Positions 1-46,124 of a DNA stretch of 46,124 bases are shown here, piece after piece. Origin of the DNA: Candidatus Micrarchaeota archaeon (GTDB taxonomy: Archaea > Micrarchaeota > Micrarchaeia > Anstonellales > Anstonellaceae). Location of the stretch: contig JAZDHB010000025.1 in NCBI GenBank assembly GCA_043806415.1, positions 1 through 46,124 of the forward strand. Direction: 5' to 3'. The position numbers were made by a program, and so were the translations under genes. Numbering within the stretch: position 1 is the first letter of the stretch; each line of letters starts with the position of its first letter. The notes under the pieces are model-generated. The model was not told the origin of the DNA, ran no database searches, and saw only the letters and a program-made list of their open reading frames with translations.

Positions 1-2
1 CC

Positions 3-299
3 CATCTTGCGGAATCCTCCTGCCTGTGGGAGCGGCGCATCGCCATCCTTGCCACATTCGCATTCATCCGAAATCGAAAATTCGAAATCCCGCTCAAGAT
101 TGCAACAATGCTTCTCGACGACAAGCACGACCTCATCCACAAGGCGGTCGGCTGGATGCTAAGGGAAGTGGGGAAACGGAATCGGGTCGTTGAGGAAGAC
201 TTCCTGCTTAAGCATTACAAGAAAATGCCCCGCACGATGCTACGATACGCGATCGAGCGGTTCGAACAGAAAAAGAAGAAGATGTATATGAAAAAATAA
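3..299 (+). CDS. DNA alkylation repair protein (AlkD-like HEAT-repeat family), C-terminal fragment; the 5' end lies outside the window
   Basis: The frame is open from the window edge. The translation ...[53 protein letters not shown]... carries the KA(V/I)GWxLRE region I associate with this family. Stop TAA at 297-299. Confidence 0.5.
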
Positions 300-331
300 T
301 CTCATTTTCATTCTTTCAATAATTTCATTTC

Positions 332-1396
332 TCATTCTTTCGTCGCCAGCGCGAACCTCAAGAAGGCCGCCAGCCCGCCCACGCCGGCCAATTCCTTCCC
401 GCCGTCCGATTCGTGCGAGAAGATCATCACCTCGATGCCGTTGGTCTGCGCCAGCTCGATGATTTCCTCCACGTTCTTCTTCTGCCGCAGCACTTCGTCG
501 AGCACCATCACTTTGCGCGCCGCCGTGCTCTCCACGGCCAAGCGCACGTTCTTGAGGCCATAGCACACCTTGTCCGAGCTCTTGGCGATGCCCAGCTTGA
601 ATTCCTCCATCATCTGCAATTCCAGGGCCACCCGCTCCTCGGAGGCCACGCGGCCCACCACGCCTTTCTTGAGCAGCTCGTTCACGCCCGTCCGGTCGGC
701 GTAGGTGCAATGCTCCAGCACGAAGAGCGAGGCGAGCTTGGGGTTCTTCTCCTTGGCCCATTTGATGAAATTCGTCGCCGCGAAGCCCGGCCCGGCGATG
801 ACGATGCGGTGCACCTCCTTGAGGTTTTCCAGCCTCGACAAAAGCTCGCCGAAGAACTGTTTCCCTTCTTCAGCCTGCTTTTTCGCCTCGTCGCGCTTGG
901 AGCCCTTGTATTCCAGCTCCCATTCGTAGCTCACGCCGAAACCGCGCACGGTGGCGAACGCGGCCTCCCTCTCGTCCATCACGAGCAGGTAGAGCCGGGG
1001 CCGTTTCGTCTCGGCCATCGCCTGCTTGATGCGCTCGAGGTGGTGCTGCTTCCAGTCCTTGTAGATGGAAATGGCGAAATTGGGTTCCACGTCCAGCGTG
1101 TGGTACGAGCCCACCTGCACGAATTCCTCCGGCGTGCCCGAGATGATCTTGCCGCTCACGCGCAGGCGGTTGGCATGGCGCGCGAACTCGATCTTCTCGG
1201 CCGAGAGCCGGACGTTGATCTTCTTCTTCTCGGCGGCGGCCGCTTCGCTGGCCTTGAAGGTGCGCCATGACACGCCTTCCACCTGGTCCCCCTCGGACAG
1301 TATCCGCTCGATGTGCCAGAGGTCTTCCAGGTTCTCCGGAGTGAGCTTGATGAGGTTCTCGGAGCGGTCCTGCTTGTTGATTCGCATGCTTTCCAT
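332..1396 (-). CDS. pelA: Pelota (aDom34) ribosome rescue factor
   Basis: Only the C-terminal 354 aa of the 879-aa track ORF is taken as coding, starting MESMRINKQDRSENLIKLTPENLEDLWHIERIL. ATG at 1394-1396 is in frame with the stop at 332. The Pelota/eRF1-like domain order is present (IAGPGF, ...VLDEVLR...). The upstream part of the long ORF is antisense to ABCE1. Confidence 0.9.
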   Translation of the reverse strand: MESMRINKQDRSENLIKLTPENLEDLWHIERILSEGDQVEGVSWRTFKASEAAAAEKKKINVRLSAEKIEFARHANRLRVSGKIISGTPEEFVQVGSYHTLDVEPNFAISIYKDWKQHHLERIKQAMAETKRPRLYLLVMDEREAAFATVRGFGVSYEWELEYKGSKRDEAKKQAEEGKQFFGELLSRLENLKEVHRIVIAGPGFAATNFIKWAKEKNPKLASLFVLEHCTYADRTGVNELLKKGVVGRVASEERVALELQMMEEFKLGIAKSSDKVCYGLKNVRLAVESTAARKVMVLDEVLRQKKNVEEIIELAQTNGIEVMIFSHESDGGKELAGVGGLAAFLRFALATKE

Positions 1397-1410
1397 AGGG
1401 GCAGAAGGTC

Positions 1411-1438
1411 TATAAAAACCCCGGAACCCATAATAGAA
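1411..1438. promoter_or_regulatory. Divergent promoter region with two A/T boxes (tataaaaa 1411-1418, ataataga 1430-1437)
   Basis: The 63-bp gap between the pelota ATG (1396, minus) and the ABCE1 ATG (1460, plus) holds two A/T-rich boxes. Each lies about 20-27 nt from one of the start codons, consistent with archaeal TATA boxes and near-leaderless mRNAs. Confidence 0.5.
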
Positions 1439-1459
1439 GCCAAACACGGAGTATAGCTT

Positions 1460-3223
1460 ATGCCAAGAATCGCGATTATCGACCGAGACAAGTGCATCAA
1501 GGAGAAATGCGGCTACATCTGCCAGAAGGTCTGCCCGGGCGTGCAGATGGGCGACGATACGGTGACGGTGGACGCCGACGGCTTCCCGGTCATCTCGGAG
1601 ATATTGTGCACCGGCTGCGGCATCTGCCCCAAGAAATGCCCGGTGGACTGCATCACCATCATCAACCTCGCCGAGGAGGGCGGGGTGAAGATGCACCAGT
1701 ACGGCGTGAATTCCTTCCGCCTCTACGGCATGCCCCTGCCCCAGAAGGGCGTGACGGGCCTCATCGGAAAGAACGGCATCGGCAAGAGCACGGCCCTCAA
1801 GATCCTCTCCAAAAGCATCGTCCCCAACATGGGCGATTACGCCGATCCCCCGCCCATGTCCGACGTCATCGCCCGCATGCCCAAGGAGGTCGGCTATTAT
1901 TTCAAGAGCCTGGGCGAGCAGAAGATCAAGGTCTCGCTCAAGCCCCAGAACGTGGACAAGATCCCCTCGCTTTTCGGCGGAAAGGTAAAAGACCTGCTCG
2001 AGAAAACCGACGAGCGCGGCGCCCTTCCCGAAGCCATCAAGCTCTTCGAGCTGGAGAACATCATGGAGCGCCGCCTCCTGCAGATATCCGGCGGCGAGCT
2101 GCAGCGCGTGGCCATCGCGGCCGCCTATTGCAAGGACGCGGACATCTACTATTTCGACGAGCCGGCCAGCTACCTGGACATCTACCAGCGCCTGCGCGTG
2201 GCCCGCGCGCTCAAGGAGCTGGCCGAGAAGAAGAACGTCATCGTCGTCGAGCACGACCTGGCCCTCTTCGACTACCTGAGCGACTACGTCTATGTCTTCT
2301 TCGGCCAGGAGAACGCCTACGGCATGGTGTCGGGCCTCAAGAACACCCGCTCGGGCGTCAATGATTATCTGCGCGGTTTCCTGCGAGAGGAGAACATCCG
2401 CTTCCGCGACCACGAGATCGTGTTCGACCGCTCGGCCCAGATGGGCACCAACAAGAAGACGCGCTTCTCCTACCCGGAGTTGAAACGGAAATTGGGGCAA
2501 TTCCGCTTCCAGGCGCAGCCCGGCCAGCTGCACGAGGGTGAGATCGTGGGCATCGTGGGCCGCAACGCAACCGGCAAATCCACCTTCGTGCGCATGCTCG
2601 CCGGCGTGGAGAAGAACGACGGCGAGGAGATCGGCCTTTCGATGCGCGTGTCCTACAAGCCGCAGTACATCCAGGCGCAGGGCGGGCGGACGGTGGGCGA
2701 GCTGTTCATGGCCAGCAAGCTGGATGCCATGGTGTTCGAGCAGGCGCGAGCGAAACTGAACGTCGAATCGCTCATGGACAAGGACCTCGAGCACCTCTCC
2801 GGGGGCGAGTTGCAGCGCGTGGCCATCGTGCTGGCCCTCTCGCAGGACGCGGACCTCTATCTCCTGGACGAGCCCAGCGCGTTCCTCGACGTCGAGCAGC
2901 GCCTTCATTTGGCCAAGCTCGTGCACAACCTCATCGAGAATTCCAGGAAGACGGCGTTCGTGGTGGACCACGATCTTGTGCTCATCGACGCCATTTCCAC
3001 GCGCGTCATGGTGTTCGAGGGCGAGCCGGGCGTCTCGGGCGCGGCCTCCGCCCCGACCGACAAGCGCACGGGCCTGAACAAATTCCTCAAAGAGGTGGAC
3101 ATCACGCTGCGGCGCGACCCGGAGACCTTCCGGCCGCGCATCAACAAGAGCGATTCGGCCCTCGACCGCGAGCAGAAGGCGGCGGGCGAATACTACTATT
3201 ACGATCCGGACGCCGATAAGTAG
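1460..3223 (+). CDS. abcE1: ABCE1 / RNase L inhibitor-type ribosome recycling ATPase
   Basis: N-terminal FeS domain (CxxCxxxCP, CTGCGICPKKCP). Two ABC cassettes with Walker A GLIGKNGIGKST and GIVGRNATGKST, and signature LSGGELQR in both. 587 aa. Confidence 0.95.
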   Translation: MPRIAIIDRDKCIKEKCGYICQKVCPGVQMGDDTVTVDADGFPVISEILCTGCGICPKKCPVDCITIINLAEEGGVKMHQYGVNSFRLYGMPLPQKGVTGLIGKNGIGKSTALKILSKSIVPNMGDYADPPPMSDVIARMPKEVGYYFKSLGEQKIKVSLKPQNVDKIPSLFGGKVKDLLEKTDERGALPEAIKLFELENIMERRLLQISGGELQRVAIAAAYCKDADIYYFDEPASYLDIYQRLRVARALKELAEKKNVIVVEHDLALFDYLSDYVYVFFGQENAYGMVSGLKNTRSGVNDYLRGFLREENIRFRDHEIVFDRSAQMGTNKKTRFSYPELKRKLGQFRFQAQPGQLHEGEIVGIVGRNATGKSTFVRMLAGVEKNDGEEIGLSMRVSYKPQYIQAQGGRTVGELFMASKLDAMVFEQARAKLNVESLMDKDLEHLSGGELQRVAIVLALSQDADLYLLDEPSAFLDVEQRLHLAKLVHNLIENSRKTAFVVDHDLVLIDAISTRVMVFEGEPGVSGAASAPTDKRTGLNKFLKEVDITLRRDPETFRPRINKSDSALDREQKAAGEYYYYDPDADK

Positions 3224-3253
3224 GCGGCGGATGGACGGCGGGCCGGGAGACTC

Positions 3254-3928
3254 ATGGAAATCAAACCCGTATCAACAGGCCCAATGGGCAATGCCAACCC
3301 CAAACCCCGGAGCAATCCCATCGTCAAAGTCAAGGATGCGTTCGATAAGGCCAAACCCCCGCCCGAAACCCCTGCTTCTTCCGCCCAGACGGCGCCGGGC
3401 CGCTCCGAGGAGGACCATCGGGTCGCGGCCCACGATTACCTCCAATCCTTTTACCGCGAGCACCGCACGCTGCTTGATTCGATCCCCAAGGCGTATGCCC
3501 GGACGCTCCGGTCCGCCCAGGAGGGAGATTTACAAGGGGCCGAACAAGGTCTTGACAAGGCTTTGAACCTCACCAACCGGCTCAAAGGCATCACCCGCGA
3601 TGCGCGCGAGCTTCTGCAATCTTCCGGCGAGGCCGTGGCGGATAGCAGCCAGGCGGTCCATTACCCGAAAATGGATGCCTTGCTTGGGCTGGAGAATGTG
3701 CTGGCGGTTGCGGCCACGGTGCCAAACCTCCATCTGGGAGTCTATTTCCGAACCGCCGCCAAGCTCACCCCGGAGCAGAAGGACGCCTCGCTGGCCGAAC
3801 TCAAACAAAGCACGGATAAGCTCGTGGGGATTTACGGGCGCCTGCACGCGCTCGGCAACGGGCCGGAGCATCTGTCCGATTTCCTTGTCTCGGAAGTGGC
3901 GCCATTCTCGGTTGACCGGAAAGCCTGA
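3254..3928 (+). CDS. Hypothetical protein (Pro-rich N-terminus, helical C-terminal part)
   Basis: 224-aa ORF whose codon usage resembles that of neighbouring genes. I recognise no family motif. Confidence 0.5.
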   Translation: MEIKPVSTGPMGNANPKPRSNPIVKVKDAFDKAKPPPETPASSAQTAPGRSEEDHRVAAHDYLQSFYREHRTLLDSIPKAYARTLRSAQEGDLQGAEQGLDKALNLTNRLKGITRDARELLQSSGEAVADSSQAVHYPKMDALLGLENVLAVAATVPNLHLGVYFRTAAKLTPEQKDASLAELKQSTDKLVGIYGRLHALGNGPEHLSDFLVSEVAPFSVDRKA

Positions 3929-4007
3929 GCCCCCTCGTTGTCATCGACAAGCCGGCAGAGAAACCGCCTGCTTCAGCGGGCGGAGCAAATGCCGGCGCCG
4001 GCTCAAC

Positions 4008-4182
4008 CATCGGCCCGCAGCCGATGGTGCAACAAGGCTCGACGCGTCGAGCCTTGTTTGTGTCGAGAAGCCGCCGAATGAGCACCAAACCCAGCCCTCC
4101 CGATTCGCCCTTCTGGGCGAATGGGCATCGTGGCGCGAATCGTCGCGCCACGATTGTTAGGGCTGGGTGCTCTTCGGCGGCT
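4008..4182. other. Cluster of GC-rich perfect inverted repeats that can form a three-way junction; candidate structured RNA or palindromic element
   Basis: Hairpin 4008-4026. Perfect 28-nt palindrome 4031-4058. Nested outer stems 4069-4078/4173-4182, 4080-4084/4168-4172 and 4090-4097/4160-4167 enclose hairpins 4103-4122 and 4127-4154. Confidence 0.5.
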
Positions 4183-4219
4183 ATGATTCCACGGACTTCG
4201 CGCCCGCGCCTTTGGGCTC

Positions 4220-7200
4220 CTATTCCATTTTGGCAATCGGCAGGCTCACTTCGATGGTGGTCATCTTCCCGCCATAGGCCGGCCCCAAATCCGTGAATCC
4301 GATCGTGCCTCCCATCTGCTCGGCGGCCCACTTGCAGTACCAGAGGCCCACTCCGGTCGAGCCTTCTTTGCGGTTCTCCAGCTTGGTGTTGTAGTCGAAG
4401 GCGTGCGCCGCCATGCCGGCCGAAAGCCCCGGGCCGTCGTCCGACATGCGGATCTTCACATCCGAAGGCCCGATCACGACTTCAATTTTTCCTGCGCTCG
4501 ACCCATAGCGCTCTGCATTGGACACCAAGTTTTCAATTATCGCCCGAACCATAAGGGGGTTGTAGTTCGCGAAAACGCTCTCGTCCTGAAGCCGGATGGG
4601 TTCCAGAGCGGAGCCATCTGTGGTCTTGTAATACTGCACGTCCATGCTTATGCGGCGGTTTTTGGTGCTGTTTGCGCAGGCATCATAGATGGTCAGGGCG
4701 ATGTTGTTCAGCCGGATCTGCGTGGAGCCTTCCATTTCGCTTAGGGCGATGTCCAGCCCGTCTTGGGCGAATTTGAAAAGGTCGATGAATTCATCCATCT
4801 CTTGCCCGCCCTGCTGGTTTTCGAGCAGGGGGATGACCTTATCCAGCGCGGCACGGGTCGTTTCGATGTTCTTCTCCATGTCTGCGATGATTTGGGCGGG
4901 CTCGCGCGGCATCTGCACCGATTCGCTGCCCGGTCCCGTCTGCGGGGGTTTCTTGGATTTGGCCAATTCGTCGAACAGACGGCCCATCTCCCCCCCGGAT
5001 TTGGATACGAGCTTGAGGTTCTCCACGAGGGCAGGGGGCGAAGATTCCTGATTTATGTCCATGAGTATGATTTCAGCCAAATTTCTCGGCGTTATGGCAA
5101 GGTTTTTTGCATTGTGCATGATGCCCACTTTCAGCATCTCGGCCATTTCCTCGCTGGCCGTGTTGCCCAATTCTTCAATGTTTTTTAGGGCCGCGTTCTC
5201 GCCGGTTTGTTTAGCTACCTTCCGTTCTTCTATCCTATCATTTATATTTGGCTGGGCGATGACCTTGCCTCCTTCGTAGATATTTGAAAATTCGCTTGTC
5301 CACTTTACATCGAATAGGGGCGTGCCGGCGGGGTCAGTTCCGGCATATTCTATTATGTGCCCTGCATCCGTTGAGGACGGGGCATAAAACAGGGCGTTCT
5401 TGTATCTCCCGCTTGCGCTTCTTGCCATCCCGCCGATCACGTCGGCACCGGATTTGCATCCCACGACTATGACTGAGGGGTGCGGAATGAAATACTTGGA
5501 GAGATCCCCGCCATAGGCGATTCCGACCCCAGAGACAAGGCCGCTGATCGCGTTTCCAAGCTGCATGGTTCTTTTCGTCGAGTGCCCGGAAACCCAGACG
5601 GAGGAGATCAAATCGCCATACAAGCCGGCTGTTTTTGCGATCTCGTTCTTAGCGTCTTTGGCGCTGCCAACCTCCACAATCCGCGCGTCCATGTTCTCGC
5701 ACAGCCCTTCGATATTCTTTATATCCCCGTAAAACGCTCCATTCCAATCTCTCAATGGATTGATGATAACCATCAAAGGTTTGAGTGGATTTCGTTTTCC
5801 GTAATTGTCATACTGGTTAATCAGCGTTTCAAGCGAGTACCTTCCAAAGAATTCGATACCGTTGTTCTTGTGAAGAAATTCCACTGCGCCCGGTCGCTCA
5901 AATTCCAGTGCATCCATTGCGCATGCATTTATGATTAAATCCGCCAAACCCCGGTTGTAATGCGGGTATTTCTTGCGGAATTCTTCTGGCGCATCCCGGA
6001 TATTCTGTAGATTCTCTCCAAATGATCGGCCTGCCTCCATATGATTGCGAAGTTTTACCAGCCCGTTGCCTATACTTACGTCTCCGTCTTTCTTGAAATT
6101 GGATAGAATAACCCCGACCAAATCTCTATATTCCGGGCTAAAAGACGGGGAATTGATGATTCGGAGATACTCGGATACGCTGAACGCGCAACCCGCACGC
6201 TTGGACCCGCGGATTATCTTTTCCACGCAGTCAGCGTCGATAACGTCAAACTTTTCCCATGCAACCGACTTGGGCAGCTCGAAAGGGCGCCCGAACTTCT
6301 TTTCATAAATTTCCTGAATTTTGTCGATGCTGGCTTTTTTGTCAAGTTCGGCTTTTGCATCCATGCCCGAAGCTTGCCCGGTCTTGCTGTCCGGTTTGGT
6401 CTGATCCGTGGCAACGGGTGTCTCAAACTTCTCGACCATCCGGTCGGGCTGTGTCTTTTCCCGCTCCTTCCATGATGTTTTCTTGTCCCATTTCGAGACC
6501 TTGATTTCTTTGCCGCCTAAATTAGCTTTCTTGATTGCTTTCTTAACGTATCTCCTGAATTTTACCGTTCCTAATAACCCATACGAAAAACTCATGCATC
6601 GGTCATATGTCCCGTCCCCAAGCTTTTCATCCAGCGCGGCCTTGAGCCGGGCGTGATTGCCATTGAAATAAGCGTCATTCATGACATCCTGCCCGACGAT
6701 TTGCTCCAGATAATAAGCTCCCTCCACCGCCGACCCATACACTCTGCTGCTTTTCACGCCATTCTTCTCCAAAATGGCCTCCGTGAGGAGTTGGGTGTAT
6801 CCTTCGTTGAATGCGCCGTCTTTCCCCAAGGAGCCTAGGTAGTGGTGAGTCTCATGGATGAGTACGGAGACGCTTCTGGCCCTGGCTTTGGGCATGCCCG
6901 CCCGCTCTACCAGAATGATATCTGTTGTGGGGTAATATTCGCCCATCCTTGCCAATATCAATGGGAACAAGACATTGGCTCCCAGCACCATCGGCGGGTT
7001 CTCCTGCAGGAACTTGCCCTGGGGCGTCCCTTCGTATTCTTTTTCCATCAAACGCATTGCCTTGGTAAACCCGTCTGTGGTGGTCACGTCGGTCTTGTTC
7101 AAGGAGCCCCTGTACGCCACTCCGCGCACTTTGCTTCTGTTTCCCTGATAGTTTTTGACATATCCTCCGGCATCTTTTGTCGAGTAGCGCCGGATGTTCT

Positions 7201-9262
7201 TATACTTGGAAGCATCTGTCGTCCATTCCTCGTGCAATGCATCAAGGCTCTCCAGCGTTGTGAGGCCCTTCTTAAAGAACCTTGCGTATGCCGCGGTAAT
7301 ATTATTCATTTTTTCTTCGATTTCTTTCAATCGGAGCTTGCCCGCATCGCTATTGCCTCGAATATCCATGCGCTCTCTCACCAAACCGTTGCATTCGTCG
7401 ATTGTCTTCTCCAGGTAATGGATTCTTCTGCGTCTGGATTCGATACTCCGCTTCTGCTCTTCCGGCGTCAGGGTTTGGCCGTCCTTCGCTTCATGTCCCG
7501 TTCCAATGCTGCTGGACGTGGTGTTCGTCTCGTTCCCTTTTTCCAGGGGCCTGTTGCCGTCCATCTGCAGCCCATTCGTCTTCTCCACCATGTTGCGCTT
7601 CTTCCCGCCCCCAAACGTTTTGCTTGCCAGCGGCAGGCCGATCATCATGCCCGCGTCCGCGCCGATTTTCATCACGTCCGCGAGGCTCCAATAGCTCGAG
7701 CCCGCCCGCAGGACCGTTTTCCAGATCTCGTACGACATGGTGCCCGTCATGCCGGCCGATGCGCCGATATCCGCGAGCCTGACCGCCGCGCCCATTGCCT
7801 TGCTCTCGGCCCCCAGCGTGGCAACCACCCGCCCCGCGCCCGGCACGCACATGAGCGCGCCCATGATGGCCTGTCCCGCGCTTCCGTTTTTCATGGCCTG
7901 GTCGATCTGATGGGCGCCCATGCCGAAGAACAGCGCCGCCCCCACCCCGGGCTGCACGAGCGAAACGACGCCCAGGCCGGCCATTTCCAGCTCGCCTGAA
8001 TAGCGCTCGACGAATCTGGAAACGGGCGCCCAGAACCGGTTGGTGATGGGGGACTCGGAGTAAAGGCCGAAAAAGGTGGGCTCGTAGGTGCGCCAGCGCT
8101 CGTTCTCCATCGCCTTGCCGTATTTGTCGAAAATGGATCCGGCCTGCGAGACGAACTCTTCGGGTTCGACGTTTCCCCAGTTGGTGCGCACCGCCTCCTC
8201 GAGCAGGCCCGCGTCCCGGCCCACGCCCGCCAGCGTGCGGCGGATGTCCGCATCCGGCGTCTGGCTTGCCACCTGCTTGGAGCTTATCCCGACCCCCAGC
8301 AGCCACGCGCCCATGTTCCTGCGCACCTCGTCCGGCGAATCCGCTTCCCAGTCCCTTTGGCCGGTCAGGTATCCTTCGGCGCGCGAGCCTCGGAGGGCCG
8401 GCTCGCGCTCTGCGAGTTTCTGGAGCAGACTGTCCAGATACTTCGCCATCTCCTCCGGGCCCTCCAGTTTGGCGAGCGCGCCGGAAACGTTCTTTGGCGA
8501 GAACTGCGAGAATCCTGCTGGCACGTTGCGCCATTGCCCTTGCGTGTCGGCGTAAGTCGCGTCCGTCTCGGCCTTGAATATCTTGCTCCCGCCTTTTTCC
8601 AATCCATCCAGCTCCCCGATGAGCCCGGAATAGAGCGCGGGTTGCATCCGGCTTTGGAGCACGACCCCGTACTCGTCCGCGTCCAGCTCGTTTCCGAAGA
8701 GGGCGTAGAAACCCGAAATCCGCCCCTCCTTGTTTCGGACCTCTTGCATGGGCGCCTGTTCCTTGAGGTACGCCTCCTGCTCGGCCCGGCTCTTCTTGAT
8801 GGCGGCCGCCACCTTCTTCTTCCCGGCCACGTCCGGGGAGATGTTATCCAGGATCTTCATCTTTTCCTCGCTGGAGGTGCTCCCGTCCTTTTGCGAGAGG
8901 AAACGGATCTGGCCAACCAGAGCCTCCTCGCTTTTTTTGGCGCTTGATGCGAGGAGTTTCCTGTTTTCCTTGCGCCCGCCGTATCGCACCGCTTTTTCCA
9001 GCAGCGCGATCTTGTCCTTGACGGAAGCGTCCGAATTCTCATATTCAACCAATAGTCTCTTGAGCCGGGCATCCGTCCGATTGTCCGGCCGCCCGGAGTT
9101 TGCGATGATCGATCCGATGTCCTGCGCCACGGCCCAGCCGCTCCGCTTTATCCTGGCGTCAAGACGGATCTGCGAGCCGCCCATCGTCCCTTCCGCGGGC
9201 AATGTGTCGAAGAAGAAGCGCTTGTCCGCTTTCCGTCCATCCGTCGCGGCCTTTTGTTGCAT
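4220..9262 (-). CDS. Giant (1680 aa) multidomain protein: unknown N-terminal region, glycine-zipper membrane segment, coiled coil, HExxH zincin motif, possible His/Cys hydrolase region, C-terminal GHKL (HATPase_c) domain
   Basis: Uninterrupted 5 kb ORF. C-terminal N-box IENLVSNAERYG, G1 DDGPGL and G2 GSTGVGLW. LIHETHHYLG at codons 6842-6862. Gly/Ala-rich hydrophobic stretch at aa ~425-552 (nt 7607-7990). TATA attttattaat (9281-9293, minus sense) lies about 25 nt upstream of ATG 9262. Confidence 0.85.
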   Translation of the reverse strand: MQQKAATDGRKADKRFFFDTLPAEGTMGGSQIRLDARIKRSGWAVAQDIGSIIANSGRPDNRTDARLKRLLVEYENSDASVKDKIALLEKAVRYGGRKENRKLLASSAKKSEEALVGQIRFLSQKDGSTSSEEKMKILDNISPDVAGKKKVAAAIKKSRAEQEAYLKEQAPMQEVRNKEGRISGFYALFGNELDADEYGVVLQSRMQPALYSGLIGELDGLEKGGSKIFKAETDATYADTQGQWRNVPAGFSQFSPKNVSGALAKLEGPEEMAKYLDSLLQKLAEREPALRGSRAEGYLTGQRDWEADSPDEVRRNMGAWLLGVGISSKQVASQTPDADIRRTLAGVGRDAGLLEEAVRTNWGNVEPEEFVSQAGSIFDKYGKAMENERWRTYEPTFFGLYSESPITNRFWAPVSRFVERYSGELEMAGLGVVSLVQPGVGAALFFGMGAHQIDQAMKNGSAGQAIMGALMCVPGAGRVVATLGAESKAMGAAVRLADIGASAGMTGTMSYEIWKTVLRAGSSYWSLADVMKIGADAGMMIGLPLASKTFGGGKKRNMVEKTNGLQMDGNRPLEKGNETNTTSSSIGTGHEAKDGQTLTPEEQKRSIESRRRRIHYLEKTIDECNGLVRERMDIRGNSDAGKLRLKEIEEKMNNITAAYARFFKKGLTTLESLDALHEEWTTDASKYKNIRRYSTKDAGGYVKNYQGNRSKVRGVAYRGSLNKTDVTTTDGFTKAMRLMEKEYEGTPQGKFLQENPPMVLGANVLFPLILARMGEYYPTTDIILVERAGMPKARARSVSVLIHETHHYLGSLGKDGAFNEGYTQLLTEAILEKNGVKSSRVYGSAVEGAYYLEQIVGQDVMNDAYFNGNHARLKAALDEKLGDGTYDRCMSFSYGLLGTVKFRRYVKKAIKKANLGGKEIKVSKWDKKTSWKEREKTQPDRMVEKFETPVATDQTKPDSKTGQASGMDAKAELDKKASIDKIQEIYEKKFGRPFELPKSVAWEKFDVIDADCVEKIIRGSKRAGCAFSVSEYLRIINSPSFSPEYRDLVGVILSNFKKDGDVSIGNGLVKLRNHMEAGRSFGENLQNIRDAPEEFRKKYPHYNRGLADLIINACAMDALEFERPGAVEFLHKNNGIEFFGRYSLETLINQYDNYGKRNPLKPLMVIINPLRDWNGAFYGDIKNIEGLCENMDARIVEVGSAKDAKNEIAKTAGLYGDLISSVWVSGHSTKRTMQLGNAISGLVSGVGIAYGGDLSKYFIPHPSVIVVGCKSGADVIGGMARSASGRYKNALFYAPSSTDAGHIIEYAGTDPAGTPLFDVKWTSEFSNIYEGGKVIAQPNINDRIEERKVAKQTGENAALKNIEELGNTASEEMAEMLKVGIMHNAKNLAITPRNLAEIILMDINQESSPPALVENLKLVSKSGGEMGRLFDELAKSKKPPQTGPGSESVQMPREPAQIIADMEKNIETTRAALDKVIPLLENQQGGQEMDEFIDLFKFAQDGLDIALSEMEGSTQIRLNNIALTIYDACANSTKNRRISMDVQYYKTTDGSALEPIRLQDESVFANYNPLMVRAIIENLVSNAERYGSSAGKIEVVIGPSDVKIRMSDDGPGLSAGMAAHAFDYNTKLENRKEGSTGVGLWYCKWAAEQMGGTIGFTDLGPAYGGKMTTIEVSLPIAKME

Positions 9263-9494
9263 GTGCGCATTTTCAGGGGCAGATTAATAAAATCCCCGCC
9301 CGCCGGCCTTCGTTCCGATGGCGTCGGATCCGCCATTTTTTCGGACCGGCCCGCCTCCGGTCTGTCCATCCAAGCTCCCATTCATACTCGTTTTTCCTTT
9401 TTGCCACCCTGCGGGCGAAAATCCCGCATTCGAGCCGAGGAGAAGATAGCTATTTAAACCATTTCATCGTAGCGATGGCGCAACAGGCGACATT

Positions 9495-10562
9495 ATGGAC
9501 AGCATTGTGAAGTCAGTCCTGGGAGAGCAAGAGCCAGCTCAGAATGCAGAATCTTTTGGCTCAGACCAAATTAGGATAGTTGTAGTAGGAGTAGGAGGCG
9601 GTGGCAACAACACCATCAACCGACTCATCCGCTCGGGCGTGAAGGGATGCGATCTGGTCGCGGTGAATACCGACCGGCAGCACCTGAACATGATCCACGA
9701 GAAAGCCAAGAAGGTGCTCATCGGAAAGAGCATCACCAAAGGTCTTGGCGCTGGTGGCTACCCCGAGACCGGGACGAAGTCGGCCGAAGTCGACCGCGGA
9801 CTCTTGGAAAAGGAAATGGAAGGCGCCCACCTCGTGTTCATTTGCGCGGGCATGGGCGGTGGCACGGGAACAGGCGCTGCACCGGTGATCGCGGAGATCG
9901 CCAAGGAGCAGGGGGCCATCACCGTGGCCATGGTGACCTATCCGTTCAACCTCGAGCGGGCCCGCCGGCAGAAAGCCGACGAAGGCATCCAGAAACTGCG
10001 CAAGACCGTCGACTCGGTTATCGTGCTTGACAACAACAGGCTCGTCAAGCTCGTGCCGAACCTCCCGATGAACGAAGCGTTCGCGGTGGCCGATGAGATC
10101 CTGGCCAAAGCGGTCGGTGGCCTGGTATGGACCATCACCCAGCCCAGCCTGATCAACATCGACTTCGCCGACGTGCGCGCGATCGTATCGGGCGGAGGCG
10201 TGGGCTTCATCGCCGTGGGCGAGGGCAAGGGCAACGACAAGGTTCGCGGGGCCGCCGAAGGCGTGCTCAAGAACCGCCTGCTCGACGTGGACTTCGACGG
10301 CGCCAACGGCGCCCTGATCCACATCTCCGGTGGCGCCGACCTGACATTGGGCGATGCCATCAAGGCCGGTGAAATCATCACCGAGAAGATGGATCCGCAG
10401 GCCAACGTCAAGTGGGGTGCCCGTCTCATCCCCGGATACGACGGAAAGCTGGAAATCGTGGCGATCGTCACCGGCGTCAAGGGAGCCAACATATTCGGTT
10501 CGGCCCCCGAGGAGCCGGCGCGCGCGCCCTCGAGCTACAGCGACATCGAGATAATCGGATAA
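9495..10562 (+). CDS. ftsZ: Cell division GTPase FtsZ (paralog A)
   Basis: IVVVGVGGGGNNTINRL, the tubulin signature AGMGGGTGTGAAPVIAEIAKE, and NDKVRGAAE... Confidence 0.95.
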   Translation: MDSIVKSVLGEQEPAQNAESFGSDQIRIVVVGVGGGGNNTINRLIRSGVKGCDLVAVNTDRQHLNMIHEKAKKVLIGKSITKGLGAGGYPETGTKSAEVDRGLLEKEMEGAHLVFICAGMGGGTGTGAAPVIAEIAKEQGAITVAMVTYPFNLERARRQKADEGIQKLRKTVDSVIVLDNNRLVKLVPNLPMNEAFAVADEILAKAVGGLVWTITQPSLINIDFADVRAIVSGGGVGFIAVGEGKGNDKVRGAAEGVLKNRLLDVDFDGANGALIHISGGADLTLGDAIKAGEIITEKMDPQANVKWGARLIPGYDGKLEIVAIVTGVKGANIFGSAPEEPARAPSSYSDIEIIG

Positions 10563-10965
10563 ATAATCCGGTTATTTCCTCTTTTTTCTTTTTCAATTTT
10601 TTTCTTATTTCTTCGCGTCATTCGAATATTTTCCTTAGGTGGTTGAATAGAAAACAGATCCCTCCTAAACCAAGAGGAAAGCGACGTGCGGGCCATCCGA
10701 AAATCCCGTGCCAAATTGGCCCGTGGCGAAATCTCCCTTCATTCGCAAAAAGAGCTTGATTCATACTAATTCAAGTTCAAGGTCCCGCAATCAATTTACA
10801 CTCTTTTTCCTCCCTATCACATTCTCCTCCAAAACAGCGTTTTTTCCACGTCGGAGCGGGTGCTGCCTTTTTATTCTTTTTTCTAGTTCATGTAGCGAAT
10901 GTTCTTCGTGCGGTCCGGTGGCGACCGGGGCGGCATGGTGAACGACGTAGCTGGCAAAAAGGGGG

Positions 10966-12084
10966 ATGGGGTATATGTTCGAGGACATCATTGCATCGGC
11001 AAAATCAAACGGCAGCGTGCAGCAGGAAGCGCGCGCGGCCTCAAGCGACGAGAGCTTATTCTCAAACGACAAAATCCGCATCGCCGTCATCGGCGTCGGC
11101 GGGGCGGGCTGCAACACCGTGGACCGCATGATGAAGAACGGCATCAAGTCCGCGCAGACCATCGCGATCAACACGGACAATCTCCACTTAAGAAGCATCC
11201 AGGCGCACAAGAAAATCCTCCTGGGCGCGAACGTCACCAAAGGCCTCGGAGCCGGCGGCTTCCCTGAGGTGGCCCAGAAGTGCGCCGAAGCTTCCCGCGC
11301 GCAATTGCGCGAGCAGATCGGCGAGAACGAGCTCGTGTTCCTTGCGGCCGGCATGGGCGGCGGCACCGGCACCGGCGCCTCCTCCATCGTGGCCGAAGTG
11401 GCCAAAGAGCAGGGCGCCATCGTCATCTCCATCGTCACGATCCCGTTCGCGCTCGAGCGGGCGCGCATCAAGAAGGCTGAATGGGGCCTCAAGCAGCTCG
11501 CCGCCGTCTCCGACACGGTCGCGGTCATCGACAACAACCGCCTCGTGAGCTACGCGCCGAACCTCCCCATCACCGAAGCCTTCAACCTCGCCGATGCCAT
11601 CACCGGCAAGGCCGTGCTGGGCATCGCCGACACCATCATGCTCCCCTCGCTTCTGAACATCGACTATGCCGATGTCAAGTCCATCATGGAGAAGGGCGGC
11701 ATCTCGCTCATCTCGCTGGGCGAAGGCCGGGGCACCGACCGCGTGGACCAGGTGGTCAAGAACACGCTCGATCACCCGCTGCTCGACGTCTCCTACGAAG
11801 GCGCCAAAGGCGCTTTATTGCACATCTGCGGGGGCAACAGCCTCTCGCTGGGCGATTCCATCTCCATCGGCGAAAAGCTCACCTCTAGCTTCGATCCCAA
11901 CGCCAATGTCAAGATCGGCGCGCGCCTCGTGCCGGACATGGGCGACACGGTCAGCGTGACGGCCATCGTCACCGGCCTTAAATCCGGGCAGGTGATGGGC
12001 ATGCTGGTGGGCGAGCGGGGCGACGAGCGCGCCCCCAATTCCCCCCGCCCGCCGAGCATGATGGAGAACATCGTCGAGATATAA
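10966..12084 (+). CDS. ftsZ: Cell division GTPase FtsZ (paralog B)
   Basis: IAVIGVGGAGCNTVDRM and AGMGGGTGTGASSIVAEVAKE. An alternative ATG at 10975 is possible. Confidence 0.95.
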   Translation: MGYMFEDIIASAKSNGSVQQEARAASSDESLFSNDKIRIAVIGVGGAGCNTVDRMMKNGIKSAQTIAINTDNLHLRSIQAHKKILLGANVTKGLGAGGFPEVAQKCAEASRAQLREQIGENELVFLAAGMGGGTGTGASSIVAEVAKEQGAIVISIVTIPFALERARIKKAEWGLKQLAAVSDTVAVIDNNRLVSYAPNLPITEAFNLADAITGKAVLGIADTIMLPSLLNIDYADVKSIMEKGGISLISLGEGRGTDRVDQVVKNTLDHPLLDVSYEGAKGALLHICGGNSLSLGDSISIGEKLTSSFDPNANVKIGARLVPDMGDTVSVTAIVTGLKSGQVMGMLVGERGDERAPNSPRPPSMMENIVEI

Positions 12085-12108
12085 AGAAGCAGAATCTTTT
12101 TTTAGTTT

Positions 12109-13428
12109 TCAATCCGCCCAAGGCGGAGCCTCGGACGGTTTCTTTTGCACCGCCCCTTTGGCCCACGGCGGCGCATCCGCCGGTTTCTTCTCGTCCGGGA
12201 CGTTCGGGGTTTCTTTTTGGCTCGTTTCGCTTCCGCTCGAACGCGGGGGCGCATCCCCCGGCTTCTTTTCTTCCGGCTTTCTCTCTTCCGATAAGGGCAT
12301 CTTGTTCTCGACGATGGGTGCCGTGGCATCTGTCTGGGCCGCGACTAGGCTTGTTTTGGGCTGCGTTTGGGCGTCAACATGGTCTGTTCGAGACTGGTTT
12401 TGAGGGTTGGCCGGGCTTGTTTGCCTGGTTTGTGCATTGGCCGGGCTTGCCTGGGCTTGAACCTCCAGTTTCGTCTGTTCGGGCACGGTCTTGGCTTCCG
12501 GGGCTTTGTGCAAGGCGCCAGCTGCGGGTTGCACGTCCTGTCTTTGCATATGATGTCCTCCGTGCCTCGGCCGGTTCCTGTGCGAAAACAGGGCATATGC
12601 CGCGATGGCCAAGGCCGCAAGCACCACCATGGCGGGCAATAGCACTCCTGCAAGGGAAGAGCCGGCATCTGGGCTTGTTTGGGCACGCTGGGCCGTTGAG
12701 GGCACGGTGCCGGGGCCCAGCCACGAGCCTGGTGGTTGCGTCCGGATCCCGCTCTCCGGCCCGCTGGCCGTGATATTAGGGATGGGACCGGATGCGCCGG
12801 CCGCGCCCGCACCTGTCTGCCCGCTCAAATCCGTTGCCCCGCTTGCGTTGTTCCCGGCCTGGCTGTTGGGCGAGGCGCTCGGCGCCGGGGTCGAGGCTGG
12901 ACTCTGCGCCAGGCTCTCCGGAATCAGCCGGAATACGGCCAGGCCGCTCTCGTTCGGGGACGAGATGCACAACTGGTTGCCCTGCGCCTCGACCCCGATG
13001 GGGGCGCCTGCCTGGAGGGCGAACGAATACGCGAGGCGTCCGTCGCTGAACGCCCTTGGCTGGCCGTTCGAATCATCCACCGGCCGGAAAGCCCGCTCCG
13101 ACACCAGCTTGAACAGGCACGAGCCGGGCGTCTGGTTGCTGAAATTGGCGGCCAGCTCGACCTCCTTGTCGTCGAGCGGCTGTCCGAAGCTCTGGTAGTC
13201 CGGCCCGGCTCCGAAGCCGGGGTAGCATTTCTGGCCGATGCAGCTGAAGACGGAAAGCTGCGAGTCGTTGCCGAAGTAGATATTGATGCCGTCGTAGTTC
13301 AGGTAGGTGGGCGCCAGGGCGCTGGCGTTCGTTGAATTCGGTGCCGCCCATGCGGCCGCAAGAAATAGAAATAAGATCGCGCACGTCCTGGTAAAATCCA
13401 TCCGGCTTTTTATACCCGTTCCCGCCAT
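12109..13428 (-). CDS. Type-I membrane protein: signal peptide, Ser/Pro-rich stalk, one TM, low-complexity basic cytoplasmic tail with KKPx(D/E)APPW repeats
   Basis: N-terminal hydrophobic CAILFLFLAAAWA. TM LAGVLLPAMVVLAALAIAAYALF followed by HRNRPRH. TATA ttataaa (13450-13456, minus sense) lies about 25 nt upstream of ATG 13428. Confidence 0.7.
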   Translation of the reverse strand: MAGTGIKSRMDFTRTCAILFLFLAAAWAAPNSTNASALAPTYLNYDGINIYFGNDSQLSVFSCIGQKCYPGFGAGPDYQSFGQPLDDKEVELAANFSNQTPGSCLFKLVSERAFRPVDDSNGQPRAFSDGRLAYSFALQAGAPIGVEAQGNQLCISSPNESGLAVFRLIPESLAQSPASTPAPSASPNSQAGNNASGATDLSGQTGAGAAGASGPIPNITASGPESGIRTQPPGSWLGPGTVPSTAQRAQTSPDAGSSLAGVLLPAMVVLAALAIAAYALFSHRNRPRHGGHHMQRQDVQPAAGALHKAPEAKTVPEQTKLEVQAQASPANAQTRQTSPANPQNQSRTDHVDAQTQPKTSLVAAQTDATAPIVENKMPLSEERKPEEKKPGDAPPRSSGSETSQKETPNVPDEKKPADAPPWAKGAVQKKPSEAPPWAD

Positions 13429-13493
13429 GCCTCAAGCACGCACTGAAAATTTATAATCGGATTTCCCCGCACTTTCTTTCTCTTTGGAAGGCG

Positions 13494-13576
13494 TTTTCTT
13501 TCCCGCAGGCATACTTCTTTCTTTCGGGGTCAAGCCCATTTCTTTCCCGCAGGCATACTTCTTTCTTTCGGGGTCA
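13494..13576. repeat. Two tandem copies with a 45-bp period (conserved core ttctttcccgcaggcatacttctttctttcggggtca, 37 nt)
   Basis: Copies at 13494-13532 and 13539-13576, near identical by direct comparison. Located between tRNA-Ala and the promoter of 12109..13428. Confidence 0.85.
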
Positions 13577-13578
13577 GA

Positions 13579-13641
13579 CCGTTTCTCTTTCTTTTCGTGA
13601 AGGTTTTCTTTCTCTTCCGCAGAAGAGAAAGAAAAGGTTCT
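13579..13641 (-). repeat. Intron-like hairpin element immediately 3' of tRNA-Ala (family member 1)
   Basis: Minus-sense AGAACCTTTTCTTTCTCTTC-TGCG-GAAGAGAAAGAAAACCTTCACGAAAAGAAAGAG. It has a 14-bp perfect stem and aligns at roughly 75-80% with the tRNA-Thr intron. Confidence 0.75.
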
Positions 13642-13796
13642 TGGACACAGGGGGAATCGAACCCCCAGTCTCTGCCTCGTTCGGAGCCCTTTGGCTTTGC
13701 GGGCATTGCCCCCGGAAATTCTTTTTCCGGGGTTTTTGGCGCTCCGCGCCAAAAAGCCCTTGCGAAGGCAGCGTCTTACCATTCGACTATGTGCCC
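13642..13796 (-). tRNA. tRNA-Ala(CGC) with an approximately 83-nt intron at 37/38 (about 13678-13760)
   Basis: Minus-sense GGGCACA-TA-GTCG-AATGGTA-AGAC-G-CTGCC-TTCGCAA ... GGCAG-AGACT-GGGGG-TTCGATT-CCCCC-TGTGTCC-A. The G3:U70 pair is the Ala identity element. The intron folds into two long hairpins (a 14-bp stem with one mismatch and a perfect 9-bp stem). No CCA is encoded. Confidence 0.9.
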
Positions 13797-13808
13797 GTTC
13801 TGATTTAC

Positions 13809-13937
13809 GGCGAAGGCAGCGCCTTCCTCAGCGCGAAGCGCTGGGGATAGACGGCCAACAGGCCGGCGTATACGCAAGCCCGCAGGATTGCGGACAGGCC
13901 GCCAGAAGGCGGCCGTGTACCATCCGACTATGTGCCC
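13809..13937 (-). pseudogene. Partial upstream duplicate of the tRNA-Ala 5' half, interrupted by an insert of about 93 nt
   Basis: GGGCACATAGTCGGATGGTA (13918-13937) matches the functional copy at 19 of 20 positions. AGGCGCTGCCTTCGCC (13809-13824) repeats the D-stem and anticodon-arm segment. The upstream motif TAAATCAG is also duplicated. There is no separate T-arm or 3' acceptor strand. Confidence 0.6.
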
Positions 13938-14014
13938 CTGTCAGAATCCGTGCCCCGGTCACCTGATTTAACTCGGGCAAGGTTAATAAAAACACTTTTC
14001 CCGCAAAGCAAGGC

Positions 14015-14680
14015 ATGAAAGTCGTCATTCTCTTCTCCGGCGGCAAGGATTCGGTCTATGCCACCCACCTCTGCCTCTCGTGGGGCTGGGAGGTGGAATG
14101 GCTCACCCTCCACCCTCAGGAGGATTCGATGATGTTCCACCACCCCAACACGCGATGGTGCGGACTGCAAGCCGAAGCGGCCGGAATCCAATGGCACGAA
14201 ATCCGGGCAGCAAGCCATGAAAACGAACTGGATGACCTCGAAGAAGCGCTCGGGCGCCTGAAGGCCGCCGGAAAAATCGAAGGCATCGTATCGGGCGCCA
14301 TCGCGTCCGAATACCAGAAGCAGCGCATCGAAGTCATCGGCGAGAATGTGGGCCTGCCCACCTTCGCCCCATTATGGCACAAGAAGCCGGATATCTTGCG
14401 CGAAATGCTCGAACAGATGGAAGTCTATCTCGTGTCCGCATCGGCCCAAGGGCTGGATGAGAAGTGGTTGGGCAGACGGCTGGAGCCCAAAGACGTGGAT
14501 CGCTTCCTTGCCATGAGGCCGGCCATCCATCCCTTCCTCGAGGGCGGCGAGGGCGAGACGTTCGTGTGCGACGCGCCGTTCTTCAGGAAAAAAATCAGGA
14601 TAAAGAAGATGGAAAAAACGTTCGAGGGCCAGTCCGGCCGGGTAAACATCCTCGAGGCGGTTCTTAAGAAAAAAGTCTGA
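14015..14680 (+). CDS. dph6: Diphthine-ammonia ligase (diphthamide synthase, MJ0570/Dph6 family PP-loop ATPase)
   Basis: N-terminal MKVVILFSGGKDS PP-loop, SGAIASEYQKQRIE, and C-terminal EGGEGETF. TATA ttaataaaaa 13983-13992 lies about 25 nt upstream of the ATG. Confidence 0.85.
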   Translation: MKVVILFSGGKDSVYATHLCLSWGWEVEWLTLHPQEDSMMFHHPNTRWCGLQAEAAGIQWHEIRAASHENELDDLEEALGRLKAAGKIEGIVSGAIASEYQKQRIEVIGENVGLPTFAPLWHKKPDILREMLEQMEVYLVSASAQGLDEKWLGRRLEPKDVDRFLAMRPAIHPFLEGGEGETFVCDAPFFRKKIRIKKMEKTFEGQSGRVNILEAVLKKKV

Positions 14681-14713
14681 GCCGTCTCTCCCCGCTCCCT
14701 TCTCTCTCCTCTT

Positions 14714-15385
14714 TCAGTTCCCGCTCGAGGATAGCCTGTCCAGCTTCTCGATCATGTCGTTGAGCTCTTTTCCGTACACGGCCGACACCTTCAACGTCGC
14801 CGAAAACTGCGTCTCGATCGGGATCTCCTTGTTGATGCTGACCATGACGTTCCCGTAGCTCTTGGCCACATCGATGGGGATGCTCGCATTGACCTTGAAG
14901 TTGTCCTTGATGTGCAACGGCACGAGCTGGCCGGTGTTGGACTGCGCCGTCACGGTGGTGTCGATGGGGACGTCCGCCGTCAGCGGCACGCTGAACGAAT
15001 CGGGCAGCACGTCTGCGATCGGGAACGTCTTGTCGATCACGACCGTCGTGCGCAGGGGCGAGGTCATGGTGATTTCCTTGTTCTGGATGGCACGCAGGTC
15101 GGCCGTGACGTCCTTGAGCACGGCGCGGTCGGACGCGCTCAGCCCCTTGACGGACGTCACCGAGACGAACAGGGCGGCGGCGGAGAGCAGCAGGGCGACG
15201 AGGCCGAGCACGAGGGGCAGTTTGGACATGGCGGCCGCTTCGGCGCCCGCCGACTCGAGCGAGGCTTTGTCCGATGCGCTCTTCGCCTCCTCTTTCTTGG
15301 GCTCTTTCGCCCCTTCCATCTCTTCGCGGCTCTTGCCGGCCATGAGGCCGGAGGGGAGCTTGGAGAAATTTTCGTCGTTTGCCAT
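14714..15385 (-). CDS. Hypothetical single-pass membrane protein
   Basis: Acidic/basic N-terminus, TM LPLVLGLVALLLSAAALFVSV, and a beta-rich C-terminal domain. No family recognised. Confidence 0.6.
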   Translation of the reverse strand: MANDENFSKLPSGLMAGKSREEMEGAKEPKKEEAKSASDKASLESAGAEAAAMSKLPLVLGLVALLLSAAALFVSVTSVKGLSASDRAVLKDVTADLRAIQNKEITMTSPLRTTVVIDKTFPIADVLPDSFSVPLTADVPIDTTVTAQSNTGQLVPLHIKDNFKVNASIPIDVAKSYGNVMVSINKEIPIETQFSATLKVSAVYGKELNDMIEKLDRLSSSGN

Positions 15386-15450
15386 AACGTCCTATTGCGG
15401 CGAATAATTAAAAAGCGATTTGCCCTTAATGGAAGCCTAGGTGATTTTCG

Positions 15451-15732
15451 ATGCCCAAAGTCCTGTTCAAGAATGACAATCTTAGCGTGGAATGCCCGGC
15501 CGGCACCAAGCTCGTCGAGTTGGCCGAGCAGAAAGGCGCGTCCATCAACTTCTCGTGCAAGGAGGGCGTGTGCCTCACCTGCCTCGTCAACGTCGTGTCC
15601 GGCATGGAGAACCTCAACGCGCGCACCGAGAACGAGACAAGCACGCTCGAGGCGTTCGGCGCGCAGCCCAACCAGCGCCTCGCCTGCCAGGTCGTCATCA
15701 ACGGCGACTGCGTGATCGAGACGGTCGGATAA
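15451..15732 (+). CDS. [2Fe-2S] ferredoxin (plant-type fold)
   Basis: 93 aa with CKEGVCLTC (Cx4Cx2C) and a distal Cys in RLACQV. Confidence 0.8.
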   Translation: MPKVLFKNDNLSVECPAGTKLVELAEQKGASINFSCKEGVCLTCLVNVVSGMENLNARTENETSTLEAFGAQPNQRLACQVVINGDCVIETVG

Positions 15733-15763
15733 AAGGCGGGCCAGCCGCGCTGCAAGGTGACCC

Positions 15764-17209
15764 ATGGGTTCTGCCAAAAATTATATGCTTGCGGCCATCG
15801 CATTGGGGGTCTTCATACTTCTCGTCTGGGCCTGCTTTCAGGTCGGAAAGGCTTACATCGAGAAGGCAATCGTATATATTGCGGTGTTCTTCGTTTTGCT
15901 GATTTTCGCCCTTGGTGGCCTCGGAGTCTATTATCATGGATTGAATCTTTATCGGATCTATTCGCTCATCCAATATACGCCTACGTCAAAGGCCGTATCC
16001 TTGGCACCTGGCATCAGCGAGGCGCAGGGGCCGGCCCAACCGCACGACCGGCTCAAGACGGCACCTTACGGCCTCAAGCCCTGCGTGTTCTATTGGACGC
16101 GTATATACAAATGGTCGGGTTATGGAAAACATCGAAGACGCGACCTAGTGAAAGTCCTCAAAAGCAACGATTGCTTCGACATCGTGGACGAGACGGGCGC
16201 CATCACCATCCGCCCCTCGAAAATCCCGGGAGGCCACGGGGAATGGGAGGGCGACATCTACCTCAAGCGCGATGTGAATGCCCGAGTGGTGCCGAGCCGG
16301 AACAGCCTTTTTGGGGTTATGGGCCGGATAATGGCGATTCTGATGGGACGCGAGCCCCCCAAGCCGCCCGAGCCGAAGTCCGGAAGCGATAAGGGGCGCA
16401 TGCGCGCCATGCTGGCGTCCTATTGCCCCGATCTGCTCGAATACCGCGACCAGGTGGATGTGGAGGAGACCTACATCGAGCCGGGCGATCTGATTTATGT
16501 CTTGGGCACGGCGCGCCCCAAAGAGGCTCAAAATCCGGATGATCTGGAGATTGCCTACGAGCCGACCAACAAAATCTTTTGCGTCTCAGATGGCAGCGAG
16601 AAGAATACAAAGCGAAGCGCTCTTCTGAACGCTTTTTTGCTCGGCTTCATCGGCCCAATAATCTTCGCAGTCTGCATTATGCTCATGGCGAGGATATGCG
16701 CGGCTGGATTGAGCCAGATCGTGGACAGCCTTTTGGCCGGGCTGGTCGTGCTTCTTTATACCTGGTTTGCAGCTACCAATCTTTTCGAACTCTATAACGG
16801 CACCGTCCGCCTGCGCCAGAACATCGAGAAAGCGAAGGCCAATGCAGACGCTCTTTATGACATGCGCCATAATTTGTTGCCCAAGCTGGTCGACGTGGCC
16901 CGGTCGGCTTCCAAATACGAAAAGGGATTGCAGGACGAACTGGTGCGTTTGCGGGGGGTGGAATCTGAAGATGCCCTCAAGCGCCTGATGGCCTTGAGCG
17001 AGGACTATCCGAAACTGAAGGCCAGCAAGAACTTCCTGTTTCTGCAAAAGCGGCTTGAAACCGTGCAGGAGAGGCTGGCCGGCTCGCAAGCCTATCTGGT
17101 GGATGCCACCACGCTCTACAACGCGCGCGTGCAGTCTTTCCCCTATTTCCTCTTCACGCCGTTGGTGGGCCTGCGGGCGATGCCGATGCCTGATTTCAGT
17201 TCGGCTTGA
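15764..17209 (+). CDS. Membrane protein with a C-terminal LemA domain; the N-terminal TM and central domain are possibly GIDE-like
   Basis: The C-terminal third (NLFELYNGTVRLRQNIEKAKANADALYDMRHNLLPKLVDV...YNARVQSFPYFLF) matches the LemA pattern. Several N-terminal and central TM helices are present. Confidence 0.75.
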   Translation: MGSAKNYMLAAIALGVFILLVWACFQVGKAYIEKAIVYIAVFFVLLIFALGGLGVYYHGLNLYRIYSLIQYTPTSKAVSLAPGISEAQGPAQPHDRLKTAPYGLKPCVFYWTRIYKWSGYGKHRRRDLVKVLKSNDCFDIVDETGAITIRPSKIPGGHGEWEGDIYLKRDVNARVVPSRNSLFGVMGRIMAILMGREPPKPPEPKSGSDKGRMRAMLASYCPDLLEYRDQVDVEETYIEPGDLIYVLGTARPKEAQNPDDLEIAYEPTNKIFCVSDGSEKNTKRSALLNAFLLGFIGPIIFAVCIMLMARICAAGLSQIVDSLLAGLVVLLYTWFAATNLFELYNGTVRLRQNIEKAKANADALYDMRHNLLPKLVDVARSASKYEKGLQDELVRLRGVESEDALKRLMALSEDYPKLKASKNFLFLQKRLETVQERLAGSQAYLVDATTLYNARVQSFPYFLFTPLVGLRAMPMPDFSSA

Positions 17210-17211
17210 GC

Positions 17212-17637
17212 TTATGGAAGCTCGAGATAAACCGGGATTGTTTCTCGCCCCTTCCAATCCAGGATGTCGGTCTCGAACCCCTTGTGCCGGTACCATTCGA
17301 TAACGCCCGGCGTTGCCTTGGCATGCGCGATAAGGTGGGAGCACCCTGCAGATTTTCGGATGCCCAAGGCGATGCCCACCACATAATCTAAAAGAAGGCC
17401 AGCACCGCCCCGCCCCTCTTCTTTCTTGTCGGTCGCCAGCTTGCCTATAAGAAGGGCCGGGAACTGGCGGGGGAAATCTTTTGGATAATCTCCCAAGCGC
17501 CGGCCCCGCAGGATAAACTCCTTCTCATCCGGTATCTTGAGCGAACCCGTTGCCAGCGTGAGATAAGAAATGAGCTTTCTATCTGATTTGGAGATAAGGA
17601 GATAGGTGACGCCAAGATGGAGGCGCTGGAAGGCCAT
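17212..17637 (-). CDS. GNAT-family acetyltransferase toxin (TacT/KacT-like); conserved sequence continues upstream to about 17772 with no start codon
   Basis: LLIGKLATDKKEEGRGGAGLLLDYV resembles the acetyl-CoA motif. The in-frame stop-free upstream stretch reads ...KFSSDEVYLSILSPEHQPLLSDFSSCSDELNGYLKSDA, which looks like the family N-terminus. It contains no ATG, GTG or TTG. Confidence 0.65.
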   Translation of the reverse strand: MAFQRLHLGVTYLLISKSDRKLISYLTLATGSLKIPDEKEFILRGRRLGDYPKDFPRQFPALLIGKLATDKKEEGRGGAGLLLDYVVGIALGIRKSAGCSHLIAHAKATPGVIEWYRHKGFETDILDWKGRETIPVYLELP

Positions 17638-17771
17638 GGCGTCGCTCTTGAGATAGCCATTGAGTTCATCGCTGCAGGATGAGAAGTCGGAAAGGAGCGG
17701 CTGATGCTCTGGCGAGAGGATGGAGAGATAGACCTCGTCCGATGAGAATTTTCGCTGCGTAGACGCACACC

Positions 17772-17915
17772 CTAACGGAGCTCAAGATGGAGCTTCTGGG
17801 CGCGCGCAATGGTGGCATCCCGGGCCGGATTGGGCGCCTTGGCTAGCCAGTGAGCGAGAAACCGCTCGGCTTCTTCCGGAGCCAGTTCGACTATGTATTG
17901 GATAGGTTTAGCCAT
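17772..17915 (-). CDS. 47-aa putative antitoxin-like partner resembling the C-terminal toxin-binding half of DUF1778
   Basis: MAKPIQYIVELAPEEAERFLAHWLAKAPNPARDATIARAQKLHLELR. It is not in the ORF track because it is under 60 aa. Its TAG overlaps the first in-frame codons of the GNAT reading frame. Confidence 0.4.
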   Translation of the reverse strand: MAKPIQYIVELAPEEAERFLAHWLAKAPNPARDATIARAQKLHLELR

Positions 17916-17987
17916 GCACTTCGCCTCGGGTAATATAAGATGCCGAACGGGCTTAATAACGCTTTGGAGGCGGGTTTCCGATCGAAG

Positions 17988-18422
17988 CTAAGTCCGTTCA
18001 GCACGCCGTAGCCATTCGCTTTTCCTTTCCAGTTTGGCATCCAGCGACTCCTTGACGCCCATCCACTTGAATCCGCAGAACGGGGCATCCACTTTCGCCG
18101 TCCGCCTCTTCGCGCTCACCATAAAGCCGAGCGCCGGGACGAATTTCCGTCTTTTCCTCGAGCCCACGTTGAATTCCCCCTGCACGATCGCCTGATGCAC
18201 CTGTGCGTCGATGCCGCACTGGGCCGCGACGGCCCGCTTGAGGGCTTCCACCGGATCCTCGCCGGCATAGACGAATACGGACGGAAGGGCGAAAAGGCTT
18301 TTTCCGGCAAAATCCTTCGTCTCCAGGAAGAGGTACCTTCCCTCGTCCTCGAGCAGGGCGCAGGCTAGGGCGACCGGCTTCTTGGCTTCGAGCAATTTCC
18401 TTCGGCGCATGATTGAATGCAT
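17988..18422 (-). CDS. Nudix-fold protein with a degenerate Nudix box
   Basis: GEDPVEALKRAVAAQCGI occupies the position of the Gx5Ex7REUxEExGU box, but the catalytic EE pair is absent. An alternative start at 18410 is possible. Confidence 0.45.
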   Translation of the reverse strand: MHSIMRRRKLLEAKKPVALACALLEDEGRYLFLETKDFAGKSLFALPSVFVYAGEDPVEALKRAVAAQCGIDAQVHQAIVQGEFNVGSRKRRKFVPALGFMVSAKRRTAKVDAPFCGFKWMGVKESLDAKLERKSEWLRRAERT

Positions 18423-18474
18423 CCCGTAATGTTCTTATTGATGCCTTGTCAGATTTATTCTGTTGCCGGTGTCG

Positions 18475-18543
18475 CATAACCTGGCAGCGCGCGAAGCCTT
18501 TTTCTTTCGTGCCGAAAGAAAAAGCCTTCAGGGAAAAAGAAAG
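18475..18543 (+). pseudogene. tRNA-Ser 5' fragment (positions 1 to about 26) fused to a copy of the intron hairpin element (family member 2, 18494-18543)
   Basis: CTGTTGCCGGTGTCGCATAACCTGG is identical to the region around the start of the functional gene 111 nt downstream. The anticodon-arm 5' strand is deleted. The hairpin CTTTTTCTTTC/GAAAGAAAAAG has one extra T and one matching extra A relative to the intron copy. Confidence 0.6.
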
Positions 18544-18552
18544 GGCGATTTG

Positions 18553-18560
18553 TTATAAAA
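18553..18560 (+). promoter_or_regulatory. TATA box for tRNA-Ser
   Basis: ttataaaa lies 26 nt upstream of tRNA position 1. Confidence 0.6.
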
Positions 18561-18585
18561 TGATACAGGGTAGAATCACTCTGTT

Positions 18586-18736
18586 GCCGGTGTCGCATAA
18601 CCTGGTAGTGCGCTGGTCTTGAAGAAGCCTTTTCTTTCTGTGAAAGAAAAGCCTTCAGGGAAAAGAAAGTCCCGAAGGGAGGCTTCCAGATAACCAGTCC
18701 CTTACGGGATTGCAGGTTCAAATCCTGCCGCCGGCG
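18586..18736 (+). tRNA. tRNA-Ser(UGA), class II, with an approximately 68-nt intron at 37/38 (about 18624-18691; family member 3)
   Basis: GCCGGTG-TC-GCAT-AACCTGGTA-GTGC-G-CTGGT-CTTGAA[intron]A-ACCAG-TCCCTTACGGGAT(long variable arm)-GCAGG-TTCAAAT-CCTGC-CGCCGGC-G73. Confidence 0.85.
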
Positions 18737-18818
18737 CTCACTTCGCTCGCTTGTCGGCAGTTTGAGCCCTGCGGGCTCAAAACCCTCGCGCATCTGGCGC
18801 TCGGTCCTGCCGCCGGCG
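18737..18818 (+). repeat. 68-nt hairpin mini-insert plus a 14-nt duplicate of the tRNA-Ser 3' end
   Basis: TCCTGCCGCCGGCG occurs at 18723-18736 and again at 18805-18818. The insert contains the hairpin TTTGAGCCC-TGC-GGGCTCAAA (18761-18781). Confidence 0.8.
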
Positions 18819-18864
18819 ATTGATTATTTAACTGTCGCATTCTTATCCCTCTAGAGGTTTTCCC

Positions 18865-19020
18865 ATGGGAATGAGCAAGCACGATCTGGAGCGAAAAAGG
18901 CAGAACATGAAGCGGCGCGTGGAGGAGCTGGAGCTCCTCGTCAAGAACGACCCGCTCAAGCGCAAGCCCCAGATCCACGAGGAGCTCGAGAAGCTCAAGA
19001 AGCAGCTCGCCGAGAACTAG
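18865..19020 (+). CDS. Small (51 aa) coiled-coil protein, hypothetical
   Basis: MGMSKHDLERKRQNMKRRVEELELLVKNDPLKRKPQIHEELEKLKKQLAEN. The A/T box gattatttaac lies about 27 nt upstream. It is below the ORF-track size cutoff. Confidence 0.4.
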   Translation: MGMSKHDLERKRQNMKRRVEELELLVKNDPLKRKPQIHEELEKLKKQLAEN

Positions 19021-19050
19021 TTTTCGGCCCTTTCAATCTTTTCCGCCTTT

Positions 19051-19365
19051 TTACTCTTTACTCGATTTTCGGAAGGCGTCGATCAGCCCGTGGGCGTAGT
19101 TGATGGCCCCGAACGCGGTCACGTAATCCTTCTTCTTGAGGAAATATTTGGTGTCCTCGCAGTATTGCTCTGCCAGCTCCAGCACATATGCGTTATCCGT
19201 CGTCTTCTTCACTTCCTTGACGTTGGCGTAGAACTGGTCGATGTCGGAGCGGATCCGCTCCTCATCGTTTTTCGCGCTGGCATGGCCGGATTTTCTTTTT
19301 TTGCGCTCCATTTCCATTCCCTTTGCGACGAATTCGTTTTCTGACGTGATTTGTTGCGATATCAT
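19051..19365 (-). CDS. DUF357-like small archaeal protein
   Basis: ELAEQYCEDTKYFLKKKDYVTAFGAINYAHGLIDA resembles the DUF357 helical-hairpin motif as I remember it. I chose the MISQQ start because the TATA ctattatag lies about 20 nt upstream. The track ORF extends to 19413. Confidence 0.5.
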   Translation of the reverse strand: MISQQITSENEFVAKGMEMERKKRKSGHASAKNDEERIRSDIDQFYANVKEVKKTTDNAYVLELAEQYCEDTKYFLKKKDYVTAFGAINYAHGLIDAFRKSSKE

Positions 19366-19379
19366 TTTAAGTCCCCGCC

Positions 19380-19388
19380 CTATAATAG
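19380..19388. promoter_or_regulatory. Palindromic TATA box (ctataatag) shared by divergent genes
   Basis: It lies between ATG 19365 (minus) and ATG 19413 (plus). Confidence 0.45.
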
Positions 19389-19412
19389 CCTTCGCATGCT
19401 GGGGTAGTTTCA

Positions 19413-19754
19413 ATGCTCGTCATCACCAAATCATTCATCGGCCGCGTCAAATTCGGGCAGAAGGAGGACGCCGGCGTGTACACCTGGATCGCCTATCCCA
19501 ACGACCAGTATGCGATGCATTCGGCGGTGATGAAGGTCACCCCGGTCAGCAAGAACCACGAGGAGGGCGAGGAAGAGAAGAAGCACGCGCACGTGAAAAG
19601 CGAGCAGGGAAAAGGCGGCCAAGACGGAGAAGAAGAGAGGAAAATCCAGAGCGTGAAAGTCGGAGGGGGCGATTCTTCCGTGGAGGTCGCGCCCGCCCCC
19701 GCCCGCGTCGCCACCCTCCAGCCGTTCAAGCAATTCGAGCTTTTCCTGAACTAA
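19413..19754 (+). CDS. Hypothetical protein with an acidic low-complexity centre
   Basis: 113-aa ORF about 29 nt downstream of the shared TATA. No family recognised. Confidence 0.45.
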   Translation: MLVITKSFIGRVKFGQKEDAGVYTWIAYPNDQYAMHSAVMKVTPVSKNHEEGEEEKKHAHVKSEQGKGGQDGEEERKIQSVKVGGGDSSVEVAPAPARVATLQPFKQFELFLN

Positions 19755-19797
19755 ACCCTTTTTTAATTTGATTTTGGCCTATTTAACAAGCATTCAT

Positions 19798-19947
19798 GCC
19801 CTCGTAGCTCAGTGGTAGAGCGCCTGTCTCGTAAGCTTTTCTTTTCTCCTGCGGGAGAAAAGAAAACCTTGGAAATGAAAAGAGAAGCATCGGCTTTCTT
19901 CTCTTCGGGATAACAGGAGGTCACGAGTTCAAATCTCGTCGGGGGCT
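19798..19947 (+). tRNA. tRNA-Thr(CGU) with an approximately 78-nt intron at 37/38 (about 19834-19911; family member 4)
   Basis: GCCCTCG-TA-GCTC-AGTGGTA-GAGC-G-CCTGT-CTCGTA[intron]A-ACAGG-AGGTC-ACGAG-TTCAAAT-CTCGT-CGGGGGC-U73. Confidence 0.9.
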
Positions 19948-20024
19948 AAACTTCGTTTAGCCAGCCCGACTTTGAGCCTGCTGGCTCAAATCCCGCCAAC
20001 TGTTGTTGGCGGTCGTCGGGGGCT
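19948..20024 (+). repeat. 65-nt hairpin mini-insert plus a 12-nt duplicate of the tRNA-Thr 3' end
   Basis: TCGTCGGGGGCT occurs at 19936-19947 and at 20013-20024. The insert has hairpins TTTGAGCC-TGCT-GGCTCAAA (19971-19990) and CCGCCAAC-TGTT-GTTGGCGG. Confidence 0.8.
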
Positions 20025-20053
20025 TGCGAAGAAAAGTTAAACTTCAATATCGA

Positions 20054-20749
20054 CTATCTGACTATGTTTGAACGATAGTAGCTACAAGTAGCATAATTTA
20101 CGCGAAATTGTGTGAATGGATAAGCGAATGTCCCGCCTCGTGACCCATCTGTATAATATTCGACAAAAAATACATTATCTCCGATTGAGCCAACTTTCTT
20201 TCCGAGCGGAAGCATTCGTCCCGTCTCATCGATAGATTTGTAGGGGTAATACGTCATATTAAATCCAGATATGTTTGATTCGGGTATAAGCTCCATCTCA
20301 ACAACCATCATTGTTTCAGAACCTAACTGTTCAATTTGTCCATTCGGCGAAATTTTAGTTTGATTTCGGCTGAGGGAGACGTCATAAAAATAATAAAAAT
20401 TCCTATTCTCTCCCGCATAAGTGCCATTAGCTACTCTTCCTGCCGGACCTCCAAGCGACCAGTCATTTGCATTTTTTAGGTTTGAAGATTGCATCCAATA
20501 CTCCTTTGGAAATGATGGCGCATCTCCATTATAATCTATGAAAAATGTCTGGACTGGGGCAAATGCATCAGTGCAATCTATGTAATCTCTGTTCAGTTTC
20601 ATCGCGCGGTCGACAGGTGGAGGTGTTTGTATTGTTCTTGGTGCAGTGTTGTCTATAGATGAACCGCTAGGAGCTGGTTGAACTACGTCTTTGAGTACGC
20701 ACCCGAAAAGGAGGGCAAGTGCAAATATCGAAATCAAAACAACTCGCAT
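20054..20749 (-). CDS. Putative lipoprotein or secreted protein, hypothetical (islet cargo)
   Basis: Signal peptide with a lipobox-like LLFGC. The protein is Asn/Tyr-rich and A/T-rich, unlike the host genes. Confidence 0.65.
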   Translation of the reverse strand: MRVVLISIFALALLFGCVLKDVVQPAPSGSSIDNTAPRTIQTPPPVDRAMKLNRDYIDCTDAFAPVQTFFIDYNGDAPSFPKEYWMQSSNLKNANDWSLGGPAGRVANGTYAGENRNFYYFYDVSLSRNQTKISPNGQIEQLGSETMMVVEMELIPESNISGFNMTYYPYKSIDETGRMLPLGKKVGSIGDNVFFVEYYTDGSRGGTFAYPFTQFRVNYATCSYYRSNIVR

Positions 20750-20786
20750 GGAAAATTCACCACTTAGATCTTTTATCTTTTTGTCA

Positions 20787-21092
20787 TTATTTCGAGTCTA
20801 ATGCCTCTTGTAGTTCTCGCTCTGCGGTTTCCCAATCTCCTCCTTGAGTCAATAGACCGAGAAGAATTCCGCCAAACAAAACGATGTTGATTGTGTTGAA
20901 CCGTCCGAACTTCTCAACTATCTTACCTTCTTCATCTAAACCAAAATAAAGAGTTCTATAAAAAAATACACGTATCGCCTCGATATTATGCCCATCTTGG
21001 GAAAGAGAAACATCAAACTTTCCACTTGCTTTTAGCTTGTCGATTGTTTTTTGCATTTTTTTATTCTCGGTAAGATCGCCCGTCTTTTCCAT
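20787..21092 (-). CDS. Small hypothetical protein with one TM (islet cargo)
   Basis: 101 aa with the hydrophobic segment INIVLFGGILLGLL. Confidence 0.5.
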   Translation of the reverse strand: MEKTGDLTENKKMQKTIDKLKASGKFDVSLSQDGHNIEAIRVFFYRTLYFGLDEEGKIVEKFGRFNTINIVLFGGILLGLLTQGGDWETAERELQEALDSK

Positions 21093-21310
21093 AAGAAACT
21101 AACCGAATTGTTATATATTAATCAATCGCCAAGTGAGAATGACCTCCAAATATGGGCAAACAACGAGTTTTTAATGTCATAAGAAAACCAAACTATAACT
21201 ATCTGTTCAAATCTCGTCGGGGGCTTAAACACATCCCGGAATCAAGTTGAAGAAAAAGAAAAACAAAAAGAGAAACGCCGGATAAAATAGAAAAATCCGG
21301 GCCCGAAAGC

Positions 21311-22594
21311 CTACGCCTTCTTCTCCTCTTTCTTCTTGCCGCTCATCACCATGCCAAAGAGCTTGCGCAAAACGATGAGGCCCACCAGCGCGCCGACCAT
21401 CTCGAAGAGGGGGATGTAAGGCTCCATCTCCTCGGCGAAGGTGGCCGGGCGCACCGGCATGGAAAAGTCGGCCGTGTCCGAGAAGGCCTTGCCCTGCGGG
21501 TCCTCGAAATCCATGGCCAGGCCCATGAGCTGGGAGCCCGACGTGGCGTCCTTGTCCACGGTAACCGTATAGGTCAGGTTCACCGACTGGCCCGGCATGA
21601 GCAAATCCACGTAGCGCACCGTGCCGTCCGTAGAAAAGGGGAAGAGGGGCTTGATGCGCACTTTCAGCTTGCGCGCCTCCTGGCTGCCGGTGTTGGTGAG
21701 CGTCACCACGGTGTCCTGGGCCGCGCCTGCGCGCAGCACGGAGTTGGAAGGATAGAGGGCCGCGAAATCGGCCTTGGGCTTGACGGGCACCATGAACTGG
21801 AAGTCGAGCGAGCCGTTCTGCCGATCCTCGCCCGTGTAGTCCAGATGCACGTTCATGGGGTAGTTGCCGGGCGCCAAATCCTTGGGCGCCTCGATGGCAA
21901 ACGTGGCCGAGGCCGAGCTGCGGGCCGTAATCGAGCCCAGCGCCTGGTCCTGGCTCGACCATTTGGTCTGCACGCCGCCGCTCGAGGCTTGGGCGCGCGC
22001 CGAGGTCACGAGCGTGGGACCGGTATTCTGGAAGGTGACGGTCACCTGCGCCGTGTCGCCCGCGTAGATGTCCACCGGCGTCGAGGAGGTGACGGCGGCC
22101 GTGAAGGAGGGCGAGCCGCCCACGCGCACGTTCACGGTGTTGGCCTCGGTGAATTTGGCGAAGTTCTTCTCATACACCATGCCCACCGAAACGGGGTACG
22201 TGCCCGAGGTGGCGAGGTTGTCCACCGGGAGCAGGAAGGTGAATGTGCCGGCCGAATCCGGGTCCGAATAGCACAGGCTGTTGGTATATTGGGTGTCGGA
22301 GCCCTGGACGGAGAGCGGATAGGAGACCTTGAGCTGCACCGAGACGTGGGCGGCGCAGTTGTCGCTTTCCATGCTCCGGATATGCAGCGTGATGGCCACC
22401 ACGTGCCCCGGCAGGGCGGGCACCTCACTCACCGTGGCATTGATCAGCTGCAGCTTGGGGTTGACGGAGGAGAAGGCCGCCCCGGAGAAAAACAAAAGAA
22501 AGAAAAAGGTAATCGCTAGGGCGGTCGGCCGCCCGAAGAACGATGAGGCCTTATTATTTTTTGTTGTCATGTTCGAGGTTTTCATCCGTATCAC
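21311..22594 (-). CDS. Surface protein with CARDB/COG1361-type repeated beta domains, N-terminal signal peptide and C-terminal TM anchor
   Basis: Repeated xVTVTFQNTG / VVTLTNTGSQEA motifs. The C-terminal TM LFEMVGALVGLIVL is followed by a KKKEEKK tail. It is the last gene of the ABC operon. Confidence 0.75.
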   Translation of the reverse strand: MIRMKTSNMTTKNNKASSFFGRPTALAITFFFLLFFSGAAFSSVNPKLQLINATVSEVPALPGHVVAITLHIRSMESDNCAAHVSVQLKVSYPLSVQGSDTQYTNSLCYSDPDSAGTFTFLLPVDNLATSGTYPVSVGMVYEKNFAKFTEANTVNVRVGGSPSFTAAVTSSTPVDIYAGDTAQVTVTFQNTGPTLVTSARAQASSGGVQTKWSSQDQALGSITARSSASATFAIEAPKDLAPGNYPMNVHLDYTGEDRQNGSLDFQFMVPVKPKADFAALYPSNSVLRAGAAQDTVVTLTNTGSQEARKLKVRIKPLFPFSTDGTVRYVDLLMPGQSVNLTYTVTVDKDATSGSQLMGLAMDFEDPQGKAFSDTADFSMPVRPATFAEEMEPYIPLFEMVGALVGLIVLRKLFGMVMSGKKKEEKKA

Positions 22595-22612
22595 CTATAA
22601 TCTTATCTTCGA

Positions 22613-24437
22613 TCATGCGATCTCGCGCTTGAAGAGCATCAGGCTGAGCACCAGCGTGAAGAGGCCGAACACCGTCAGGGCCACCAAATCCGGCACCAGC
22701 TGGTAGAGCGTGAATCCCTTCACCATCACCCCGCGCAGGGCGTCGGCCGCGTAGGTCACCGGCAGGAACTCGGCCGCCGACTGCAGGATGGGCGGCATGG
22801 TCTGCACCGGGAAGAACGCGCCGGAGAGGAACATCATGGGCATCGAAATCAGCATGGCCAGGGCCATGTACTGCTCCTGCGTCTTGGCCATCACCGAGAG
22901 CACCATGCCCACGCCGGTCGCGCCCAGGGAGAAGATGGCGATGATGAACACCAGGTCGACGATATTCCCCGAGATGGTGACGCCGAAAAGCGCCATGGCC
23001 ACGAAAATCACCAAGGAAGAGCGCACGGTCTCCAGCAGGATGTAGAAAATCTGGGTGCCGAAGATGATGGTGACGTTCGACGTGGGCGTGAGGAAGACGC
23101 GCGTCATCGAGCCGTCCTGGCGCTCGCCGGCAATCGCCCGGCCCAGGCCCATCGTGGCTCCCTGGAATATGATGAGCGCGAGGATGGCCGGCAGCAGGAA
23201 GTCGATGCCGCGCCGGCCATAGCCGTAAGGCTGCAGGATTTGCAGCACGATAGGGCTGGCGCTTCCCTGGCCGGCTTCGGAGGAGATGAGCTCGAGCTGC
23301 TGGCCCGCCTTGTCTTGCAGCGAGATAGCCAGTTTGGCGGAAGCGGCCTGCGAGCGGGTTTGGGAAGCGAGAGCGTCGTATTGGGTGGAAGCCGTCTGCA
23401 TGTTGGAGGAGAGGGCGACCTGCGCGCCCTGCAAACCCTGGAAGAGCGCGATTTGCTGCAAGGTGGAAGCCTGCGCGTCTCCGGTGGCCAGTTCGTAGAG
23501 GCTGGCCCCGCCCACGGAAGCGGGGGTGAAGCTGTCCGCAATCTGGTTCTGGTCTATCAGAAAGCCCAGCGAGTTTTGCAGACTCAGCACCTCGGCGGAG
23601 AGGATCACCGAGGTGGCGGAAGAGCTCTGGGCCGATTCGCGGGCCAACTCGTCCACGCGCCGCTGGGTGGCGGTGGGGTCGGCCGAGGAAGCCGGCAGGA
23701 GCAGGGCGCGCGACTGCGTAAGGGATGCCTGAGCGGCCGCCGACTGGGCCGAGAGTTCGGCCAAGCGGGACGCGAGGATGGATTGGGAGAACTGGGCCGA
23801 GAACGCCTGCGCCGAGGCCTTGGCGGATGCGGCCACCGAGGAATCGGACTCGTCCACCATCAGGCTGATGGTGGCCGGATCCCCGCGCGCCACCGAGTCC
23901 GAGAATCCGGGAGGTATGACGAACAGCACTTTGATCTGTTCGGCATCCAGCATGCGCTTGCCTTCGTCCTGCGTGCCGACCTGGTATCGGATGGCGTAGG
24001 CATCCATGCTCGAGAGCTGCGCGATGACCTGCGTGGAGAGAGCGGAGTGGTCGTAGTCCGCGATGGCCGTCGGAAGGTGCTTGGGCAGGTTGCCGGCTGC
24101 GTAGCCGAAGATGACGATCATCACCAGCGGCATGAAGAAGAGGGGGGAAGAGACGCACCTTGTCGCCCTTGAGCACCATCCAGTTCTTCTTGACGATGGC
24201 CCACATCTTGGCGGGGTCCACCAACTGTTCCACCGCGCCGTTGTGGGTGGCGGCCGTGAGCTGGGGTTGGGGGGAAGGAGCCTTGGGCTCGCGGGCCGAA
24301 GGGGGCGGAGAAACGGCCTTGGAGGGAGCGGGGGGCAAGGAAGAGCCGGATTTTGAATGGGTCGAGGAGGCCGCAGAAACGGCTTTGGGCTCGGGGGTCG
24401 AAAGGGCCGAACGCGCGTTTTTCCTGTTTTCAGCCAT
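22613..24437 (-). CDS. ABC-2 type permease with a large Ala/Ser/Gln-rich extracytoplasmic insert; the reading frame is broken by a 1-nt shift in a G6/C6 run (24142-24147)
   Basis: The N-terminus (MAENRKN...WAIVKKNWMVLKGDKVRLF) is in the frame of track ORF 22554..24437. The remainder (PLFFMPLVMIVIFGYAAG ... C-terminal 6-TM ABC-2 core) is in the frame of track ORF 22613..24781. Deleting one C restores ...DKVRLFPLFFMPLVMIV... Confidence 0.75.
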
Positions 24438-24438
24438 A

Positions 24439-25467
24439 TCAGTCCCTCAGTTCCTTCTTGGTCAGGTTGATGAAAACCTCTTCCAAGGACGGCTCGCGCA
24501 CCTTGAAATCGCCCACCACGATATGGCGGCGTTCGAGGAACGTGGAGAGGCGGTGGATGAGGTCGGGGGGCAACTGGCGCATCGGCAGGCTCACGCGCCG
24601 GCCCTCCACCGACACGGAGATGGCGCCGACCAGCTCCTGCATCTCTTGGAGCAGTTTCCCCTCCGGCGCGCGCGCCAGTTCGATCTCGATGCAGTGGGAA
24701 TAGTGCTGGGACGCCTTGAGCTCGGCGGAGGTGCCCAGGGCGATGAGCTTGCCGTGGTCCATGATGCCGATGCGGTCGCACAGCTTGTCCGCCTCGTCCA
24801 TGTCGTGCGTGGTGTAGATGACGGTCATGCCTGATTTGTTGAGCGTCTGGGTGAGCTCGCGCAGCGCGATGCGGCTCTGCGGATCCAGGCCCGTGGTGGG
24901 CTCGTCCATGAACAGGATCCGGGGCGAGTGCAAAAGGCCGGCGGCCACCGACATGCGCTGCTTCATGCCCCCCGAGAAGGTGCCGGTGTTCACGTTGCGT
25001 TTGTCATAGAGGGTGACGATCTTGAGCAGCTCCTCGCTGCGCGCACGCACGGTCGAGCCGTCCATCGAATAGAGCTCGCCGATGTACCAGAGGTTTTCCA
25101 GCGGGGTCAATTCCTCGAAGAGCGAGAATTTCTGGGGCACCACGCCGATGCAGCTGCGCACCTGGGCGTCCTCGGTCGAGAGATCGTAGCCCGCGACGAC
25201 GGCATTGCCCTCGGTCGGCGCGATCAGGGTGGTGAGCATGTTGATAGTGGTGGTCTTGCCGGCGCCGTTGGGGCCCAGGAATCCGAACAGCTCGCCTTTG
25301 CGCACCTGCAAGGAGAGCTTGTCCACGGCGGTGAACGTGCCGAAGCGGCGCGTGAGACTCTTAAGCTCGATAGCATACGGGCTGGAGGGGCGCAAAGAAG
25401 ATAGTTTGGGACCGGATGCCATGATGAACGCCTTCTCGCCGATATTCCAATTTATGCCATATTCCAT
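24439..25467 (-). CDS. ABC transporter ATP-binding protein (ABC-2/DrrA type)
   Basis: Walker A GPNGAGKTT, signature FSGGMKQR, Walker B ILFMDEPTTGLD. The start may instead be MASGPK at 25422. Confidence 0.9.
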   Translation of the reverse strand: MEYGINWNIGEKAFIMASGPKLSSLRPSSPYAIELKSLTRRFGTFTAVDKLSLQVRKGELFGFLGPNGAGKTTTINMLTTLIAPTEGNAVVAGYDLSTEDAQVRSCIGVVPQKFSLFEELTPLENLWYIGELYSMDGSTVRARSEELLKIVTLYDKRNVNTGTFSGGMKQRMSVAAGLLHSPRILFMDEPTTGLDPQSRIALRELTQTLNKSGMTVIYTTHDMDEADKLCDRIGIMDHGKLIALGTSAELKASQHYSHCIEIELARAPEGKLLQEMQELVGAISVSVEGRRVSLPMRQLPPDLIHRLSTFLERRHIVVGDFKVREPSLEEVFINLTKKELRD

Positions 25468-25480
25468 TTATTGGAATAAC

Positions 25481-25488
25481 TATATAAA
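25481..25488. promoter_or_regulatory. TATA box (tatataaa) in the divergent ABC/PadR intergenic region
   Basis: It lies about 24 nt upstream of the PadR ATG at 25512. Its near-palindromic core could also serve the minus-strand operon. Confidence 0.45.
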
Positions 25489-25511
25489 GGTGCGCCTGCA
25501 TCATAGGATGC

Positions 25512-25892
25512 ATGAGAACCGGCAGGACGAACCCCCGCAGCCGCCCGGTGAAAACCATCGGCATGGGCGGGGCGGTCGAAGAACCCGAGCATGGCGCGCG
25601 CTTCCACATCCTTTTTCTCATCTGGCGGCTGCATGAGCGGCCCACGTACGGATATGCGCTCCTGCAGGAGATCCGGGAGATGGCCGTGGGGCACAAGAAA
25701 ACCTCCACCATCTACGCCACCCTGGGCAAGCTGGAGAAGGCGGGGCTGGTGAAAAGCCGGATGGAGGAGAAGGGGGCCCGCATGCGCAGGCTTTACCAGA
25801 CCACCGCGAAAGGCTGGGCGCTCTTTGGGCGCGTGAGAAAGAGCATGATCCACGGCACGCTCAAGGAATTCATGAAGGCGCTGGCGGGATAA
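25512..25892 (+). CDS. PadR-family transcriptional regulator
   Basis: The winged-helix pattern ILFLIWRLHERPTYGYALLQEIREM...IYATLGKLEKAGLVKS...RRLYQTTAKG is present. Confidence 0.8.
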   Translation: MRTGRTNPRSRPVKTIGMGGAVEEPEHGARFHILFLIWRLHERPTYGYALLQEIREMAVGHKKTSTIYATLGKLEKAGLVKSRMEEKGARMRRLYQTTAKGWALFGRVRKSMIHGTLKEFMKALAG

Positions 25893-25960
25893 GGGGCGGA
25901 ATCGGAAGAGATCTGTTTTTCCTTATTCTAGATTTGTTTTTCCTTATTCTTTATCTCTTC

Positions 25961-27625
25961 CTAGAACCGGTCTCTTTTAGTGTATCTCGTGTGCAGGAGC
26001 AGCTCCGCCTTCGGCCCGCCCGGCTTTCCCAGGTATTCGGCGTACAACTTCTTCACGGTCGGGTTCTCGTGCGATTTGCGAAGCGGCATGCCCGCGTCGG
26101 CCTTGTAGATGGCCTCCGTCCGTTTTCGCAGCGTGTCCTCTTCCTTGTAGATGGGCTGCCCGCCCCCGCCGATGCACCCGCCCGGGCAGGCCATCATCTC
26201 TATGAAATGGTATTTGTCCTTCTCTTTCAGCAGCCGCTCGATGTTCGCGCCGCCGTGCGCGGCCGCGAAGCGGATCTCCTTTCCGTTGATGAGGATCGAG
26301 CCGGTCTTGATGCCCTTCACCCCCCTCAGCTGGTCGAATTCGAGCCGGCTGACCGCCTGGCCGGTGGCCTTTTCATATGTCGTGCGCAGGGCGGCCTCCA
26401 TCACCCCGCCTGCGGCCCCGAAGATCACGCCTGCCCCGGTCGAATTCCCGAGCGCCGGGTCGAATTCTTCGTCGGGCAGGTTTACAAAATCGATGTTCTT
26501 TTGCTTGACGAGTCTTCCCAGCTCGCGCGTGGTGAGCACAAAATCCACCGCTGACGAGAGCTCGGGTCGGGTGGATTCGAACTTCTTGGCCGTGCAGGGC
26601 ATGATGGACACCACGACGATGTCCTTGGGGTCGAGCCCGGCCTTTTGGGCGTAATAAGTCTTGATGAGCATGCCCAGCATCTCGTGCGGGCTCTTGCAGG
26701 TGGACATGTTGGACATGAGCTCGTGGTGGAAATGCTCCATCATCAATATCCAGGCGGGGCAGCAGGTGGTGATCATGGGGAACGGCCCTCCATTTTCCAT
26801 CCTTCTCATCAGTTCGGCCGACTCTTCCATGATGGTCAAATCCGCCCCCAAATCAACGTCGAACACCTTGTGGAACCCGCACCGCCGGAGCGCCGCGACC
26901 ATCTTGCCCGTGACGAGCGTACCGGCCGGCAGGCCGAACAGCTCGCCCAGCGCGGCGCGGATCGAGGGGGCGGTCTGGGCGATGACCTTCTTTTTCCTGT
27001 CTTTGAGCGCGGTCATTACCTCCTCCAGATGCGAGCGCTCGGAGATGGCGCCCACCGGGCAATGCAGGATGCACTGGCCGCACTTGATGCAGGCCACCTC
27101 GGCCAGCGCCCGCTCGTCGTATGGCGTGACGTGCTCGTTGTGCGCCCGGCTGGCAAAGTCGATGGCATATATGCCCTGGATCTGGGCGCACACGGCCACG
27201 CACCGACCACAGTTGATGCACAGGTTATTGTCCCGCACCACGGCCGCGCCCAAGTCCGGCTGGTAATTCCTGATGTTCGCAAATCTCGAATTGCCCATGC
27301 CCACCTGCTTGTAGATCTTGCACACCTCGTAATCGTCGAGGCGCGAGCAGGCCGGGTTGGGCACCATGAGCTCCATGTTCAGTTTGCGGGCCTTGAAGAT
27401 GCGCTCCGAGCGGGTGAGCACCCGGCAGCCCTCCTTCGGTTGGGTGGAGCAGGCGGTGACGAGCTTCCCGTCCATCTCCACGAGGCACACCCGGCACCGG
27501 GCCTCCGGCTTGAGGCTAGCATGGTAACATAGGGTCGGGATGTCGGCGCCCTGCTCGGCGCAGATCTTCAATAGGCTTTTGGAGCCGTCCGCCTCGATCT
27601 CTTTTCCGTCCAGCGTGATTTTCAT
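25961..27625 (-). CDS. hydA: [FeFe]-hydrogenase catalytic subunit (HydA, multi-FeS M3-like architecture)
   Basis: All three H-cluster motifs are present: TTCCPAW (L1), MPCTAKKFE (L2) and EMMACPGGCIGGGGQP (L3). N-terminal 2Fe-2S cysteines (CYH..CRVC..TAC). Two ferredoxin motifs, CINCGRCVAVC and CIKCGQCILHCP. I chose the start MKITLDGKEIEA (ATG 27625). The track ORF extends to 27823. Confidence 0.9.
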   Translation of the reverse strand: MKITLDGKEIEADGSKSLLKICAEQGADIPTLCYHASLKPEARCRVCLVEMDGKLVTACSTQPKEGCRVLTRSERIFKARKLNMELMVPNPACSRLDDYEVCKIYKQVGMGNSRFANIRNYQPDLGAAVVRDNNLCINCGRCVAVCAQIQGIYAIDFASRAHNEHVTPYDERALAEVACIKCGQCILHCPVGAISERSHLEEVMTALKDRKKKVIAQTAPSIRAALGELFGLPAGTLVTGKMVAALRRCGFHKVFDVDLGADLTIMEESAELMRRMENGGPFPMITTCCPAWILMMEHFHHELMSNMSTCKSPHEMLGMLIKTYYAQKAGLDPKDIVVVSIMPCTAKKFESTRPELSSAVDFVLTTRELGRLVKQKNIDFVNLPDEEFDPALGNSTGAGVIFGAAGGVMEAALRTTYEKATGQAVSRLEFDQLRGVKGIKTGSILINGKEIRFAAAHGGANIERLLKEKDKYHFIEMMACPGGCIGGGGQPIYKEEDTLRKRTEAIYKADAGMPLRKSHENPTVKKLYAEYLGKPGGPKAELLLHTRYTKRDRF

Positions 27626-27627
27626 CA

Positions 27628-27734
27628 GATCCTCTTCCCCGTCAAAATCTTCTTTTTCGCATCCGATCCTTTTCCTCATCCGATTCTCTTCTCCGTCAAA
27701 TTCTCTTTTTTGCATCCACTTCTTTTCCTCATCC
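27628..27734. repeat. Two tandem ~54-nt repeats filling the hydB-hydA spacer
   Basis: Unit 1 (27628-27681) is gatcctcttccccgtcaaaatcttctttttcgcatccgatccttttcctcatcc. Unit 2 (27682-27734) is gattctcttctccgtcaaattctcttttttgcatccacttcttttcctcatcc. Identity is roughly 80%. Confidence 0.85.
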
Positions 27735-28877
27735 AATCTTTTTCCGCTTGTTCGCGTACTCCTCGAAATCCTGCGGGAAATGGAGCATGGCGGTGAGCAC
27801 GTGGTTGCCCGAGGTCTGCCCAAGCCCGCACAAGCTCGTGGCCTGGATGTGCTCCGCCAGTTCCTGTATTGTTGCGAGGTCTTCGCTCCCGGCTTCCCCT
27901 TCGCGCACTTTCTTGAGCAGGTTGAGCAGGCGGATGTTGCCTTCCCGGCACGGGGTGCACTTCCCGCACGACTCGTACGCGTAGAATTTCGCGATGGAAT
28001 ACGAGATGTCGGCCACGTTGTGCGTCTCGTCGATGAAGATGATGGAGAACGCGCCGTGCTGGCACTCTTCCATCCGGATGCTTTCGGGCGTGAGGGCCAT
28101 ATCCTCGTCCACGGGCATAATGCCGCCGAAGCATCCGAACGACATCGCCTTAAGCTTTCTTGCGGGTTTGGCCAGCCGGACGAGCTGGGAGACTTTCACC
28201 CCGAGCGGAAGCTCGTGCACGCCGGGCCTTGACACGTTTCCGGAAAGCGAGAACAGGCGCAGGTCCGCGTTCCAGTCGTCGTAGAGCAGGGCCTGGGGCA
28301 CGCATGCGAACGTTTCCACGTTGTTGATGACCGTCGGCTGGCCCCAGAGGCCCTCGGTCGTTGGATACGGCGGCTTGAACATCGCCCGCCCGGGGAAGCC
28401 CATGATGGACTGGAGAATGGCGGTCTCTTCGCCGCAGATGTACGCTCCCGCCCCGCGCACGATGGTGATGGACACGTCCAGGCCGGATTTTTCCACCAGC
28501 CTCCCGGCCGTCCTCTCCAATCCCTTGCGCAGGAATTCGTATTCGCCTCGCAAATAGATGAAGCATTCCTTCGCGCCCAGCACGTACGCCGCGATGAGCA
28601 CGCCTTCGATCACTGCTTGCGGGTTCTTTTCCAGGATGAGCCGGTCCTTGAAGGTGCCCGGCTCGCCCTCGTCCGCGTTGCAGATGATATACCTCGTATC
28701 CGTGTTCACGCCCAGAGCCATGCGCCATTTCTTCGCGGTGGGAAAGGCCGCGCCGCCCCGTCCGACCAGCCCTTTCTTCTCCAGGAGTTGCAGCACGCCT
28801 TCCGGCCCGAGCAGGCGCGCTTTCCTGAGCGCCCGCATCCCCGTCTTGCGAAGAATCTGCATCATGGACATCTGCAC
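27729..28877 (-). CDS. hydB: NuoF-like flavoprotein subunit of the hydrogenase (HydB), short form
   Basis: GRGGAAFP (NADH site), NADEGEPGTFKDR and YICGEETA (FMN site), and ESCGKCTPCREG...LCGLGQ ([4Fe-4S]). At 382 aa it lacks the extra N- and C-terminal ferredoxin-like domains. Confidence 0.9.
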   Translation of the reverse strand: MQMSMMQILRKTGMRALRKARLLGPEGVLQLLEKKGLVGRGGAAFPTAKKWRMALGVNTDTRYIICNADEGEPGTFKDRLILEKNPQAVIEGVLIAAYVLGAKECFIYLRGEYEFLRKGLERTAGRLVEKSGLDVSITIVRGAGAYICGEETAILQSIMGFPGRAMFKPPYPTTEGLWGQPTVINNVETFACVPQALLYDDWNADLRLFSLSGNVSRPGVHELPLGVKVSQLVRLAKPARKLKAMSFGCFGGIMPVDEDMALTPESIRMEECQHGAFSIIFIDETHNVADISYSIAKFYAYESCGKCTPCREGNIRLLNLLKKVREGEAGSEDLATIQELAEHIQATSLCGLGQTSGNHVLTAMLHFPQDFEEYANKRKKIG

Positions 28878-29360
28878 CTATCTGGCCTTGCTTTTTTTGT
28901 CCGCACGCCGCGCCTGTTTCGTGCTGCTTTTTTTCGTCCGCAGGCCTCTGATCACTTTGCATATCCGGGCTTTCGTGAGTTCGGTGCAGGGCTTCCCGTC
29001 GACCAGCATGGCTGGCGCGCCGTCGCAGCAGCCGATGCACGAGGTCTTGTATAGGCTGATGCGCCCGTCGGGCGTGGTCTCGCCAACCCGGATGCCCAGC
29101 TCCTTCTCGAGGCATTTCTCGATGCCGGTGCCCCCGTTGAGCACGCAGGAGGGCGAGCCGCACAAGTCCAGCGTATGCTTGCCTTGCGGCCTTGTCTTGA
29201 GCATGGAATAGAAAGTGGCCACCGCGTAAACTCGGGAAATCGGGATGTCCTCTTCCGTGCTGATGCGCTTGAGCGCCTCTTCGGAGAGGTAGCCGTGCCT
29301 TTCCTGCGCCTCGTGCAATACGTTAAGCAGGATCCTGCGCTTTTTTCCGGCCATATCCAA
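28878..29360 (-). CDS. hydC: NuoE-like [2Fe-2S] subunit of the hydrogenase (HydC)
   Basis: DLCGSPSCVLNG and SCIGCCDGAPAM thioredoxin-like 2Fe-2S motifs. Start is TTG at 29360 or ATG at 29354. The gene abuts hydB. Confidence 0.85.
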   Translation of the reverse strand: MDMAGKKRRILLNVLHEAQERHGYLSEEALKRISTEEDIPISRVYAVATFYSMLKTRPQGKHTLDLCGSPSCVLNGGTGIEKCLEKELGIRVGETTPDGRISLYKTSCIGCCDGAPAMLVDGKPCTELTKARICKVIRGLRTKKSSTKQARRADKKSKAR

Positions 29361-29491
29361 CGTCTCCCAACTTCCCGGCTCGGATTACTGTTTTTTTATT
29401 ACCAGACGGTGCTCACTCTTATAAAATAACCGGCCGAAGGAAGTACGGCGCGTCCGAGGCGAGCGCATGGACTTCAGATGGAAGTGGTGGC

Positions 29492-30061
29492 ATGGGCTTT
29501 GAATTGAATTTCATCCGCAAGAACGGTTCGCCCTTCTCCTCATGGCATCTTTACGACTACGAGCTTTCCGCCATGCAGGAGAACCTCGAGATGGCCGTCT
29601 ATTGCGTGGTCTGCTTCTTCCTCCCCTTTTTCCTGTCCGAGCAGCTCGTGCTGGGCACGCTCGTGAACGCGGGCCTCGTGCTGGGTGCGCTCAACCTGCG
29701 CGGCTGGAAAGTGCTGCCCGTCATCCTCCTGCCCAGTTTCGGCGTGCTGGCGGCCGGCCTCCTCTTCGGCTCGTTCACCTACCACCTCGTCGCGCTCATC
29801 CCGGCCATCTGGGTCGGCAACGCGCTCCTGGTGTGGGCGGTCAAGGAATTCGCGCTCACCAAAAAGATGAACCGGCTCCTGGCGTTGGGCGTGGGCATCG
29901 GCTCGAAGGTGGCCTGGCTGTTTGGGATCACATTCGCGCTTGTTTCGCTCGGCTTCGTGCCCGCGATGTTCCTGACGGCGATGGGCCCCGTGCAGCTCTA
30001 TACGGCGGCGGCCGGAAGCGTGCTGGCGCTGGGCGCGCAGGAAATGAAAAAGAGGATATAG
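29492..30061 (+). CDS. Polytopic membrane protein (about 5 TM), function unknown
   Basis: Five hydrophobic segments. No family assigned with confidence. The start is uncertain, with internal Met at 29573. Confidence 0.55.
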   Translation: MGFELNFIRKNGSPFSSWHLYDYELSAMQENLEMAVYCVVCFFLPFFLSEQLVLGTLVNAGLVLGALNLRGWKVLPVILLPSFGVLAAGLLFGSFTYHLVALIPAIWVGNALLVWAVKEFALTKKMNRLLALGVGIGSKVAWLFGITFALVSLGFVPAMFLTAMGPVQLYTAAAGSVLALGAQEMKKRI

Positions 30062-30140
30062 CGGCCCTTCCTTTCTTGTCTGGCGAGGATGAGGGCGGCC
30101 CGAGCCGCCTTTTCTCAATCGTTTTTGTCCGCCTTGATGA

Positions 30141-31181
30141 TCATTTTTTCTTCCCTTTTTTCATTCCGATCTCCTTGGCATTCACCACGTTGACCGGCTT
30201 CCCGGCCAGGAATCCCTCGACGTTCTCCAGGCTGGTGTCCACGATGCGCCGGAGCGCCTCCTGGCTGTTGAAGGCGTTGTGCGGCGTGATGATGACGTTG
30301 GGCTTGTTGTAGAGAATCTGGTTGGCCACCACGGTGCGCAAGTCGAACGAGCCCGAGAATTCGGGCGAGACGAGCTGCCTCTCTTCCTTGATGGCCCGCT
30401 CCTCCTCGAGCACGTCGAGGCCCGCGCCGCCGACGTGGCCGGAGAGGATGGCGTCCACGAGCGCCTTGTTGTCGATGAGTCCGCCGCGCGCCGTGTTGAT
30501 GAGGATGACGCCCTTCTTCATCTTGGCGATGGTCTCCTTGTTGATGATGTATTTCGTGCCGGGGGTGAGCGGCGTGTGCAGGCTGATGATGTCGGATTCA
30601 TTGAGCAGCTCATCGAGCGACACGGATTTGCAGGTGAGCAATTCCATGAGGTTCGCGTCCGCGTAGGGGTCATAGACGCGCACGTGCATGCCCAGGGCCT
30701 TGGCGGTCTTGGCCACGTGCGAGCCGATCTTGCCGAATCCGATGAGCCCCAAGGTCTTGTCCGCGAGATCGAAGGTGTGCAGGCCCTCGAGGGAGAAGTT
30801 GCCCTGCCGGGTGCGCTCCACCGACTGCACGATCTTCTTGGAGAGCGCGAGCATGAGCGCGAGGGTGTGCTCGGCCACGGTGTGCGAGCCGTAAGAGGGC
30901 ACGTTGGCCACCGGGATGCCCCGCTTCGAGCACGTGGCCAGGTCGATATGGTCGAATCCGGTCGAGAAGGTGGTGATCATCCTCAGTTTGGGCATCTTCG
31001 CCAGCTGCGCGGCCCCCACCCTGGAATAGATGAACACGCCCAGCACGTCCGCCTTCGCGGCATGCGCGACGTTCTTCTCGTCCATCGGCCCGTCGATGAA
31101 CGTCAGCGCGTGGCTTTTTAGGCAGCTCTTGACGTGGGCCCGTTCCCATTGCTCCAATTCATAGAACACGATATTCGCCAT
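30141..31181 (-). CDS. D-isomer-specific 2-hydroxyacid dehydrogenase (D-lactate dehydrogenase-like), NAD-dependent
   Basis: GLIGFGKIGSHVA Rossmann motif, INTARGGLID, and the catalytic ITPHNAF. I chose the start MANIVFYELE at 31181. The track ORF N-terminal extension overlaps the upstream gene. Confidence 0.85.
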   Translation of the reverse strand: MANIVFYELEQWERAHVKSCLKSHALTFIDGPMDEKNVAHAAKADVLGVFIYSRVGAAQLAKMPKLRMITTFSTGFDHIDLATCSKRGIPVANVPSYGSHTVAEHTLALMLALSKKIVQSVERTRQGNFSLEGLHTFDLADKTLGLIGFGKIGSHVAKTAKALGMHVRVYDPYADANLMELLTCKSVSLDELLNESDIISLHTPLTPGTKYIINKETIAKMKKGVILINTARGGLIDNKALVDAILSGHVGGAGLDVLEEERAIKEERQLVSPEFSGSFDLRTVVANQILYNKPNVIITPHNAFNSQEALRRIVDTSLENVEGFLAGKPVNVVNAKEIGMKKGKKK

Positions 31182-31273
31182 TTTTCCACCCCAAACTTTC
31201 CCATGTCCGTTTTTCTTTTCATACCCGCTTTCCACCGGCTTTCCCAAATCCAAAACATGCCATTTTTCTTCTT

Positions 31274-31882
31274 TCATAACTCGAATCTCACCCAGTCCGC
31301 ATTTTTTAACCTGCACTCCCAGAGCCGGGGCGGCCGGATCCCGCTCAAAAGGCTTGCGCAGGCGATGTCGAACACCCCGTGCGAGACCACGAGGATCCGT
31401 TTTCCAGGATGGGCTTTCCTCACCCACGCCAGGAAGCGCCGGGCTCTTCCCAGCACGTCGTTCCAGCTCTCGCCGCCCGGCACGGTCTTCAGGAAATGGC
31501 TCCGGCGGCCGTCCTCATAGGGGAAGAACCGCTCCGGGCGCTCTTTCACGAGCTTGAGCATGGAGTGGCCGCTCCAGTTCCCGCAGTCCTGCTCGGAAAG
31601 CAGGCCGAGCCGGATCGCCGCAAGGCCGTATCTTTTCTCGAAATAATGCGCCGTCTGCCTCGCGCGCTTAAGCGGGCTGGTGAAAATGATATCCGGCCTC
31701 TCCTTCCATCCTCGTGCGAGCGCCCGGGCCTCCGCCCGCCCCTTTCGGGTCAGGGGCGTGTCCCTCCTCGTCCCGTTGAGGATGTGGCGGGCGTTGCCGC
31801 CCGCGCGCCCGTGGCGTACCAGCCAAAGCTGGGTCTTTCGCGCCATCGTCCTCGTCATCGTGGGATTTGTTTTCCTTCCCAT
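31274..31882 (-). CDS. Histidine phosphatase family protein (phosphoglycerate mutase-like), paralog 1
   Basis: LWLVRHGRAG RHG motif and VVSHG. TATA tttttaa lies about 30 nt upstream of ATG 31882. Confidence 0.8.
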   Translation of the reverse strand: MGRKTNPTMTRTMARKTQLWLVRHGRAGGNARHILNGTRRDTPLTRKGRAEARALARGWKERPDIIFTSPLKRARQTAHYFEKRYGLAAIRLGLLSEQDCGNWSGHSMLKLVKERPERFFPYEDGRRSHFLKTVPGGESWNDVLGRARRFLAWVRKAHPGKRILVVSHGVFDIACASLLSGIRPPRLWECRLKNADWVRFEL

Positions 31883-31964
31883 CCGCCTCGGCCCATCTAC
31901 CCTCGCGATGGTTAAAAACGTTGCCGATGGTCATTACCGGTTTGTCTGTAGTCGCTGTGTAAGA

Positions 31965-32060
31965 ATGAAAAAGAGGGAAAGAACGAAAAAAAGGAAAATA
32001 AATGGAAAAAGAGGGGAAGAACGAAAAAAAAAGGAAAATAAATGGAAAAAGACGAAAAAG
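31965..32060. repeat. About 2.4 tandem copies of a 38-40 nt A-rich unit (T-rich on the transcribed minus strand); probable terminator region
   Basis: atg(a/g)aaaaagag(g)ggaa(a)gaacgaaaaaaa(aa)ggaaaataa repeats. The minus strand carries several T5-T9 runs just downstream of the SIMPL gene stop. Confidence 0.7.
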
Positions 32061-32093
32061 AAAAGAAAGATAAAAACAGAAAGGGTTTTTTCT

Positions 32094-32918
32094 TTATTGG
32101 ACCTTGTAGCTGGCGCTCACCGACGCGGTCAGTCTGGCCATGCCTGCCGAGATCTGCGCCGGAACGGGCGCCGCCCCGCCCGCGCTCATGTCTGCGGCGC
32201 GGTAGTTGACATTCGCCACGGGCTGGACATATCCGTATCCTTCTTGCATGCTGTTCAGCCGGACGATCTTCACGCCCGAGGCGGATGCCATGGCCTGGGC
32301 CTTCTGCCCGGCATTCCCGGCCGCCTGCTCAAGCAGCAGGTTGTACGTGCTCCGGCTCAGGTTGTCCGAAAGCCCGAAGGACACGCCATCCACGTTGTTC
32401 GCCCCGTTCTGCACGGCCAGCTTAAGGATGGTGCCGGCCTGCTCCACGCGGTAGGTCACCACGCGCACGCTGTTGGTGAGCACATATCCTTTGTCCACCA
32501 TGGTCTTGTCGTTCTCGGACCACTCGGTCCAGCGGTCGAGCGAATAGCCGACGGTCTTGATGTTCTCGGCCGGCACGCCAAGTGCCTGCACGGCCTCCGT
32601 GATGGCCTGCACGGTTCTGTCGTTGTCCTGCTGGATCAGAGCCGGATCGGCACCCCGGCTCACCACTGAGAACGAGATTTCCGCCTTGTCCGGCGCCACT
32701 TCGGTCTGGGCATCCGCATTGACGCTGATGCTCGATGCCAGCAAGTCGGGCGCCGTGGTGTTGATGCTGATGGCGCATCTGTCCTTGCAGAGCACGCTGC
32801 CCTGTCCACCGGATCCGCTCATCCAGAGCGCGCCCGCCAACAGGGCCGCGGCCAGCACGATGGCGAAGGCGAGCGGAATGAGGGATCCGTGCGCATAAGC
32901 TTCTTTTTCCATAACCAT
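32094..32918 (-). CDS. SIMPL/DUF541 (YggE-like) secreted protein
   Basis: Signal/TM segment LIPLAFAIVLAAALLAGALW. The patterns AEISFSV...DNDRTVQAITEAVQALGV...ENIKT..YSL and the C-terminal VSASYKV are typical of the family. Confidence 0.75.
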   Translation of the reverse strand: MVMEKEAYAHGSLIPLAFAIVLAAALLAGALWMSGSGGQGSVLCKDRCAISINTTAPDLLASSISVNADAQTEVAPDKAEISFSVVSRGADPALIQQDNDRTVQAITEAVQALGVPAENIKTVGYSLDRWTEWSENDKTMVDKGYVLTNSVRVVTYRVEQAGTILKLAVQNGANNVDGVSFGLSDNLSRSTYNLLLEQAAGNAGQKAQAMASASGVKIVRLNSMQEGYGYVQPVANVNYRAADMSAGGAAPVPAQISAGMARLTASVSASYKVQ

Positions 32919-33020
32919 TTTCCCACCTCTAAGCGCTGGGCTTATGCGACTATAAAACATTGGCTCGTTTTTAATGATTGGGTTATCGTTCGCCTCTCTT
33001 TTTCTCATAACCTGACTTTC

Positions 33021-33767
33021 TTACAACCTGACGATGCCGCAGTTCTTCGCGTCCGGTCGTTTCCACGCCTCCTTGTCGTCAAACCCGCGCCGGAGCGCGT
33101 AGCAGCAGTTCATGAAGTCCGAGTGGGACACGACGACCACCCTCTTCCCGGCGTATTCGCGGTCCATCTTCGAGAGGAATTTTTCCGCCCGGTGCTTCAT
33201 CTGCTCCCAGCTCTCGCCGCCGGGCGGTTTGATGACGTGGATTTGGCCAGCCATCCGGTCGTTGTGGATGCCTCGCGCGCGCCCGGCGACCAGCGCATCC
33301 ATGTTCCGGCCCGAATAGTCCCCGTAATCCTGCTCGCGCGCGAGCGGCTCGAGCTTGATGTTCGTCCTCCATTTCGCGGCCAGCGGCCGGGCGGTGGCGA
33401 TGGCCCTCGTGAGCGGGCTGGAGAGGAGGGCGGCCGGCTTCATGTCCTCCGGCCATTCTTGAGCGAGCTTCTTGGCCTGCGCCACCCCGTCCCGGTCAAG
33501 CATGGCGTCGATGCGGCTGCCGTTGAGCACGCCCTTGAGGTTGCCCTTGCACTTGCCGTGGCGAACCATCCAGACGAAGGCCCGTTTTCGGCGCGATTTT
33601 GCTTGTTCGGGTTTATGGCGCGCCTTCGCGCGTCCGAGAATAATGCGTGCGCCGGCTCGTCCGAACCGCTTCGAGCGGCCGAGATTCGGGCGTGCTTTGG
33701 TGCTTCCGAACCCATGGCGGGCCTTTTCGCGTTCGGGTTTATGGCGTGCCTTAGCCTTGTTGCCCAT
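33021..33767 (-). CDS. Histidine phosphatase family protein, paralog 2, with an ~65-aa basic repeat-containing N-terminal extension
   Basis: VWMVRHGKCKGN RHG motif and VVVSHSDF. The extension carries KAKARHKPEREKA and RAKARHKPEQAKS repeats. TATA ctttaaaagtatat lies about 25 nt upstream of ATG 33767. Confidence 0.75.
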   Translation of the reverse strand: MGNKAKARHKPEREKARHGFGSTKARPNLGRSKRFGRAGARIILGRAKARHKPEQAKSRRKRAFVWMVRHGKCKGNLKGVLNGSRIDAMLDRDGVAQAKKLAQEWPEDMKPAALLSSPLTRAIATARPLAAKWRTNIKLEPLAREQDYGDYSGRNMDALVAGRARGIHNDRMAGQIHVIKPPGGESWEQMKHRAEKFLSKMDREYAGKRVVVVSHSDFMNCCYALRRGFDDKEAWKRPDAKNCGIVRL

Positions 33768-33889
33768 GCCTTGGCTTTCCCCATATACTTTTAAAGATTT
33801 AACACCGAAGAGAATACCATACTCTTTACCTGCCGGAACAGCGAAAATTTCCGCCAAAGGGAAAACGAGGCTTGAACCGAGGTTATCTT

Positions 33890-36088
33890 ATGGTCCGCAA
33901 AGAATACGTCGTGGATGAAGTCCAGAAGATGATGAGCAACCTGACGAACGTGCGCAACGTGGCCATCTGCGCCCACGTCGACCACGGCAAGACCACGCTC
34001 ACCGACTCGCTCGTGGCCCGCGCCGGCCTCATCTCCAAGGAGACCGCCGGCGAGCAGCGCATGATGGACTTCGACGAGCAGGAGCAGGCCCGCGGCATCA
34101 CCATCAAGGCGGCCAACATATCGCTCGCCTTCCAGCTGCGCGAGAAGGACTACCTCGTCAACCTCATCGACACGCCCGGCCACGTCGATTTCGGCGGCCA
34201 CGTCACGCGCGCCATGCGCGCGGTGGACGGCGTCATCCTGGTGGTCGATTCCGTCGAGGGCGTCATGCCCCAGACCGAGACCGTGCTGCGCCAGGCGCTA
34301 AAAGAGAAGGCGCGCCCCTGCATCTTCATCAACAAGATCGACCGGCTGGTCAACGAGCTGCAGCTCACCGACGTGCAGATGCAGCAGCGCCTGCTCAAGA
34401 TCTTCGCCCAGATCAACAAGCTCATCGAGCAGTACGCCCCGCCCGAGCAGAAGGAGAAATGGCTCATCGACGTCAAGAAGGGCACCATCGCCTTCGGCTC
34501 GGCCTACCACAAATGGGCCATCTCCACCAAAGCGATGGAGCGCTTCAACATCAAGTTCGCCGACATCTTCAAGTACTGCCGCGAGGGCGAGGAAGGCCAC
34601 AAGACCCTGCGCGAGAAATCCCCGCTGGATGAGGTGCTGCTCGACATGATCGTCGAGCATTTGCCCTCTCCGGCGGAAGCGCAGCCGTACCGCATCCCGA
34701 CCATCTGGGCCAAGGGCGACATGGAATCCGAGCAGGGCAAGTCCATGCGAATGTGCGATGCCAACGCCAAGACCATCGGCGTGTGCGTCGGCGTGGTCAA
34801 CGACCCGCACGCGGGAGAGGTGGCCATCGTGCGCCTCTTCGCCGGCCGGGTGCGCAAAGGGGACATGCTCTACCTCGCCGCTCGTTTCGCTTCCGAGAAG
34901 GTGCAGCAGGTGGCCATCTACATGGGCCCCGACCGGGTGATGGTGGACAACGTCGTCGCCGGAAACATCGTGGGCATCGTGGGCCTGCGCGACATCTATG
35001 TCGGCGAGACCGTGTCCGACGGTCCGTGCGAGCCTTTCGAGCAGATCAAGCACTATTCCGAGCCGGTCGTCACGAAGTCGATCGAGGCCAAGGATTCCAA
35101 GGAACTGGCCAAGCTCATCATGGTGCTGCGCGCGCTGGCCAAGGAGGACCCGACCCTCAAAGTCGAGCTCAACCAGGACACGGGAGAGCACCTCATCTCC
35201 GGCATGGGCGAGCTGCACCTGGAGATCATCGAGTACAAGATCACCAAGGAGAAGGGCGTGGCCATCACCACCTCGCCCCCCATCGTCGTCTACCGCGAGA
35301 TCATCAGCGGCAATTCCGGCGTGGTGGAAGGCAAGTCGCCCAACAAGCACACCAAGCTCAAATTCGAGGTCGAGCCCCTGCCCGAGACCGTCATCAAGGC
35401 GTTCGACGAGGGCAAGATCCCCGAGGGCAAGCCCAAGGGCAAGGTGCTGGTCGAGACCCTGGTCGAGGCGGGCCTGCCCCGCGACGAGGCGAAGAGCGTG
35501 GTGGACATCCACAACCGCTCCATCTTTATCAACGACACGCGCGGCATCCAGTACCTCAACGAGATCATGGAGCTCATGATCCAGGGCTTCGAGGAGGCGC
35601 TGGACAAGGGGCCCCTGTGCAAGGAGCGGGTGTTCGGCGTGAAGGTGAAAATCATCGATGCCACCATCCACGAGGACCCGGTCCACCGCGGCCCGGCCCA
35701 GATCATCCCGGCCACCAAGCGGCCCATCTACGCGGCCCTCCTGTACGCGGGCGTCACCTTGCAGGAGCCCAAGCAGAAGATCACCATCCTCGTGCCCGGC
35801 GACTACATGAGCAACGTCATCACGCTCGTGCAGGGCCGGCGCGGCACGATGCTGGACATCCAGCAGGAAGGCGAAGGGGCCACGCTCGTCGCCAAACTGG
35901 CCGTGTCCGAATTGTTCGGATTCTCCAACGACCTGCGCAGCGCCACGCAAGGGCGCGCCATCTGGTACCAGGAATACGCCGGATTCGAGCCCCTGCCGCG
36001 GGAAATGCTGCTCAAGACCGTCAAGCAGATCCGCGAGCGGAAAGGGGACAAGCCCGATCCGCCGACGCCCGCCGACTTCCTGGAATAA
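33890..36088 (+). CDS. fusA: Translation elongation factor aEF-2
   Basis: AHVDHGKTTL and DTPGHVDF. The diphthamide-site motif HEDPVHRG has its His codon at 35684-35686. GAGGT lies 7 nt upstream of ATG 33890. The track start at 33872 is a TTG. Confidence 0.95.
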   Translation: MVRKEYVVDEVQKMMSNLTNVRNVAICAHVDHGKTTLTDSLVARAGLISKETAGEQRMMDFDEQEQARGITIKAANISLAFQLREKDYLVNLIDTPGHVDFGGHVTRAMRAVDGVILVVDSVEGVMPQTETVLRQALKEKARPCIFINKIDRLVNELQLTDVQMQQRLLKIFAQINKLIEQYAPPEQKEKWLIDVKKGTIAFGSAYHKWAISTKAMERFNIKFADIFKYCREGEEGHKTLREKSPLDEVLLDMIVEHLPSPAEAQPYRIPTIWAKGDMESEQGKSMRMCDANAKTIGVCVGVVNDPHAGEVAIVRLFAGRVRKGDMLYLAARFASEKVQQVAIYMGPDRVMVDNVVAGNIVGIVGLRDIYVGETVSDGPCEPFEQIKHYSEPVVTKSIEAKDSKELAKLIMVLRALAKEDPTLKVELNQDTGEHLISGMGELHLEIIEYKITKEKGVAITTSPPIVVYREIISGNSGVVEGKSPNKHTKLKFEVEPLPETVIKAFDEGKIPEGKPKGKVLVETLVEAGLPRDEAKSVVDIHNRSIFINDTRGIQYLNEIMELMIQGFEEALDKGPLCKERVFGVKVKIIDATIHEDPVHRGPAQIIPATKRPIYAALLYAGVTLQEPKQKITILVPGDYMSNVITLVQGRRGTMLDIQQEGEGATLVAKLAVSELFGFSNDLRSATQGRAIWYQEYAGFEPLPREMLLKTVKQIRERKGDKPDPPTPADFLE

Positions 36089-36296
36089 GGGAAGGAGGCC
36101 CGCGCGGACAAAACGAAAAAGGAAGCACGCTGGCAAAACAACGATCCGGGGCGCGAGGCGAGCGCGCCCGTTTCCTTCTTTGTTTCCTTCTTTTGATTTT
36201 TCCTTTCTTTTGATTTTTTTATCTGCGCCGTTTCCTTCTTTTTATCCTTTCCATCTCCTACCATATCTATAAAAATCCAGCCTCGCTATCCTCCCC

Positions 36297-36830
36297 ATGG
36301 AACTTCACCCCAACGTGTTGCTCTATATCCTCAAGCGGGAATGGGCGTTTTTCTCCCTGGGCATCCTCCTCGTTCTGGCGGGCATCGCCACCCCCTTCAT
36401 GGGCGCCCCGTTCGAATTCAGCCTCGTGTCGGGTGCCATCGGCGTCTTCCTGCTCGTGTTCACCGCGGGCTATTCGCATCTTTACTGCCAGACCACCCGC
36501 CTCTACCTGTCCGGCGAGGAGATCGTCTATGATTCGGGCATCCTGAACAAGATATCCCGCCGGATCCCATTGCATATCTTCAGCGAAACGGCCATCCAGC
36601 GCACCTTCTTCGACACGCTCCTGGGCTCCGGCACCCTGCGCGTCTATGGCCGGCCGGGCTCGCATGCCGACATCTCGGTCTCGGAAGTCAAATTGGCCGA
36701 CATCAAGGCGATGCAGGGGGCCATCCTGGAGCTGGTGCACGAGCTGCCGCCCAGCCTGCCGGACCAGTACGGTGTCGCGGACCCGAGCAAGGCCCCGAAG
36801 CCGGCCGCCCCGGCCCCGGCGAAAAAATAG
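36297..36830 (+). CDS. Membrane-anchored bacterial-type PH domain protein (bPH_2/YdbS-like)
   Basis: Two N-terminal TM helices are followed by YLSGEEIVYDSGILNKISRRIPLHIFSETAIQRTFFDTLLGSGTLRVY. TATA ctataaaaa lies about 25 nt upstream. Confidence 0.7.
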   Translation: MELHPNVLLYILKREWAFFSLGILLVLAGIATPFMGAPFEFSLVSGAIGVFLLVFTAGYSHLYCQTTRLYLSGEEIVYDSGILNKISRRIPLHIFSETAIQRTFFDTLLGSGTLRVYGRPGSHADISVSEVKLADIKAMQGAILELVHELPPSLPDQYGVADPSKAPKPAAPAPAKK

Positions 36831-36947
36831 GAAAAAAATCAGGCGCCCGGCGTATCGCCACTCGTTTTCCCGGCCGTCCCGCAGGCATCCGGTTTTCGCA
36901 ACGCCTTCCTCTGTTTTTTTGGAATCTCCTGGTTTTCAGGCCTGCCC

Positions 36948-37763
36948 TCACATCCCGGTCACTTCCTTGGCCTGGGCCAGGAAGATGGCGATGAGATAGA
37001 CGCCATAAGCGGCCAGGAACAGCATCCCGCCCGTCCGCACCAGGCGCCGGTCGGTTGCCGCGGCGTAGAAGAGCAGGATGTTGGCGGCCAGCGTGAGCAT
37101 GTAGGACACGCTTTTTTCCATCAGGTGGCGCAGCACGAGCAGCCAGGTGATGGCGGCCAGGATGCCGGCCACGATGGCGACCGAGAAGGCGGAAGCCAGC
37201 AAGCCCGCCACGGCCACCGGGTTGATGGGCACGTTGGCGGCGATGAGCTGGATGAGCACGATGGCGCTGATGATGCACAGCGAATCGGTGAGGGCGGATT
37301 CGAGCGTGAGCAGGTTGCGCGTATCGGGCGAAATGGAAGCCTTTTCCACCAAGGTGATGACGATGGTCGAACAGGTGCCGCCCAGCACGGCGCCCAAAAG
37401 AAGGCCCGGCAGCAGGCTCCATCCCAAGCCGGTCCATGCCAGCAGGGCCACGCCGGCCACGGTGAGCACGAAGGTCAGGGCCGTGAAGGCCACGGCCTTG
37501 GGGATGGTGCGCACAAACTGGAAAATCGGCAAGCTGATGCCGCCGTTGAACAACATGATGACGAGCGCCAGGGCCCCGATGAAGGGGGCGAGGCCGGCCA
37601 GCACCGAACCGGGCCCGGAATCCACCACGTGCAGCAGGGGGCCGAGGATGAAACCCAGCGCCATGAGCACCAGCACGGACGAGATGCGCGTGCGCTCGAA
37701 GATGAGGTTGGCCGCGAATCCCGAGAAGAGGATGATGCTCAGGACGAGGAACAGTTCATACAT
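36948..37763 (-). CDS. Cation:proton antiporter family membrane protein, short (271 aa; possibly truncated)
   Basis: The N-terminus LIFERTRISSVLVLMALGFILGPLL resembles Na+/H+ exchanger family openings. It has about 8 TM segments, fewer than the 10-13 I would expect. Confidence 0.6.
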   Translation of the reverse strand: MYELFLVLSIILFSGFAANLIFERTRISSVLVLMALGFILGPLLHVVDSGPGSVLAGLAPFIGALALVIMLFNGGISLPIFQFVRTIPKAVAFTALTFVLTVAGVALLAWTGLGWSLLPGLLLGAVLGGTCSTIVITLVEKASISPDTRNLLTLESALTDSLCIISAIVLIQLIAANVPINPVAVAGLLASAFSVAIVAGILAAITWLLVLRHLMEKSVSYMLTLAANILLFYAAATDRRLVRTGGMLFLAAYGVYLIAIFLAQAKEVTGM

Positions 37764-38026
37764 GGCCGATCACGCCCTTTGAACGGGCCGGGTGTTTTTA
37801 TTCGTGCCTGTCTTGCGCCTATCGTTTCCCTCGGCAACCGGGCGTGGATGAAAATGAGCGCCCCAGCCGGGCTTTAGACAAAAAGTGCCACTTTGCAACT
37901 CTTAGACGTTCAAATCCCGACAAAATCAATGGAAATAAAGGCATTTTCGACTCCAACCTTCTATCTCAGACTTCTTCTACTTAAAATTAGTCGAACGGCT
38001 TTCCAAACAGGGATTCGGTTTTCCAT

Positions 38027-38605
38027 TTATGCGCCATTTTTGTCCAGACAGCATTTCTTATACTTCTTTCCTGAACCGCAGGGGCAGGGCTCGTTGCGGC
38101 CTATCTTGCGAGGAAGCGGGGCGGTCGGCAATGACGTTTTTCCAGCCGTGCCGATATCTTCATATTCGGAAACGGGAGTCAGATGAGAATGCTCGACCTC
38201 TTTCTCCGTGAGTATCGCGATGAATTTTAGGCATTCTTCCTCGTTGGCCGAGAAGAAGATTGCTCCCTCCACGACCTCAGCGAAGAACTTCGCGCCGAGC
38301 AAGCCAGATGCAATCTGATCATCTTCGTCATAATACGGGCTTCCCTCTTCACCCATGCGGCTCATATCCATTTGGATTTCGGCAAGCGGGCGCCAAGCCA
38401 ACTCCCGTTCGACTTTCCCGCCCCGCATCCTAAATACCCTGATGTCCTGTCCTTTGGCGTATTTGAAGAGGAGTTCGATTATTTGGTCATGATCGAAAGA
38501 TTTCTTCTGAGTGAAATCAAGAATTACCTCGAAATAATAGTCGAAACCGAAGATTTGCTCGAGCTCCTCATAGGGCTTACCAGTCAATTCCATAAACGCT
38601 CCCAT
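38027..38605 (-). CDS. SEC-C motif protein with an unknown N-terminal domain (islet cargo)
   Basis: C-terminal [16 protein letters not shown]. The start codon directly abuts the stop of the upstream ATPase gene. Confidence 0.7.
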
Positions 38606-39841
38606 TCAACCGGATTTTTCATCCGCCTTTTCCGTCATCCATTTCCAGGCCGGCACCATCTTGACTTTGCGCCCGTCCACTCCGAAATGGTCTTCCTGTT
38701 CCAGCGTGACAATCGTCCCTTCATCCAGCCTGAATTTCTTCATGGCCAGAACAAGGCCGTCTATCTCACGCTGGCGGTTGCTGTCTTCCATCTTGTGGCA
38801 GACTTGGACGGCTGAGCTTATCCGCCCTTTCTGTTTGAGCAGGAAGTCGCACTCACCCGCTTCTTCTTTGTAATAATACAATTCCTTTCCCTGACGCCTC
38901 AATGCCAGAAATACGGCATTCTCAAGCATCCGGCCCTCATCTGCCGAGAAAGAAAGCGAATTTGCTCTCGCCAAACCGTTGTCTATGCAGTAGGCCTTCT
39001 TTGGGGCCACCAATTGCTTGGCTGGAGAGTAGTCGAAACCGGGCAGGTAGAAGAACAGGTAGCTGTCCTCCAGGTAGGTGCCATATTGCGTTATGCTGTT
39101 GGTGGATCCCGCGTCAAAGACTTTCCTCAAACGATTGTAGGAAAATTCCTTACCCACATTGGAAACCAGATGGAGCGCCATGTCCTTGAGCAGTTTGCCA
39201 TCCCTGATCGGGTATCGAGTCATGATGTCGCGCGATAGTATGTCTGCGAGCAACTCTTGCAAGACCTCGTCCCGCTCCTTTTTGAGATAGGCCGGGAATC
39301 CGCCTTCGCGCAGATAGCGCTTGGCGCTTGCGGCATCTGCCTTTATGCCTCGGAAAGACAGAAATTCAGAATATGAGAATGGGAAAAGCTCATACGTGAG
39401 GTGCCGACCCGTCAAGAGGGTGCCTAATTCCTTAGACAATAGAGAAGCATTGGAACCGGTGAGCACGAACTTCTTGCCCTTGCCCAAGGAGCCGCTGACA
39501 TAACGCTCCCATCCCTTGATGTTCTGAACTTCATCGAAAAGGCACAGCTCGGCCGGCCCGAATTCCTCAGTCAGGACCTCTTCCAGACGGTGGAAGTCCT
39601 GCGCCTCGAAACCCGCGAGACGGGAATCCTCGAAACTGGTGTAATGGAATTTCTTGGCCCGCTTTGCCAACTGGCGCAAAAGCGTGCTCTTGCCGCCCCG
39701 GCGCACACCAGAAATGACGGTGGCGAAATCAGCGTCCGGGCTTATCCCTTTGGTGAGCTGCCTCGGGAGGTCTTTTTCGTCCATCTCGAGATCTGCCCTC
39801 TGCTTTCGCACCACCTGCTGCATGGTTTCGACCGGTATCAT
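38606..39841 (-). CDS. AAA+ ATPase of the COG1373 type (AAA_14 + DUF4143-like) (islet cargo)
   Basis: Walker A GVRRGGKST and Walker B CLFDEVQ. I chose the start MIPVETMQQ at 39841 because the TATA ctttatatac lies about 25 nt upstream. The track ORF extends to 39892. Confidence 0.75.
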   Translation of the reverse strand: MIPVETMQQVVRKQRADLEMDEKDLPRQLTKGISPDADFATVISGVRRGGKSTLLRQLAKRAKKFHYTSFEDSRLAGFEAQDFHRLEEVLTEEFGPAELCLFDEVQNIKGWERYVSGSLGKGKKFVLTGSNASLLSKELGTLLTGRHLTYELFPFSYSEFLSFRGIKADAASAKRYLREGGFPAYLKKERDEVLQELLADILSRDIMTRYPIRDGKLLKDMALHLVSNVGKEFSYNRLRKVFDAGSTNSITQYGTYLEDSYLFFYLPGFDYSPAKQLVAPKKAYCIDNGLARANSLSFSADEGRMLENAVFLALRRQGKELYYYKEEAGECDFLLKQKGRISSAVQVCHKMEDSNRQREIDGLVLAMKKFRLDEGTIVTLEQEDHFGVDGRKVKMVPAWKWMTEKADEKSG

Positions 39842-40057
39842 GGCACTATTGAATCCTAGGAAGTATATAAAGGTGTGCAATATATCGCACACTTCTGTGC
39901 AGTATGATGAACACTACTGTGCATTAGTAATGCGCACTTTGCTGTTCTGTCATGTAATTCGATTACATGACAAATCCAAAAATGGTTCCCCCGCCTCTAT
40001 CTGATAAATGAGATCAAGGCCTAATATAATATGGTCTTTAGTGTATAAAAATGTATT

Positions 40058-40179
40058 CGCCCCAGCCGGGATTTGAACCCGGATCGTGAGCTTTCGCCTT
40101 TCCAGGCTACTCGCATTCGTGCATCGGTAGCACTTGCCATTCGGAGGCTCGCGTCCTATCCAGGTTGGACTACCAGGGC
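40058..40179 (-). tRNA. tRNA-Arg(CCG) with an approximately 48-nt intron at 37/38 (about 40093-40140)
   Basis: Minus-sense GCCCTGG-TA-GTCC-AACCTGGATA-GGAC-G-CGAGC-CTCCGA[intron]A-GCTCA-CGAT-CCGGG-TTCAAAT-CCCGG-CTGGGGC-G73. TATA tttataaat lies about 30 nt upstream. There is one 27:43 mismatch. Confidence 0.85.
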
Positions 40180-40334
40180 AGCATCAGCTATGGCGCATCG
40201 CAAATTTATAAACCAAATGAGACGTGTTTTCGCCATATGCTGCGGTCTCCGTCTTCAGCCCGTCCATTTTTTCACAAACGCAGGCCTCGAACGATACCAT
40301 TCAATTTTATTAACCTTAAGAATTCCACTCTCCC

Positions 40335-43211
40335 ATGACTTCGAAGGATTTCAAGATCCAGCTTCTTTTAGTCACACTCCTCTCAGTCGTCTTTTTTTCT
40401 CAACCCGCTTATTCAATGAGCGCATGCACTTCAATATCCGATTGCCCGTCGTACGCCCAAAGCTGTGACAATCACATCTGTACGTTGAAGTCCGGTTTCT
40501 GCGACGATGTCGCCGACTGCCGCTGGGCGGTGGAAACTTGCATCGACCATCGCTGCGCACCCATCGTCAACTGCTCTTCGGATGCCGGCTGCGCCCAGTC
40601 ATGGCACGAATGCAAATCCTATGGGAGATGCGCTCCGAAAGCTGGTTTCTGCGATTCGTCTGCTGACTGTTCCGCCTCCGGCGAATATTGCAATGATGCG
40701 GATCATCGCTGCGCGCTCTATTCCGGACATTGCAGGACCAATTCAGACTGCGATACTTCATGGCAGCAATGCTCCGCCGGCACCTGCGCTCCCCAGCAAG
40801 GGCGATGCAATTATTCGTCCGATTGCAATCTCGGCTATTTTGATGGTCCCTATTCCTGCGATTCCGATGCGCACATCTGCCGGCTCACGCCGGGGCGTTG
40901 CCTCGACGATTCACTCTGTCCAGCTTATCAGCAGTGCAATCTTGGCTATTGCATCCGCCGGGAAGGCTTCTGCGATGAAACCGGCGCCTGCCCGGCGGTT
41001 GTGCAGCAATGCAATCTCACCACGCACAAGTGCGACCCTGTCGGCCCTTCCTGCGAGAGCAACCTCGGTTGCACTTCGGACAAAAAATGCTTTTTCCGTG
41101 TGTGTGTCCAAAAGGACGGCTGGTGCGACCGGGACGACGACTGCATGGGCTGGCAGTCTTGCGACCGGGGCTCCCTCCGGTGCATCCTGAAAACCGGTTT
41201 CTGCCAGGATGATTCCGACTGCCCAGATGGTTCATGCACGGCGCACCATTGTCTTATCCAGAATTCATCCGGCACCAATCTTACGCCGTCCAATCTCACT
41301 CCCCAAACGCCGGCCTCCAACGCGTCATTGGGCAGTCTCAGCGGCCGCGTCTACTTCGATGACCTTCAGTTCGACCGTTTTTCCGAGCCCGGCCAGGTGC
41401 GATATCTTCTGGTCCGCCGCAGCCTGCCCCAAGTGCCCTATCATCTCCGCTATGGCAACGACGATTATTTCGGGAGCACTGGTGAGGACGGTCGGTATGA
41501 AATAGTTTTCGATCCACCCCTTCCTATCGTCCCCGGGCAGATGGCCAACTTTTCCATCAAGCTCGAAGAGGCCAACGGCGAGTTCTACGTGGGTTACGGC
41601 ACGTTCCGCCACCCGTTCGGGGGCTCCGATTTCTACGGCGGCGATCCGGTCCAGTTCTGGAGCGCCTTCGAGCTTCCTTCCGATTCCGTTTCGTCCATCC
41701 GGGATTTCGACACCTTCCAGGTCACCAACGAGACTGACGTGAACTTCTACAAAGGATATGCCGAAACTCTAGCCAGAATCCACAAGTTAATCGACTGGAG
41801 CGTTGGGGAGTCGACGACCTATCATTTTGATCAAAAGGATCTCCCATATGTCCAGTTTTCAAAAATCTATGCCAACACCTATCAGGCGATGCGCTACACC
41901 CGCGACGTGCTCAAGCAGCCGCTTCTGCCAAGGTCGGAGCCCGTGCTTATTACGCCAAAAGCAGATGACGTACTGCACACCTGCGAATTCGGCGTGGCCA
42001 TCGGTCTCGCGCACGCCGGCATCGACGAGCAGGATGCGCCCATGAACCGGGAGTGGCACGAATACGGTCATGGCGTGATGTGCGGCGGTTTCGTCGAATA
42101 TCCATATCAGAGAAGCGAAATCCACCACGGAGGCCTCCAAAATCCAACTTCCACCGATTCTTTCATGGAAGGCTGGGCCGTGGAGTTTGCTGCCTTGGTG
42201 AGTCGGGACACGGGAACCCCCCATCCGGAAATGTATCCGGTGCAGGATTCCCTGGTTCCGCTCGAGTTCAACTACCCGGTCCGTCCCAGCGAGGTTAAGG
42301 ACTACTCATGGTGGTTCAGTGAGGATATCTCGGCTTCCTCTCTTCTTTGGGACCTGACGGACGACAAGAGCGACCTGGATCATGACCATGCCCAGCTCGA
42401 CCCGGCCGGGCTATGGGCGTTTCTCAAACAAGACAATTTCACATTCTCTGACGGCCGCCATGGCTCCATCCGTAATCTCGCCGATCTTTACGATGCGCTC
42501 AATTCCACCGATCGCTGGGGACTCAAGGCGGACGATGACTCCGACGGAATCAACAATCTGGACGAGTTGTTCATCTCGCGCGGCATTTTCCGGGATTTGG
42601 ATCGCGATGGCCGCTATCGCGCCGGCGAGCCCGTCGGCTCTCTGCTGCAGCCGGATGGCACTGTCCGCCGCCAACTCCTGCTTTCCAACGATACATTATT
42701 AACGATCGAGCATCCTATGGGGTTAAACCCATTCACCCCGTTCCAGGCCGAAGTGGCCGATGTCGATGTCCGTCTCGCAGCTCCTTATCAGAATCTGTCT
42801 TATCACTACAAAGCCCGTCTGTCTCCCGGCAAGCCCGAACTTCATCTTCTTCTGCCTCCCCCCGATTATCTGTCCAGCGTATTGGTACGTATCACCTCTC
42901 CCGGTTCCAAAACACTTACTCGGCCCTATGCGATTAACAGTTCGGTTTATTACCAAAAGTTGGAATCCGGAGAAGGATTGGGAAATTATTCCGTGATTCT
43001 CATGCCCCGCGGCTTGGACCAGGCCCCACAAGAATGTCCCATCGGGTATACTTTAGATCACGAATACTATGATTGCGTTCCCCTGCCCCCGAGAGAACAA
43101 ACGATTTTTTGGGCCGGCATGCTCTGCCTCTCCGCCATCGTCATCATTATCGTGTTGGGTCTCGTGCTGTTGGCATGGAACTGGTTCATCAAGAAGAAAG
43201 ATCCCGAGTGA
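40335..43211 (+). CDS. Secreted, C-terminally membrane-anchored protein: about 11 cysteine-rich repeats followed by an HExxH (Peptidase_MA-like) domain and a DxDxDG calcium-binding-like motif
   Basis: Signal peptide LLLVTLLSVVFFSQPAYS. The module Cx3-5DCx5-8Cx4-6C repeats across aa 28-315. WHEYGHGV is at 42057-42071 with FMEGWAVEFAA downstream. DDDSDGINNLDE is present. The C-terminal TM is followed by KKKDPE. Confidence 0.8.
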   Translation: MTSKDFKIQLLLVTLLSVVFFSQPAYSMSACTSISDCPSYAQSCDNHICTLKSGFCDDVADCRWAVETCIDHRCAPIVNCSSDAGCAQSWHECKSYGRCAPKAGFCDSSADCSASGEYCNDADHRCALYSGHCRTNSDCDTSWQQCSAGTCAPQQGRCNYSSDCNLGYFDGPYSCDSDAHICRLTPGRCLDDSLCPAYQQCNLGYCIRREGFCDETGACPAVVQQCNLTTHKCDPVGPSCESNLGCTSDKKCFFRVCVQKDGWCDRDDDCMGWQSCDRGSLRCILKTGFCQDDSDCPDGSCTAHHCLIQNSSGTNLTPSNLTPQTPASNASLGSLSGRVYFDDLQFDRFSEPGQVRYLLVRRSLPQVPYHLRYGNDDYFGSTGEDGRYEIVFDPPLPIVPGQMANFSIKLEEANGEFYVGYGTFRHPFGGSDFYGGDPVQFWSAFELPSDSVSSIRDFDTFQVTNETDVNFYKGYAETLARIHKLIDWSVGESTTYHFDQKDLPYVQFSKIYANTYQAMRYTRDVLKQPLLPRSEPVLITPKADDVLHTCEFGVAIGLAHAGIDEQDAPMNREWHEYGHGVMCGGFVEYPYQRSEIHHGGLQNPTSTDSFMEGWAVEFAALVSRDTGTPHPEMYPVQDSLVPLEFNYPVRPSEVKDYSWWFSEDISASSLLWDLTDDKSDLDHDHAQLDPAGLWAFLKQDNFTFSDGRHGSIRNLADLYDALNSTDRWGLKADDDSDGINNLDELFISRGIFRDLDRDGRYRAGEPVGSLLQPDGTVRRQLLLSNDTLLTIEHPMGLNPFTPFQAEVADVDVRLAAPYQNLSYHYKARLSPGKPELHLLLPPPDYLSSVLVRITSPGSKTLTRPYAINSSVYYQKLESGEGLGNYSVILMPRGLDQAPQECPIGYTLDHEYYDCVPLPPREQTIFWAGMLCLSAIVIIIVLGLVLLAWNWFIKKKDPE

Positions 43212-43362
43212 TCGCCTCTTCTGCCTCATTCTCTATCTTTATAAATTTGAATCGGGCAAATAAGTCCGTTCCGACGGCATTTTTAGGGGGAGAATCAGAA
43301 AGGAGCGTGGAAAATGAAGAGGGGGACGGTGGTTGCCGTTCGGTTCCCCCTCTGCGTTTTTC

Positions 43363-43433
43363 GCCGGGTTGGCAGAGAGGCTATGCGTCCGCCTGCAGAG
43401 CGGAATAGAGGGGCTCGATTCCCCTACCCGGCT
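43363..43433 (+). tRNA. tRNA-Cys(GCA), intron-less
   Basis: GCCGGGT-TG-GCA-GAGAGGCTA-TGC-G-TCCGC-CTGCAGA-GCGGA-ATAG-AGGGG-CTCGATT-CCCCT-ACCCGGC-U73. U73 is the Cys identity element. The gene lies under the N-terminal part of track ORF 43333..44043. Confidence 0.8.
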
Positions 43434-43518
43434 ATTCATATCTGGTGGGAAGAAGGGTTTAAAAACGATGAGAATCCATATAAAGGATAACATAGTTCTG
43501 AGTTTAGGCTGGTCTAGC

Positions 43519-44043
43519 ATGGAAAAGAAGTTTTATCTTCAATCGGCAGATAAGCCGTTGCAAGAGATAGGCTTACGGGCGCAGGTCGTATCATTTCTTA
43601 TGGCCCAAGGCGTTAAAGAAGGCAATGTCTTGAATGATGAAGAAGATGAGAAAAAGGTCATCGTAGCAATCCGAACAGATGATAAAGATGATACTAAGAT
43701 TAATGATTTAAGAGACATGCTGGTTAAGCATCTGAACGGACTCAATAAAAATGATTTGTGCTATTCTAATTTTCCGAATAATCTCATTGCCAGCGAATTG
43801 CATGATTTGAACAATCCACATGTAGTGGGGGTTCTGAACATGAGCGATTTAGCAACCTCATTAATGCTGGAGCAGACCAGTAAAGGCGCCGGTGCCATGA
43901 TAAACACCTTCGGAAAAATGACAACAATAGCTACAGCAATGACCGCAATGGCCACTGCTATGACAACGATGGCCACTACGATGGAAAAACTGCCCGAAAG
44001 GATAGCCGTGAAACTGGGAGAGGTCATAAATAAGCAATCCTAG
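43519..44043 (+). CDS. Hypothetical A/T-rich gene product with a C-terminal (A/T)AM repeat
   Basis: I chose the MEKKFYLQS start because the TATA catataaagg lies about 30 nt upstream. The C-terminal low-complexity stretch is TIATAMTAMATAMTTMATTM. Confidence 0.55.
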   Translation: MEKKFYLQSADKPLQEIGLRAQVVSFLMAQGVKEGNVLNDEEDEKKVIVAIRTDDKDDTKINDLRDMLVKHLNGLNKNDLCYSNFPNNLIASELHDLNNPHVVGVLNMSDLATSLMLEQTSKGAGAMINTFGKMTTIATAMTAMATAMTTMATTMEKLPERIAVKLGEVINKQS

Positions 44044-44136
44044 TGAATAGGAGCTTCGTTTTCTATTCATTTTCTGCGGGTTTTATCGGTTTTCATCCAC
44101 AAAGCGCTATTAAATTTTCCCCGGTTACCCTAACCG

Positions 44137-45312
44137 ATGGTTGAGTTCGAAAAGCATTGGAAATTCTTCCTCGCGGCAGCCGTCCTCTGCTTTCTGGCGG
44201 CCCTCATCGTCCTCGCATTCCTTGCCTCGACGGCCTACCAACTCCGGTCCACCCAAGCCAATCTGTCCTTATCCCAAGCGCAGAACGAGAATCTCTCCCG
44301 CAATGTCGCAGCCCTTTCCTCCCAGAAAAGCGATCTGCAATACTCATTGACCTCGCTGAATTCCACCCTCATTTCCACGCAGGAAGCGTTAAGCGCGAAA
44401 GAGGCCCAGGCGCAGCATCTTCAATCCGATCTTGACGAAGCCCAATCCAACCTCTCTTCGGCGCAATCCAGCATCCAAATCCAGCAGCAGAGCATCCAGC
44501 AGCTCCTCTCCGAAATCAGCGACACCCGGTCCACGCTCAACAGCACCTGGCAATGGCTCAAGGACAACGACTATCTCCCGGTCAATTTCAGCTGGAATTC
44601 GGACATCTTCAAGCAGCGCATCAGCGAGGACTGCATCGACCAAGGGAAGCTCAACGCCGGCTGCATCAGCTATCGCATGCAAAGCACCGCCCTCTCCCTG
44701 CGCTACCGCAATGACATCGACGCCGGCAAGACGGACCACCTCCAATCCCTCACGGAGACCATCCAGCGCGAAGGCGGAGACTGCGAGGATTATTCGCTTT
44801 TCGTCAAGGCTGCGCTCAATTCGATCAAGGCCGAAAAAAAGAACCTCGACATCGTGGCCTGGACAAGGGGCGAGGGCGAATTCGTCATCTATCCGCGCGC
44901 AAGTGCGCACCCAACATCCTATTTCTATTATCCGAACGCGACGGGGGTCGATATGGGTTCCCTGGACCATCTCCACCCCTACGTGATCTGCTATAGCGTC
45001 GGCTCGTCCGGCCATTGCACGATCGCCTTGTCTGACAATGAGATAAAAACAAGTTCGCAGGTCAACATGCTTGCCAATGCGCGCGTGTTCGAGCCCCAGA
45101 ACGGGCAATATCTGGGCATGGTAGGGAAAGAGTTCTCGGTGTGCGAGCCGTCCGTTGGCGACTGCCAGGAGAGGATAAACAACATCTTCCTGATGATAAG
45201 CGACGACGACATCTACCAGGCCTATTCGGGCCAATGGACCGGGCAGGTGGATTACATCCAGAAACTTTCCAAAGTGCAAAATGAATTCCAGACAAGCGCA
45301 TCCATAAGATAA
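44137..45312 (+). CDS. Membrane-anchored coiled-coil protein with a transglutaminase-like cysteine protease core
   Basis: N-terminal TM FFLAAAVLCFLAALIVLAFLA and a Ser/Gln-rich coiled coil. REGGDCEDYSLFVKAAL matches the GxCxD(F/Y) nucleophile motif, with His (SSGHC) and Asp downstream. Confidence 0.65.
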   Translation: MVEFEKHWKFFLAAAVLCFLAALIVLAFLASTAYQLRSTQANLSLSQAQNENLSRNVAALSSQKSDLQYSLTSLNSTLISTQEALSAKEAQAQHLQSDLDEAQSNLSSAQSSIQIQQQSIQQLLSEISDTRSTLNSTWQWLKDNDYLPVNFSWNSDIFKQRISEDCIDQGKLNAGCISYRMQSTALSLRYRNDIDAGKTDHLQSLTETIQREGGDCEDYSLFVKAALNSIKAEKKNLDIVAWTRGEGEFVIYPRASAHPTSYFYYPNATGVDMGSLDHLHPYVICYSVGSSGHCTIALSDNEIKTSSQVNMLANARVFEPQNGQYLGMVGKEFSVCEPSVGDCQERINNIFLMISDDDIYQAYSGQWTGQVDYIQKLSKVQNEFQTSASIR

Positions 45313-45377
45313 GAATATATACTCTCGACTCGCCTATCTATCCATCAGCACGGTATCAATCCAAAAAGGTGAAACTT

Positions 45378-45509
45378 ATGAGAAAAAGAACATCCCGAGT
45401 CCGAACGACCTCGCGCAAGCGGATAACCTCCTCGAAGGCCAAAGCCAAGAAGCTGCGCGGAAAATCCCAGTCCATGCGGGACAAGGGCTGCAAGCGCTGC
45501 CGCTGCTAA
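45378..45509 (+). CDS. 43-aa highly basic peptide ending in CKRCRC, hypothetical
   Basis: MRKRTSRVRTTSRKRITSSKAKAKKLRGKSQSMRDKGCKRCRC. AGGTGA lies 5 nt upstream of the ATG. It is below the ORF-track cutoff. Confidence 0.35.
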   Translation: MRKRTSRVRTTSRKRITSSKAKAKKLRGKSQSMRDKGCKRCRC

Positions 45510-45593
45510 TGTAATTCTCTTTTCTTTCTATCATTACCTTTCATTCTTTTTCTATTCAGTAACCATCTTAAATCTTGTCCGTTTCCCTTTTCC

Positions 45594-46124
45594 ATGCATT
45601 CGCGGTATAAGCCGACACCCCCTCCATCTTCGCTTTCCCGCCCTTCTTTCCGCGCCCAAATCTCGACCGAACTCATCGCCATCCTCTCCGTCGTCCTCAT
45701 CCTCTCCATCGTCATCATCACGCTCGTCTCCTCTTCCTCCCAGTCCGCCCCCGATGCCAAAATGGTGCAGTCCCAAGCCTACTGGGCCGGCCAGGCCAGC
45801 CCATTGCAAATCCTCAACTGGAAGCTGCTCACCGCCACCGGTGCCGATGCCGTGGAGTCCAATCTCTCCCTGGTCATCAAGAATCCCACTTCCCAGACCA
45901 TCATCATCAAGGGCATCTCCTTGGCCCCCGGCCATTTCGACAACGTCTATAGAGCAGACGGCTCCTGGGCCGGAAAGTCCTCCAGCACCTATTTCAAGCT
46001 CTATCCAGGCCAGCAGGCCACAATCACCGTCATGCACTACGACCCCGGCCCCAATGCCTACCTCCCGCCAAAATACCCCGAATTCAACCTCACCCTCACC
46101 TACGACTCCAACATCCCCTCTTCC
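45594..46124 (+). CDS. Archaeal type IV pilin-like protein with a class III signal peptide; the 3' end lies outside the window
   Basis: ...RPSFRAQISTELIAILSVVLILSIVIITLV has the R-A-Q-x-S-x-E prepilin peptidase site followed by a hydrophobic helix. The frame stays open to the window end. The A/T box cttaaatc lies about 25 nt upstream. It is absent from the ORF track because it has no stop. Confidence 0.7.
   Translation, partial: MHSRYKPTPPPSSLSRPSFRAQISTELIAILSVVLILSIVIITLVSSSSQSAPDAKMVQSQAYWAGQASPLQILNWKLLTATGADAVESNLSLVIKNPTSQTIIIKGISLAPGHFDNVYRADGSWAGKSSSTYFKLYPGQQATITVMHYDPGPNAYLPPKYPEFNLTLTYDSNIPSS

Follow-up and report, generated by a model that had tools for sequence, protein, structure and literature searches.

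The giant protein of 1,680 aa encoded in the window, i.e., the whole 46,124-nt stretch of DNA analyzed in the present study, belongs, as judged from its sequence, to a small, undescribed family of modular Micrarchaeota giants that retain an N-terminal module and exchange the domains downstream of it. We tentatively regard it as a polymorphic effector or toxin-like protein that undergoes recombination and carries an internal protease for processing, a reading that appears plausible to us, if somewhat short of probable, and for which we infer export, cleavage, and a target. The features on which this reading is based are listed in Table 1.

Table 1. Features of the giant's gene and of its product (positions are those of the window).
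Feature	Residues	Position	Strand	Basis or remark
Complete ORF ("giant"), 1,680 aa and stop codon	1-1680	4220..9262	-	Single, uninterrupted
TATA-like TTTTATTAAT		9283..9292	-	Centered ~25 nt 5' of the start ATG; read from the sequence
N-terminal all-helical region	1-423	7994..9262	-	Conserved with P0002; no known family
Conserved Gly/Ala-rich module	424-553	7604..7993	-	Kept in P0002, P0003, P0004, and P0018
Basic, charged helical linker	554-679	7226..7603	-	Composition
Gluzincin-like metallopeptidase-like domain	680-917	6512..7225	-	Homologue conservation
HExxH (HETHH)	803-807	6842-6856	-	Zincin motif
FNEGYT	~818-823	6794-6811	-	Downstream NEG motif of the zincin-like domain
Lys/Glu-rich low-complexity linker	918-1003	6254..6511	-	K+R 27% in aa 901-1000
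Helical pre-domain	1004-1109	5936..6253	-	Common to P0003, P0058, P0115, and P0120
Caspase-fold (clan CD) cysteine-protease-like domain, DUF4347/Tce1-related	1110-1335	5258..5935	-	Conservation, model, and Foldseek
His1227 codon	1227	5582-5584	-	Candidate dyad residue, invariant
Cys1269 codon	1269	5456-5458	-	Candidate dyad residue, invariant
Helical and low-complexity linker	1336-1560	4583..5257	-	Without HisKA
Histidine-kinase-type ATP-binding domain (HATPase_c)	1561-1680	4223..4582	-	Intact N, G1, and G2 boxes
Compositionally foreign central cassette (zincin and Cys-protease-like domains)	~591-1410	5033..7492	-	Four-fold-site GC

The gene takes up 10.9% of the window, in agreement with the share of 11% given in a preliminary description of this DNA, and it has no paralogues in the rest of the window. 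The transcript had been proposed to be leaderless, and the upstream sequence suggests the same: a leaderless transcript is plausible because the TATA-like element lies approximately 25 nt upstream and no Shine-Dalgarno-like motif precedes the start. The neighbors in the window are ABCE1, two FtsZ genes, and unknown ORFs; the small ORFs downstream of the giant (3254-4160) were assigned to no family, and no phage or plasmid genes flank it. Housekeeping genes surround family members at four loci (the window, L001, L003, and L027), with Pfam detecting nothing but housekeeping-type neighbors at the last of these. A conserved operon partner or immunity gene was rejected, since the window, L001, and L003, which were compared, have no neighbor in common; taken together with the housekeeping surroundings at all four loci, this suggests that the giant is self-contained.

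The approximately 420 N-terminal residues, which had been described as lacking a recognizable motif and a signal peptide, indeed showed no match in Pfam or NCBIfam and no hydrophobic leader. An AlphaFold2 model of aa 1-600, based on a 5-row alignment, had a mean pLDDT of 49.8 and was confident only at aa ~40-185, where it forms a helical bundle (pLDDT 80-92); a Foldseek search with it returned helical repeats of a generic kind, all at E-values of 0.5 or more, and no fold was assigned. The Gly/Ala-rich block of approximately 130 aa that follows is present as described (G+A 31%), and its motif, S-L-x-[NQ]-P-x-x-G...F..MG...I..G....I.GA.M..G, is the signature of the family. However, the view that this block is a membrane module was not borne out. 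When hydrophobicity was summed crudely on the Hessa scale, the best segments of 19 residues in the giant reached +5.0 kcal/mol, which is close to the +5.7 kcal/mol of soluble FtsZ and far from the -3.1 and -2.4 kcal/mol of two true membrane proteins, all three of which are likewise encoded in the window, and each candidate helix carries a central Pro-Gly. By this crude measure, no segment of the giant is transmembrane-grade. The subsequent linker is highly charged (K+R 22% and D+E 18% in aa 601-700), and neither Pfam and NCBIfam nor the N-terminal fold search revealed a signal peptide in the giant or a domain for secretion or trafficking.

These properties also bear on the role in cell-cell or host interactions that the preliminary description had proposed, for which we found no direct support: a signal peptide and adhesin-type repeats are missing from the giant and all domains recognized in it are enzymes of cytoplasmic types. 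In the symbiotic Nanohaloarchaeota, a DPANN lineage, SPEARE are described as giant multi-enzyme proteins of the membrane or surface that include serine protease, adhesion, and restriction-endonuclease domains and have been proposed to act on the host. By analogy, the giant may be a surface or cell-cell protein that attaches the DPANN cell to its host, and there are points in common, namely, the recurrence of giant proteins in DPANN (the Cys-protease-like relatives described below reach 2,342-3,547 aa in Altiarchaeota and Micrarchaeota), the position of P0004 between type-IV-pilus-like loci with T2SSE/T2SSF genes, and the combination of a protease with other enzyme domains, as in SPEARE. Nevertheless, we consider attachment to be quite unlikely, because the giant has neither a signal peptide nor an adequately hydrophobic anchor and lacks repeats of the adhesin, Ig, beta-helix, or lectin type; the pilus-gene context is absent in the window, L001, and L027, and the serine protease, adhesion, and restriction-endonuclease domains described for SPEARE were not detected in the giant.

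Regarding its relatives, the giant had been introduced as an orphan, which is no longer tenable. P0002, from a Micrarchaeota MAG, is 51% identical to it over aa 1-604 and unrelated beyond, and an exhaustive phmmer search with aa 561-1561 gave 633 matches at E<1e-3. Three other Micrarchaeota giants, P0003, P0004, and P0018, have the Gly/Ala module motif in common and differ in their downstream domains. In P0004, the N-terminal module is followed by the His/Cys domain and then by HATPase_c, while sub-threshold matches were obtained to PIN-like domains at the C-terminal end of P0003 (E=5.7e-4 and 5.7e-3) and to methyltransferases in the downstream part of P0002. The breadth of the N-terminal module was under-sampled: k-mer-indexed protein searches with the Gly/Ala module and with the N-terminal 580 aa missed even the query, probably because Gly/Ala-rich words saturated the candidate list. 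Degenerate-pattern scans for the module recovered only P0002's own contig from species-representative genomes, and nothing in metagenome or viral contigs.

The statement that no described family has this combination of domains withstood the searches, as Pfam, NCBIfam, PHROGs, and PADLOC found HATPase_c only, and segment-wise searches disclosed no known conserved architecture. A known anti-phage defense system was rejected because PADLOC gave no matches for the giant, P0002, P0003, P0004, or P0018. A phage tail tape-measure protein was also rejected based on the housekeeping context, the absence of tail genes, and PHROGs matches that were confined to the HATPase_c region, with none to tape-measure proteins.

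The exchange of downstream domains is mirrored in the codon composition of the gene. The GC content at four-fold sites was 0.653 in the central cassette, against 0.862 in aa 1-590, 0.831 in aa 1411-1680, and 0.873 in housekeeping genes (p=5e-25). The break at aa ~590-630 falls exactly where homology to P0002 stops, and the composition is native again from aa ~1410; we regard this coincidence as a trace left by the recombination of cassettes. Scanning the gene for repeats and terminators yielded nothing relevant at the composition junctions. The preliminary description had considered that the ORF may be an assembly fusion of separate genes, and the sharp switches in composition within the gene are consistent with a chimera in which two or three genes of related populations were joined in conserved stretches; moreover, the exact giant is present on one contig only, with no independent contig encoding it. 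We nonetheless hold an artefact of this kind to be highly improbable. The reading frame is open for 5 kb, and both flanks and both gene ends share the native composition, so that a chimera would need two precise in-frame switches. The recurrence of the architecture in independently assembled genomes of other samples also makes a fusion unlikely, the same domain order having been found for P0003, P0004 (NCBI and JGI assemblies), and P0018 (five contigs).

Foreign composition in the central part of the gene may also be expected of a polyvalent mobile-element protein, a multi-enzyme protein that is delivered with DNA and that would here be domesticated or part of an unrecognized integrated element. 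The polyvalent proteins that phages and conjugative elements encode, reportedly treated by Iyer et al. in 2017, resemble the giant in joining a zincin and a thiol peptidase to other enzymes; furthermore, stand-alone homologues of the zincin-like domain occur on gut-metagenome contigs. We consider this origin to be very unlikely in view of the lack of flanking phage or plasmid genes, PHROGs matches to HATPase_c only, scans of viral contigs and of a viral fold library that found nothing, and the codon composition, which is native both in the N-terminal third and at the C-terminus.

Within the central cassette, the HExxH motif that had been reported as LIHETHHYLG is real, although it lies at aa 801-810, one residue off the earlier numbering (802-811), and it is conserved in homologues. 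The domain around it also exists as a stand-alone protein (P0015 and P0145), in which H803, E804, H807, a Tyr residue, and N-E-G-x-T (from ~818) are all invariant, and gut-metagenome proteins carry HExxH together with AFNEGYT. No significant Pfam or PDB family match was obtained for this domain. Its best PDB profile match, with motifs aligned, was leukotriene A4 (LTA4) hydrolase, at a non-significant E=0.82. As in this and other M1 gluzincins, HExxH is followed by N-E-G-x-T, the Glu residue of which could be the third zinc ligand; in contrast to them, the spacer is 11 instead of 18 residues, the domain is much smaller, and no Pfam peptidase family matched.

The second putative protease of the cassette is a domain of approximately 225 aa that is present in more than 600 protein clusters and is preceded by a helical pre-domain modeled with low-to-medium confidence. 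His1227 and Cys1269, which had been noted for their strand-turn contexts, are two of the only four invariant columns in an alignment of 79 sequences, the others being D1172 and E1197. In the AlphaFold2 model, the core of which has pLDDT >90, strands E220-226 and E259-268 end immediately before the His and Cys residues, and the fold matches support a protease-like region. The best Foldseek matches were caspase-7, caspase-3, CED-3, gingipain R, and Tce1 (probability 0.85-1.00), with modest scores (E 2.7e-3 or weaker, target-normalized TM-scores 0.35-0.60); the DUF4347 protein Tce1 (9qpe_G) was matched with a probability of 1.00 and a target-normalized TM-score of 0.60. The same structure ranked first in a PDB profile search, with the His and Cys residues aligned, at a sub-significant E=0.17. 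This search employed a trimmed core, as the untrimmed alignment was swamped by designed helical-repeat proteins, which is attributable to the ARM-like N-termini of the ~500-aa homologues. The Pfam models DUF4347 and Peptidase_C80 did not match the giant, DUF4347 matched one of 35 homologues (1.9e-4), and the viral fold library contained no meaningful match to the model. The domain models as a caspase-type fold with a candidate His1227/Cys1269 dyad, and its nearest solved relative is Tce1.

In polymorphic toxins, the role of "releasing peptidase" typically falls to a caspase-like domain that immediately precedes the C-terminal toxin domain (PMC3482391). In the giant, P0003, and P0004, the Cys-protease-like domain similarly precedes a C-terminal domain distinct from it. 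However, the majority of the 633 relatives carry it as their C-terminal-most domain, which suggests that it may be an effector or regulatory protease rather than a releasing peptidase. Many of these relatives are proteins of approximately 500 aa with ARM/HEAT-like repeats and no toxin features, and at least one is encoded on a bacterial-type housekeeping contig.

At the C-terminus, the histidine-kinase-type ATPase that had been recognized from its N, G1, and G2 boxes was supported by a HATPase_c (PF02518) match at aa 1570-1676 (E=1.7e-14, 54.6 bits against a cut-off of 26.4), and all three boxes are intact (N, ENLVSNAERYG, 1577-1587; G1, DDGPGL, 1608-1613; G2, GSTGVGL, 1634-1640). HisKA was not matched in the giant even at E<=10. 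In histidine kinases, the phospho-acceptor His is expected approximately 100-125 aa upstream of the N box, whereas His1383, the sole histidine between 1303 and 1619, lies 199 aa upstream of the N-box Asn, and the giant, as judged from its sequence, has no plausible acceptor histidine. A canonical sensor kinase was ruled out by the lack of HisKA, of any His at 1384-1619, and of a nearby response regulator, no Response_reg match having been obtained among the ORFs of the window. The C-terminal 110 aa are typical of the HATPase_c of EnvZ/CpxA/RstB-type sensor kinases, with the catalytic domains of EnvZ and CpxA as best matches, whereas the HisKA/DHp and sensor transmembrane domains and the neighboring response regulator of these kinases are missing.

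The intact ATP-binding motifs are also consistent with an intracellular role, in which the giant would be a cytoplasmic, possibly membrane-peripheral regulatory or signaling scaffold that is never exported and the atypical kinase/ATPase and two proteases of which act on the cell's own proteins in regulated proteolysis or stress signaling. The cytoplasmic type of all recognizable domains, the absence of a signal peptide and a transmembrane-grade segment, the housekeeping context at all loci, and the relatives of approximately 500 aa without toxin features, including that on a bacterial-type contig, are in line with this role. It appears rather unlikely to us all the same, since HisKA, an acceptor histidine, and a nearby response regulator are lacking, the family is very sparsely distributed, the central cassette is foreign in composition, and the free downstream exchange among relatives with the N-terminal module is atypical of a conserved housekeeping regulator. 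As an intracellular scaffold, the giant would be of modest interest.

According to the effector reading that we favor, the family in Micrarchaeota and related DPANN archaea, which are symbionts with small genomes, would comprise a constant all-helical N-terminus that ends in the Gly/Ala module and is followed by interchangeable enzymatic cassettes, in the giant a gluzincin-like domain, a caspase-fold domain of the DUF4347/toxin-CPD type, and a HATPase_c derived from a histidine kinase that has lost its HisKA phospho-acceptor module. The N-terminal module may function in trafficking or targeting, and the internal Cys protease would cut the polypeptide in cis, thereby releasing or activating the enzymatic modules on either side of it in or at a cell of a partner or competitor, with the payload being renewed by recombination. 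The domain identities, the family, the exchange of the downstream part, and the mosaic composition were shown by the analysis; catalytic activity, autoprocessing, an export route, and a target are all predictions of this mechanism. Several observations speak against an effector, namely, the absence of a signal peptide, a transmembrane-grade segment, and a known trafficking domain, the lack of a conserved immunity gene next to family members, the terminal HATPase_c, the sub-threshold level at which PIN and methyltransferase domains were called in relatives, the C-terminal-most position of the Cys-protease-like domain in most of its relatives, and the modest fold match and sub-significant sequence link of this domain to DUF4347.

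In a broader and unlikely extension, DPANN archaea, including Micrarchaeota, may have a class of giant, recombining multi-effectors of their own, in which an N-terminal delivery module specific to the lineage and a self-cleaving protease similar to toxin CPDs would be combined with enzymatic payloads (metalloprotease, kinase-type ATPase, PIN nuclease, and methyltransferase) that are released into the host archaeon through cell-cell contact. Little is known of the means by which DPANN symbionts manipulate or exploit their hosts, and we know of no secretion system for giant proteins of this type in these archaea. If the giant is an effector, self-contained, cassette-swapping giants with a toxin-type cysteine-protease domain would represent concrete candidates for host-interaction or conflict effectors that are testable in existing Micrarchaeota-Thermoplasmatales co-cultures. 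Independent of this reading, two unannotated domain families suitable for domain databases have been delimited, namely, the caspase-fold domain similar to DUF4347, which comprises more than 600 clusters and is present in many DPANN giants, and the small HExxH-NEG zincin.

Bacterial toxins are among the closest known systems. The caspase-fold domain resembles DUF4347, as represented by the Pseudomonas aeruginosa T6SS effector Tce1/PA0256, and the C80 domains of TcdA/TcdB and MARTX in its size (~200-230 aa), its alpha/beta, caspase-like fold, the order of His before Cys, and its occurrence within, or attachment to, large proteins of several domains; between the giant and Tce1, the motifs GHG(T)...LG and h-h-h-x-(S/G)-C can be aligned. 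PA0256 is annotated as DUF4347 (PMC8262886), the closest structure to this type VI effector is the cysteine-protease domain of TcdB (PMC13323088), and the cysteine-protease domains of TcdA/TcdB and MARTX carry out autoprocessing (PMC13323088, PMC3482391). The family of the giant differs in the additional invariant D1172 and E1197 and in an N-terminal "FGRY..L..QYD" segment, and an InsP6-type activator is implausible in DPANN archaea, to which its named relatives belong.

To our knowledge, HATPase_c is not a toxin domain, and a kinase-type ATPase at the terminus, instead of a known toxin, sets the giant apart from the polymorphic toxins of bacteria, as do its archaeal lineage, the absence of a conserved adjacent immunity gene, and the lack of a recognized trafficking domain (PAAR, LXG, TPS, RHS, and others). 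Classical polymorphic toxin systems have been reported to be rare in archaea (PMC3482391). If the class of multi-effectors outlined above exists, DPANN giants would be an archaeal analogue of MARTX, large clostridial, and polymorphic toxins without a known secretion system. As in bacterial multi-domain toxins, two protease-like domains are joined to a kinase-type ATPase, and as in bacterial polymorphic toxins (Zhang et al., 2012, PMC3482391), a constant N-terminus precedes C-terminal modules that recombine, a thiol peptidase is placed ahead of a distinct C-terminal domain, and the exchanged part is a compositional mosaic.

The preliminary description of the 1,680-aa protein (hereafter, the giant) was largely right regarding its domains and their order, which runs from a motif-less hydrophilic N-terminus through a Gly/Ala-rich block (aa ~424-553), a charged linker, HETHH (aa 803-807) and His1227/Cys1269 to HATPase_c. 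The label "orphan" did not survive database searches: P0002, a hypothetical protein of 1,165 aa from a Micrarchaeota MAG, shared 51% identity with the giant over aa 1-604 and was unrelated beyond, and an exhaustive phmmer search of 1.84 billion cluster representatives with aa 561-1561 gave 633 matches at E<1e-3.

Nearly all of these matches fell on aa ~1110-1335, a family not covered by Pfam, in which only D1172, E1197, H1227 and C1269 were invariant across an alignment of 79 sequences; one homologue gave a DUF4347 Pfam match at 1.9e-4. The core of the AlphaFold2 model obtained from this alignment was confident (pLDDT >90), and Foldseek against the PDB returned caspase-7, caspase-3, CED-3, gingipain R and 9qpe_G, the Pseudomonas aeruginosa type VI effector Tce1, which had the top target-normalised TM-score (0.60). 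An independent sequence-profile search, run with the core after trimming, put 9qpe_G ("DUF4347 domain-containing protein") first once more, at an E of only 0.17, with its His and Cys aligned to the GHGT and SC motifs. Tce1 is described as a putative cysteine protease with the TcdB cysteine-protease domain as its nearest structure (PMC13323088), and DUF4347 is the annotation of PA0256 (PMC8262886). Taken together with this literature, the fold and profile matches lead us to take aa 1110-1335 for a divergent clan-CD domain of the DUF4347/CPD-like type with putative catalysis. Named relatives with this domain are Micrarchaeota, Iainarchaeota and Altiarchaeota, and many of these proteins are giants, the largest having 3,547 aa. 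Many others, of ~500 aa, bear ARM-like repeats, and at least one of these (P0011) is encoded on a bacterial-type contig; therefore, the family is not confined to archaea.

Two stand-alone proteins, P0015 (376 aa) and P0145 (347 aa), matched aa 680-917, with HExxHY and N-E-G-x-T invariant, and the HExxH...AFNEGYT signature was also borne by gut-metagenome proteins. The sole PDB echo came from LTA4 hydrolase, through its M1-type HExxH/NEG motif (non-significant, E=0.82). The region and its homologues represent a small, unannotated gluzincin-like family. The assignment of the C-terminus to HATPase_c (54.6 bits, E=1.7e-14), with N, G1 and G2 boxes, is unambiguous, and its closest PDB and NCBIfam matches were the catalytic domains of EnvZ, CpxA and RstB. 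A canonical two-component sensor was rejected because no HisKA/DHp domain was detected in the giant even at E<=10, histidine is absent between residues 1384 and 1619, and no response regulator was found near the gene among the window ORFs. The domain is a kinase-derived ATP-binding module.

The Gly/Ala-rich block was the segment most conserved in P0002 (69% identity), and its motif, S-L-x-N/Q-P-x-x-G...F..MG...I..G....I.GA.M..G, was also present in P0003 (1,498 aa) and P0004 (2,182 aa), both annotated as Micrarchaeota, and in P0018 (1,156 aa), which is encoded on an archaeal-type groundwater contig; all three bear the Cys-protease-like domain. The label "membrane" did not hold either. In a crude Hessa sum, the best windows of the block scored +5.0 kcal/mol, near soluble FtsZ (+5.7), whereas real membrane proteins of the window scored -3.1 and -2.4; it is not of transmembrane grade. 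Only a helical bundle at aa ~40-185 was confident in the AlphaFold2 model of aa 1-600, which gave no significant fold match. Downstream of the shared N-terminal module, the domains of the relatives differ: P0002 showed sub-threshold methyltransferase matches, in P0003 the Cys-protease-like domain is followed at the C-terminus by a sub-threshold PIN-like domain, and P0004 continues with the Cys-protease-like domain, HATPase_c and further sequence.

The gene is a sharp internal codon-composition mosaic in a high-GC archaeal contig (~58%), and its first break falls where homology to P0002 ends. The loci encoding P0002 and P0004 have GC contents of 49% and 46%, and P0003 is 43% identical to the giant over aa 1004-1374. 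These values are most simply read as gain of the zincin and Cys-protease cassette by recombination from a lower-GC relative. No second contig encodes the exact protein, which leaves some room for an assembly chimera, but such an artefact is very improbable because it would require two in-frame switches and the architecture recurs in independent assemblies.

The window contains no paralogue of the giant; its housekeeping genes include ABCE1, an eRF1/Pelota-like gene, two FtsZ genes, diphthamide synthase and EF-2. A TATA-like TTTTATTAAT lies ~25 nt 5' of the ATG and no Shine-Dalgarno motif precedes it; therefore, a leaderless transcript is plausible. No neighbour gene was shared among the window and relatives' loci L001 and L003, and a fourth locus (L027) likewise had only housekeeping-type neighbours. 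The pilus-like surroundings of P0004 are not common to the window. PADLOC and PHROGs revealed nothing beyond HATPase_c.

Features of the window and of relatives' loci, with GC at four-fold sites
Feature	Position	Strand	GC	Remarks
Giant gene	4220-9262	-		single ORF
Giant, aa 1-590			0.862	p=0.67 vs housekeeping genes
Giant, aa 591-1410	5033-7492	-	0.653	p=5e-25 vs housekeeping genes; p=1e-9 vs aa 1-590
Giant, aa 1411-1680			0.831	p=2.5e-4 vs aa 591-1410
Housekeeping genes of the window			0.873	reference
Tandem FtsZ paralogues	9495-10562, 10966-12084	+		directly upstream of and divergent from giant gene
Perfect 28-nt palindrome AACAAGGCTCGACG/CGTCGAGCCTTGTT	4031-4058			~160 nt past giant stop codon; could be transcript-end hairpin or protein-binding site
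Over-extended 879-aa ORF	332-2971	-		eRF1/Pelota domains 1-3 only in last ~350 aa; remainder overlaps ABCE1
eRF1/Pelota-like gene	~332-1390	-		probably the real gene, divergent from ABCE1
ABCE1	1460-3223	+		4Fe-4S, two ABC domains
[FeFe]-hydrogenase-like protein, 620 aa	25961-27823	-		large-subunit C-terminal, small-subunit, 2Fe-2S, 4Fe-4S domains; notable in a presumed small-genome DPANN archaeon
481-aa protein	15764-17209	+		LemA only in last ~120 aa; N-terminal 360 aa without assignment
Low-GC block	17998-20749		0.31-0.47	may be foreign or integrated DNA
Low-GC block	38027-43433		0.58-0.70	may be foreign or integrated DNA; AAA_14/DUF4143 ATPase, SEC-C-motif protein
958-aa ORF in latter block	40335-43211			no family
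tRNA-Cys adjoining these genes	43363-43433
P0004, C-terminal ~480 aa past HATPase_c	L003, ~15100-16549			"GDGHTRNYML...RIDFQAFGY", to the eye resembling catalytic-loop/DFG motifs of HipA- or PI3K-like kinases; no Pfam match
Genes flanking P0004 on both sides	L003/L004, 1643-3651, 18518-21625			type-IV-pilus-like (T2SSE/T2SSF), PrsW-family protease, large TPR protein
P0011, ~500 aa	L026, 8001-9509			ARM-like repeats, Cys-protease-like domain; contig with FtsW/RodA, SecD/SecF, SHMT, FolD

We tentatively favour, at somewhat less than even probability, an effector- or toxin-like polymorphic protein processed by its internal Cys protease. The giant combines an N-terminal region that stays constant with enzymatic C-terminal cassettes that are exchangeable, has a caspase-like thiol peptidase directly before its distinct terminal domain, shows the footprint of recombination and is encoded by a self-contained gene. 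This pattern, which follows the logic of polymorphic and autoprocessing toxins, is the reason for our preference. Serious weaknesses are that no export signal or known secretion route was found for the giant and no conserved immunity gene at the loci compared, that HATPase_c is not a known toxin, and that the Cys-protease-like domain is itself terminal in most relatives. The main rival, an intracellular regulatory protease/ATPase scaffold, appears rather unlikely; an adhesion protein is less probable again, a polyvalent protein of a mobile element marginally less so than that, and the assembly artefact ranks last.

A literature search found no paper describing this family. The domains of the giant are new or divergent members of the known superfamilies GHKL, clan CD and gluzincin, and its interest is moderate, becoming high if delivery into a host cell is true. 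Caspase-like domains serve as the releasing peptidases of polymorphic toxins and of multi-effector toxins with autoprocessing, MARTX and TcdA/TcdB among them (PMC3482391). The effector- or toxin-like reading would give the giant the same logic as these toxins in its constant N-terminus, swapped cassettes, peptidase position, recombination footprint and self-contained gene, and its architecture is a new variation on the theme of multi-domain toxins with autoprocessing, in a lineage for which such systems are reported as rare.

Follow-up and report, generated by a model that had tools for sequence, protein, structure and literature searches.

A purine-mirror repeat module at tRNA introns and trailers of a Micrarchaeota-like archaeon

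tRNA genes and repeat copies in the window

The stretch of DNA that was analyzed (46,124 nucleotides of a Candidatus Micrarchaeota assembly; here, the window) carries intron-containing genes for tRNA-Ala(CGC), tRNA-Ser(UGA), and tRNA-Thr(CGU), a 5' fragment of tRNA-Ser, and four copies of a structured repeat (Table 1). The family unit is 50 to 60 nt long and consists, in order, of a short prefix [(A)GAAGCC, AGGAC, or AGAAC], a pyrimidine arm (Y), a loop, a purine arm (R1), a linker, and a second purine arm (R2). An initial annotation of the window had claimed four related hairpins, and all four are present at the places it gave. In line with this, a covariance model of 22 copies, run without filtering over the whole window, returned exactly these four on their forward strands, with scores of 55.6 to 69.2 bits and E values of 1e-12 to 1e-9. 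Two of the ranges given spanned whole introns, in which the element proper is shorter.

Table 1. Repeat copies, their parts, and tRNA features in the window
Feature	Coordinates	Strand	Parts	Remarks
Two tandem 44-nt units	13495-13575	-		Downstream of copy 1
Copy 1	13582-13641	-	Prefix AGAACC 13636-13641; Y 13622-13635; loop UGCG 13618-13621; R1 13604-13617; linker CCUUCACG 13596-13603; R2 13582-13595	Begins one base past the tRNA-Ala(CGC) discriminator; 69.2 bits; R2 agrees with the mirror of R1 at 13/14 positions
tRNA-Ala(CGC)	13642-13796	-	Sister module core 13721-13760	83-nt intron at 37/38
tRNA-Ser 5' fragment	18464-18492	+		Approximately positions 1-26/28; two D-arm substitutions; abuts copy 2 directly
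Copy 2	18493-18543	+	Prefix GAAGC 18493-18497; Y 18498-18508; loop 18509-18513; R1 18514-18524; linker CCUUCAGG 18525-18532; R2 18533-18543	60.8 bits; R2 is the exact 11/11 mirror of R1
tRNA-Ser(UGA)	18586-18737	+		68-nt intron at 37/38 (18624-18691)
Copy 3	18624-18669	+	Prefix GAAGC 18624-18628; Y 18629-18638; loop UGU 18639-18641; R1 18642-18651; linker CCUUCAGG 18652-18659; R2 18660-18669	5' two-thirds of the tRNA-Ser intron; 55.6 bits; R2 is the exact 10/10 mirror of R1
tRNA-Thr(CGU)	19798-19947	+		78-nt intron at 37/38 (19834-19911)
Copy 4	19834-19885	+	Prefix AGC; Y 19837-19849; loop UGCG 19850-19853; R1 19854-19866; linker CCUUGG 19867-19872; R2 19873-19885	55.9 bits; R2 agrees with the mirror of R1 at 11/13 positions; in this copy only, part of R2 can also pair with pyrimidine tract CUUCUCUU downstream (19898-19905)
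tRNA-Arg	40057-40180 (intron)			

Copies 3 and 4 occupy the canonical position of BHB introns; neither copy 1 nor copy 2 is intronic. The inserts after position 37 (68 nt and 78 nt) were placed using ARAGORN and the Rfam tRNA model, and BHB motifs were scored using a custom script for two 3-nt bulges, the 4-bp helix between them, and the flanking helices h and h'. tRNA-Ser(UGA) has a canonical BHB, in which AAGCC at the 5' end of the intron pairs with GGCUU close to its 3' end (H 3/4, h 5/5, h' 5/5). The BHB of tRNA-Thr(CGU) is relaxed, in that the 3' end of the intron takes no part in an h' helix (H 4/4, h 5/5, h' 1/5); H scores 4/4 in 14 of the 23 tRNA introns of the genome.

The tRNA-Ala and tRNA-Arg introns had been regarded as unrelated to the family, which holds for tRNA-Arg but not for tRNA-Ala(CGC). 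The latter intron (H 4/4, h 5/5, h' 5/5) is a sister (B-type) module, AGGGC-U5-GGCGC-GGA-GCGCC-A5-CCCCGG-A5, with the layout of the main family, a U-run/A-run hairpin with another A-run behind it, and five other tRNA introns are of this type. Past copy 1, the tandem units have the form GACCCCG-AAAGAAAGAAG-UAUGCC-UGCG-GGAAAGAAA; of the family layout they retain both purine arms, the second as the mirror, with a 14-nt hairpin linker (UGGGCUUGACCCCG) between them, but no pyrimidine arm. Approximately 40 nt of leader upstream of the tRNA-Ser fragment has been duplicated as well.

Repeat architecture and three-tract covariation

Across the family, the Y arm comprises 10 to 15 nt, all pyrimidine, and is separated by a loop of 3 to 8 nt from R1, which is all purine and complementary to Y; the linker has a length of 8 nt in nearly all copies and reaches 14 nt in some, and R2 is the mirror image of R1. 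The hairpin was 94% paired over 17 pairs, with both-sided changes in 11 of them, compared with 51 to 72% paired in slid controls, and its score was matched by none of 500 shuffles. Stems are almost purely Watson-Crick (G.U, <1%). R1/R2 identity was 89% in the mirror register, compared with 47 to 56% when slid, 59% in the direct register, and 65% with permuted rows (0 of 2,000 permutations reached the observed value), and G lay over G in 54 of 70 cases in the mirror register but in only 7 to 16 when slid. Over 105 copies, drawn from this genome and from retrieved loci, the mirror symmetry persists, with 3 mismatches in approximately 735 cells at positions 2 to 8 from the linker and more mismatches further out. 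A fold-back turn needs self-complementarity, and most linker variants, being self-complementary, fit it.

The same behavior is visible within the window. The extra T in the 5' arm and compensating extra A in the 3' arm that the initial annotation had noticed between copies 2 and 3 are real and belong to a triple change, T5 versus T4 in the 5' arm, A5 versus A4 in the 3' arm, and A5 versus A4 in the third tract. It had overlooked that this third tract is a mirror repeat of the second, the most informative feature, as well as the genome-wide extent of the family and the sister status of the tRNA-Ala intron. These results show that all three tracts covary, as a three-stranded helix would require. 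Read from sequence, the arrangement is that of a putative class II intrastrand triplex, Y-loop-R-loop-R. R2 could dock on R1 in antiparallel orientation, forming A.A-U and G.G-C triples, and the opposite strand, which reads Y-Y-R, would give T.A-T and C+.G-C triples.

The closest known architecture is that of the bacterial class II intrastrand triplex repeats TMECO, BoxC, and PIT (Hoyne et al. 2000; Holder et al. 2015, PMC4666352), which have the same one-strand order of pyrimidine stem, loop, purine stem, loop, and purine stem. Both groups are multi-copy, carry the class III motif on the opposite strand, and occupy loci that vary between relatives. However, TMECO repeats are G/C-rich (CCCTCNCCC...), intergenic, and bacterial, with 9-nt stems and a 3-nt second loop, whereas the archaeal family is A/U-rich, has stems of variable spelling, a conserved 8-nt second loop, and a prefix, is tied to archaeal tRNA/rRNA introns and trailers, and has no sequence relationship to TMECO. 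The variable spelling allows mirror repeats to be distinguished from direct repeats. Membership in TMECO/BoxC was rejected, as the consensus, CCCTCNCCC N3-6 GGGNGAGGG N3 GGGNGAGGG (PMC4666352), is not matched by these A/U-rich tracts with scattered G/C. The family has the three stems on one strand that define class II in ITxF (Holder et al. 2015), but its loops (first, 3 to 8 nt; second, mostly 8 and up to 14 nt) extend beyond the 1 to 6 nt of that program, so its settings would miss most copies.

Distribution, insertion sites, and turnover

The 1.27-Mb Micrarchaeota-like genome (119 contigs) contains 34 strict copies, curated from a concatenated count of 41 hairpin-plus-mirror structures, and five third-order Markov simulations of the genome contained none. 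Twenty-five of the 34 lie at tRNA genes or tRNA fragments (9 in introns, 8 in tRNA trailers, and 8 abutting fragments), although tRNA genes make up an estimated 0.3% or so of the genome. The number of hairpin-plus-mirror structures is far above chance. By eye, the module begins 13 anticodon-loop introns of different tRNAs (9 by the strict count), and the element or its sister form is present in 19 of the 23 tRNA introns. All 13 introns and every trailer carry the element in the sense orientation. The element begins 0 to 4 nt past the exon or mature-RNA end, and tRNAs without it have plain T-runs at the same place. Its basal helix covaries with the upstream bases, including the tRNA's own 3' terminal bases; in tRNA-Leu(GAG), here and in MAG nzgw26, the basal helix is GCA/UGC. 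Duplicated stretches of the neighboring gene often flank the element; they are present only at some copies and are long and irregular (approximately 24 to 70 nt).

Outside this genome, the family was found at 40 loci in 17 other archaeal MAGs, mostly DPANN. The covariance model did not recover two bacterial pattern matches, and no copy was found in IMG/VR. In these MAGs, the element begins tRNA introns and a 16S rRNA intron; an Iainarchaeum operon has it behind each of 16S, tRNA-Ala, and 23S, the 23S copy being succeeded by a separate T7 run. The element also lies reversed inside P3 of RNase P RNA. Collectively, these data show that the site lies immediately 3' of exon or mature-RNA ends, at the starts of BHB introns (tRNA and 16S) and of trailers (tRNA, 16S, and 23S). 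The prefix and 8-nt linker are conserved across genomes of 29% to 60% G+C, and the linker sequence is shared across phyla. Neither a shared intron core nor mirror symmetry in archaeal tRNA introns was described in the literature searched, and the family is apparently undescribed so far.

Orthologous tRNA-Ser(TGA) genes in relatives are intronless, carry a 23-nt intron without the element, or carry a 77-nt intron with a re-spelled copy whose mirror is 14/14. Four relatives have a tRNA-Ala(CGC) gene without an intron, and in two of these the trailer carries the sister element instead; in one relative (L043), the sister element opens with the native trailer AGAGC-T5, and AGAGC-T7 repeats at the true end. 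Two unrelated protein genes have duplicated 5' regions with near-identical copies (51/52 nt) of the element between them, and in MAG S014_66_esom, several tRNAs have an identical or near-identical intron start. The element has been gained, lost, and re-spelled between orthologous genes. Intron mobility or duplication, as first suggested for the window, is supported by the recurrence of one module in 13 introns, near-identical copies at unrelated loci, and variable presence in orthologues. We found no mobilizing enzyme, no terminal inverted repeats, and no regular target-site duplication. A MITE or IS-derived miniature element was rejected, given the lack of terminal inverted repeats and flanking duplications that are irregular and confined to some copies.

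Compared with archaeal BHB tRNA introns (2011, PMC3239211), copies 3 and 4 make up the 5' portions of 37/38 introns with h, H, and both 3-nt bulges present, and the host lineage agrees; copies 1 and 2 differ, being no introns. The 13 introns sharing the module parallel the "transposed" introns of Thermoproteales (Fujishima et al. 2010, as cited in PMC3239211 and PMC4090602), where different tRNA genes within a genome likewise have similar introns. The mobile-element model for Caldiarchaeum (Sugahara et al. 2012, PMC3293823) likewise has a 5' tRNA fragment upstream of an intact copy. Unlike in either case, the shared part here is a defined 50- to 60-nt structured module that also occurs outside introns, and the segment from fragment to intact gene is approximately 100 nt without a recombinase gene, compared with a 1.8-kb element in the Caldiarchaeum model.

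Alternative readings and a proposed mobile triplex-type module

A functional RNA module of pre-tRNA and pre-rRNA is a possible but rather unlikely reading. Hairpin and R2 would form an RNA triple helix or a two-state switch, in which the prefix pairs with the linker or else with the intron 3' end while the linker folds on itself and R2 docks; the module might present the 5' splice site or 3' end to the processing enzymes, shield the mature domain against misfolding, or govern what becomes of the piece that is excised. The uniform sense orientation in introns and trailers is consistent with this, as are the start within 4 nt of exon and mature ends, even at three sites of one rRNA operon, where transcription must read through the element, the covariation of the basal helix with upstream bases, the alternative pairing open to the prefix, to the linker or to the intron 3' end (the latter giving the BHB h' helix), and the conservation of the linker across phyla. 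However, the sense strand offers only the purine motif, rich in A.A-U, and RNA third strands in this motif are disputed (PMC7583470). Furthermore, the variable spacing leaves no fixed processing geometry, many orthologous tRNAs do without the element, some copies are reversed or lie between duplicated gene fragments, and the stems contain almost no G.U pairs. A shared processing or protein-binding hairpin, the alternative offered by the initial annotation, is a further possible reading. Reversed copies (Y-Y-R) have the strand order of an ENE with its A-tract. ENE/MALAT1-type U.A-U helices, which protect RNA 3' ends (Brown 2020, PMC7583470), also place three co-linear tracts beside a tRNA-type processing site, but the dominant sense orientation here has a single pyrimidine strand beside two purine strands, which precludes a U.A-U helix.

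It is improbable that the element is a transcription terminator or pause module grown from the oligo-T terminators behind archaeal tRNA genes, with the Y arm as the T-run. Plain T-runs where the element is lacking, the native trailer that opens the L043 sister element and returns at its true end, and the T4 to T6 runs in Y arms would fit such an origin. Efficient termination would, however, be lethal at the 13 intron starts and the 16S/tRNA-Ala/23S operon sites, a separate T7 run follows the 23S copy, and purine arms and mirror symmetry are left unexplained.

Far less probable still are joining sequences of split (trans-spliced) tRNA genes, in which a 5' half with the element would pair with a 3' half bearing its reverse complement. 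5' fragments with their own upstream region do precede the element (window 18464-18543, and C96, C3, C6, and C41 in this genome), two tRNA-Thr loci have a reversed copy ahead of a 3' fragment, and MAG nzgw26 retains the Ser 5' fragment with its element. Yet each fragment has the complete gene for its tRNA as a neighbor, the D-stem of the window fragment is damaged, and the same arrangement occurs at protein genes. In the incomplete 119-contig assembly, we found no orphan 3' half with a complete T-arm, bar one tRNA cut by a contig end, and no separately encoded tRNA halves with complementary flanks. Finally, ordinary low-complexity pyrimidine/purine sequence, to which the simple, A/T-rich tracts and the nearly equal folding of copy 2 shuffles (z = -0.7) might point, is refuted by the register-specific covariation, the fixed linker length and prefix, the empty simulated genomes, and the concentration of copies at tRNA loci.

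The explanation that we favor, with a probability of about 0.55, is an evolutionarily mobile, duplicative module of intrastrand-triplex type in DPANN archaea, persisting where RNA processing discards the segment. Several observations count against it, beside the negative results for mobilizing machinery and for IMG/VR: sense-strand bias and basal-helix covariation look like RNA-level constraint on resident copies, prefix and linker conservation over such a range of G+C could reflect a conserved binding partner rather than mobility, and A-rich purine-motif triplexes are weak. Copies of the mobile module would survive only where the splicing endonuclease or end-processing throws away the transcript segment containing them. 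In the sense orientation, prefix and basal helix would supply the bulge nucleotide and the helix beside the 5' splice site, so that an insertion into the anticodon loop could be spliced out. Our guess, leaning only slightly this way, places the three-stranded fold in DNA, single-stranded or supercoiled, and not in sense RNA; formed there, it would cause stalling, template switching, and duplication nearby, and in RNA the hairpin alone would count. There is a bacterial precedent: DNA of class II intrastrand triplex repeats folds in vitro, and the repeats mark loci that are unstable (PMC4666352). The archaeal family would offer a sequence handle on how archaeal introns appear and vanish.

Structure of the element and covariation of its three arms

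A direct sequence check confirmed all four copies that the initial annotation had reported. A covariance model built from 22 copies in the genome (an incomplete assembly of 1.27 Mb in 119 contigs, 60% G+C, with the window as contig C25) and run on the window with filters off recovered exactly these four, each on its own forward strand, at 55.6-69.2 bits; their reverse strands gave only hairpin-length echoes. Read on the tRNA strand, the element has six parts: a prefix (GAAGC(C), AGAACC or AGC in the window), an all-pyrimidine arm Y, a short loop, an all-purine arm R1 that in copies 1-4 is the exact complement of Y, a linker, and a second purine arm R2, which is R1 in backward order. The initial annotation had seen the third tract but missed its mirror relation to R1. 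It had also described an extra T in one arm matched by an extra A in the other between copies 2 and 3; this pair of changes is real, but because R2 mirrors R1, the coordinated one-base changes number three, not two.

Features discussed in the text (C, contig of the same genome; L, locus fetched from another genome)
Feature	Sequence	Position	Strand	Remarks
Copy 1	window	13582-13641	-	R1 GAAGAGAAAGAAAA, R2 AAAAGAAAGAGAAA; mirror match 13/14
Copy 2	window	18493-18543	+	R1 GAAAGAAAAAG, R2 GAAAAAGAAAG; mirror match 11/11
Copy 3	window	18624-18669	+	R1 GAAAGAAAAG, R2 GAAAAGAAAG; mirror match 10/10
Copy 4	window	19834-19885	+	R1 GGAGAAAAGAAAA, R2 AAAUGAAAAGAGA; mirror match 11/13
tRNA-Ala(CGC)	window	13642-13796	-	Rfam and ARAGORN; long insert after position 37
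tRNA-Ser(UGA)	window	18586-18737	+	Rfam and ARAGORN; long insert after position 37
tRNA-Thr(CGU)	window	19798-19947	+	Rfam and ARAGORN; long insert after position 37
TATA-like box	window	13446-13459		fits start of minus-strand ORF ending at 13428
Duplicate of tRNA-Ala 5' half	window	13809-13937	-	broken; directly 5' of complete gene
Mini-insert after tRNA-Ser	window	18738-18818
Mini-insert after tRNA-Thr	window	19948-20030
Mini-insert at 5' end of tRNA-Ser	L014 (nzgw26)	about 2095-2150
GGGGGAC-UGCG module	window	43311-43354
GGGGGAC-UGCG module	C104	about 2371-2420
GGGGGAC-UGCG module	C3	2950-3003
tRNA-Arg(CCG)	window	40057-40180		ARAGORN "Trp(cca)"; 48-nt intron
tRNA-Thr(GGU)	C3	3124-3269		ARAGORN "Ser(gga)"
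tRNA-Ser(GGA)	C96	13167-13399		ARAGORN "Thr(ggt)"
Element beside SBDS-like or ribosomal-protein-like gene	C3	9109-9155	-	see text
Element beside SBDS-like or ribosomal-protein-like gene	C30	13907-13953	-	see text
16S rRNA intron	L007	about 1523-1614	-	92 nt; starts with element
rRNA operon copies	L029	3915-4291 and 7480-7542		four copies, all sense
RNase P RNA	L012	478-879	+	102-nt insert in helix P3

In a 22-copy alignment, the 17 pairs of the hairpin were 94% paired, with both-sided changes at 11 of them; the observed covariation score was reached in none of 500 shuffles, and sliding the partner lowered pairing to 51-72%. Below the hairpin lies a conserved C.C mismatch, after which prefix and linker pair in a basal helix of 3-4 bp, which also covaries (GAA/UUC, GGA/UCC and GCA/UGC, and additionally GUA/UAC and CAAC/GUUG in other genomes). 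R1 and R2 were 89% identical in mirror register (95-100% over the first ten positions), compared with 47-56% when slid by 1-3 positions, 59% as a direct repeat and 65% when R2 rows were permuted among copies, where 89% was reached in 0 of 2000 permutations. G's of R1 stood opposite a G of R2 in 54 of 70 cases, against 7-16 when slid. Across 105 copies (own genome plus fetched loci), mirror positions 2-8 from the linker held 3 mismatches in ~735 cells, and mismatches piled up solely at the loop-distal end. Of 74 copies from the loci of other genomes, 49 have a linker of 8 nt, and the majority of linker variants are self-complementary (CCUUCAGG, CGUUGACG, CGUCGACG, CCCAUGGG, CCCUGG and UGGGCUUGACCCCG), which would fit the turn needed for R2 to return onto R1.

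To our knowledge, mirror repeats are the product of no template-copying process. A mirror repeat of R1 is also a parallel complement of Y, and the arrangement has the symmetry of a fold-back triple helix, in which A.A-U and G.G-C triples could form on the sense strand or T.A-T and C+.G-C triples on the opposite strand. In Watson-Crick RNA folding, the hairpin and basal helix form and R2 stays unpaired, except in copy 4, where part of R2 pairs with a pyrimidine tract downstream. Counts of U.G versus C.A mismatches were too few to reveal the selected strand (7 versus 2 and 4 versus 4 in two sets). An antisense promoter for copy 1 was rejected, as the TATA-like box instead suits the minus-strand ORF, whose start is leaderless.

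Genomic distribution and flanking duplications

A strict scan, in which the stem had to be perfect over 8 bp or more and R2 could depart from the mirror at no more than one position, found 34 copies in the genome and none in five third-order Markov simulations of it. Nine lie in tRNA introns (all sense), eight start 0-12 nt past a tRNA 3' end, eight adjoin a tRNA fragment (four forward, four reverse complement) and nine lie elsewhere, a class that takes in second tandem copies, copies directly 3' of stop codons and the near-identical pair on C3 and C30 described below. The outcome that the initial annotation had named as refuting its reading, ordinary low-complexity sequence spread randomly without tRNA preference or stem conservation, is contradicted by the 25 of 34 strict copies at tRNA introns, 3' ends or fragments and by the covarying stem. 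Viral contigs searched for the element gave no match, and literature searches returned no description of it.

Many copies sit between duplicated pieces of their target. At copy 2 the order is leader and 5' part of tRNA-Ser, element, then leader and whole gene, and this order recurs at tRNA-Ser(GGA) twice, tRNA-Thr, tRNA-Arg and tRNA-Asp. It is retained at the tRNA-Ser(GGA) locus of nzgw26, a MAG labelled Candidatus Micrarchaeota, where blastn identity to our locus is 78-98% and the tRNA exons are also closely alike; on these grounds our genome is treated as Micrarchaeota-like. At two tRNA-Thr loci, a reversed element separates the gene from a repeat of its final 21 nt. On contigs C3 and C30, near-identical 52-nt elements (51/52 nt alike) each separate a decayed from an intact copy of the opening ~40 nt of a gene, comprising Shine-Dalgarno site, start codon and first codons; the duplicates are only about 84% alike, and the host genes are unrelated, one SBDS-like and one basic ribosomal-protein-like.

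Two RNA-joining explanations of the fragments were rejected. BHB splicing of the 5' fragment to the intact copy, of mRNA or tRNA, has a GCGC/GCGC central helix that fits two cases by eye, lacks outer helices and fails at C30. Split tRNAs would leave orphan 3' halves, and a T-arm scan outside predicted tRNAs of the incomplete 119-contig assembly found none and gave nothing beyond chance matches within coding sequence and a single tRNA truncated at a contig end.

Further duplications were observed beside the tRNA genes of the window. The duplicate of the tRNA-Ala 5' half has a GC-rich insert after the D-loop and is old, since a similar one occurs in relatives L045 and L049. After tRNA-Ser and tRNA-Thr stand ~65-70-nt hairpin-rich mini-inserts (UUUGAGCC..GGCUCAAA), each of which closes by repeating 12-13 nt of the tRNA 3' end. 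Mini-inserts of this type also come after Gly(GCC) on C6 and Pro(CGG) on C104, and there a T-rich terminator stands behind the second repeat copy; the type occurs in nzgw26 too, and the tRNA-Ser mini-insert is present in relative L046.

Introns, turnover and other genomes

By eye, 13 of 23 ARAGORN-predicted introns start with the element, and six more (Ala CGC, Ala UGC, Thr UGU, Asp, Glu UUC and Leu CAG) start with a sister type, the B form, which is homopolymeric only in the outer U5-6/A5-6 part of the hairpin and has a 6-8-nt linker followed by an additional A4-5 run. The tRNA-Ala and tRNA-Arg introns had been called unrelated to the family; this holds for Arg(CCG) and is wrong for the tRNA-Ala intron of the window, because that intron is of the B form. 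ARAGORN labels were wrong for several tRNAs. A simple BHB check predicts that the introns are ordinary substrates of the splicing endonuclease: most score 5/5 for the anticodon stem (h), and 14 of 23 score 4/4 for the central helix (H). Some introns (Ser UGA, Ile, His, Ala and Glu) form a complete outer helix (h') with their 3' end; this helix is nearly absent in Thr CGU, Arg UCU, Thr UGU and Ser GGA, where the basal helix of the element is the sole helix beside the 5' bulge. The prefix has two possible partners, the linker or the intron 3' end, which could act as a switch or simply provide two routes to a spliceable insert.

A composite origin of introns from a trailer module and a leader module was rejected; intron 3' parts have no general likeness to tRNA leaders or trailers and share only purine tracts with them, apart from a single anecdote on C96 and C3. 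A hairpin module, GGGGGAC...GUUCCCCC-UGCG, was observed directly 5' of tRNA-Cys, tRNA-Pro(CGG) and a tRNA-Thr 5' fragment; it also makes up the 3' terminus of the C96 tRNA-Ser(GGA) intron and could be a second module shared by flanks or introns.

Orthologous genes differ in their content of the element. The tRNA-Ser(UGA) gene is intronless in L049, has a 23-nt intron without the element in L047 and L048, a 77-nt intron with differently spelled Y, R1 and R2 (14/14 mirror) in L046, and a 68-nt intron with copy 3 in the window. tRNA-Ala(CGC) lacks an intron in L043, L045, L046 and L049; in L043 and L045 a sister element stands in its trailer instead, and in L043 that element has a copy of the final 25 nt of gene plus trailer on each side. 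In nzgw26, the orthologous Ile, Arg CCG, Leu CAA, Trp and Ser GGA introns carry differently spelled, internally consistent copies, and its Leu(CAG) intron has the A form where our genome has the B form. The tRNA-Ser(UGA) states outside the window come from a set of nineteen metagenome loci with PP-loop ATPase relatives (31-75% identity to the window neighbour), which held just one element over 148 kb.

A single pattern scan across 185,579 species genomes, using the linker and flanking tracts, returned 42 loci, 40 of them archaeal, from 17 MAGs labelled Micrarchaeota (eight), Iainarchaeum, Woesearchaeota (two), "Nanoarchaeia" (two), Aenigmatarchaeota (one), Thermoplasmata (two) and uncultured archaeon (one); the covariance model did not recover the two bacterial matches. 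It gave 91 matches on the fetched 255 kb, where the mirror rule holds across 51 distinct spellings. Contexts include tRNA introns at 37/38, tRNA 3' trailers and the D-loop intron of an Aenigmatarchaeota-labelled tRNA. The 16S rRNA intron of L007 is flanked by ...GACUGAAAC and UUAAGGGAAUUGGCGGGGG, and its 3' part (CUUCCUUGAAG) is common to Aenigmatarchaeota tRNA D-loop introns (L013 and L042). In the Iainarchaeum rRNA operon, two copies lie past the 16S processing stem, one directly 3' of tRNA-Ala-CCA and one after 23S, with a different yet palindromic 8-nt linker (CGUYGACG); these positions argue against an efficient terminator. In the RNase P RNA of a Thermoplasmata-labelled contig, the 102-nt P3 insert holds the element reversed (Y-Y-R), an order of strands in which U.A-U triples can form, and reversed copies argue that insertion is independent of transcription direction. 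In AT-rich Woesearchaeota and Nanoarchaeia MAGs (L006, L015, L017 and L018), the element often stands few bases past a Shine-Dalgarno-like sequence and ATG; reading frames differ among cases, so this is not protein-level conservation, and these copies could be 5' gene-fragment junctions as in our genome.

A possible triple helix in DNA or RNA

Collectively, these observations define a large, taxonomically wide and real family with three-way covariation, tightly tied to the 3' side of exon and mature-RNA ends, that turns over in evolution. We read it as a mobile triplex-type module that would survive where RNA processing removes it. We give modest odds to triple pairing being a property of the DNA. 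A third-strand contact in DNA would be in line with copies in both orientations, the flanking duplications, the nearly perfect Watson-Crick stems and the physical weakness of the sense-strand motif as RNA (PMC7583470). A further point for DNA is that class II intrastrand triplex repeats of bacteria fold in DNA form and mark loci that are unstable (Holder et al. 2015, PMC4666352). The contact may instead form in RNA; the strongly sense orientation bias, the placing of copies exactly at RNA ends, a basal helix adjusted to the bases 5' of it, among them the tRNA's own 3' end, and a linker conserved among genomes from 29% to 60% G+C point in that direction. The more specific proposal, that the sense transcript forms an intramolecular purine-motif RNA triple helix, or a toggle between prefix:linker pairing and triplex, that functions in archaeal BHB intron and trailer processing across phyla, we consider unlikely. 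If true, it would represent the first natural triple helix of the purine motif made entirely of RNA, as well as a built-in 5' splice-site module.

The putatively mobile module bears on the origin and movement of archaeal tRNA and rRNA introns, an open question; in a census of Asgard tRNA introns, the mode of intron arrival is still open (bioRxiv 10.64898/2026.10.13.758758). The element is a defined, recognisable intron core that is present outside introns too, is gained and lost among close relatives, and has duplicated pieces of its target on its flanks; the gain of introns can therefore be traced at the sequence level. In practical terms, many element-bearing tRNA genes are missed or mislabelled by tRNA finders. 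More than 100 natural variants with three covarying strands are comparative evidence of an unusually direct kind for Hoogsteen-type pairing in vivo.

Follow-up and report, generated by a model that had tools for sequence, protein, structure and literature searches.

The stretch of DNA analysed here (the window; 46,124 nt of contig JAZDHB010000025.1 from a Candidatus Micrarchaeota archaeon) carries a tRNA-Ser(TGA) and a tRNA-Thr(CGT) gene, each followed directly by a short insert with no ORF inside and then by a second copy of the tRNA's own 3' end (Table 1). This duplication was the core of the original prediction and proved exact, with 14 nt repeated around an insert of 68 nt at tRNA-Ser (U1) and 12 nt around 65 nt at tRNA-Thr (U2); both tRNAs are intact by Rfam. 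The tRNA-Ser repeat spans tRNA positions 60-73 and the tRNA-Thr repeat positions 62-73. Both comprise the 3' strand of the T-stem, the 3' strand of the acceptor and the discriminator base, and both stop exactly at the end of the mature tRNA. Next to U2 lies an AT-rich gene cassette of 1.2 kb, with a GC content of 0.36-0.43 compared to 0.55-0.65 in its flanks. The third copy of the tRNA-Thr end, which closes this cassette, is an addition to the first description of the locus. Upstream of tRNA-Ser, a displaced copy of the 5' part of the gene is followed by an intron-like hairpin, and the TATA-like box of the real gene is located between the displaced copy and the gene; the same arrangement is present in a close relative (L039).

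Table 1. Features of the window at tRNA-Ser(TGA), tRNA-Thr(CGT) and tRNA-Arg(CCG)
Feature	Position	Strand	Evidence or remark
Displaced copy of tRNA-Ser 5' part (acceptor 5' strand and D-arm)	18451..18540	+	Repeats D3, D4, D6; sequence; 88% identity over 42 nt
tRNA-Ser(TGA) with 70-nt intron	18586..18736	+	Rfam RF00005, 42.4 bits; anticodon read from sequence
Repeat copy 1, last 14 nt of tRNA-Ser	18723-18736	+	TCCTGCCGCCGGCG
Mini-insert U1, 68 nt	18737..18804	+	Sequence, folds, covariance model match E=1.3e-5
U1 linker with TTCG motif	18737-18754		
U1 inverted tRNA-end copy	18755-18760		CGGCAG
U1 hairpin 1	18761-18781		
U1 hairpin 2	18783-18804		
Repeat copy 2 of tRNA-Ser 3' end	18805..18818	+	TCCTGCCGCCGGCG; exact repeat D12
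tRNA-Thr(CGT) with 80-nt intron	19798..19947	+	Rfam, 57.1 bits
Repeat copy 1, last 12 nt of tRNA-Thr	19936-19947	+	TCGTCGGGGGCT
Mini-insert U2, 65 nt	19948..20012	+	Sequence, folds, covariance model match E=3.4e-18 (U2 itself among the sequences that built the model)
U2 linker	19948-19958		AAACTTCGTTT
U2 inverted tRNA-end copy	19959-19970		AGCCAGCCCGAC
U2 hairpin 1	19971-19990		
U2 hairpin 2	19993-20012		
Repeat copy 2 of tRNA-Thr 3' end	20013..20024	+	TCGTCGGGGGCT; exact repeat D13
AT-rich 1.2-kb gene cassette, between tRNA-Thr-end copies 2 and 3	20025..21204	n/a	
ORF in 1.2-kb cassette, 231 aa	20054-20749	-	Without family match
ORF in 1.2-kb cassette, 101 aa	20787-21092	-	Without family match
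Repeat copy 3 of tRNA-Thr end, 21 nt including T-loop	21205..21225	+	GTTCAAATCTCGTCGGGGGCT
Sequence resembling left end of a mini-insert	~37838-37858		CTCATTTTCATCCACGCCCGG
Second tRNA-Arg(CCG) 3'-end copy	37859..37872	-	13/14 nt
2.2-kb cassette after tRNA-Arg(CCG)	37873..40057	-	
SEC-C motif protein in 2.2-kb cassette	38027-38605		
AAA_14+DUF4143 ATPase in 2.2-kb cassette	38606-39892		PADLOC defence candidate PDC-S01, E=5.6e-108
tRNA-Arg(CCG) with intron	40058..40179	-	Rfam, 41.4 bits; sequence

Both inserts consist of a linker, an inverted copy of the tRNA end and two hairpins, the inverted copy being placed directly 5' of hairpin 1 (CGGCAG:CUGCCG for Ser, AGCC-AG-CCCGAC:GUCGGGGGCU for Thr). 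The inverted copies, too, go beyond the first description of the locus. Taken together with repeat copy 1, U2 folds into three consecutive hairpins (z=-7.1). That the two are related, as had been proposed, is borne out by a local alignment score of 33 compared to 13.7 +/- 2.3 in dinucleotide shuffles, none of 2000 of which scored as high, and by their common central hairpin (TTTGAGCC..GGCTCAAA), which occurs twice in 46 kb where zero occurrences are expected. The predicted further copies were also found. Including the two in the window, the family comprises 14 units (13 distinct) of 51-73 nt on six contigs; five of these contigs, with the other 12 units, come from genomes and metagenomes of Micrarchaeota. 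Each of the 14 adjoins a tRNA 3'-end copy and is flanked by the duplication. A covariance model of the two hairpins recovered nine units at E<=3e-4 in 189 kb of Micrarchaeota DNA and gave no significant match outside those Micrarchaeota sequences. All nine are at tRNA-end repeats rather than dispersed and, terminal inverted repeats being absent, we rejected a MITE. Scanning for the hairpin pattern yielded 11 matches in genome contigs, two of them real, and 23 in metagenome contigs, where only L020 and L021 are real; the remaining matches were discarded as chance palindromes or bacterial terminators. Homologues of the DUF357 protein encoded in the window show different synteny and no tRNAs outside the closest clade.

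The two hairpins are kept in structure through compensatory changes and not in sequence: 97.4% of the cells are paired and 8 of 16 pairs have changed on both sides, which none of 500 shuffles reached. A decayed tandem tRNA copy was rejected as their source, given that hairpins of 8-12 bp with loops of 3-5 nt are not tRNA arms. A tRNA T-arm, to which hairpin 1 had been likened earlier, is doubtful as its origin, because the same hairpin type sits in tRNA introns and trailers, and the likeness may be coincidental. Both the introns and the trailers of these tRNAs are filled with hairpins of this style, composed of a T-run, a GC-stem and an A-run and often with TGCG as the loop. Purely local fold-back replication was rejected as well, since the parts of the units that are not tRNA-derived are common to unrelated tRNAs and genomes.

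Units also accumulate in arrays. In L020, tRNA-Ser is followed by four repeats with three different units, and L035 contains four units and two gene cassettes among at least six repeats of the tRNA-Ser end, in this case with no adjacent tRNA, as well as two tandem units of 100% identity after tRNA-Thr. The outermost repeats of the L035 array have 1-2 mismatches, which argues that the repeats are not strongly selected and that most units are young. Such arrays break assemblies, as judged from the contigs of two relatives that end inside or beside them. Comparison of the window with L039, whose DUF357 protein is 94% identical, and with L035 revealed presence, absence or replacement of units at the same site for both tRNAs. 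Between tRNA-Ser repeats that match those of the window, L039 carries another unit, of 54 nt; at tRNA-Thr, it has neither U2 nor the 1.2-kb cassette, which is missing from the syntenic locus of L035 too. Differential loss from an ancestral array of the L035 type can also explain why L039 and the window differ in their unit. In addition, L039 and L035 contain a hairpin element of ~100-125 nt between repeats of 10-11 nt (ACAGGAGGTC, plus A in L039), which brings its own, differing T-arm and acceptor and has displaced the old 3' half of tRNA-Thr. Such an arrangement is a hallmark of integrase-type elements. In the window units, unlike these elements, identity to the tRNA stops exactly at the repeat.

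The same kind of repeat brackets larger, gene-bearing cassettes. The 3' end of tRNA-Arg(CCG), TCCCGGCTGGGGCG, is another attachment repeat, and the 2.2-kb cassette behind it encodes an ATPase that is a defence candidate; the sequence after the second tRNA-Arg end copy resembles the left end of a mini-insert (compare the tRNA-Ser trailer of L042). In one relative, a toxin-antitoxin cassette and an ATPase cassette are bracketed by tRNA-end repeats. The AAA_14 module of the window, at tRNA-Arg(CCG), recurs at the tRNA-Ser array of L035, and homology between the two (79%) is limited to the gene and its promoter, the ends not being homologous. The gene cassettes seen here do not end in the hairpin architecture of the mini-units, so another system may act on them at the same site. 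Sampling of further tRNA-end arrays through homologues of the AAA_14 cassette gene (L053-L062) revealed no new units.

The further copies, their association with tRNA ends, the differences from relative to relative, and the repeats in common with gene cassettes together argue that DNA recombination at the tRNA end produced the inserts, as originally proposed. They are gene-less members of a previously undescribed, hairpin-built family, whose members are found at tRNA ends of related genomes in arrays and next to larger gene cassettes. Our leading explanation, which we put at somewhat less than an even chance, takes the units to be the smallest cargo, devoid of genes, in site-specific integration arrays anchored on tRNA genes; an enzyme encoded elsewhere would recombine them in trans, possibly as folded single strands. 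The attachment site would be the final 12-14 nt of the tRNA gene (positions 60/62-73), of which each cassette would bring its own copy. Strand exchange inside this segment would be the work of a site-specific recombinase that acts in trans and whose gene lies outside the window, with the tRNA gene regenerated and the second end copy left beyond the cassette. Repeated events would stack cassettes into arrays, the repeats would also permit precise loss, and larger cassettes with defence-candidate, toxin-antitoxin or unknown genes would be accommodated on the same repeats. Integron attC sites and the CTX-phage attP site are recognised as folded single strands, and the substrate may, by analogy, be recognised likewise, because the structure of the hairpins rather than their sequence is conserved and the inverted copy can pair with either direct copy. 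Of 1000 shuffles, only 2 matched the summed duplex energy between inverted copy and repeat, but the complementarity is strong in 3 of 12 units only.

The anatomy of the units, their family and arrays, the differences among relatives and the repeats in common with gene cassettes are observed. Since neither a recombinase nor an autonomous parent element turned up, we infer which kind of enzyme acts, whether on single- or double-stranded DNA, and whether the mini-cassettes move on their own. Pfam searches of 27 window ORFs and three L035 ORFs returned no integrase; the window ORFs scanned and the cassettes gave no transposase or Cas1 match either, and no PolB or intI was found in the window. A larger autonomous relative with the same ends and an integrase, for which a search had been suggested originally, was not found either, including among viral contigs, where scans for the hairpin, for tRNA ends and for hairpin-2/repeat junctions gave nothing or chance matches in GC-rich phage genes; one such match (L038) lies inside a helicase gene. 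No classical core site, that is, inverted arms around an overlap of 6-8 bp, is visible at the repeats, and we also rejected a classical core whose overlap would lie in the linker, because copy 1 and copy 2 are followed by different sequences. A double-stranded circle of ~80 bp is physically implausible as an intermediate, so units that move independently would have to pass through a single strand or travel within larger DNA.

The fold of the units invites a different explanation, in which they act as RNA. The inverted copy would pair with the second tRNA-end copy to form a three-way junction in the trailer, with hairpins 1 and 2 branching from it, that serves tRNA 3' processing or stability or gives rise to a released small RNA; the units would have evolved in place or spread as RNA, like intron hairpin modules. 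This junction is the minimum-energy fold in the Ser and Thr units of the window (W_Ser, W_Thr) and in L003 (z -2.7 to -7.5), and the covarying hairpins, as well as hairpins of the same style in introns and trailers of the same tRNAs, agree with a role in RNA. In L003, L010 and L020, T-runs are found after the last repeat and not directly after the tRNA, so the units are probably co-transcribed with it. However, units are absent, swapped or multiplied among close relatives, the L035 array lies apart from any intact tRNA with some of its repeats decaying, and gene cassettes on the opposite strand are bracketed by the same repeats. Moreover, the discriminator base is paired in the junction, which is thus not a tRNA-like acceptor end, and inspection revealed no bulge-helix-bulge geometry at the unit borders. 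We consider an RNA function very unlikely to account for the units.

Returning to recombination at the tRNA end, the repeats themselves could reflect duplication of a target by an enzyme that measures a fixed distance, such as a casposase or Cas1-type enzyme or another transposase. The T-loop motif GTTCAAA would be recognised and the strands cut ~14 bp apart (after positions 59 and 73), short DNA would be inserted and the gaps filled, duplicating positions 60-73, and an array would grow by repeated insertion beside the tRNA like a CRISPR array beside its leader. The casposase of Aciduliprofundum boonei provides a precedent, as it targets the 3' end of a tRNA gene through the motif TCAAATC in the T-loop of tRNA-Pro, produces duplications of 14-15 bp and integrates short oligonucleotides in vitro (PMC6614799, PMC5137440). 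Here, GTTCAAA precedes every first repeat that still abuts a tRNA (7 of 8 loci, the exception being the L035 Ser array with no adjacent tRNA). All Ser units, from three different Ser tRNAs and several unit subtypes, have a repeat of exactly 14 nt that begins at T60, and a near-identical hairpin core occurs at different tRNAs with a repeat that matches the respective tRNA (W_Thr and L003). Arrays of this kind are conceptually like CRISPR growth, although a CRISPR array proper was rejected: the 14-nt repeat falls short of the 23-50 nt of CRISPR repeats and is a tRNA end, the would-be spacers are homologous to each other and no cas genes were found.

Several features depart from this scheme. Inspection showed the units to be without terminal inverted repeats, as no reverse complementarity exists between left ends (CTCAC.., AAACT..) and right ends (..CTCGG, ..GGCGG), and the window ORFs scanned include no Cas1, PolB or transposase. 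The duplication begins inside the motif, whereas that of the casposon begins 8 bp after it, and the units are mutually related and structured instead of being arbitrary DNA. Repeat length varies as well (12, 14, 16 and 21 nt): Thr repeats are 12 nt in two genomes, and that of the 1.2-kb cassette is 21 nt and includes the T-loop. Target duplication alone is insufficient for an inverted copy that matches the unit's own tRNA, and the ~100-125-nt elements of L039 and L035 carry tRNA-like sequence unlike their target. We regard a target-duplicating enzyme as quite unlikely. The varying repeat length and the common Thr repeat, identical in the two genomes and preceded by GG in both, fit att sites borne by the element, as assumed in our leading explanation.

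Among the known systems that come closest are integrase-mediated genomic islands and the plasmids and viruses integrated at tRNA 3' ends, with their tandem accretion and with integrase-less cis-mobilizable elements (CIMEs), as reviewed for archaeal tyrosine recombinases (PMC8371274). The resemblance to the arrays described here extends to direct repeats of the tRNA 3' portion, with the intact tRNA at one end and the displaced copy at the other, to tandem stacking at one tRNA, to defence and toxin-antitoxin cargo, and to strain variation. The units are different in being gene-less, with no integrase found nearby, in having a repeat of only 12-14 nt that starts at position 60/62, and in being defined by two covarying hairpins and an inverted copy of the att segment; we know of no integrative element as small as these units of 51-73 nt. 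An unlikely alternative is that larger plasmids or viruses, once integrated, left them behind as passive scars, in which the right arm of the att core became fused to the left after deletion of cargo or excision at a secondary site, so that the units are immobile and arrays record successive cycles of integration and excision. Left and right halves are indeed shuffled among units, as expected if two independent arms were joined; W_Ser, for example, has its left half in common with L035_Ser_2, which has its right half in common with L039. The use of the same repeats by gene cassettes, the lack of a mobility gene in the ORFs scanned, and a left half that lacks a second repeat in L042 and at the window's tRNA-Arg(CCG) also agree with scars. 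By contrast, uniform size and layout are unexpected from independent deletions, and the compensatory changes that keep both hairpins point to selection on the units themselves. Gene cassette ends seen here lack these hairpins, no parent element with such arms was found, and the two identical tandem units of L035 likewise argue against scars.

A site-specific array of small cassettes also brings integrons to mind, whose gene cassettes and attC sites are known from archaea as well (PMC9668308). Like the units, attC sites (~60-140 nt) are conserved in structure and not in sequence, with an inverted segment that pairs with the 3' end of the site and with bulges, and integron arrays are anchored at one site, carry toxin-antitoxin and defence cargo and commonly occur as clusters without nearby integrase. 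However, the anchor is a tRNA end instead of attI, most cassettes are empty, the gene cassettes observed have no hairpin site at their ends, and no intI was found in the window. By inspection, the units have no RYYYAAC/GTTRRRY cores at their outer ends, CAAC..GTTG being present only in hairpin 2 of three units, and a canonical attC was rejected for lack of core sites. A tRNA-anchored analogue of integrons in Micrarchaeota, with the tRNA 3' end as insertion site and the units as structure-recognised recombination sites, present here as empty cassettes, that a putative recombinase handles as folded single strands, is a speculative and rather unlikely extension; its arrays would take up and reshuffle genes for defence and toxin-antitoxin systems, and its hairpin modules may have seeded the unusually long tRNA introns of these genomes.

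Hairpin-based and possibly single-stranded substrates are likewise found in IS200/IS605-derived PATEs, REP elements and CTX-phage at dif, and an internal segment complementary to the target is a further parallel, akin to a guide sequence or a target-mimicking, folded attP. In contrast to the units, all of these systems leave no duplication of 12-14 nt and target a tetranucleotide or dif rather than a tRNA end, and no TnpA or TnpB was found here. An IS200/IS605-derived element (PATE or REP) was rejected on account of the repeats of 12-14 nt and of hairpins 1 and 2, which are unlike each other, whereas left and right hairpins of PATEs and REP elements are alike. Archaeal bulge-helix-bulge tRNA introns, for which transposition has been proposed, are similar in size (65-86 nt) and in their two-hairpin build, and those of the tRNAs studied here contain hairpins of the same style, but the units lie outside the mature tRNA and are flanked by duplicated exon sequence. 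Such an intron was rejected, as neither predicted folds nor inspection by hand at any register within the repeat revealed a bulge-helix-bulge motif with two 3-nt bulges 4 bp apart. A primer-binding site for tRNA-primed reverse transcription was rejected too, there being no TGG complementary to CCA.

According to the original prediction, no archaeal element of such size and target is known to have been described, and we found no published description in the literature. DPANN archaea have tiny genomes and their mobile DNA is little known. Gene-less, structure-defined tRNA-end cassettes, stacked beside cassettes of the defence type, would add a very small unit to those known in site-specific recombination, and would offer a concrete locus for the gain and loss of defence genes in these organisms. 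The tRNA genes concerned are easily overlooked by standard tRNA finders: ARAGORN found one of five and, because of their long introns, missed tRNA-Ser and tRNA-Thr of the window, both of which were found by Rfam. It is an old idea that the fragmentation and the introns of tRNA genes are connected with the pressure that integrating elements exert on these genes, and the presence of the same hairpin style in introns, leaders, trailers and inserted units of the same genes bears on it.

Of the five tRNA genes that Rfam detects in the window, four contain an intron (51-86 nt) at the canonical position; ARAGORN misses all four of these and reports just the intron-less tRNA-Cys. Downstream of tRNA-Ser(TGA) and tRNA-Thr(CGT), the gene end is repeated exactly, enclosing one insert each, which confirms the original observation of tRNA-end-flanked inserts. 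In tRNA numbering, the Ser repeat covers positions 60-73 and the Thr repeat positions 62-73, each comprising the 3' strand of the T-stem, the 3' strand of the acceptor and the discriminator, with the right edge falling exactly on the mature tRNA end. The inserts had also been proposed to be related: they share the hairpin TTTGAGCC..GGCTCAAA (two sites in 46 kb, none expected), and their local alignment scores 33 vs 13.7 +/- 2.3 for dinucleotide shuffles (0/2000 as high).

Coordinates of the features discussed (window positions unless a contig is named)
Feature	Position	Strand	Remarks
tRNA-Ser(TGA)	18586-18736	+	Rfam; intron-bearing
tRNA-Thr(CGT)	19798-19947	+	Rfam; intron-bearing
Intron-bearing tRNA gene	13642-13796	-	
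Intron-bearing tRNA gene	40058-40179	-	
TCCTGCCGCCGGCG repeat	18723-18736 and 18805-18818		exact; 68 nt apart
TCGTCGGGGGCT repeat	19936-19947 and 20013-20024		exact; 65 nt apart
Third copy of tRNA-Thr end	21205-21225		21 nt, T-loop included
Displaced partial 5' copy, tRNA-Arg(TCG)	13797-13937	-	acceptor 5' strand and D-arm
Displaced partial 5' copy, tRNA-Ser	18451-18540	+	acceptor 5' strand and D-arm
tRNA-Arg(TCG) trailer	13470-13641	-	
AAA_14+DUF4143 module, window	38606-39915	-	with palindromic upstream region (ATACTGCACAGAAGTGTGCGATAT..)
AAA_14+DUF4143 module, L035	277-1571		79% identical to window module
Hairpin-dense intergenic region	3960-4190		between convergent ORFs 3254-3928(+) and 4220-9262(-)
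EF-2 gene	33872-36088		

From left to right, the inserts consist of a linker of 11-18 nt with TTCG inside, an inverted segment that complements the tRNA end (CGGCAG in Ser, AGCC-AG-CCCGAC in Thr) and two hairpins with stems of 8-9 bp, the second directly adjoining the downstream repeat copy. The inverted segment is able to pair with either copy. Pairing with the downstream copy gives a three-way junction, which is the minimum-energy fold for both window units and for that of L003, a locus from a Candidatus Micrarchaeota MAG, while pairing with the upstream copy gives three consecutive hairpins (z = -7.1 for the Thr fold). Tested against 1000 shuffles of the units' left part, this complementarity reaches significance (p about 0.01-0.02) in 3 of 12 units taken singly; for the sum across the 12, only 2/1000 shuffles were as good.

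Pattern scans of public collections returned mostly chance palindromes and four true relatives, namely L003, L010 (likewise from a Candidatus Micrarchaeota MAG) and two metagenome contigs identical in sequence (L020 and L021). Protein look-ups added two syntenic loci: L035, from the MAG of L003, and L039, which shares 94% identity with the window in its DUF357 protein. The family comprises 14 units, 13 of them distinct, on six contigs, located after tRNA-Ser(TGA), tRNA-Ser(GCT) and tRNA-Thr(CGT). In 12 of the 14, the repeats on both sides are perfect copies of the tRNA end, GTTCAAA precedes every first copy still adjoining its tRNA, and the left edge of the repeat lies at position 60 in all Ser units and, in two genomes, at position 62 in the Thr units. 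A shorter unit type (51-54 nt) has one hairpin, adjoining the repeat. The covariance-model search proposed at the outset, run with hairpins 1 and 2 on 189 kb of Micrarchaeota DNA, recovered nine units (E <= 3e-4), with no significant match outside tRNA-end repeats. In the resulting alignment, which was fitted to the model and is thereby biased towards structure, 97.4% of cells are paired and 8 of 16 pairs are changed on both sides (0/500 shuffles equal), a signal lost when partner columns are slid. Despite this bias, stem diversity is directly visible in the raw units, where hairpin 1 occurs as TTTGAGCC, TTTCGCC, TTTTGGCGC or TTTCGGCC and hairpin 2 shows six distinct stems. The covarying hairpins and the uniform unit size speak against units being passive scars of larger elements, as does the lack of such hairpins at gene-cassette ends; left and right unit halves do form a mosaic, as a point in favour, but we consider this origin unlikely.

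In L020, the tRNA-Ser end occurs four times, and the tandem units it separates are three different ones. The 14-mer that ends the window tRNA-Ser is found at least six times in L035, interspersed with four units, an AAA_14+DUF4143 gene and a RelE/ParE toxin pair; mismatches (1-2) are seen in the outermost repeats, and intact tRNA-Ser is absent from this 6.6-kb contig. Its tRNA-Thr is followed by two tandem units that are 100% identical. Contigs ending in or adjoining such arrays or the AAA_14 module (L035 as a whole, L039 at its 10834 end, and L057-L061) suggest that tRNA-end repeats break short-read assemblies.

The same repeats bracket gene cassettes. One of these, an AT-rich cassette of 1.2 kb with two ORFs that is missing from L035 and L039, is bounded by the third tRNA-Thr end copy, and the tRNA-Arg(CCG) end, repeated 2.2 kb away (13/14 nt matching), closes a cassette encoding an AAA_14+DUF4143 ATPase (PADLOC defence candidate PDC-S01, E = 5.6e-108). 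The ATPase gene and its palindromic upstream region form a conserved module, which in the window resides at tRNA-Arg(CCG) but in L035 belongs to the tRNA-Ser repeat array, with non-homologous flanks. Close relatives vary as well. L039, with flanks almost identical to the window's, has another unit, of 54 nt, flanked by the same pair of tRNA-Ser repeats; at tRNA-Thr it lacks the 65-nt unit and instead carries a hairpin element (roughly 100 nt) bounded by 11-nt repeats (ACAGGAGGTCA). This element supplies a T-arm and an acceptor strand of its own, and the old 3' half is displaced; L035 has a relative of it measuring about 125 nt. In L042, tRNA-Thr has no insert and tRNA-Ser is followed by the left half of a unit alone. 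Arrays, shared gene-cassette repeats and variation between relatives thus identify the inserts as a DNA-level phenomenon: rather than being a constant component of the tRNA gene, they are cassettes that vary and stack at a recombination site formed by the tRNA 3' end.

Other hairpins and copies surround these genes. Duplications of tRNA 5' ends with intervening hairpins occur at four genes (window tRNA-Ser and tRNA-Arg(TCG), L003 tRNA-Ser(GCT) and L020 tRNA-Ser(TGA)). The window copies precede the real genes by about 120-130 nt, separated from them by several hairpins and, for Ser, also by a TATA-like box; the tRNA-Ser genes of L003 and L020 have a like arrangement. The introns are composed of perfect hairpins of shared style (T-run, GC/polypyrimidine stem, loop, A-run, then CCCC or CCTT), often with TGCG, GGA or TGC loops. 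The tRNA-Arg(TCG) trailer contains an intron-like hairpin, TTTTCTTTCTCTTC TGCG GAAGAGAAAGAAAA, nearly equal to the one that comes first in the tRNA-Thr intron and followed by a tandem duplication of ~47 nt (gaccccgaaagaaagaagtatgcctgcgggaaagaaa). Perfect hairpins with stems >= 8 bp number 17 in the whole window vs about 3 expected from shuffles; 11 are within tRNA genes or next to them, and 4 are in the hairpin-dense intergenic region. There, a long outer stem (GCCGCCGAATGAGCACC..CCCAGCCCT with AGGGCTGGGTGCTCTTCGGCGGC as its partner) encloses two inner hairpins in the three-way layout of the tRNA units, with no tRNA link and a weak model match (E = 0.014). Hairpins of the same style filling introns and trailers might indicate a function of the units in the tRNA transcript, and T-runs come after the last repeat, so that tRNA and units probably share a transcript. 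Such a function is nevertheless very unlikely, given that units vary between relatives, one array has no tRNA, repeats are decaying, the discriminator base is paired and inspection of the unit borders revealed no bulge-helix-bulge geometry.

We favour site-specific recombination in which the element would bring its own copy of the tRNA-end site, because repeat length varies (12, 14, 16, 21 nt), Thr units of two genomes share the same 12-nt repeat with GG before it, repeats also bracket gene cassettes, and the inverted segment of each unit lineage matches its own tRNA. In addition, the elements of ~100-125 nt in L039 and L035 bear tRNA-like sequence unlike their target, a hallmark of integrase-type att sites. 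Given that hairpin structure rather than sequence is conserved and that an 80-bp duplex circle is implausible, the substrate may be a folded single strand, as for integron attC and CTX-phage attP. The autonomous integrase-bearing relative once envisaged did not emerge: the scanned window ORFs include no integrase, transposase or Cas1, and scans of the viral collection found no parent element with unit ends. Window genes are host genes (eRF1, two FtsZ, diphthamide synthase, EF-2, FeFe hydrogenase, ABC transporter) and cassette genes; the 3' end of the EF-2 gene is the casposon target in Thaumarchaeota. A ruler enzyme duplicating its target would parallel, by the 14-nt repeat and its fixed edge beside the T-loop, the A. 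boonei casposase, whose recognition motif in tRNA-Pro is TCAAATC and whose duplications measure 14-15 bp (PMC6614799). We regard it as quite improbable, however, since the units have no terminal inverted repeats, the register differs from that case, Cas1 is missing from the scanned window ORFs, and neither the 12- and 21-nt repeats nor the tRNA-matched inverted segment fits.

We found no published description of gene-less hairpin cassettes of 50-70 nt at archaeal tRNA ends. Tandem integration features in a review on the tyrosine recombinases of archaea, which mentions nothing of unit size (PMC8371274), and the report of archaeal integrons describes canonical attC sites and names neither Micrarchaeota nor tRNA (PMC9668308). 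A resemblance to structure-specific recombination systems is plausible but unproven. We rate the units as belonging to tRNA-targeted integration, of which they represent an undescribed variant.

Follow-up and report, generated by a model that had tools for sequence, protein, structure and literature searches.

We found that a 46,124-nucleotide stretch of archaeal DNA (the window) carries a hydC-hydB-hydA operon whose product is probably a streamlined heterotrimeric [FeFe]-hydrogenase. Its predicted cofactor sites point to a minimal, ferredoxin-independent NADH:H+ enzyme that would dispose of NADH as H2. The operon itself is not new, and the refinement offered here is one of mechanism. A protein 99% identical to its HydA is already in NCBI, and the DPANN trimeric clade, Micrarchaeota included, was published by Huang et al. 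2021 (PMC8421398) and Greening et al. 2024 (PMC11216029), so the novelty of an archaeal [FeFe]-hydrogenase implied by a sequence-only reading of this DNA could not be upheld.

The operon and its archaeal host

The three genes are consecutive open reading frames (ORFs) arranged head-to-tail on the minus strand, where the sequence-only reading had placed them. The features of the region are as follows.

25512..25892, plus strand: PadR-family regulator gene, convergent with hydA (Pfam PadR, 8e-14)
25961..27625, minus strand: hydA, 554 aa from its most likely start, catalytic [FeFe]-hydrogenase subunit (Pfam and NCBIfam matches)
27622..27745, no strand: hydB-hydA spacer, a tandem repeat of about 53 nt in 2.3 copies
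27729..28877, minus strand: hydB, 382 aa, NADH/FMN diaphorase, NuoF-like and short, one [4Fe-4S] site
28878..29360, minus strand: hydC, NuoE-like thioredoxin-fold [2Fe-2S] subunit (Pfam 2Fe-2S_thioredx, 1e-42)
29361..29491, no strand: hydC/6-TM intergenic region, 131 bp, divergent
29492..30061, plus strand: 6-TM gene, 189 aa, six-helix membrane protein
30141..31427, minus strand: NAD-dependent D-isomer 2-hydroxyacid dehydrogenase gene (Pfam 2-Hacid_dh_C 1e-57, 2-Hacid_dh 1e-30)

The hydA ORF spans 25961-27823, but translation most likely begins with the ATG at 27625 (MKITLDG...), which gives the 554 aa; homologues have 554-555 aa. A GAGG Shine-Dalgarno-like element precedes this ATG in the hydB-hydA spacer, which is 103 nt long as against 49 nt in a sister strain (L001) and whose repeat was detected with Tandem Repeats Finder (period 53, 80% matches, score 164). 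Read from a TTG start, the hydC product has 160 aa; an ATG at 29354, the start called in the near-identical contig, shortens it to 158 aa, the length called in L001 and L002. Upstream of hydC, the intergenic region contains a GGGAG element and an AT-rich TATA-like element, TTATTTTATAA, at about 29419-29429, and may be a putative promoter region shared by hydC and the 6-TM gene. The single TATA-like element makes an archaeal-style promoter at the operon plausible.

The source of the contig is a Micrarchaeota-like DPANN archaeon and the operon is chromosomal. Four proteins encoded on the contig exceeded their curated NCBIfam cut-offs, namely aEF-2 (1009 bits, cut-off 738), RLI/ABCE1 (771, cut-off 469), pelota (287, cut-off 178) and archaeal Dph6 (221, cut-off 197). 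Four tRNA genes of 120-155 nt each matched the full tRNA model, and the two that were inspected have anticodon-loop inserts of 70 and 80 nt, confirming the archaeal context previously read from aEF-2, RLI/ABCE1, pelota and intron-bearing tRNAs. The operon has a GC of 0.608 and a GC3 of 0.80-0.86, and its codon usage correlates with that of archaeal housekeeping genes at 0.75-0.91. The tetranucleotide comparison that had been suggested as a check on continuity gave no composition break at the operon (r between the operon and the remainder of the window is 0.93, and the window mean is 0.87). Composition and codon usage thus run unbroken across the operon, in agreement with the claim of host-like G+C and correct binning. 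Next to no probability attaches to the operon being bacterial DNA that mis-assembly brought into a contig or bin of archaea. In favour of this, group A [FeFe]-hydrogenases occur mainly in bacteria, and outside DPANN the closest HydA relatives come from Clostridia, with identities of at most 50%; against it, archaeal marker genes lie on both sides of the operon on a single contig, its composition and codon usage are the host's, and its gene order recurs in an independent 23-kb assembly (96-98% nucleotide identity) and in a Logan assembly. In addition, the contigs that bear the clade of 62-89% identity are all from DPANN, the longest reaching 742 kb.

This clade comprises more than 100 HydA relatives from Micrarchaeota, Woesearchaeota, Pacearchaeota and Nanoarchaeota. 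The closest named ones are micrarchaeal (89%, 78% and 73% identity); next come the remaining DPANN lineages, with identities of 62-72%. Besides these database proteins, 318 relatives were confirmed in genomic contigs. The hydC-hydB-hydA order is common to the window and the published DPANN systems.

Subunit architecture and the signature of HydB

Pfam analysis of HydA revealed Fer2_4, 2x[4Fe-4S] dicluster, Fe_hyd_lg_C (2e-92) and Fe_hyd_SSU domains, laid out as an N-terminal [2Fe-2S] site, two [4Fe-4S] sites, the H-cluster domain and a fused tail that resembles a small subunit. The H-cluster motifs TTCCPAW, MPCTAKKFE and EMMACPGGCIGGGGQP are intact in the translation, so that Pfam and translation agree with the earlier attribution of all three motifs and N-terminal FeS domains to this protein. 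All H-cluster ligands and proton-path residues are conserved, and the three motifs are kept in every complete DPANN-clade HydA checked (62-99% identity). Against the '[FeFe] hydrogenase, group A' model TIGR02512, HydA reached 489 bits and so passed the cut-off of 406; its best NCBIfam model was 'NADH-dependent [FeFe] hydrogenase, group A6', at 719 bits, under the curated cut-off of 765. HydC scored 132.5 bits against NCBIfam nuoE_fam, slightly below the cut-off of 142.4, and its translation shows the Cys pattern C-x4-C...C-x3-C. With these family matches and intact active-site motifs, the proposal of a genuine, apparently catalytic HydC-HydB-HydA operon was sustained.

The best solved relatives of HydA are T. 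kivui HydA1 (567 bits, the most similar), A. woodii HydA1 (526) and CpI (468). The (Cys)3His [4Fe-4S] site is degenerate in the window protein: the H-x3-C-x2-C-x5-C region reads VPNPACSRLDDYEVC, with no His and two Cys only. This site was absent from 28 of the 28 complete DPANN-clade HydAs checked and from five Aenigmatarchaeota-type ones, and was found in the HydA of all 50 bacterial neighbours.

HydB has the Pfam domains Complex1_51K and NADH_4Fe-4S only; missing from it are an N-terminal [2Fe-2S] domain, a zinc hinge and a C-terminal 2x[4Fe-4S] domain. Its alignment to Thermotoga maritima (Tm) HydB is confined to Tm residues 160-552, and its N3-type site consists of Cys304/307/310/350. The best solved match is the non-bifurcating NuoF of the Aquifex aeolicus complex I N-module (6HL2; 303 bits, about 42% identity), compared with 247-277 bits for bifurcating HydBs. 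The two proteins are of the same length class and share the NADH/FMN motifs NADExEPGTFKDR and GAGAYICGEETA and a single N3-type cluster; HydC likewise resembles NuoE, and the HydA N-terminus is NuoG-like. The acceptor in complex I is a quinone-reducing arm, whereas in the window enzyme it would be the H-cluster, and the latter has no membrane subunits.

Losey et al. 2020 (PMC7311640) defined a non-bifurcating signature as T at Tm232, K at Tm234, Y in the GAGA(F/Y) motif and no GGPSG. We found that the window HydB fits this signature: T75 and K77 align with Tm A232 and M234, Y stands in GAGAYICGE, and GCFGG occupies the position of Tm GGPSG 427-431. A short HydB (about 346-417 aa) occurs in the window and in all 29 relatives with a readable neighbouring hydB, in each case without the N-terminal domain, hinge and C-terminal domain and with the T, K and Y residues and no GGPSG; the readable DPANN-clade HydBs have T/K and GCFG(G), none with a C-terminal Cx2Cx2Cx3C motif. 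The full-length HydBs of the bacterial neighbours (HydA identity 50% or less) have 593-609 aa, with one of 695 aa, and every one has A/M, GGPSG or a one-residue variant of it, and two ferredoxin motifs; the features missing from the DPANN enzymes are all retained in their nearest bacterial relatives. On one Nanoarchaeota contig, the short-type operon lies next to a separate cluster with a long HydB, indicating that the two are distinct types and not interchangeable. In a neighbour-joining tree, the DPANN HydBs formed their own clade, apart from the non-bifurcating HydB of Syntrophothermus (39.5% identity), and the term 'non-bifurcating' therefore rests here on features and not on membership of a characterised lineage. 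GCFGG also differs from the motifs GGTSG, GGISS and GGNSG at this position in known non-bifurcating enzymes, the syntroph SLBB motif being GGTSG.

Proposed electron path, direction and maturation

The path proposed from cofactor sites and homology is as follows. The three subunits would assemble into one complex, in which the FMN of the short HydB would take up a hydride from NADH, and the single [4Fe-4S] cluster of HydB would pass the electrons on singly to HydA, where its N-terminal [2Fe-2S] cluster and its two [4Fe-4S] clusters would receive them. From there they would reach the H-cluster, where protons would be reduced to H2; the NuoE-type [2Fe-2S] cluster of HydC is predicted to be off-pathway. 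The core path from FMN through [4Fe-4S] and the HydA clusters to the H-cluster is shared with the bifurcating HydABC of T. maritima, Thermoanaerobacter kivui and Acetobacterium woodii (7P5H, 8A6T, 8A5E), whose subunits are homologous to those of the window.

In operational terms, HydDB assigns enzymes to group A3 by a trimeric hydA-nuoF-nuoE organisation, and on this criterion the DPANN clade was read as bifurcating A3 in three papers (PMC8421398, PMC11216029 and the Woesearchaeota study PMC11606122). The window enzyme belongs to the same clade and does not differ in kind from the enzymes labelled electron-bifurcating there. A true bifurcating or confurcating HydABC, oxidising NADH and reduced ferredoxin together to form H2, would also suit the best solved relatives of HydA, which belong to bifurcating complexes, and the nearest bacterial HydA relatives, all of which adjoin bifurcating-type HydBs. 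We nevertheless regard it as unlikely. The HydB of the window has neither the N-terminal [2Fe-2S] domain nor the zinc hinge nor the C-terminal 2x[4Fe-4S] 'bridge', its residues are T/K/Y in place of the A/M/F/GGPSG signature, and HydA is without the His-ligated cluster A4. These missing elements are those tied to bifurcation by cryo-EM (PMC9499530) and by Losey et al. (PMC7311640), and in the structural work ferredoxin is reduced at clusters B3/B4, in the C-terminal part of HydB (PMC9499530). The Nanoarchaeota contig with both cluster types also argues against bifurcation, as do the closeness of HydB to NuoF and the group A6 model as best NCBIfam match of HydA. Without the bridge, hinge, N-terminal [2Fe-2S] and His-ligated cluster, the enzyme is therefore most likely ferredoxin-free, and the clade-wide HydB and HydA architecture argues against the published label. 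The sequence-only reading had offered 'NAD(H)-linked or bifurcating group A3', of which the evidence favours the non-bifurcating option, since none of the domains and residues linked to bifurcation occurs in HydB. A second branch might in principle be regained through a ferredoxin-like partner whose gene lies elsewhere.

The ferredoxin-free working proposed here resembles that of non-bifurcating NADH-dependent hydrogenases of syntrophs (Syntrophomonas wolfei, Syntrophus aciditrophicus), which share with the window T/K at Tm232/234, Y in GAGAY, the lack of GGPSG and a NuoE-like HydC. The subunit sizes and cofactors match those of S. wolfei Hyd1ABC (HydB of 43.9 kDa with one [4Fe-4S] and FMN, HydC of 17.5 kDa). 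In contrast to these enzymes, that of the window has an archaeal host and is known from genes alone, and its HydB is only about 40% identical to that of Syntrophothermus, in a separate clade. A NuoEF-type module also feeds an [FeFe]-hydrogenase in the hydrogenosomal, NADH-dependent Hyd-NuoE-NuoF of the anaerobic fungus Caecomyces churrovis (PMC13556243) and related eukaryotic systems. The Caecomyces complex, demonstrated biochemically, unlike that of the window, has no ferredoxin branch and no bifurcation centre, as proposed here; its NuoEF is of independent, mitochondrial complex I origin and its genes lie outside any operon.

The earlier suggestion of fermentative NADH-to-H2 disposal was judged plausible. 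The enzyme would regenerate NAD+ in fermentation, which would be feasible only if partners hold H2 very low. The reaction would in principle be reversible, as it is in [FeFe]-hydrogenases of this type, and an H2:NAD+ oxidoreductase forming NADH from environmental or host-derived H2 would run in the direction that is thermodynamically favourable at standard conditions; recombinant S. aciditrophicus HydAB is described as reducing NAD+ with H2 (PMC7311640). We consider such uptake distinctly improbable, however, as these DPANN are predicted obligate fermenters without NADH-consuming respiratory chains or CO2 fixation (PMC11216029), no uptake-linked partner genes lie near the operon in the window, and a Pacearchaeota relative has its operon amid GAPDH, PGK, TIM, PfkB and glycogen genes, a setting of NADH-producing glycolysis.

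As the sequence-only reading had noted, hydE, hydF and hydG are missing from the window, where the ORFs scanned included no radical-SAM protein or HydF-type GTPase. The hydrogenase might thus be unmatured and the complex a relic, diaphorase or redox sensor, but this seems very improbable. HydA keeps its H-cluster ligands and proton-path residues, and the conservation of the motifs across the 318 genomic relatives and more than 100 proteins indicates purifying selection on the catalytic site. Furthermore, artificial maturation has given active enzymes from other groups of archaeal [FeFe]-hydrogenases, Asgard cultures without maturases make H2, and Woesearchaeota homologues are transcribed in situ (PMC11606122). 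Most archaeal genomes lack hydEFG (PMC11216029), and the published DPANN systems generally do as well. We infer that the cofactor of the window enzyme would mature without HydEFG.

Neighbouring genes

The PadR and 2-hydroxyacid dehydrogenase genes, which had been named as flanking the operon, were both located there by Pfam. The PadR gene adjoins the operon in L001 and L002 and not in L003-L006. The dehydrogenase ORF had no NCBIfam equivalog at cut-off; it is called as 363 aa in L001, and its true start is probably internal to the ORF. The enzyme could offer another route for consuming or supplying NADH. Both genes are conserved beside the operon in the closest strains only, and their adjacency therefore carries little functional weight.

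The 6-TM protein had no Pfam match. Homologues of it were found within 6 kb of hydA, in varying orientation, in 16 of about 30 DPANN-clade loci and in none of 56 other loci. Its AF2 model (pLDDT 92.3) had as top Foldseek matches an S-component (5edl) and TmRibU (5kc0/5kc4), with probabilities of 0.84-0.93, TM of 0.47-0.62 and E about 1, hinting at a fold like that of ECF-transporter S components such as RibU. An uncharacterised 4-6-TM protein also neighbours the published DPANN operons, and the window gene is probably the 'hyd6TM' of Greening et al. 2024 (PMC11216029).

The hydCBA operon and its archaeal contig

Three minus-strand ORFs follow one another in the order hydC-hydB-hydA at 25961-29360 in the window translation, and the same contiguous arrangement is present in the loci of relatives.

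25961-27823, minus strand: hydA ORF; start most likely at MKITLDG, giving 554 aa
27729-28877, minus strand: hydB, NuoF FMN/NADH domain and NuoF [4Fe-4S] domain only
28878-29360, minus strand: hydC, NuoE-type [2Fe-2S] protein

The HydA start was placed at MKITLDG because homologues are 554-555 aa long and a 554-aa product is called on a near-identical contig; on this comparison the 66 residues preceding it in the ORF are almost certainly not translated. HydA contains an N-terminal 2Fe-2S domain, a 2x[4Fe-4S] dicluster, Fe_hyd_lg_C (2e-92) and a fused small-subunit-like tail. With L1 TSCCPxW-type, L2 MPCxxKxxE and L3 ExMxCxxGCxxGGGQP as the criterion for group A, we found all H-cluster motifs in the translation (TTCCPAW, MPCTAKKFE and EMMACPGGCIGGGGQP), and the protein scored 489 bits with TIGR02512, '[FeFe] hydrogenase, group A', for which the curated cut-off is 406. 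The operon, the three motifs and the N-terminal FeS domains described in the sequence-only reading were thus confirmed by ORFs, translation, Pfam and TIGR02512, and HydA is predicted to be the catalytic subunit of a group A [FeFe]-hydrogenase. A non-catalytic Narf or sensory HydA-like protein, the alternative raised in that reading, was rejected because all H-cluster motifs are intact and Pfam found no PAS or sensory domain in HydA.

hydC abuts hydB, and hydB is separated from hydA by 103 nt with a 53-nt tandem repeat inside. The repeat (27622-27745, period 53 nt, 2.3 copies) fills this spacer; the sister strain, on contig L001, has a single copy and a spacer of 49 nt, so that the repeat number is polymorphic between strains. 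In addition, two near-exact 21-nt units (AGATCTGTTTTTCCTTATTCT) lie at 25909-25950 in the convergent hydA/PadR intergenic region. The run, T-rich on the plus strand, may act as a PadR terminator, as a regulatory site, or as both.

The archaeal setting was examined using NCBIfam models and tRNA genes.

335-1396: pelota, 287 bits vs NCBIfam cut-off 178
1460-3223: RLI/ABCE1, 771 bits vs NCBIfam cut-off 469
9495-10562 and 10966-12084, plus strand: two adjacent FtsZ paralogues
14015-14680: archaeal Dph6, 221 bits vs NCBIfam cut-off 197
33872-36088: aEF-2, 1009 bits vs NCBIfam cut-off 738
13642-13796, 18586-18736, 19798-19947 and 40058-40179: insert-bearing tRNA genes

The four tRNA genes are 120-155 nt long and each matches the whole tRNA model; inserts of 70 and 80 nt in the anticodon loop were confirmed in the two that were inspected. 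None of the four was detected by ARAGORN in default mode, which listed a single tRNA gene, the intron-less tRNA-Cys at 43363-43433. The operon has a GC content of 0.608 (GC3 0.80-0.86), its tetranucleotide usage correlates at 0.93 with that of the remaining window (window mean 0.87), and its codon usage correlates with that of the housekeeping genes at r = 0.75-0.91. Furthermore, the same genes in the same order, with 96-98% nucleotide identity, were found in a 23-kb NCBI contig (GCA_041643025.1) and in a Logan assembly. A chimeric or contaminated contig was rejected on the grounds of composition, codon usage and independent synteny. Because the archaeal markers, tRNA inserts, even composition and codon usage and independent collinear assemblies agree, mis-assembly or contamination at the operon is very unlikely, and the archaeal context and host-like composition noted from the sequence held up.

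Other parts of the contig are less uniform. A low-GC island (19948-21308, ~0.41) lies immediately 3' of the intron-containing tRNA at 19798-19947; its ORFs (20054-20749 and 20787-21092) have a GC3 of 0.35 and a codon-usage r of -0.13, neither matched Pfam, and the island is missing from the 96%-identical L001. It has the look of a small insertion beside the tRNA. A 3.2-kb segment (~36832-40057), which abuts the tRNA at 40058-40179 and encodes a Na/H-exchanger-like protein, a SEC-C-motif protein and an AAA_14/DUF4143 ATPase, is also missing from L001, and throughout 37.4-46 kb GC is lower (~0.52) and tetranucleotides match less well (r 0.68-0.80); an integrated element may be present here. A 1680-aa ORF at 4220-9262 on the minus strand, unusually large for a DPANN genome, has a C-terminal HATPase_c as its sole Pfam match.

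Features of HydB and HydA that bear on electron bifurcation

Losey et al. 2020 (PMC7311640) sorted beta subunits by four positions and Fe-S domain content. In T. maritima HydB (Tm) numbering, bifurcating subunits have A/E at Tm232, M at Tm234, F at a residue near the FMN site, GGPSG at 427-431 and more Fe-S domains, whereas non-bifurcating ones have T/S, K/S/A and Y at these residues, fewer Fe-S domains, and no GGPSG. In a cryo-EM study of T. maritima HydABC (PMC9499530), ferredoxin reduction was placed at two C-terminal HydB [4Fe-4S] clusters, carried on a mobile 'bridge' domain with a Cys3His zinc site as its hinge. Losey's supplementary alignment supplied the HydB sequences of T. maritima and Syntrophothermus. 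Losey's 'position 367' is not an F in the reconstructed T. maritima sequence, and F312 (GAGAF) and F337 (KPPF) were both checked; the Syntrophothermus sequence identified the GAGA(F/Y) position as the diagnostic site.

The window HydB, whose alignment is limited to Tm residues 160-552, has T75 instead of A/E at Tm232, K77 instead of M at Tm234, Y instead of F in GAGAYICGE, and GCFGG replacing GGPSG at 427-431. It has a single [4Fe-4S] site and ends 11 residues past the NuoF core, without the C-terminal ferredoxin-like 2x[4Fe-4S] 'bridge' domain, and the alignment contains no counterpart of the N-terminal [2Fe-2S] domain or the Cys3His zinc hinge (Tm ~553-570). At every position, and in Fe-S content, it has the form that PMC7311640 describes as non-bifurcating. 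Its best solved relative was the non-bifurcating Aquifex NuoF (303 bits), ahead of bifurcating HydBs (247-277 bits), and with a concatenated HydC+HydB query Aquifex NuoF variants took all top five places in the PDB.

The pattern extends through the clade. T/K/Y with GCFGG was found in 33 short-type HydBs (NuoF core only), whereas 31 long-type ones (T. maritima-like, with extra Fe-S domains) have A/M/F and either GGPSG or a motif one residue away from it. At every DPANN-clade locus with a readable hydB, the HydB adjoining hydA is 346-417 aa long, has T/K/Y and lacks the ferredoxin motif. All full-length HydBs of the bacterial neighbours are 593-609 aa (one 695 aa), with A/M/F and GGPSG or a one-residue variant; each has two Cx2Cx2Cx3C motifs, and the window HydB has none. 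HydA differs as well. The (Cys)3His [4Fe-4S] site that links HydA protomers (A4/FS4C; H-x3-C-x2-C-x5-C) is absent in the window, where the region reads VPNPACSRLDDYEVC; it is missing in 28/28 complete DPANN-clade sequences and present in 50/50 bacterial neighbours, and relatives of the window HydA keep 0-2 Cys at the site.

L023, a marine Nanoarchaeota contig, seemed to be an exception with a long HydB beside a DPANN-type HydA, and was discarded as such when two clusters (419-4439 and 4497-7674) were recognized, since a short 372-aa hydB adjoins the DPANN-type hydA. The second cluster encodes a HydB of the long, bifurcating type (574 aa, with A/M, GGPAG and a pair of ferredoxin motifs) and lies directly upstream of the short-type hydC-hydB-hydA; therefore both kinds of HydB coexist in one DPANN genome.

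Because the bifurcation features of HydB and the His-ligated site of HydA are missing, and the remaining set is like that of S. wolfei, electrons would most likely pass from NADH to the H-cluster along a single linear path without ferredoxin. HydC would contribute a [2Fe-2S] cluster, HydB FMN and one [4Fe-4S] cluster, and HydA a [2Fe-2S] cluster, 2x[4Fe-4S] and the H-cluster, giving a predicted total of FMN, two [2Fe-2S], three [4Fe-4S] and the H-cluster. This set matches the subunit composition of S. wolfei Hyd1ABC, which is biochemically proven to be non-bifurcating, save for the loss of one further cluster. Such an enzyme would be an unusually compact NADH-driven H2 catalyst, and the small predicted cofactor set makes it an attractive expression target. 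The sequence-only reading had offered 'NAD(H)-linked or bifurcating group A3'; the missing HydB and HydA features favour the NAD(H)-linked half over the bifurcating half, and the wording had been too cautious on mechanism.

Bifurcation has on its side that the nearest solved relatives of the window HydA come from bifurcating enzymes. The HydBs of the DPANN clade formed their own clade in a neighbour-joining tree with few references, outside Aquifex NuoF, Syntrophothermus HydB and the bifurcating HydBs, and the non-bifurcating Syntrophothermus HydB is only ~40% identical to them. For this reason we propose that the window enzyme works like the characterized non-bifurcating lineage, not that it belongs to it. 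On the clade-wide comparison, the label 'bifurcating A3' is probably wrong for the DPANN enzymes. The broader proposal is a possibility that falls just short of probable: that the whole DPANN 'group A3' clade is misassigned and constitutes a distinct, minimal NADH-only lineage, with its own NuoF-like HydB clade, a HydA without the His-ligated cluster and often a hyd6TM partner.

The best model for HydA was NF040763, 'NADH-dependent [FeFe] hydrogenase, group A6', at 719 bits, under its cut-off of 765, and two clade members (P0082 and P0109) carry the name NADH-dependent [FeFe] hydrogenase, group A6 at NCBI. The meaning of 'group A6' varies, being NADH-dependent in NCBIfam and PMC10579272 and 'acetogenic' in a 2026 preprint, and the label was set aside as a basis because of this inconsistent usage.

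Relatives, earlier reports and physiology

NCBI holds a 99% identical HydA entry, and >100 cluster representatives among NCBI proteins lie at 64-78% identity. The named relatives there come from Micrarchaeota/Micrarchaeia, Woesearchaeota, Pacearchaeota, Nanoarchaeota and one 'Thermoproteota'. Among species-representative genomes the best matches were Micrarchaeota (89%, partial; 78%, partial; 73%), followed by further DPANN matches down to 62%, after which identity fell sharply to <=50% in Clostridia, Caloramator, Coprothermobacter and Aenigmatarchaeota. Because matches of 89-62% stay within DPANN before this fall, the window is assigned, on HydA identity, to a Micrarchaeota-like DPANN archaeon and its operon to a large, coherent DPANN clade. 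DPANN-type hydCBA was also found in records titled 'uncultured Methanosarcinales archaeon' or 'Pseudomonadota bacterium' (loci L012, L014, L018, L020, L026, L028 and L027), which are probably taxonomic mislabels or mis-binned contigs.

Trimeric [FeFe]-hydrogenases were described in Woesearchaeota by Huang et al. 2021 (PMC8421398), who found them monophyletic with those of Micrarchaeota, Aenigmarchaeota and Nanohaloarchaeota and assigned them to group A3 with reversible electron bifurcation; another Woesearchaeota study (PMC11606122) showed transcription of homologues in situ. Greening et al. 2024 (PMC11216029) counted 130 archaeal genomes, spread over nine phyla, that encode [FeFe]-hydrogenases, with 'electron-bifurcating/confurcating group A3' HydABC the most widespread, in at least six DPANN phyla, and with all of HydEFG in only 5/130 genomes; the enzymes tested were monomeric A1, B and E types. 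Archaeal [FeFe]-hydrogenases were a real surprise at first report, and that point had been made in 2021 and 2024. The novelty implied in the sequence-only reading does not hold, because the clade is published and NCBI has the 99% identical protein: the window operon adds a further member to the archaeal [FeFe]-hydrogenase clade that is already the best populated. What is added here is modest, namely the clade-wide case against 'bifurcating A3' and a confident model of hyd6TM with a weak functional lead.

Under standard conditions, H2 evolution from NADH is endergonic. The H2 that recombinant S. aciditrophicus HydAB could maintain was limited to 2-40 Pa (PMC7311640). A DPANN fermenter with a window-type enzyme would, by analogy, need H2-consuming neighbours. 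If the enzyme is NADH-only, H2 evolution would be feasible only while H2 stays within a few to tens of pascals, and symbionts could release glycolytic NADH as H2 only under such very low pressure, which would make them energetically dependent on hosts or neighbours that consume H2. Reduced ferredoxin would need another outlet, with dependence on H2-scavenging partners, and revision would be needed for published DPANN metabolic models, in which a single confurcating hydrogenase balances NADH and ferredoxin. In a Pacearchaeota relative the operon lies amid GAPDH, PGK, TIM, PfkB and glycogen genes, a setting that fits a role in reoxidizing NADH from glycolysis. The PadR regulator and 2-hydroxyacid dehydrogenase previously noted as flanks are indeed neighbours in the window; they were dropped as functional partners and left out of the system because they are not conserved past the closest strains.

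The six-helix membrane protein beside the operon

Greening et al. 2024 (PMC11216029) associated an uncharacterized 4-6-helix membrane protein, 'hyd6TM', with HydABC, and a candidate gene adjoins the window operon.

29492-30061, plus strand: gene for a 189-aa six-helix membrane protein; a 131-bp AT-rich spacer separates it from the divergently oriented hydC

Its product is probably the hyd6TM of the literature. Of about 30 DPANN-clade loci, 16 have a homologue (34-78% identity) <=6 kb from hydA, at varying position and orientation; among other loci the count was 0/56. A profile search gave 779 family representatives (50%-identity clusters). Pfam matched none of 23 family members (13 searched at E <= 5 and 10 distant ones at E <= 1), and a PDB profile search with the protein gave no match. 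The AlphaFold2 model, built using database hits, was a six-helix bundle with a pLDDT of 92.3, and its top Foldseek matches were the ECF S components 5edl and TmRibU (prob 0.84-0.93, TM 0.47-0.62, weak E ~1). Import of flavin for HydB, or of a vitamin, would be a reasonable if weakly supported role for the modelled fold; alternatively, the protein might tether the enzyme to the membrane.

The context of distant members is mixed, some lying near VIT1/Isc genes or unrelated genes, and the family is for this reason not strictly dedicated to hydrogenases. On another contig, L090, the 6-TM gene lies directly upstream of a short hydB-hydA pair (5001-8650). The three genes follow one another, HydB being of the short type (354 aa) and HydA 589 aa long, and hydC is absent from the cluster. 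This contig also encodes a bacterial-type DNA ligase LigA and N_methyl pilins, and its source is probably a CPR/Patescibacteria bacterium; the presence of the cluster there indicates that the association of short HydB with the 6-TM protein extends beyond archaea.
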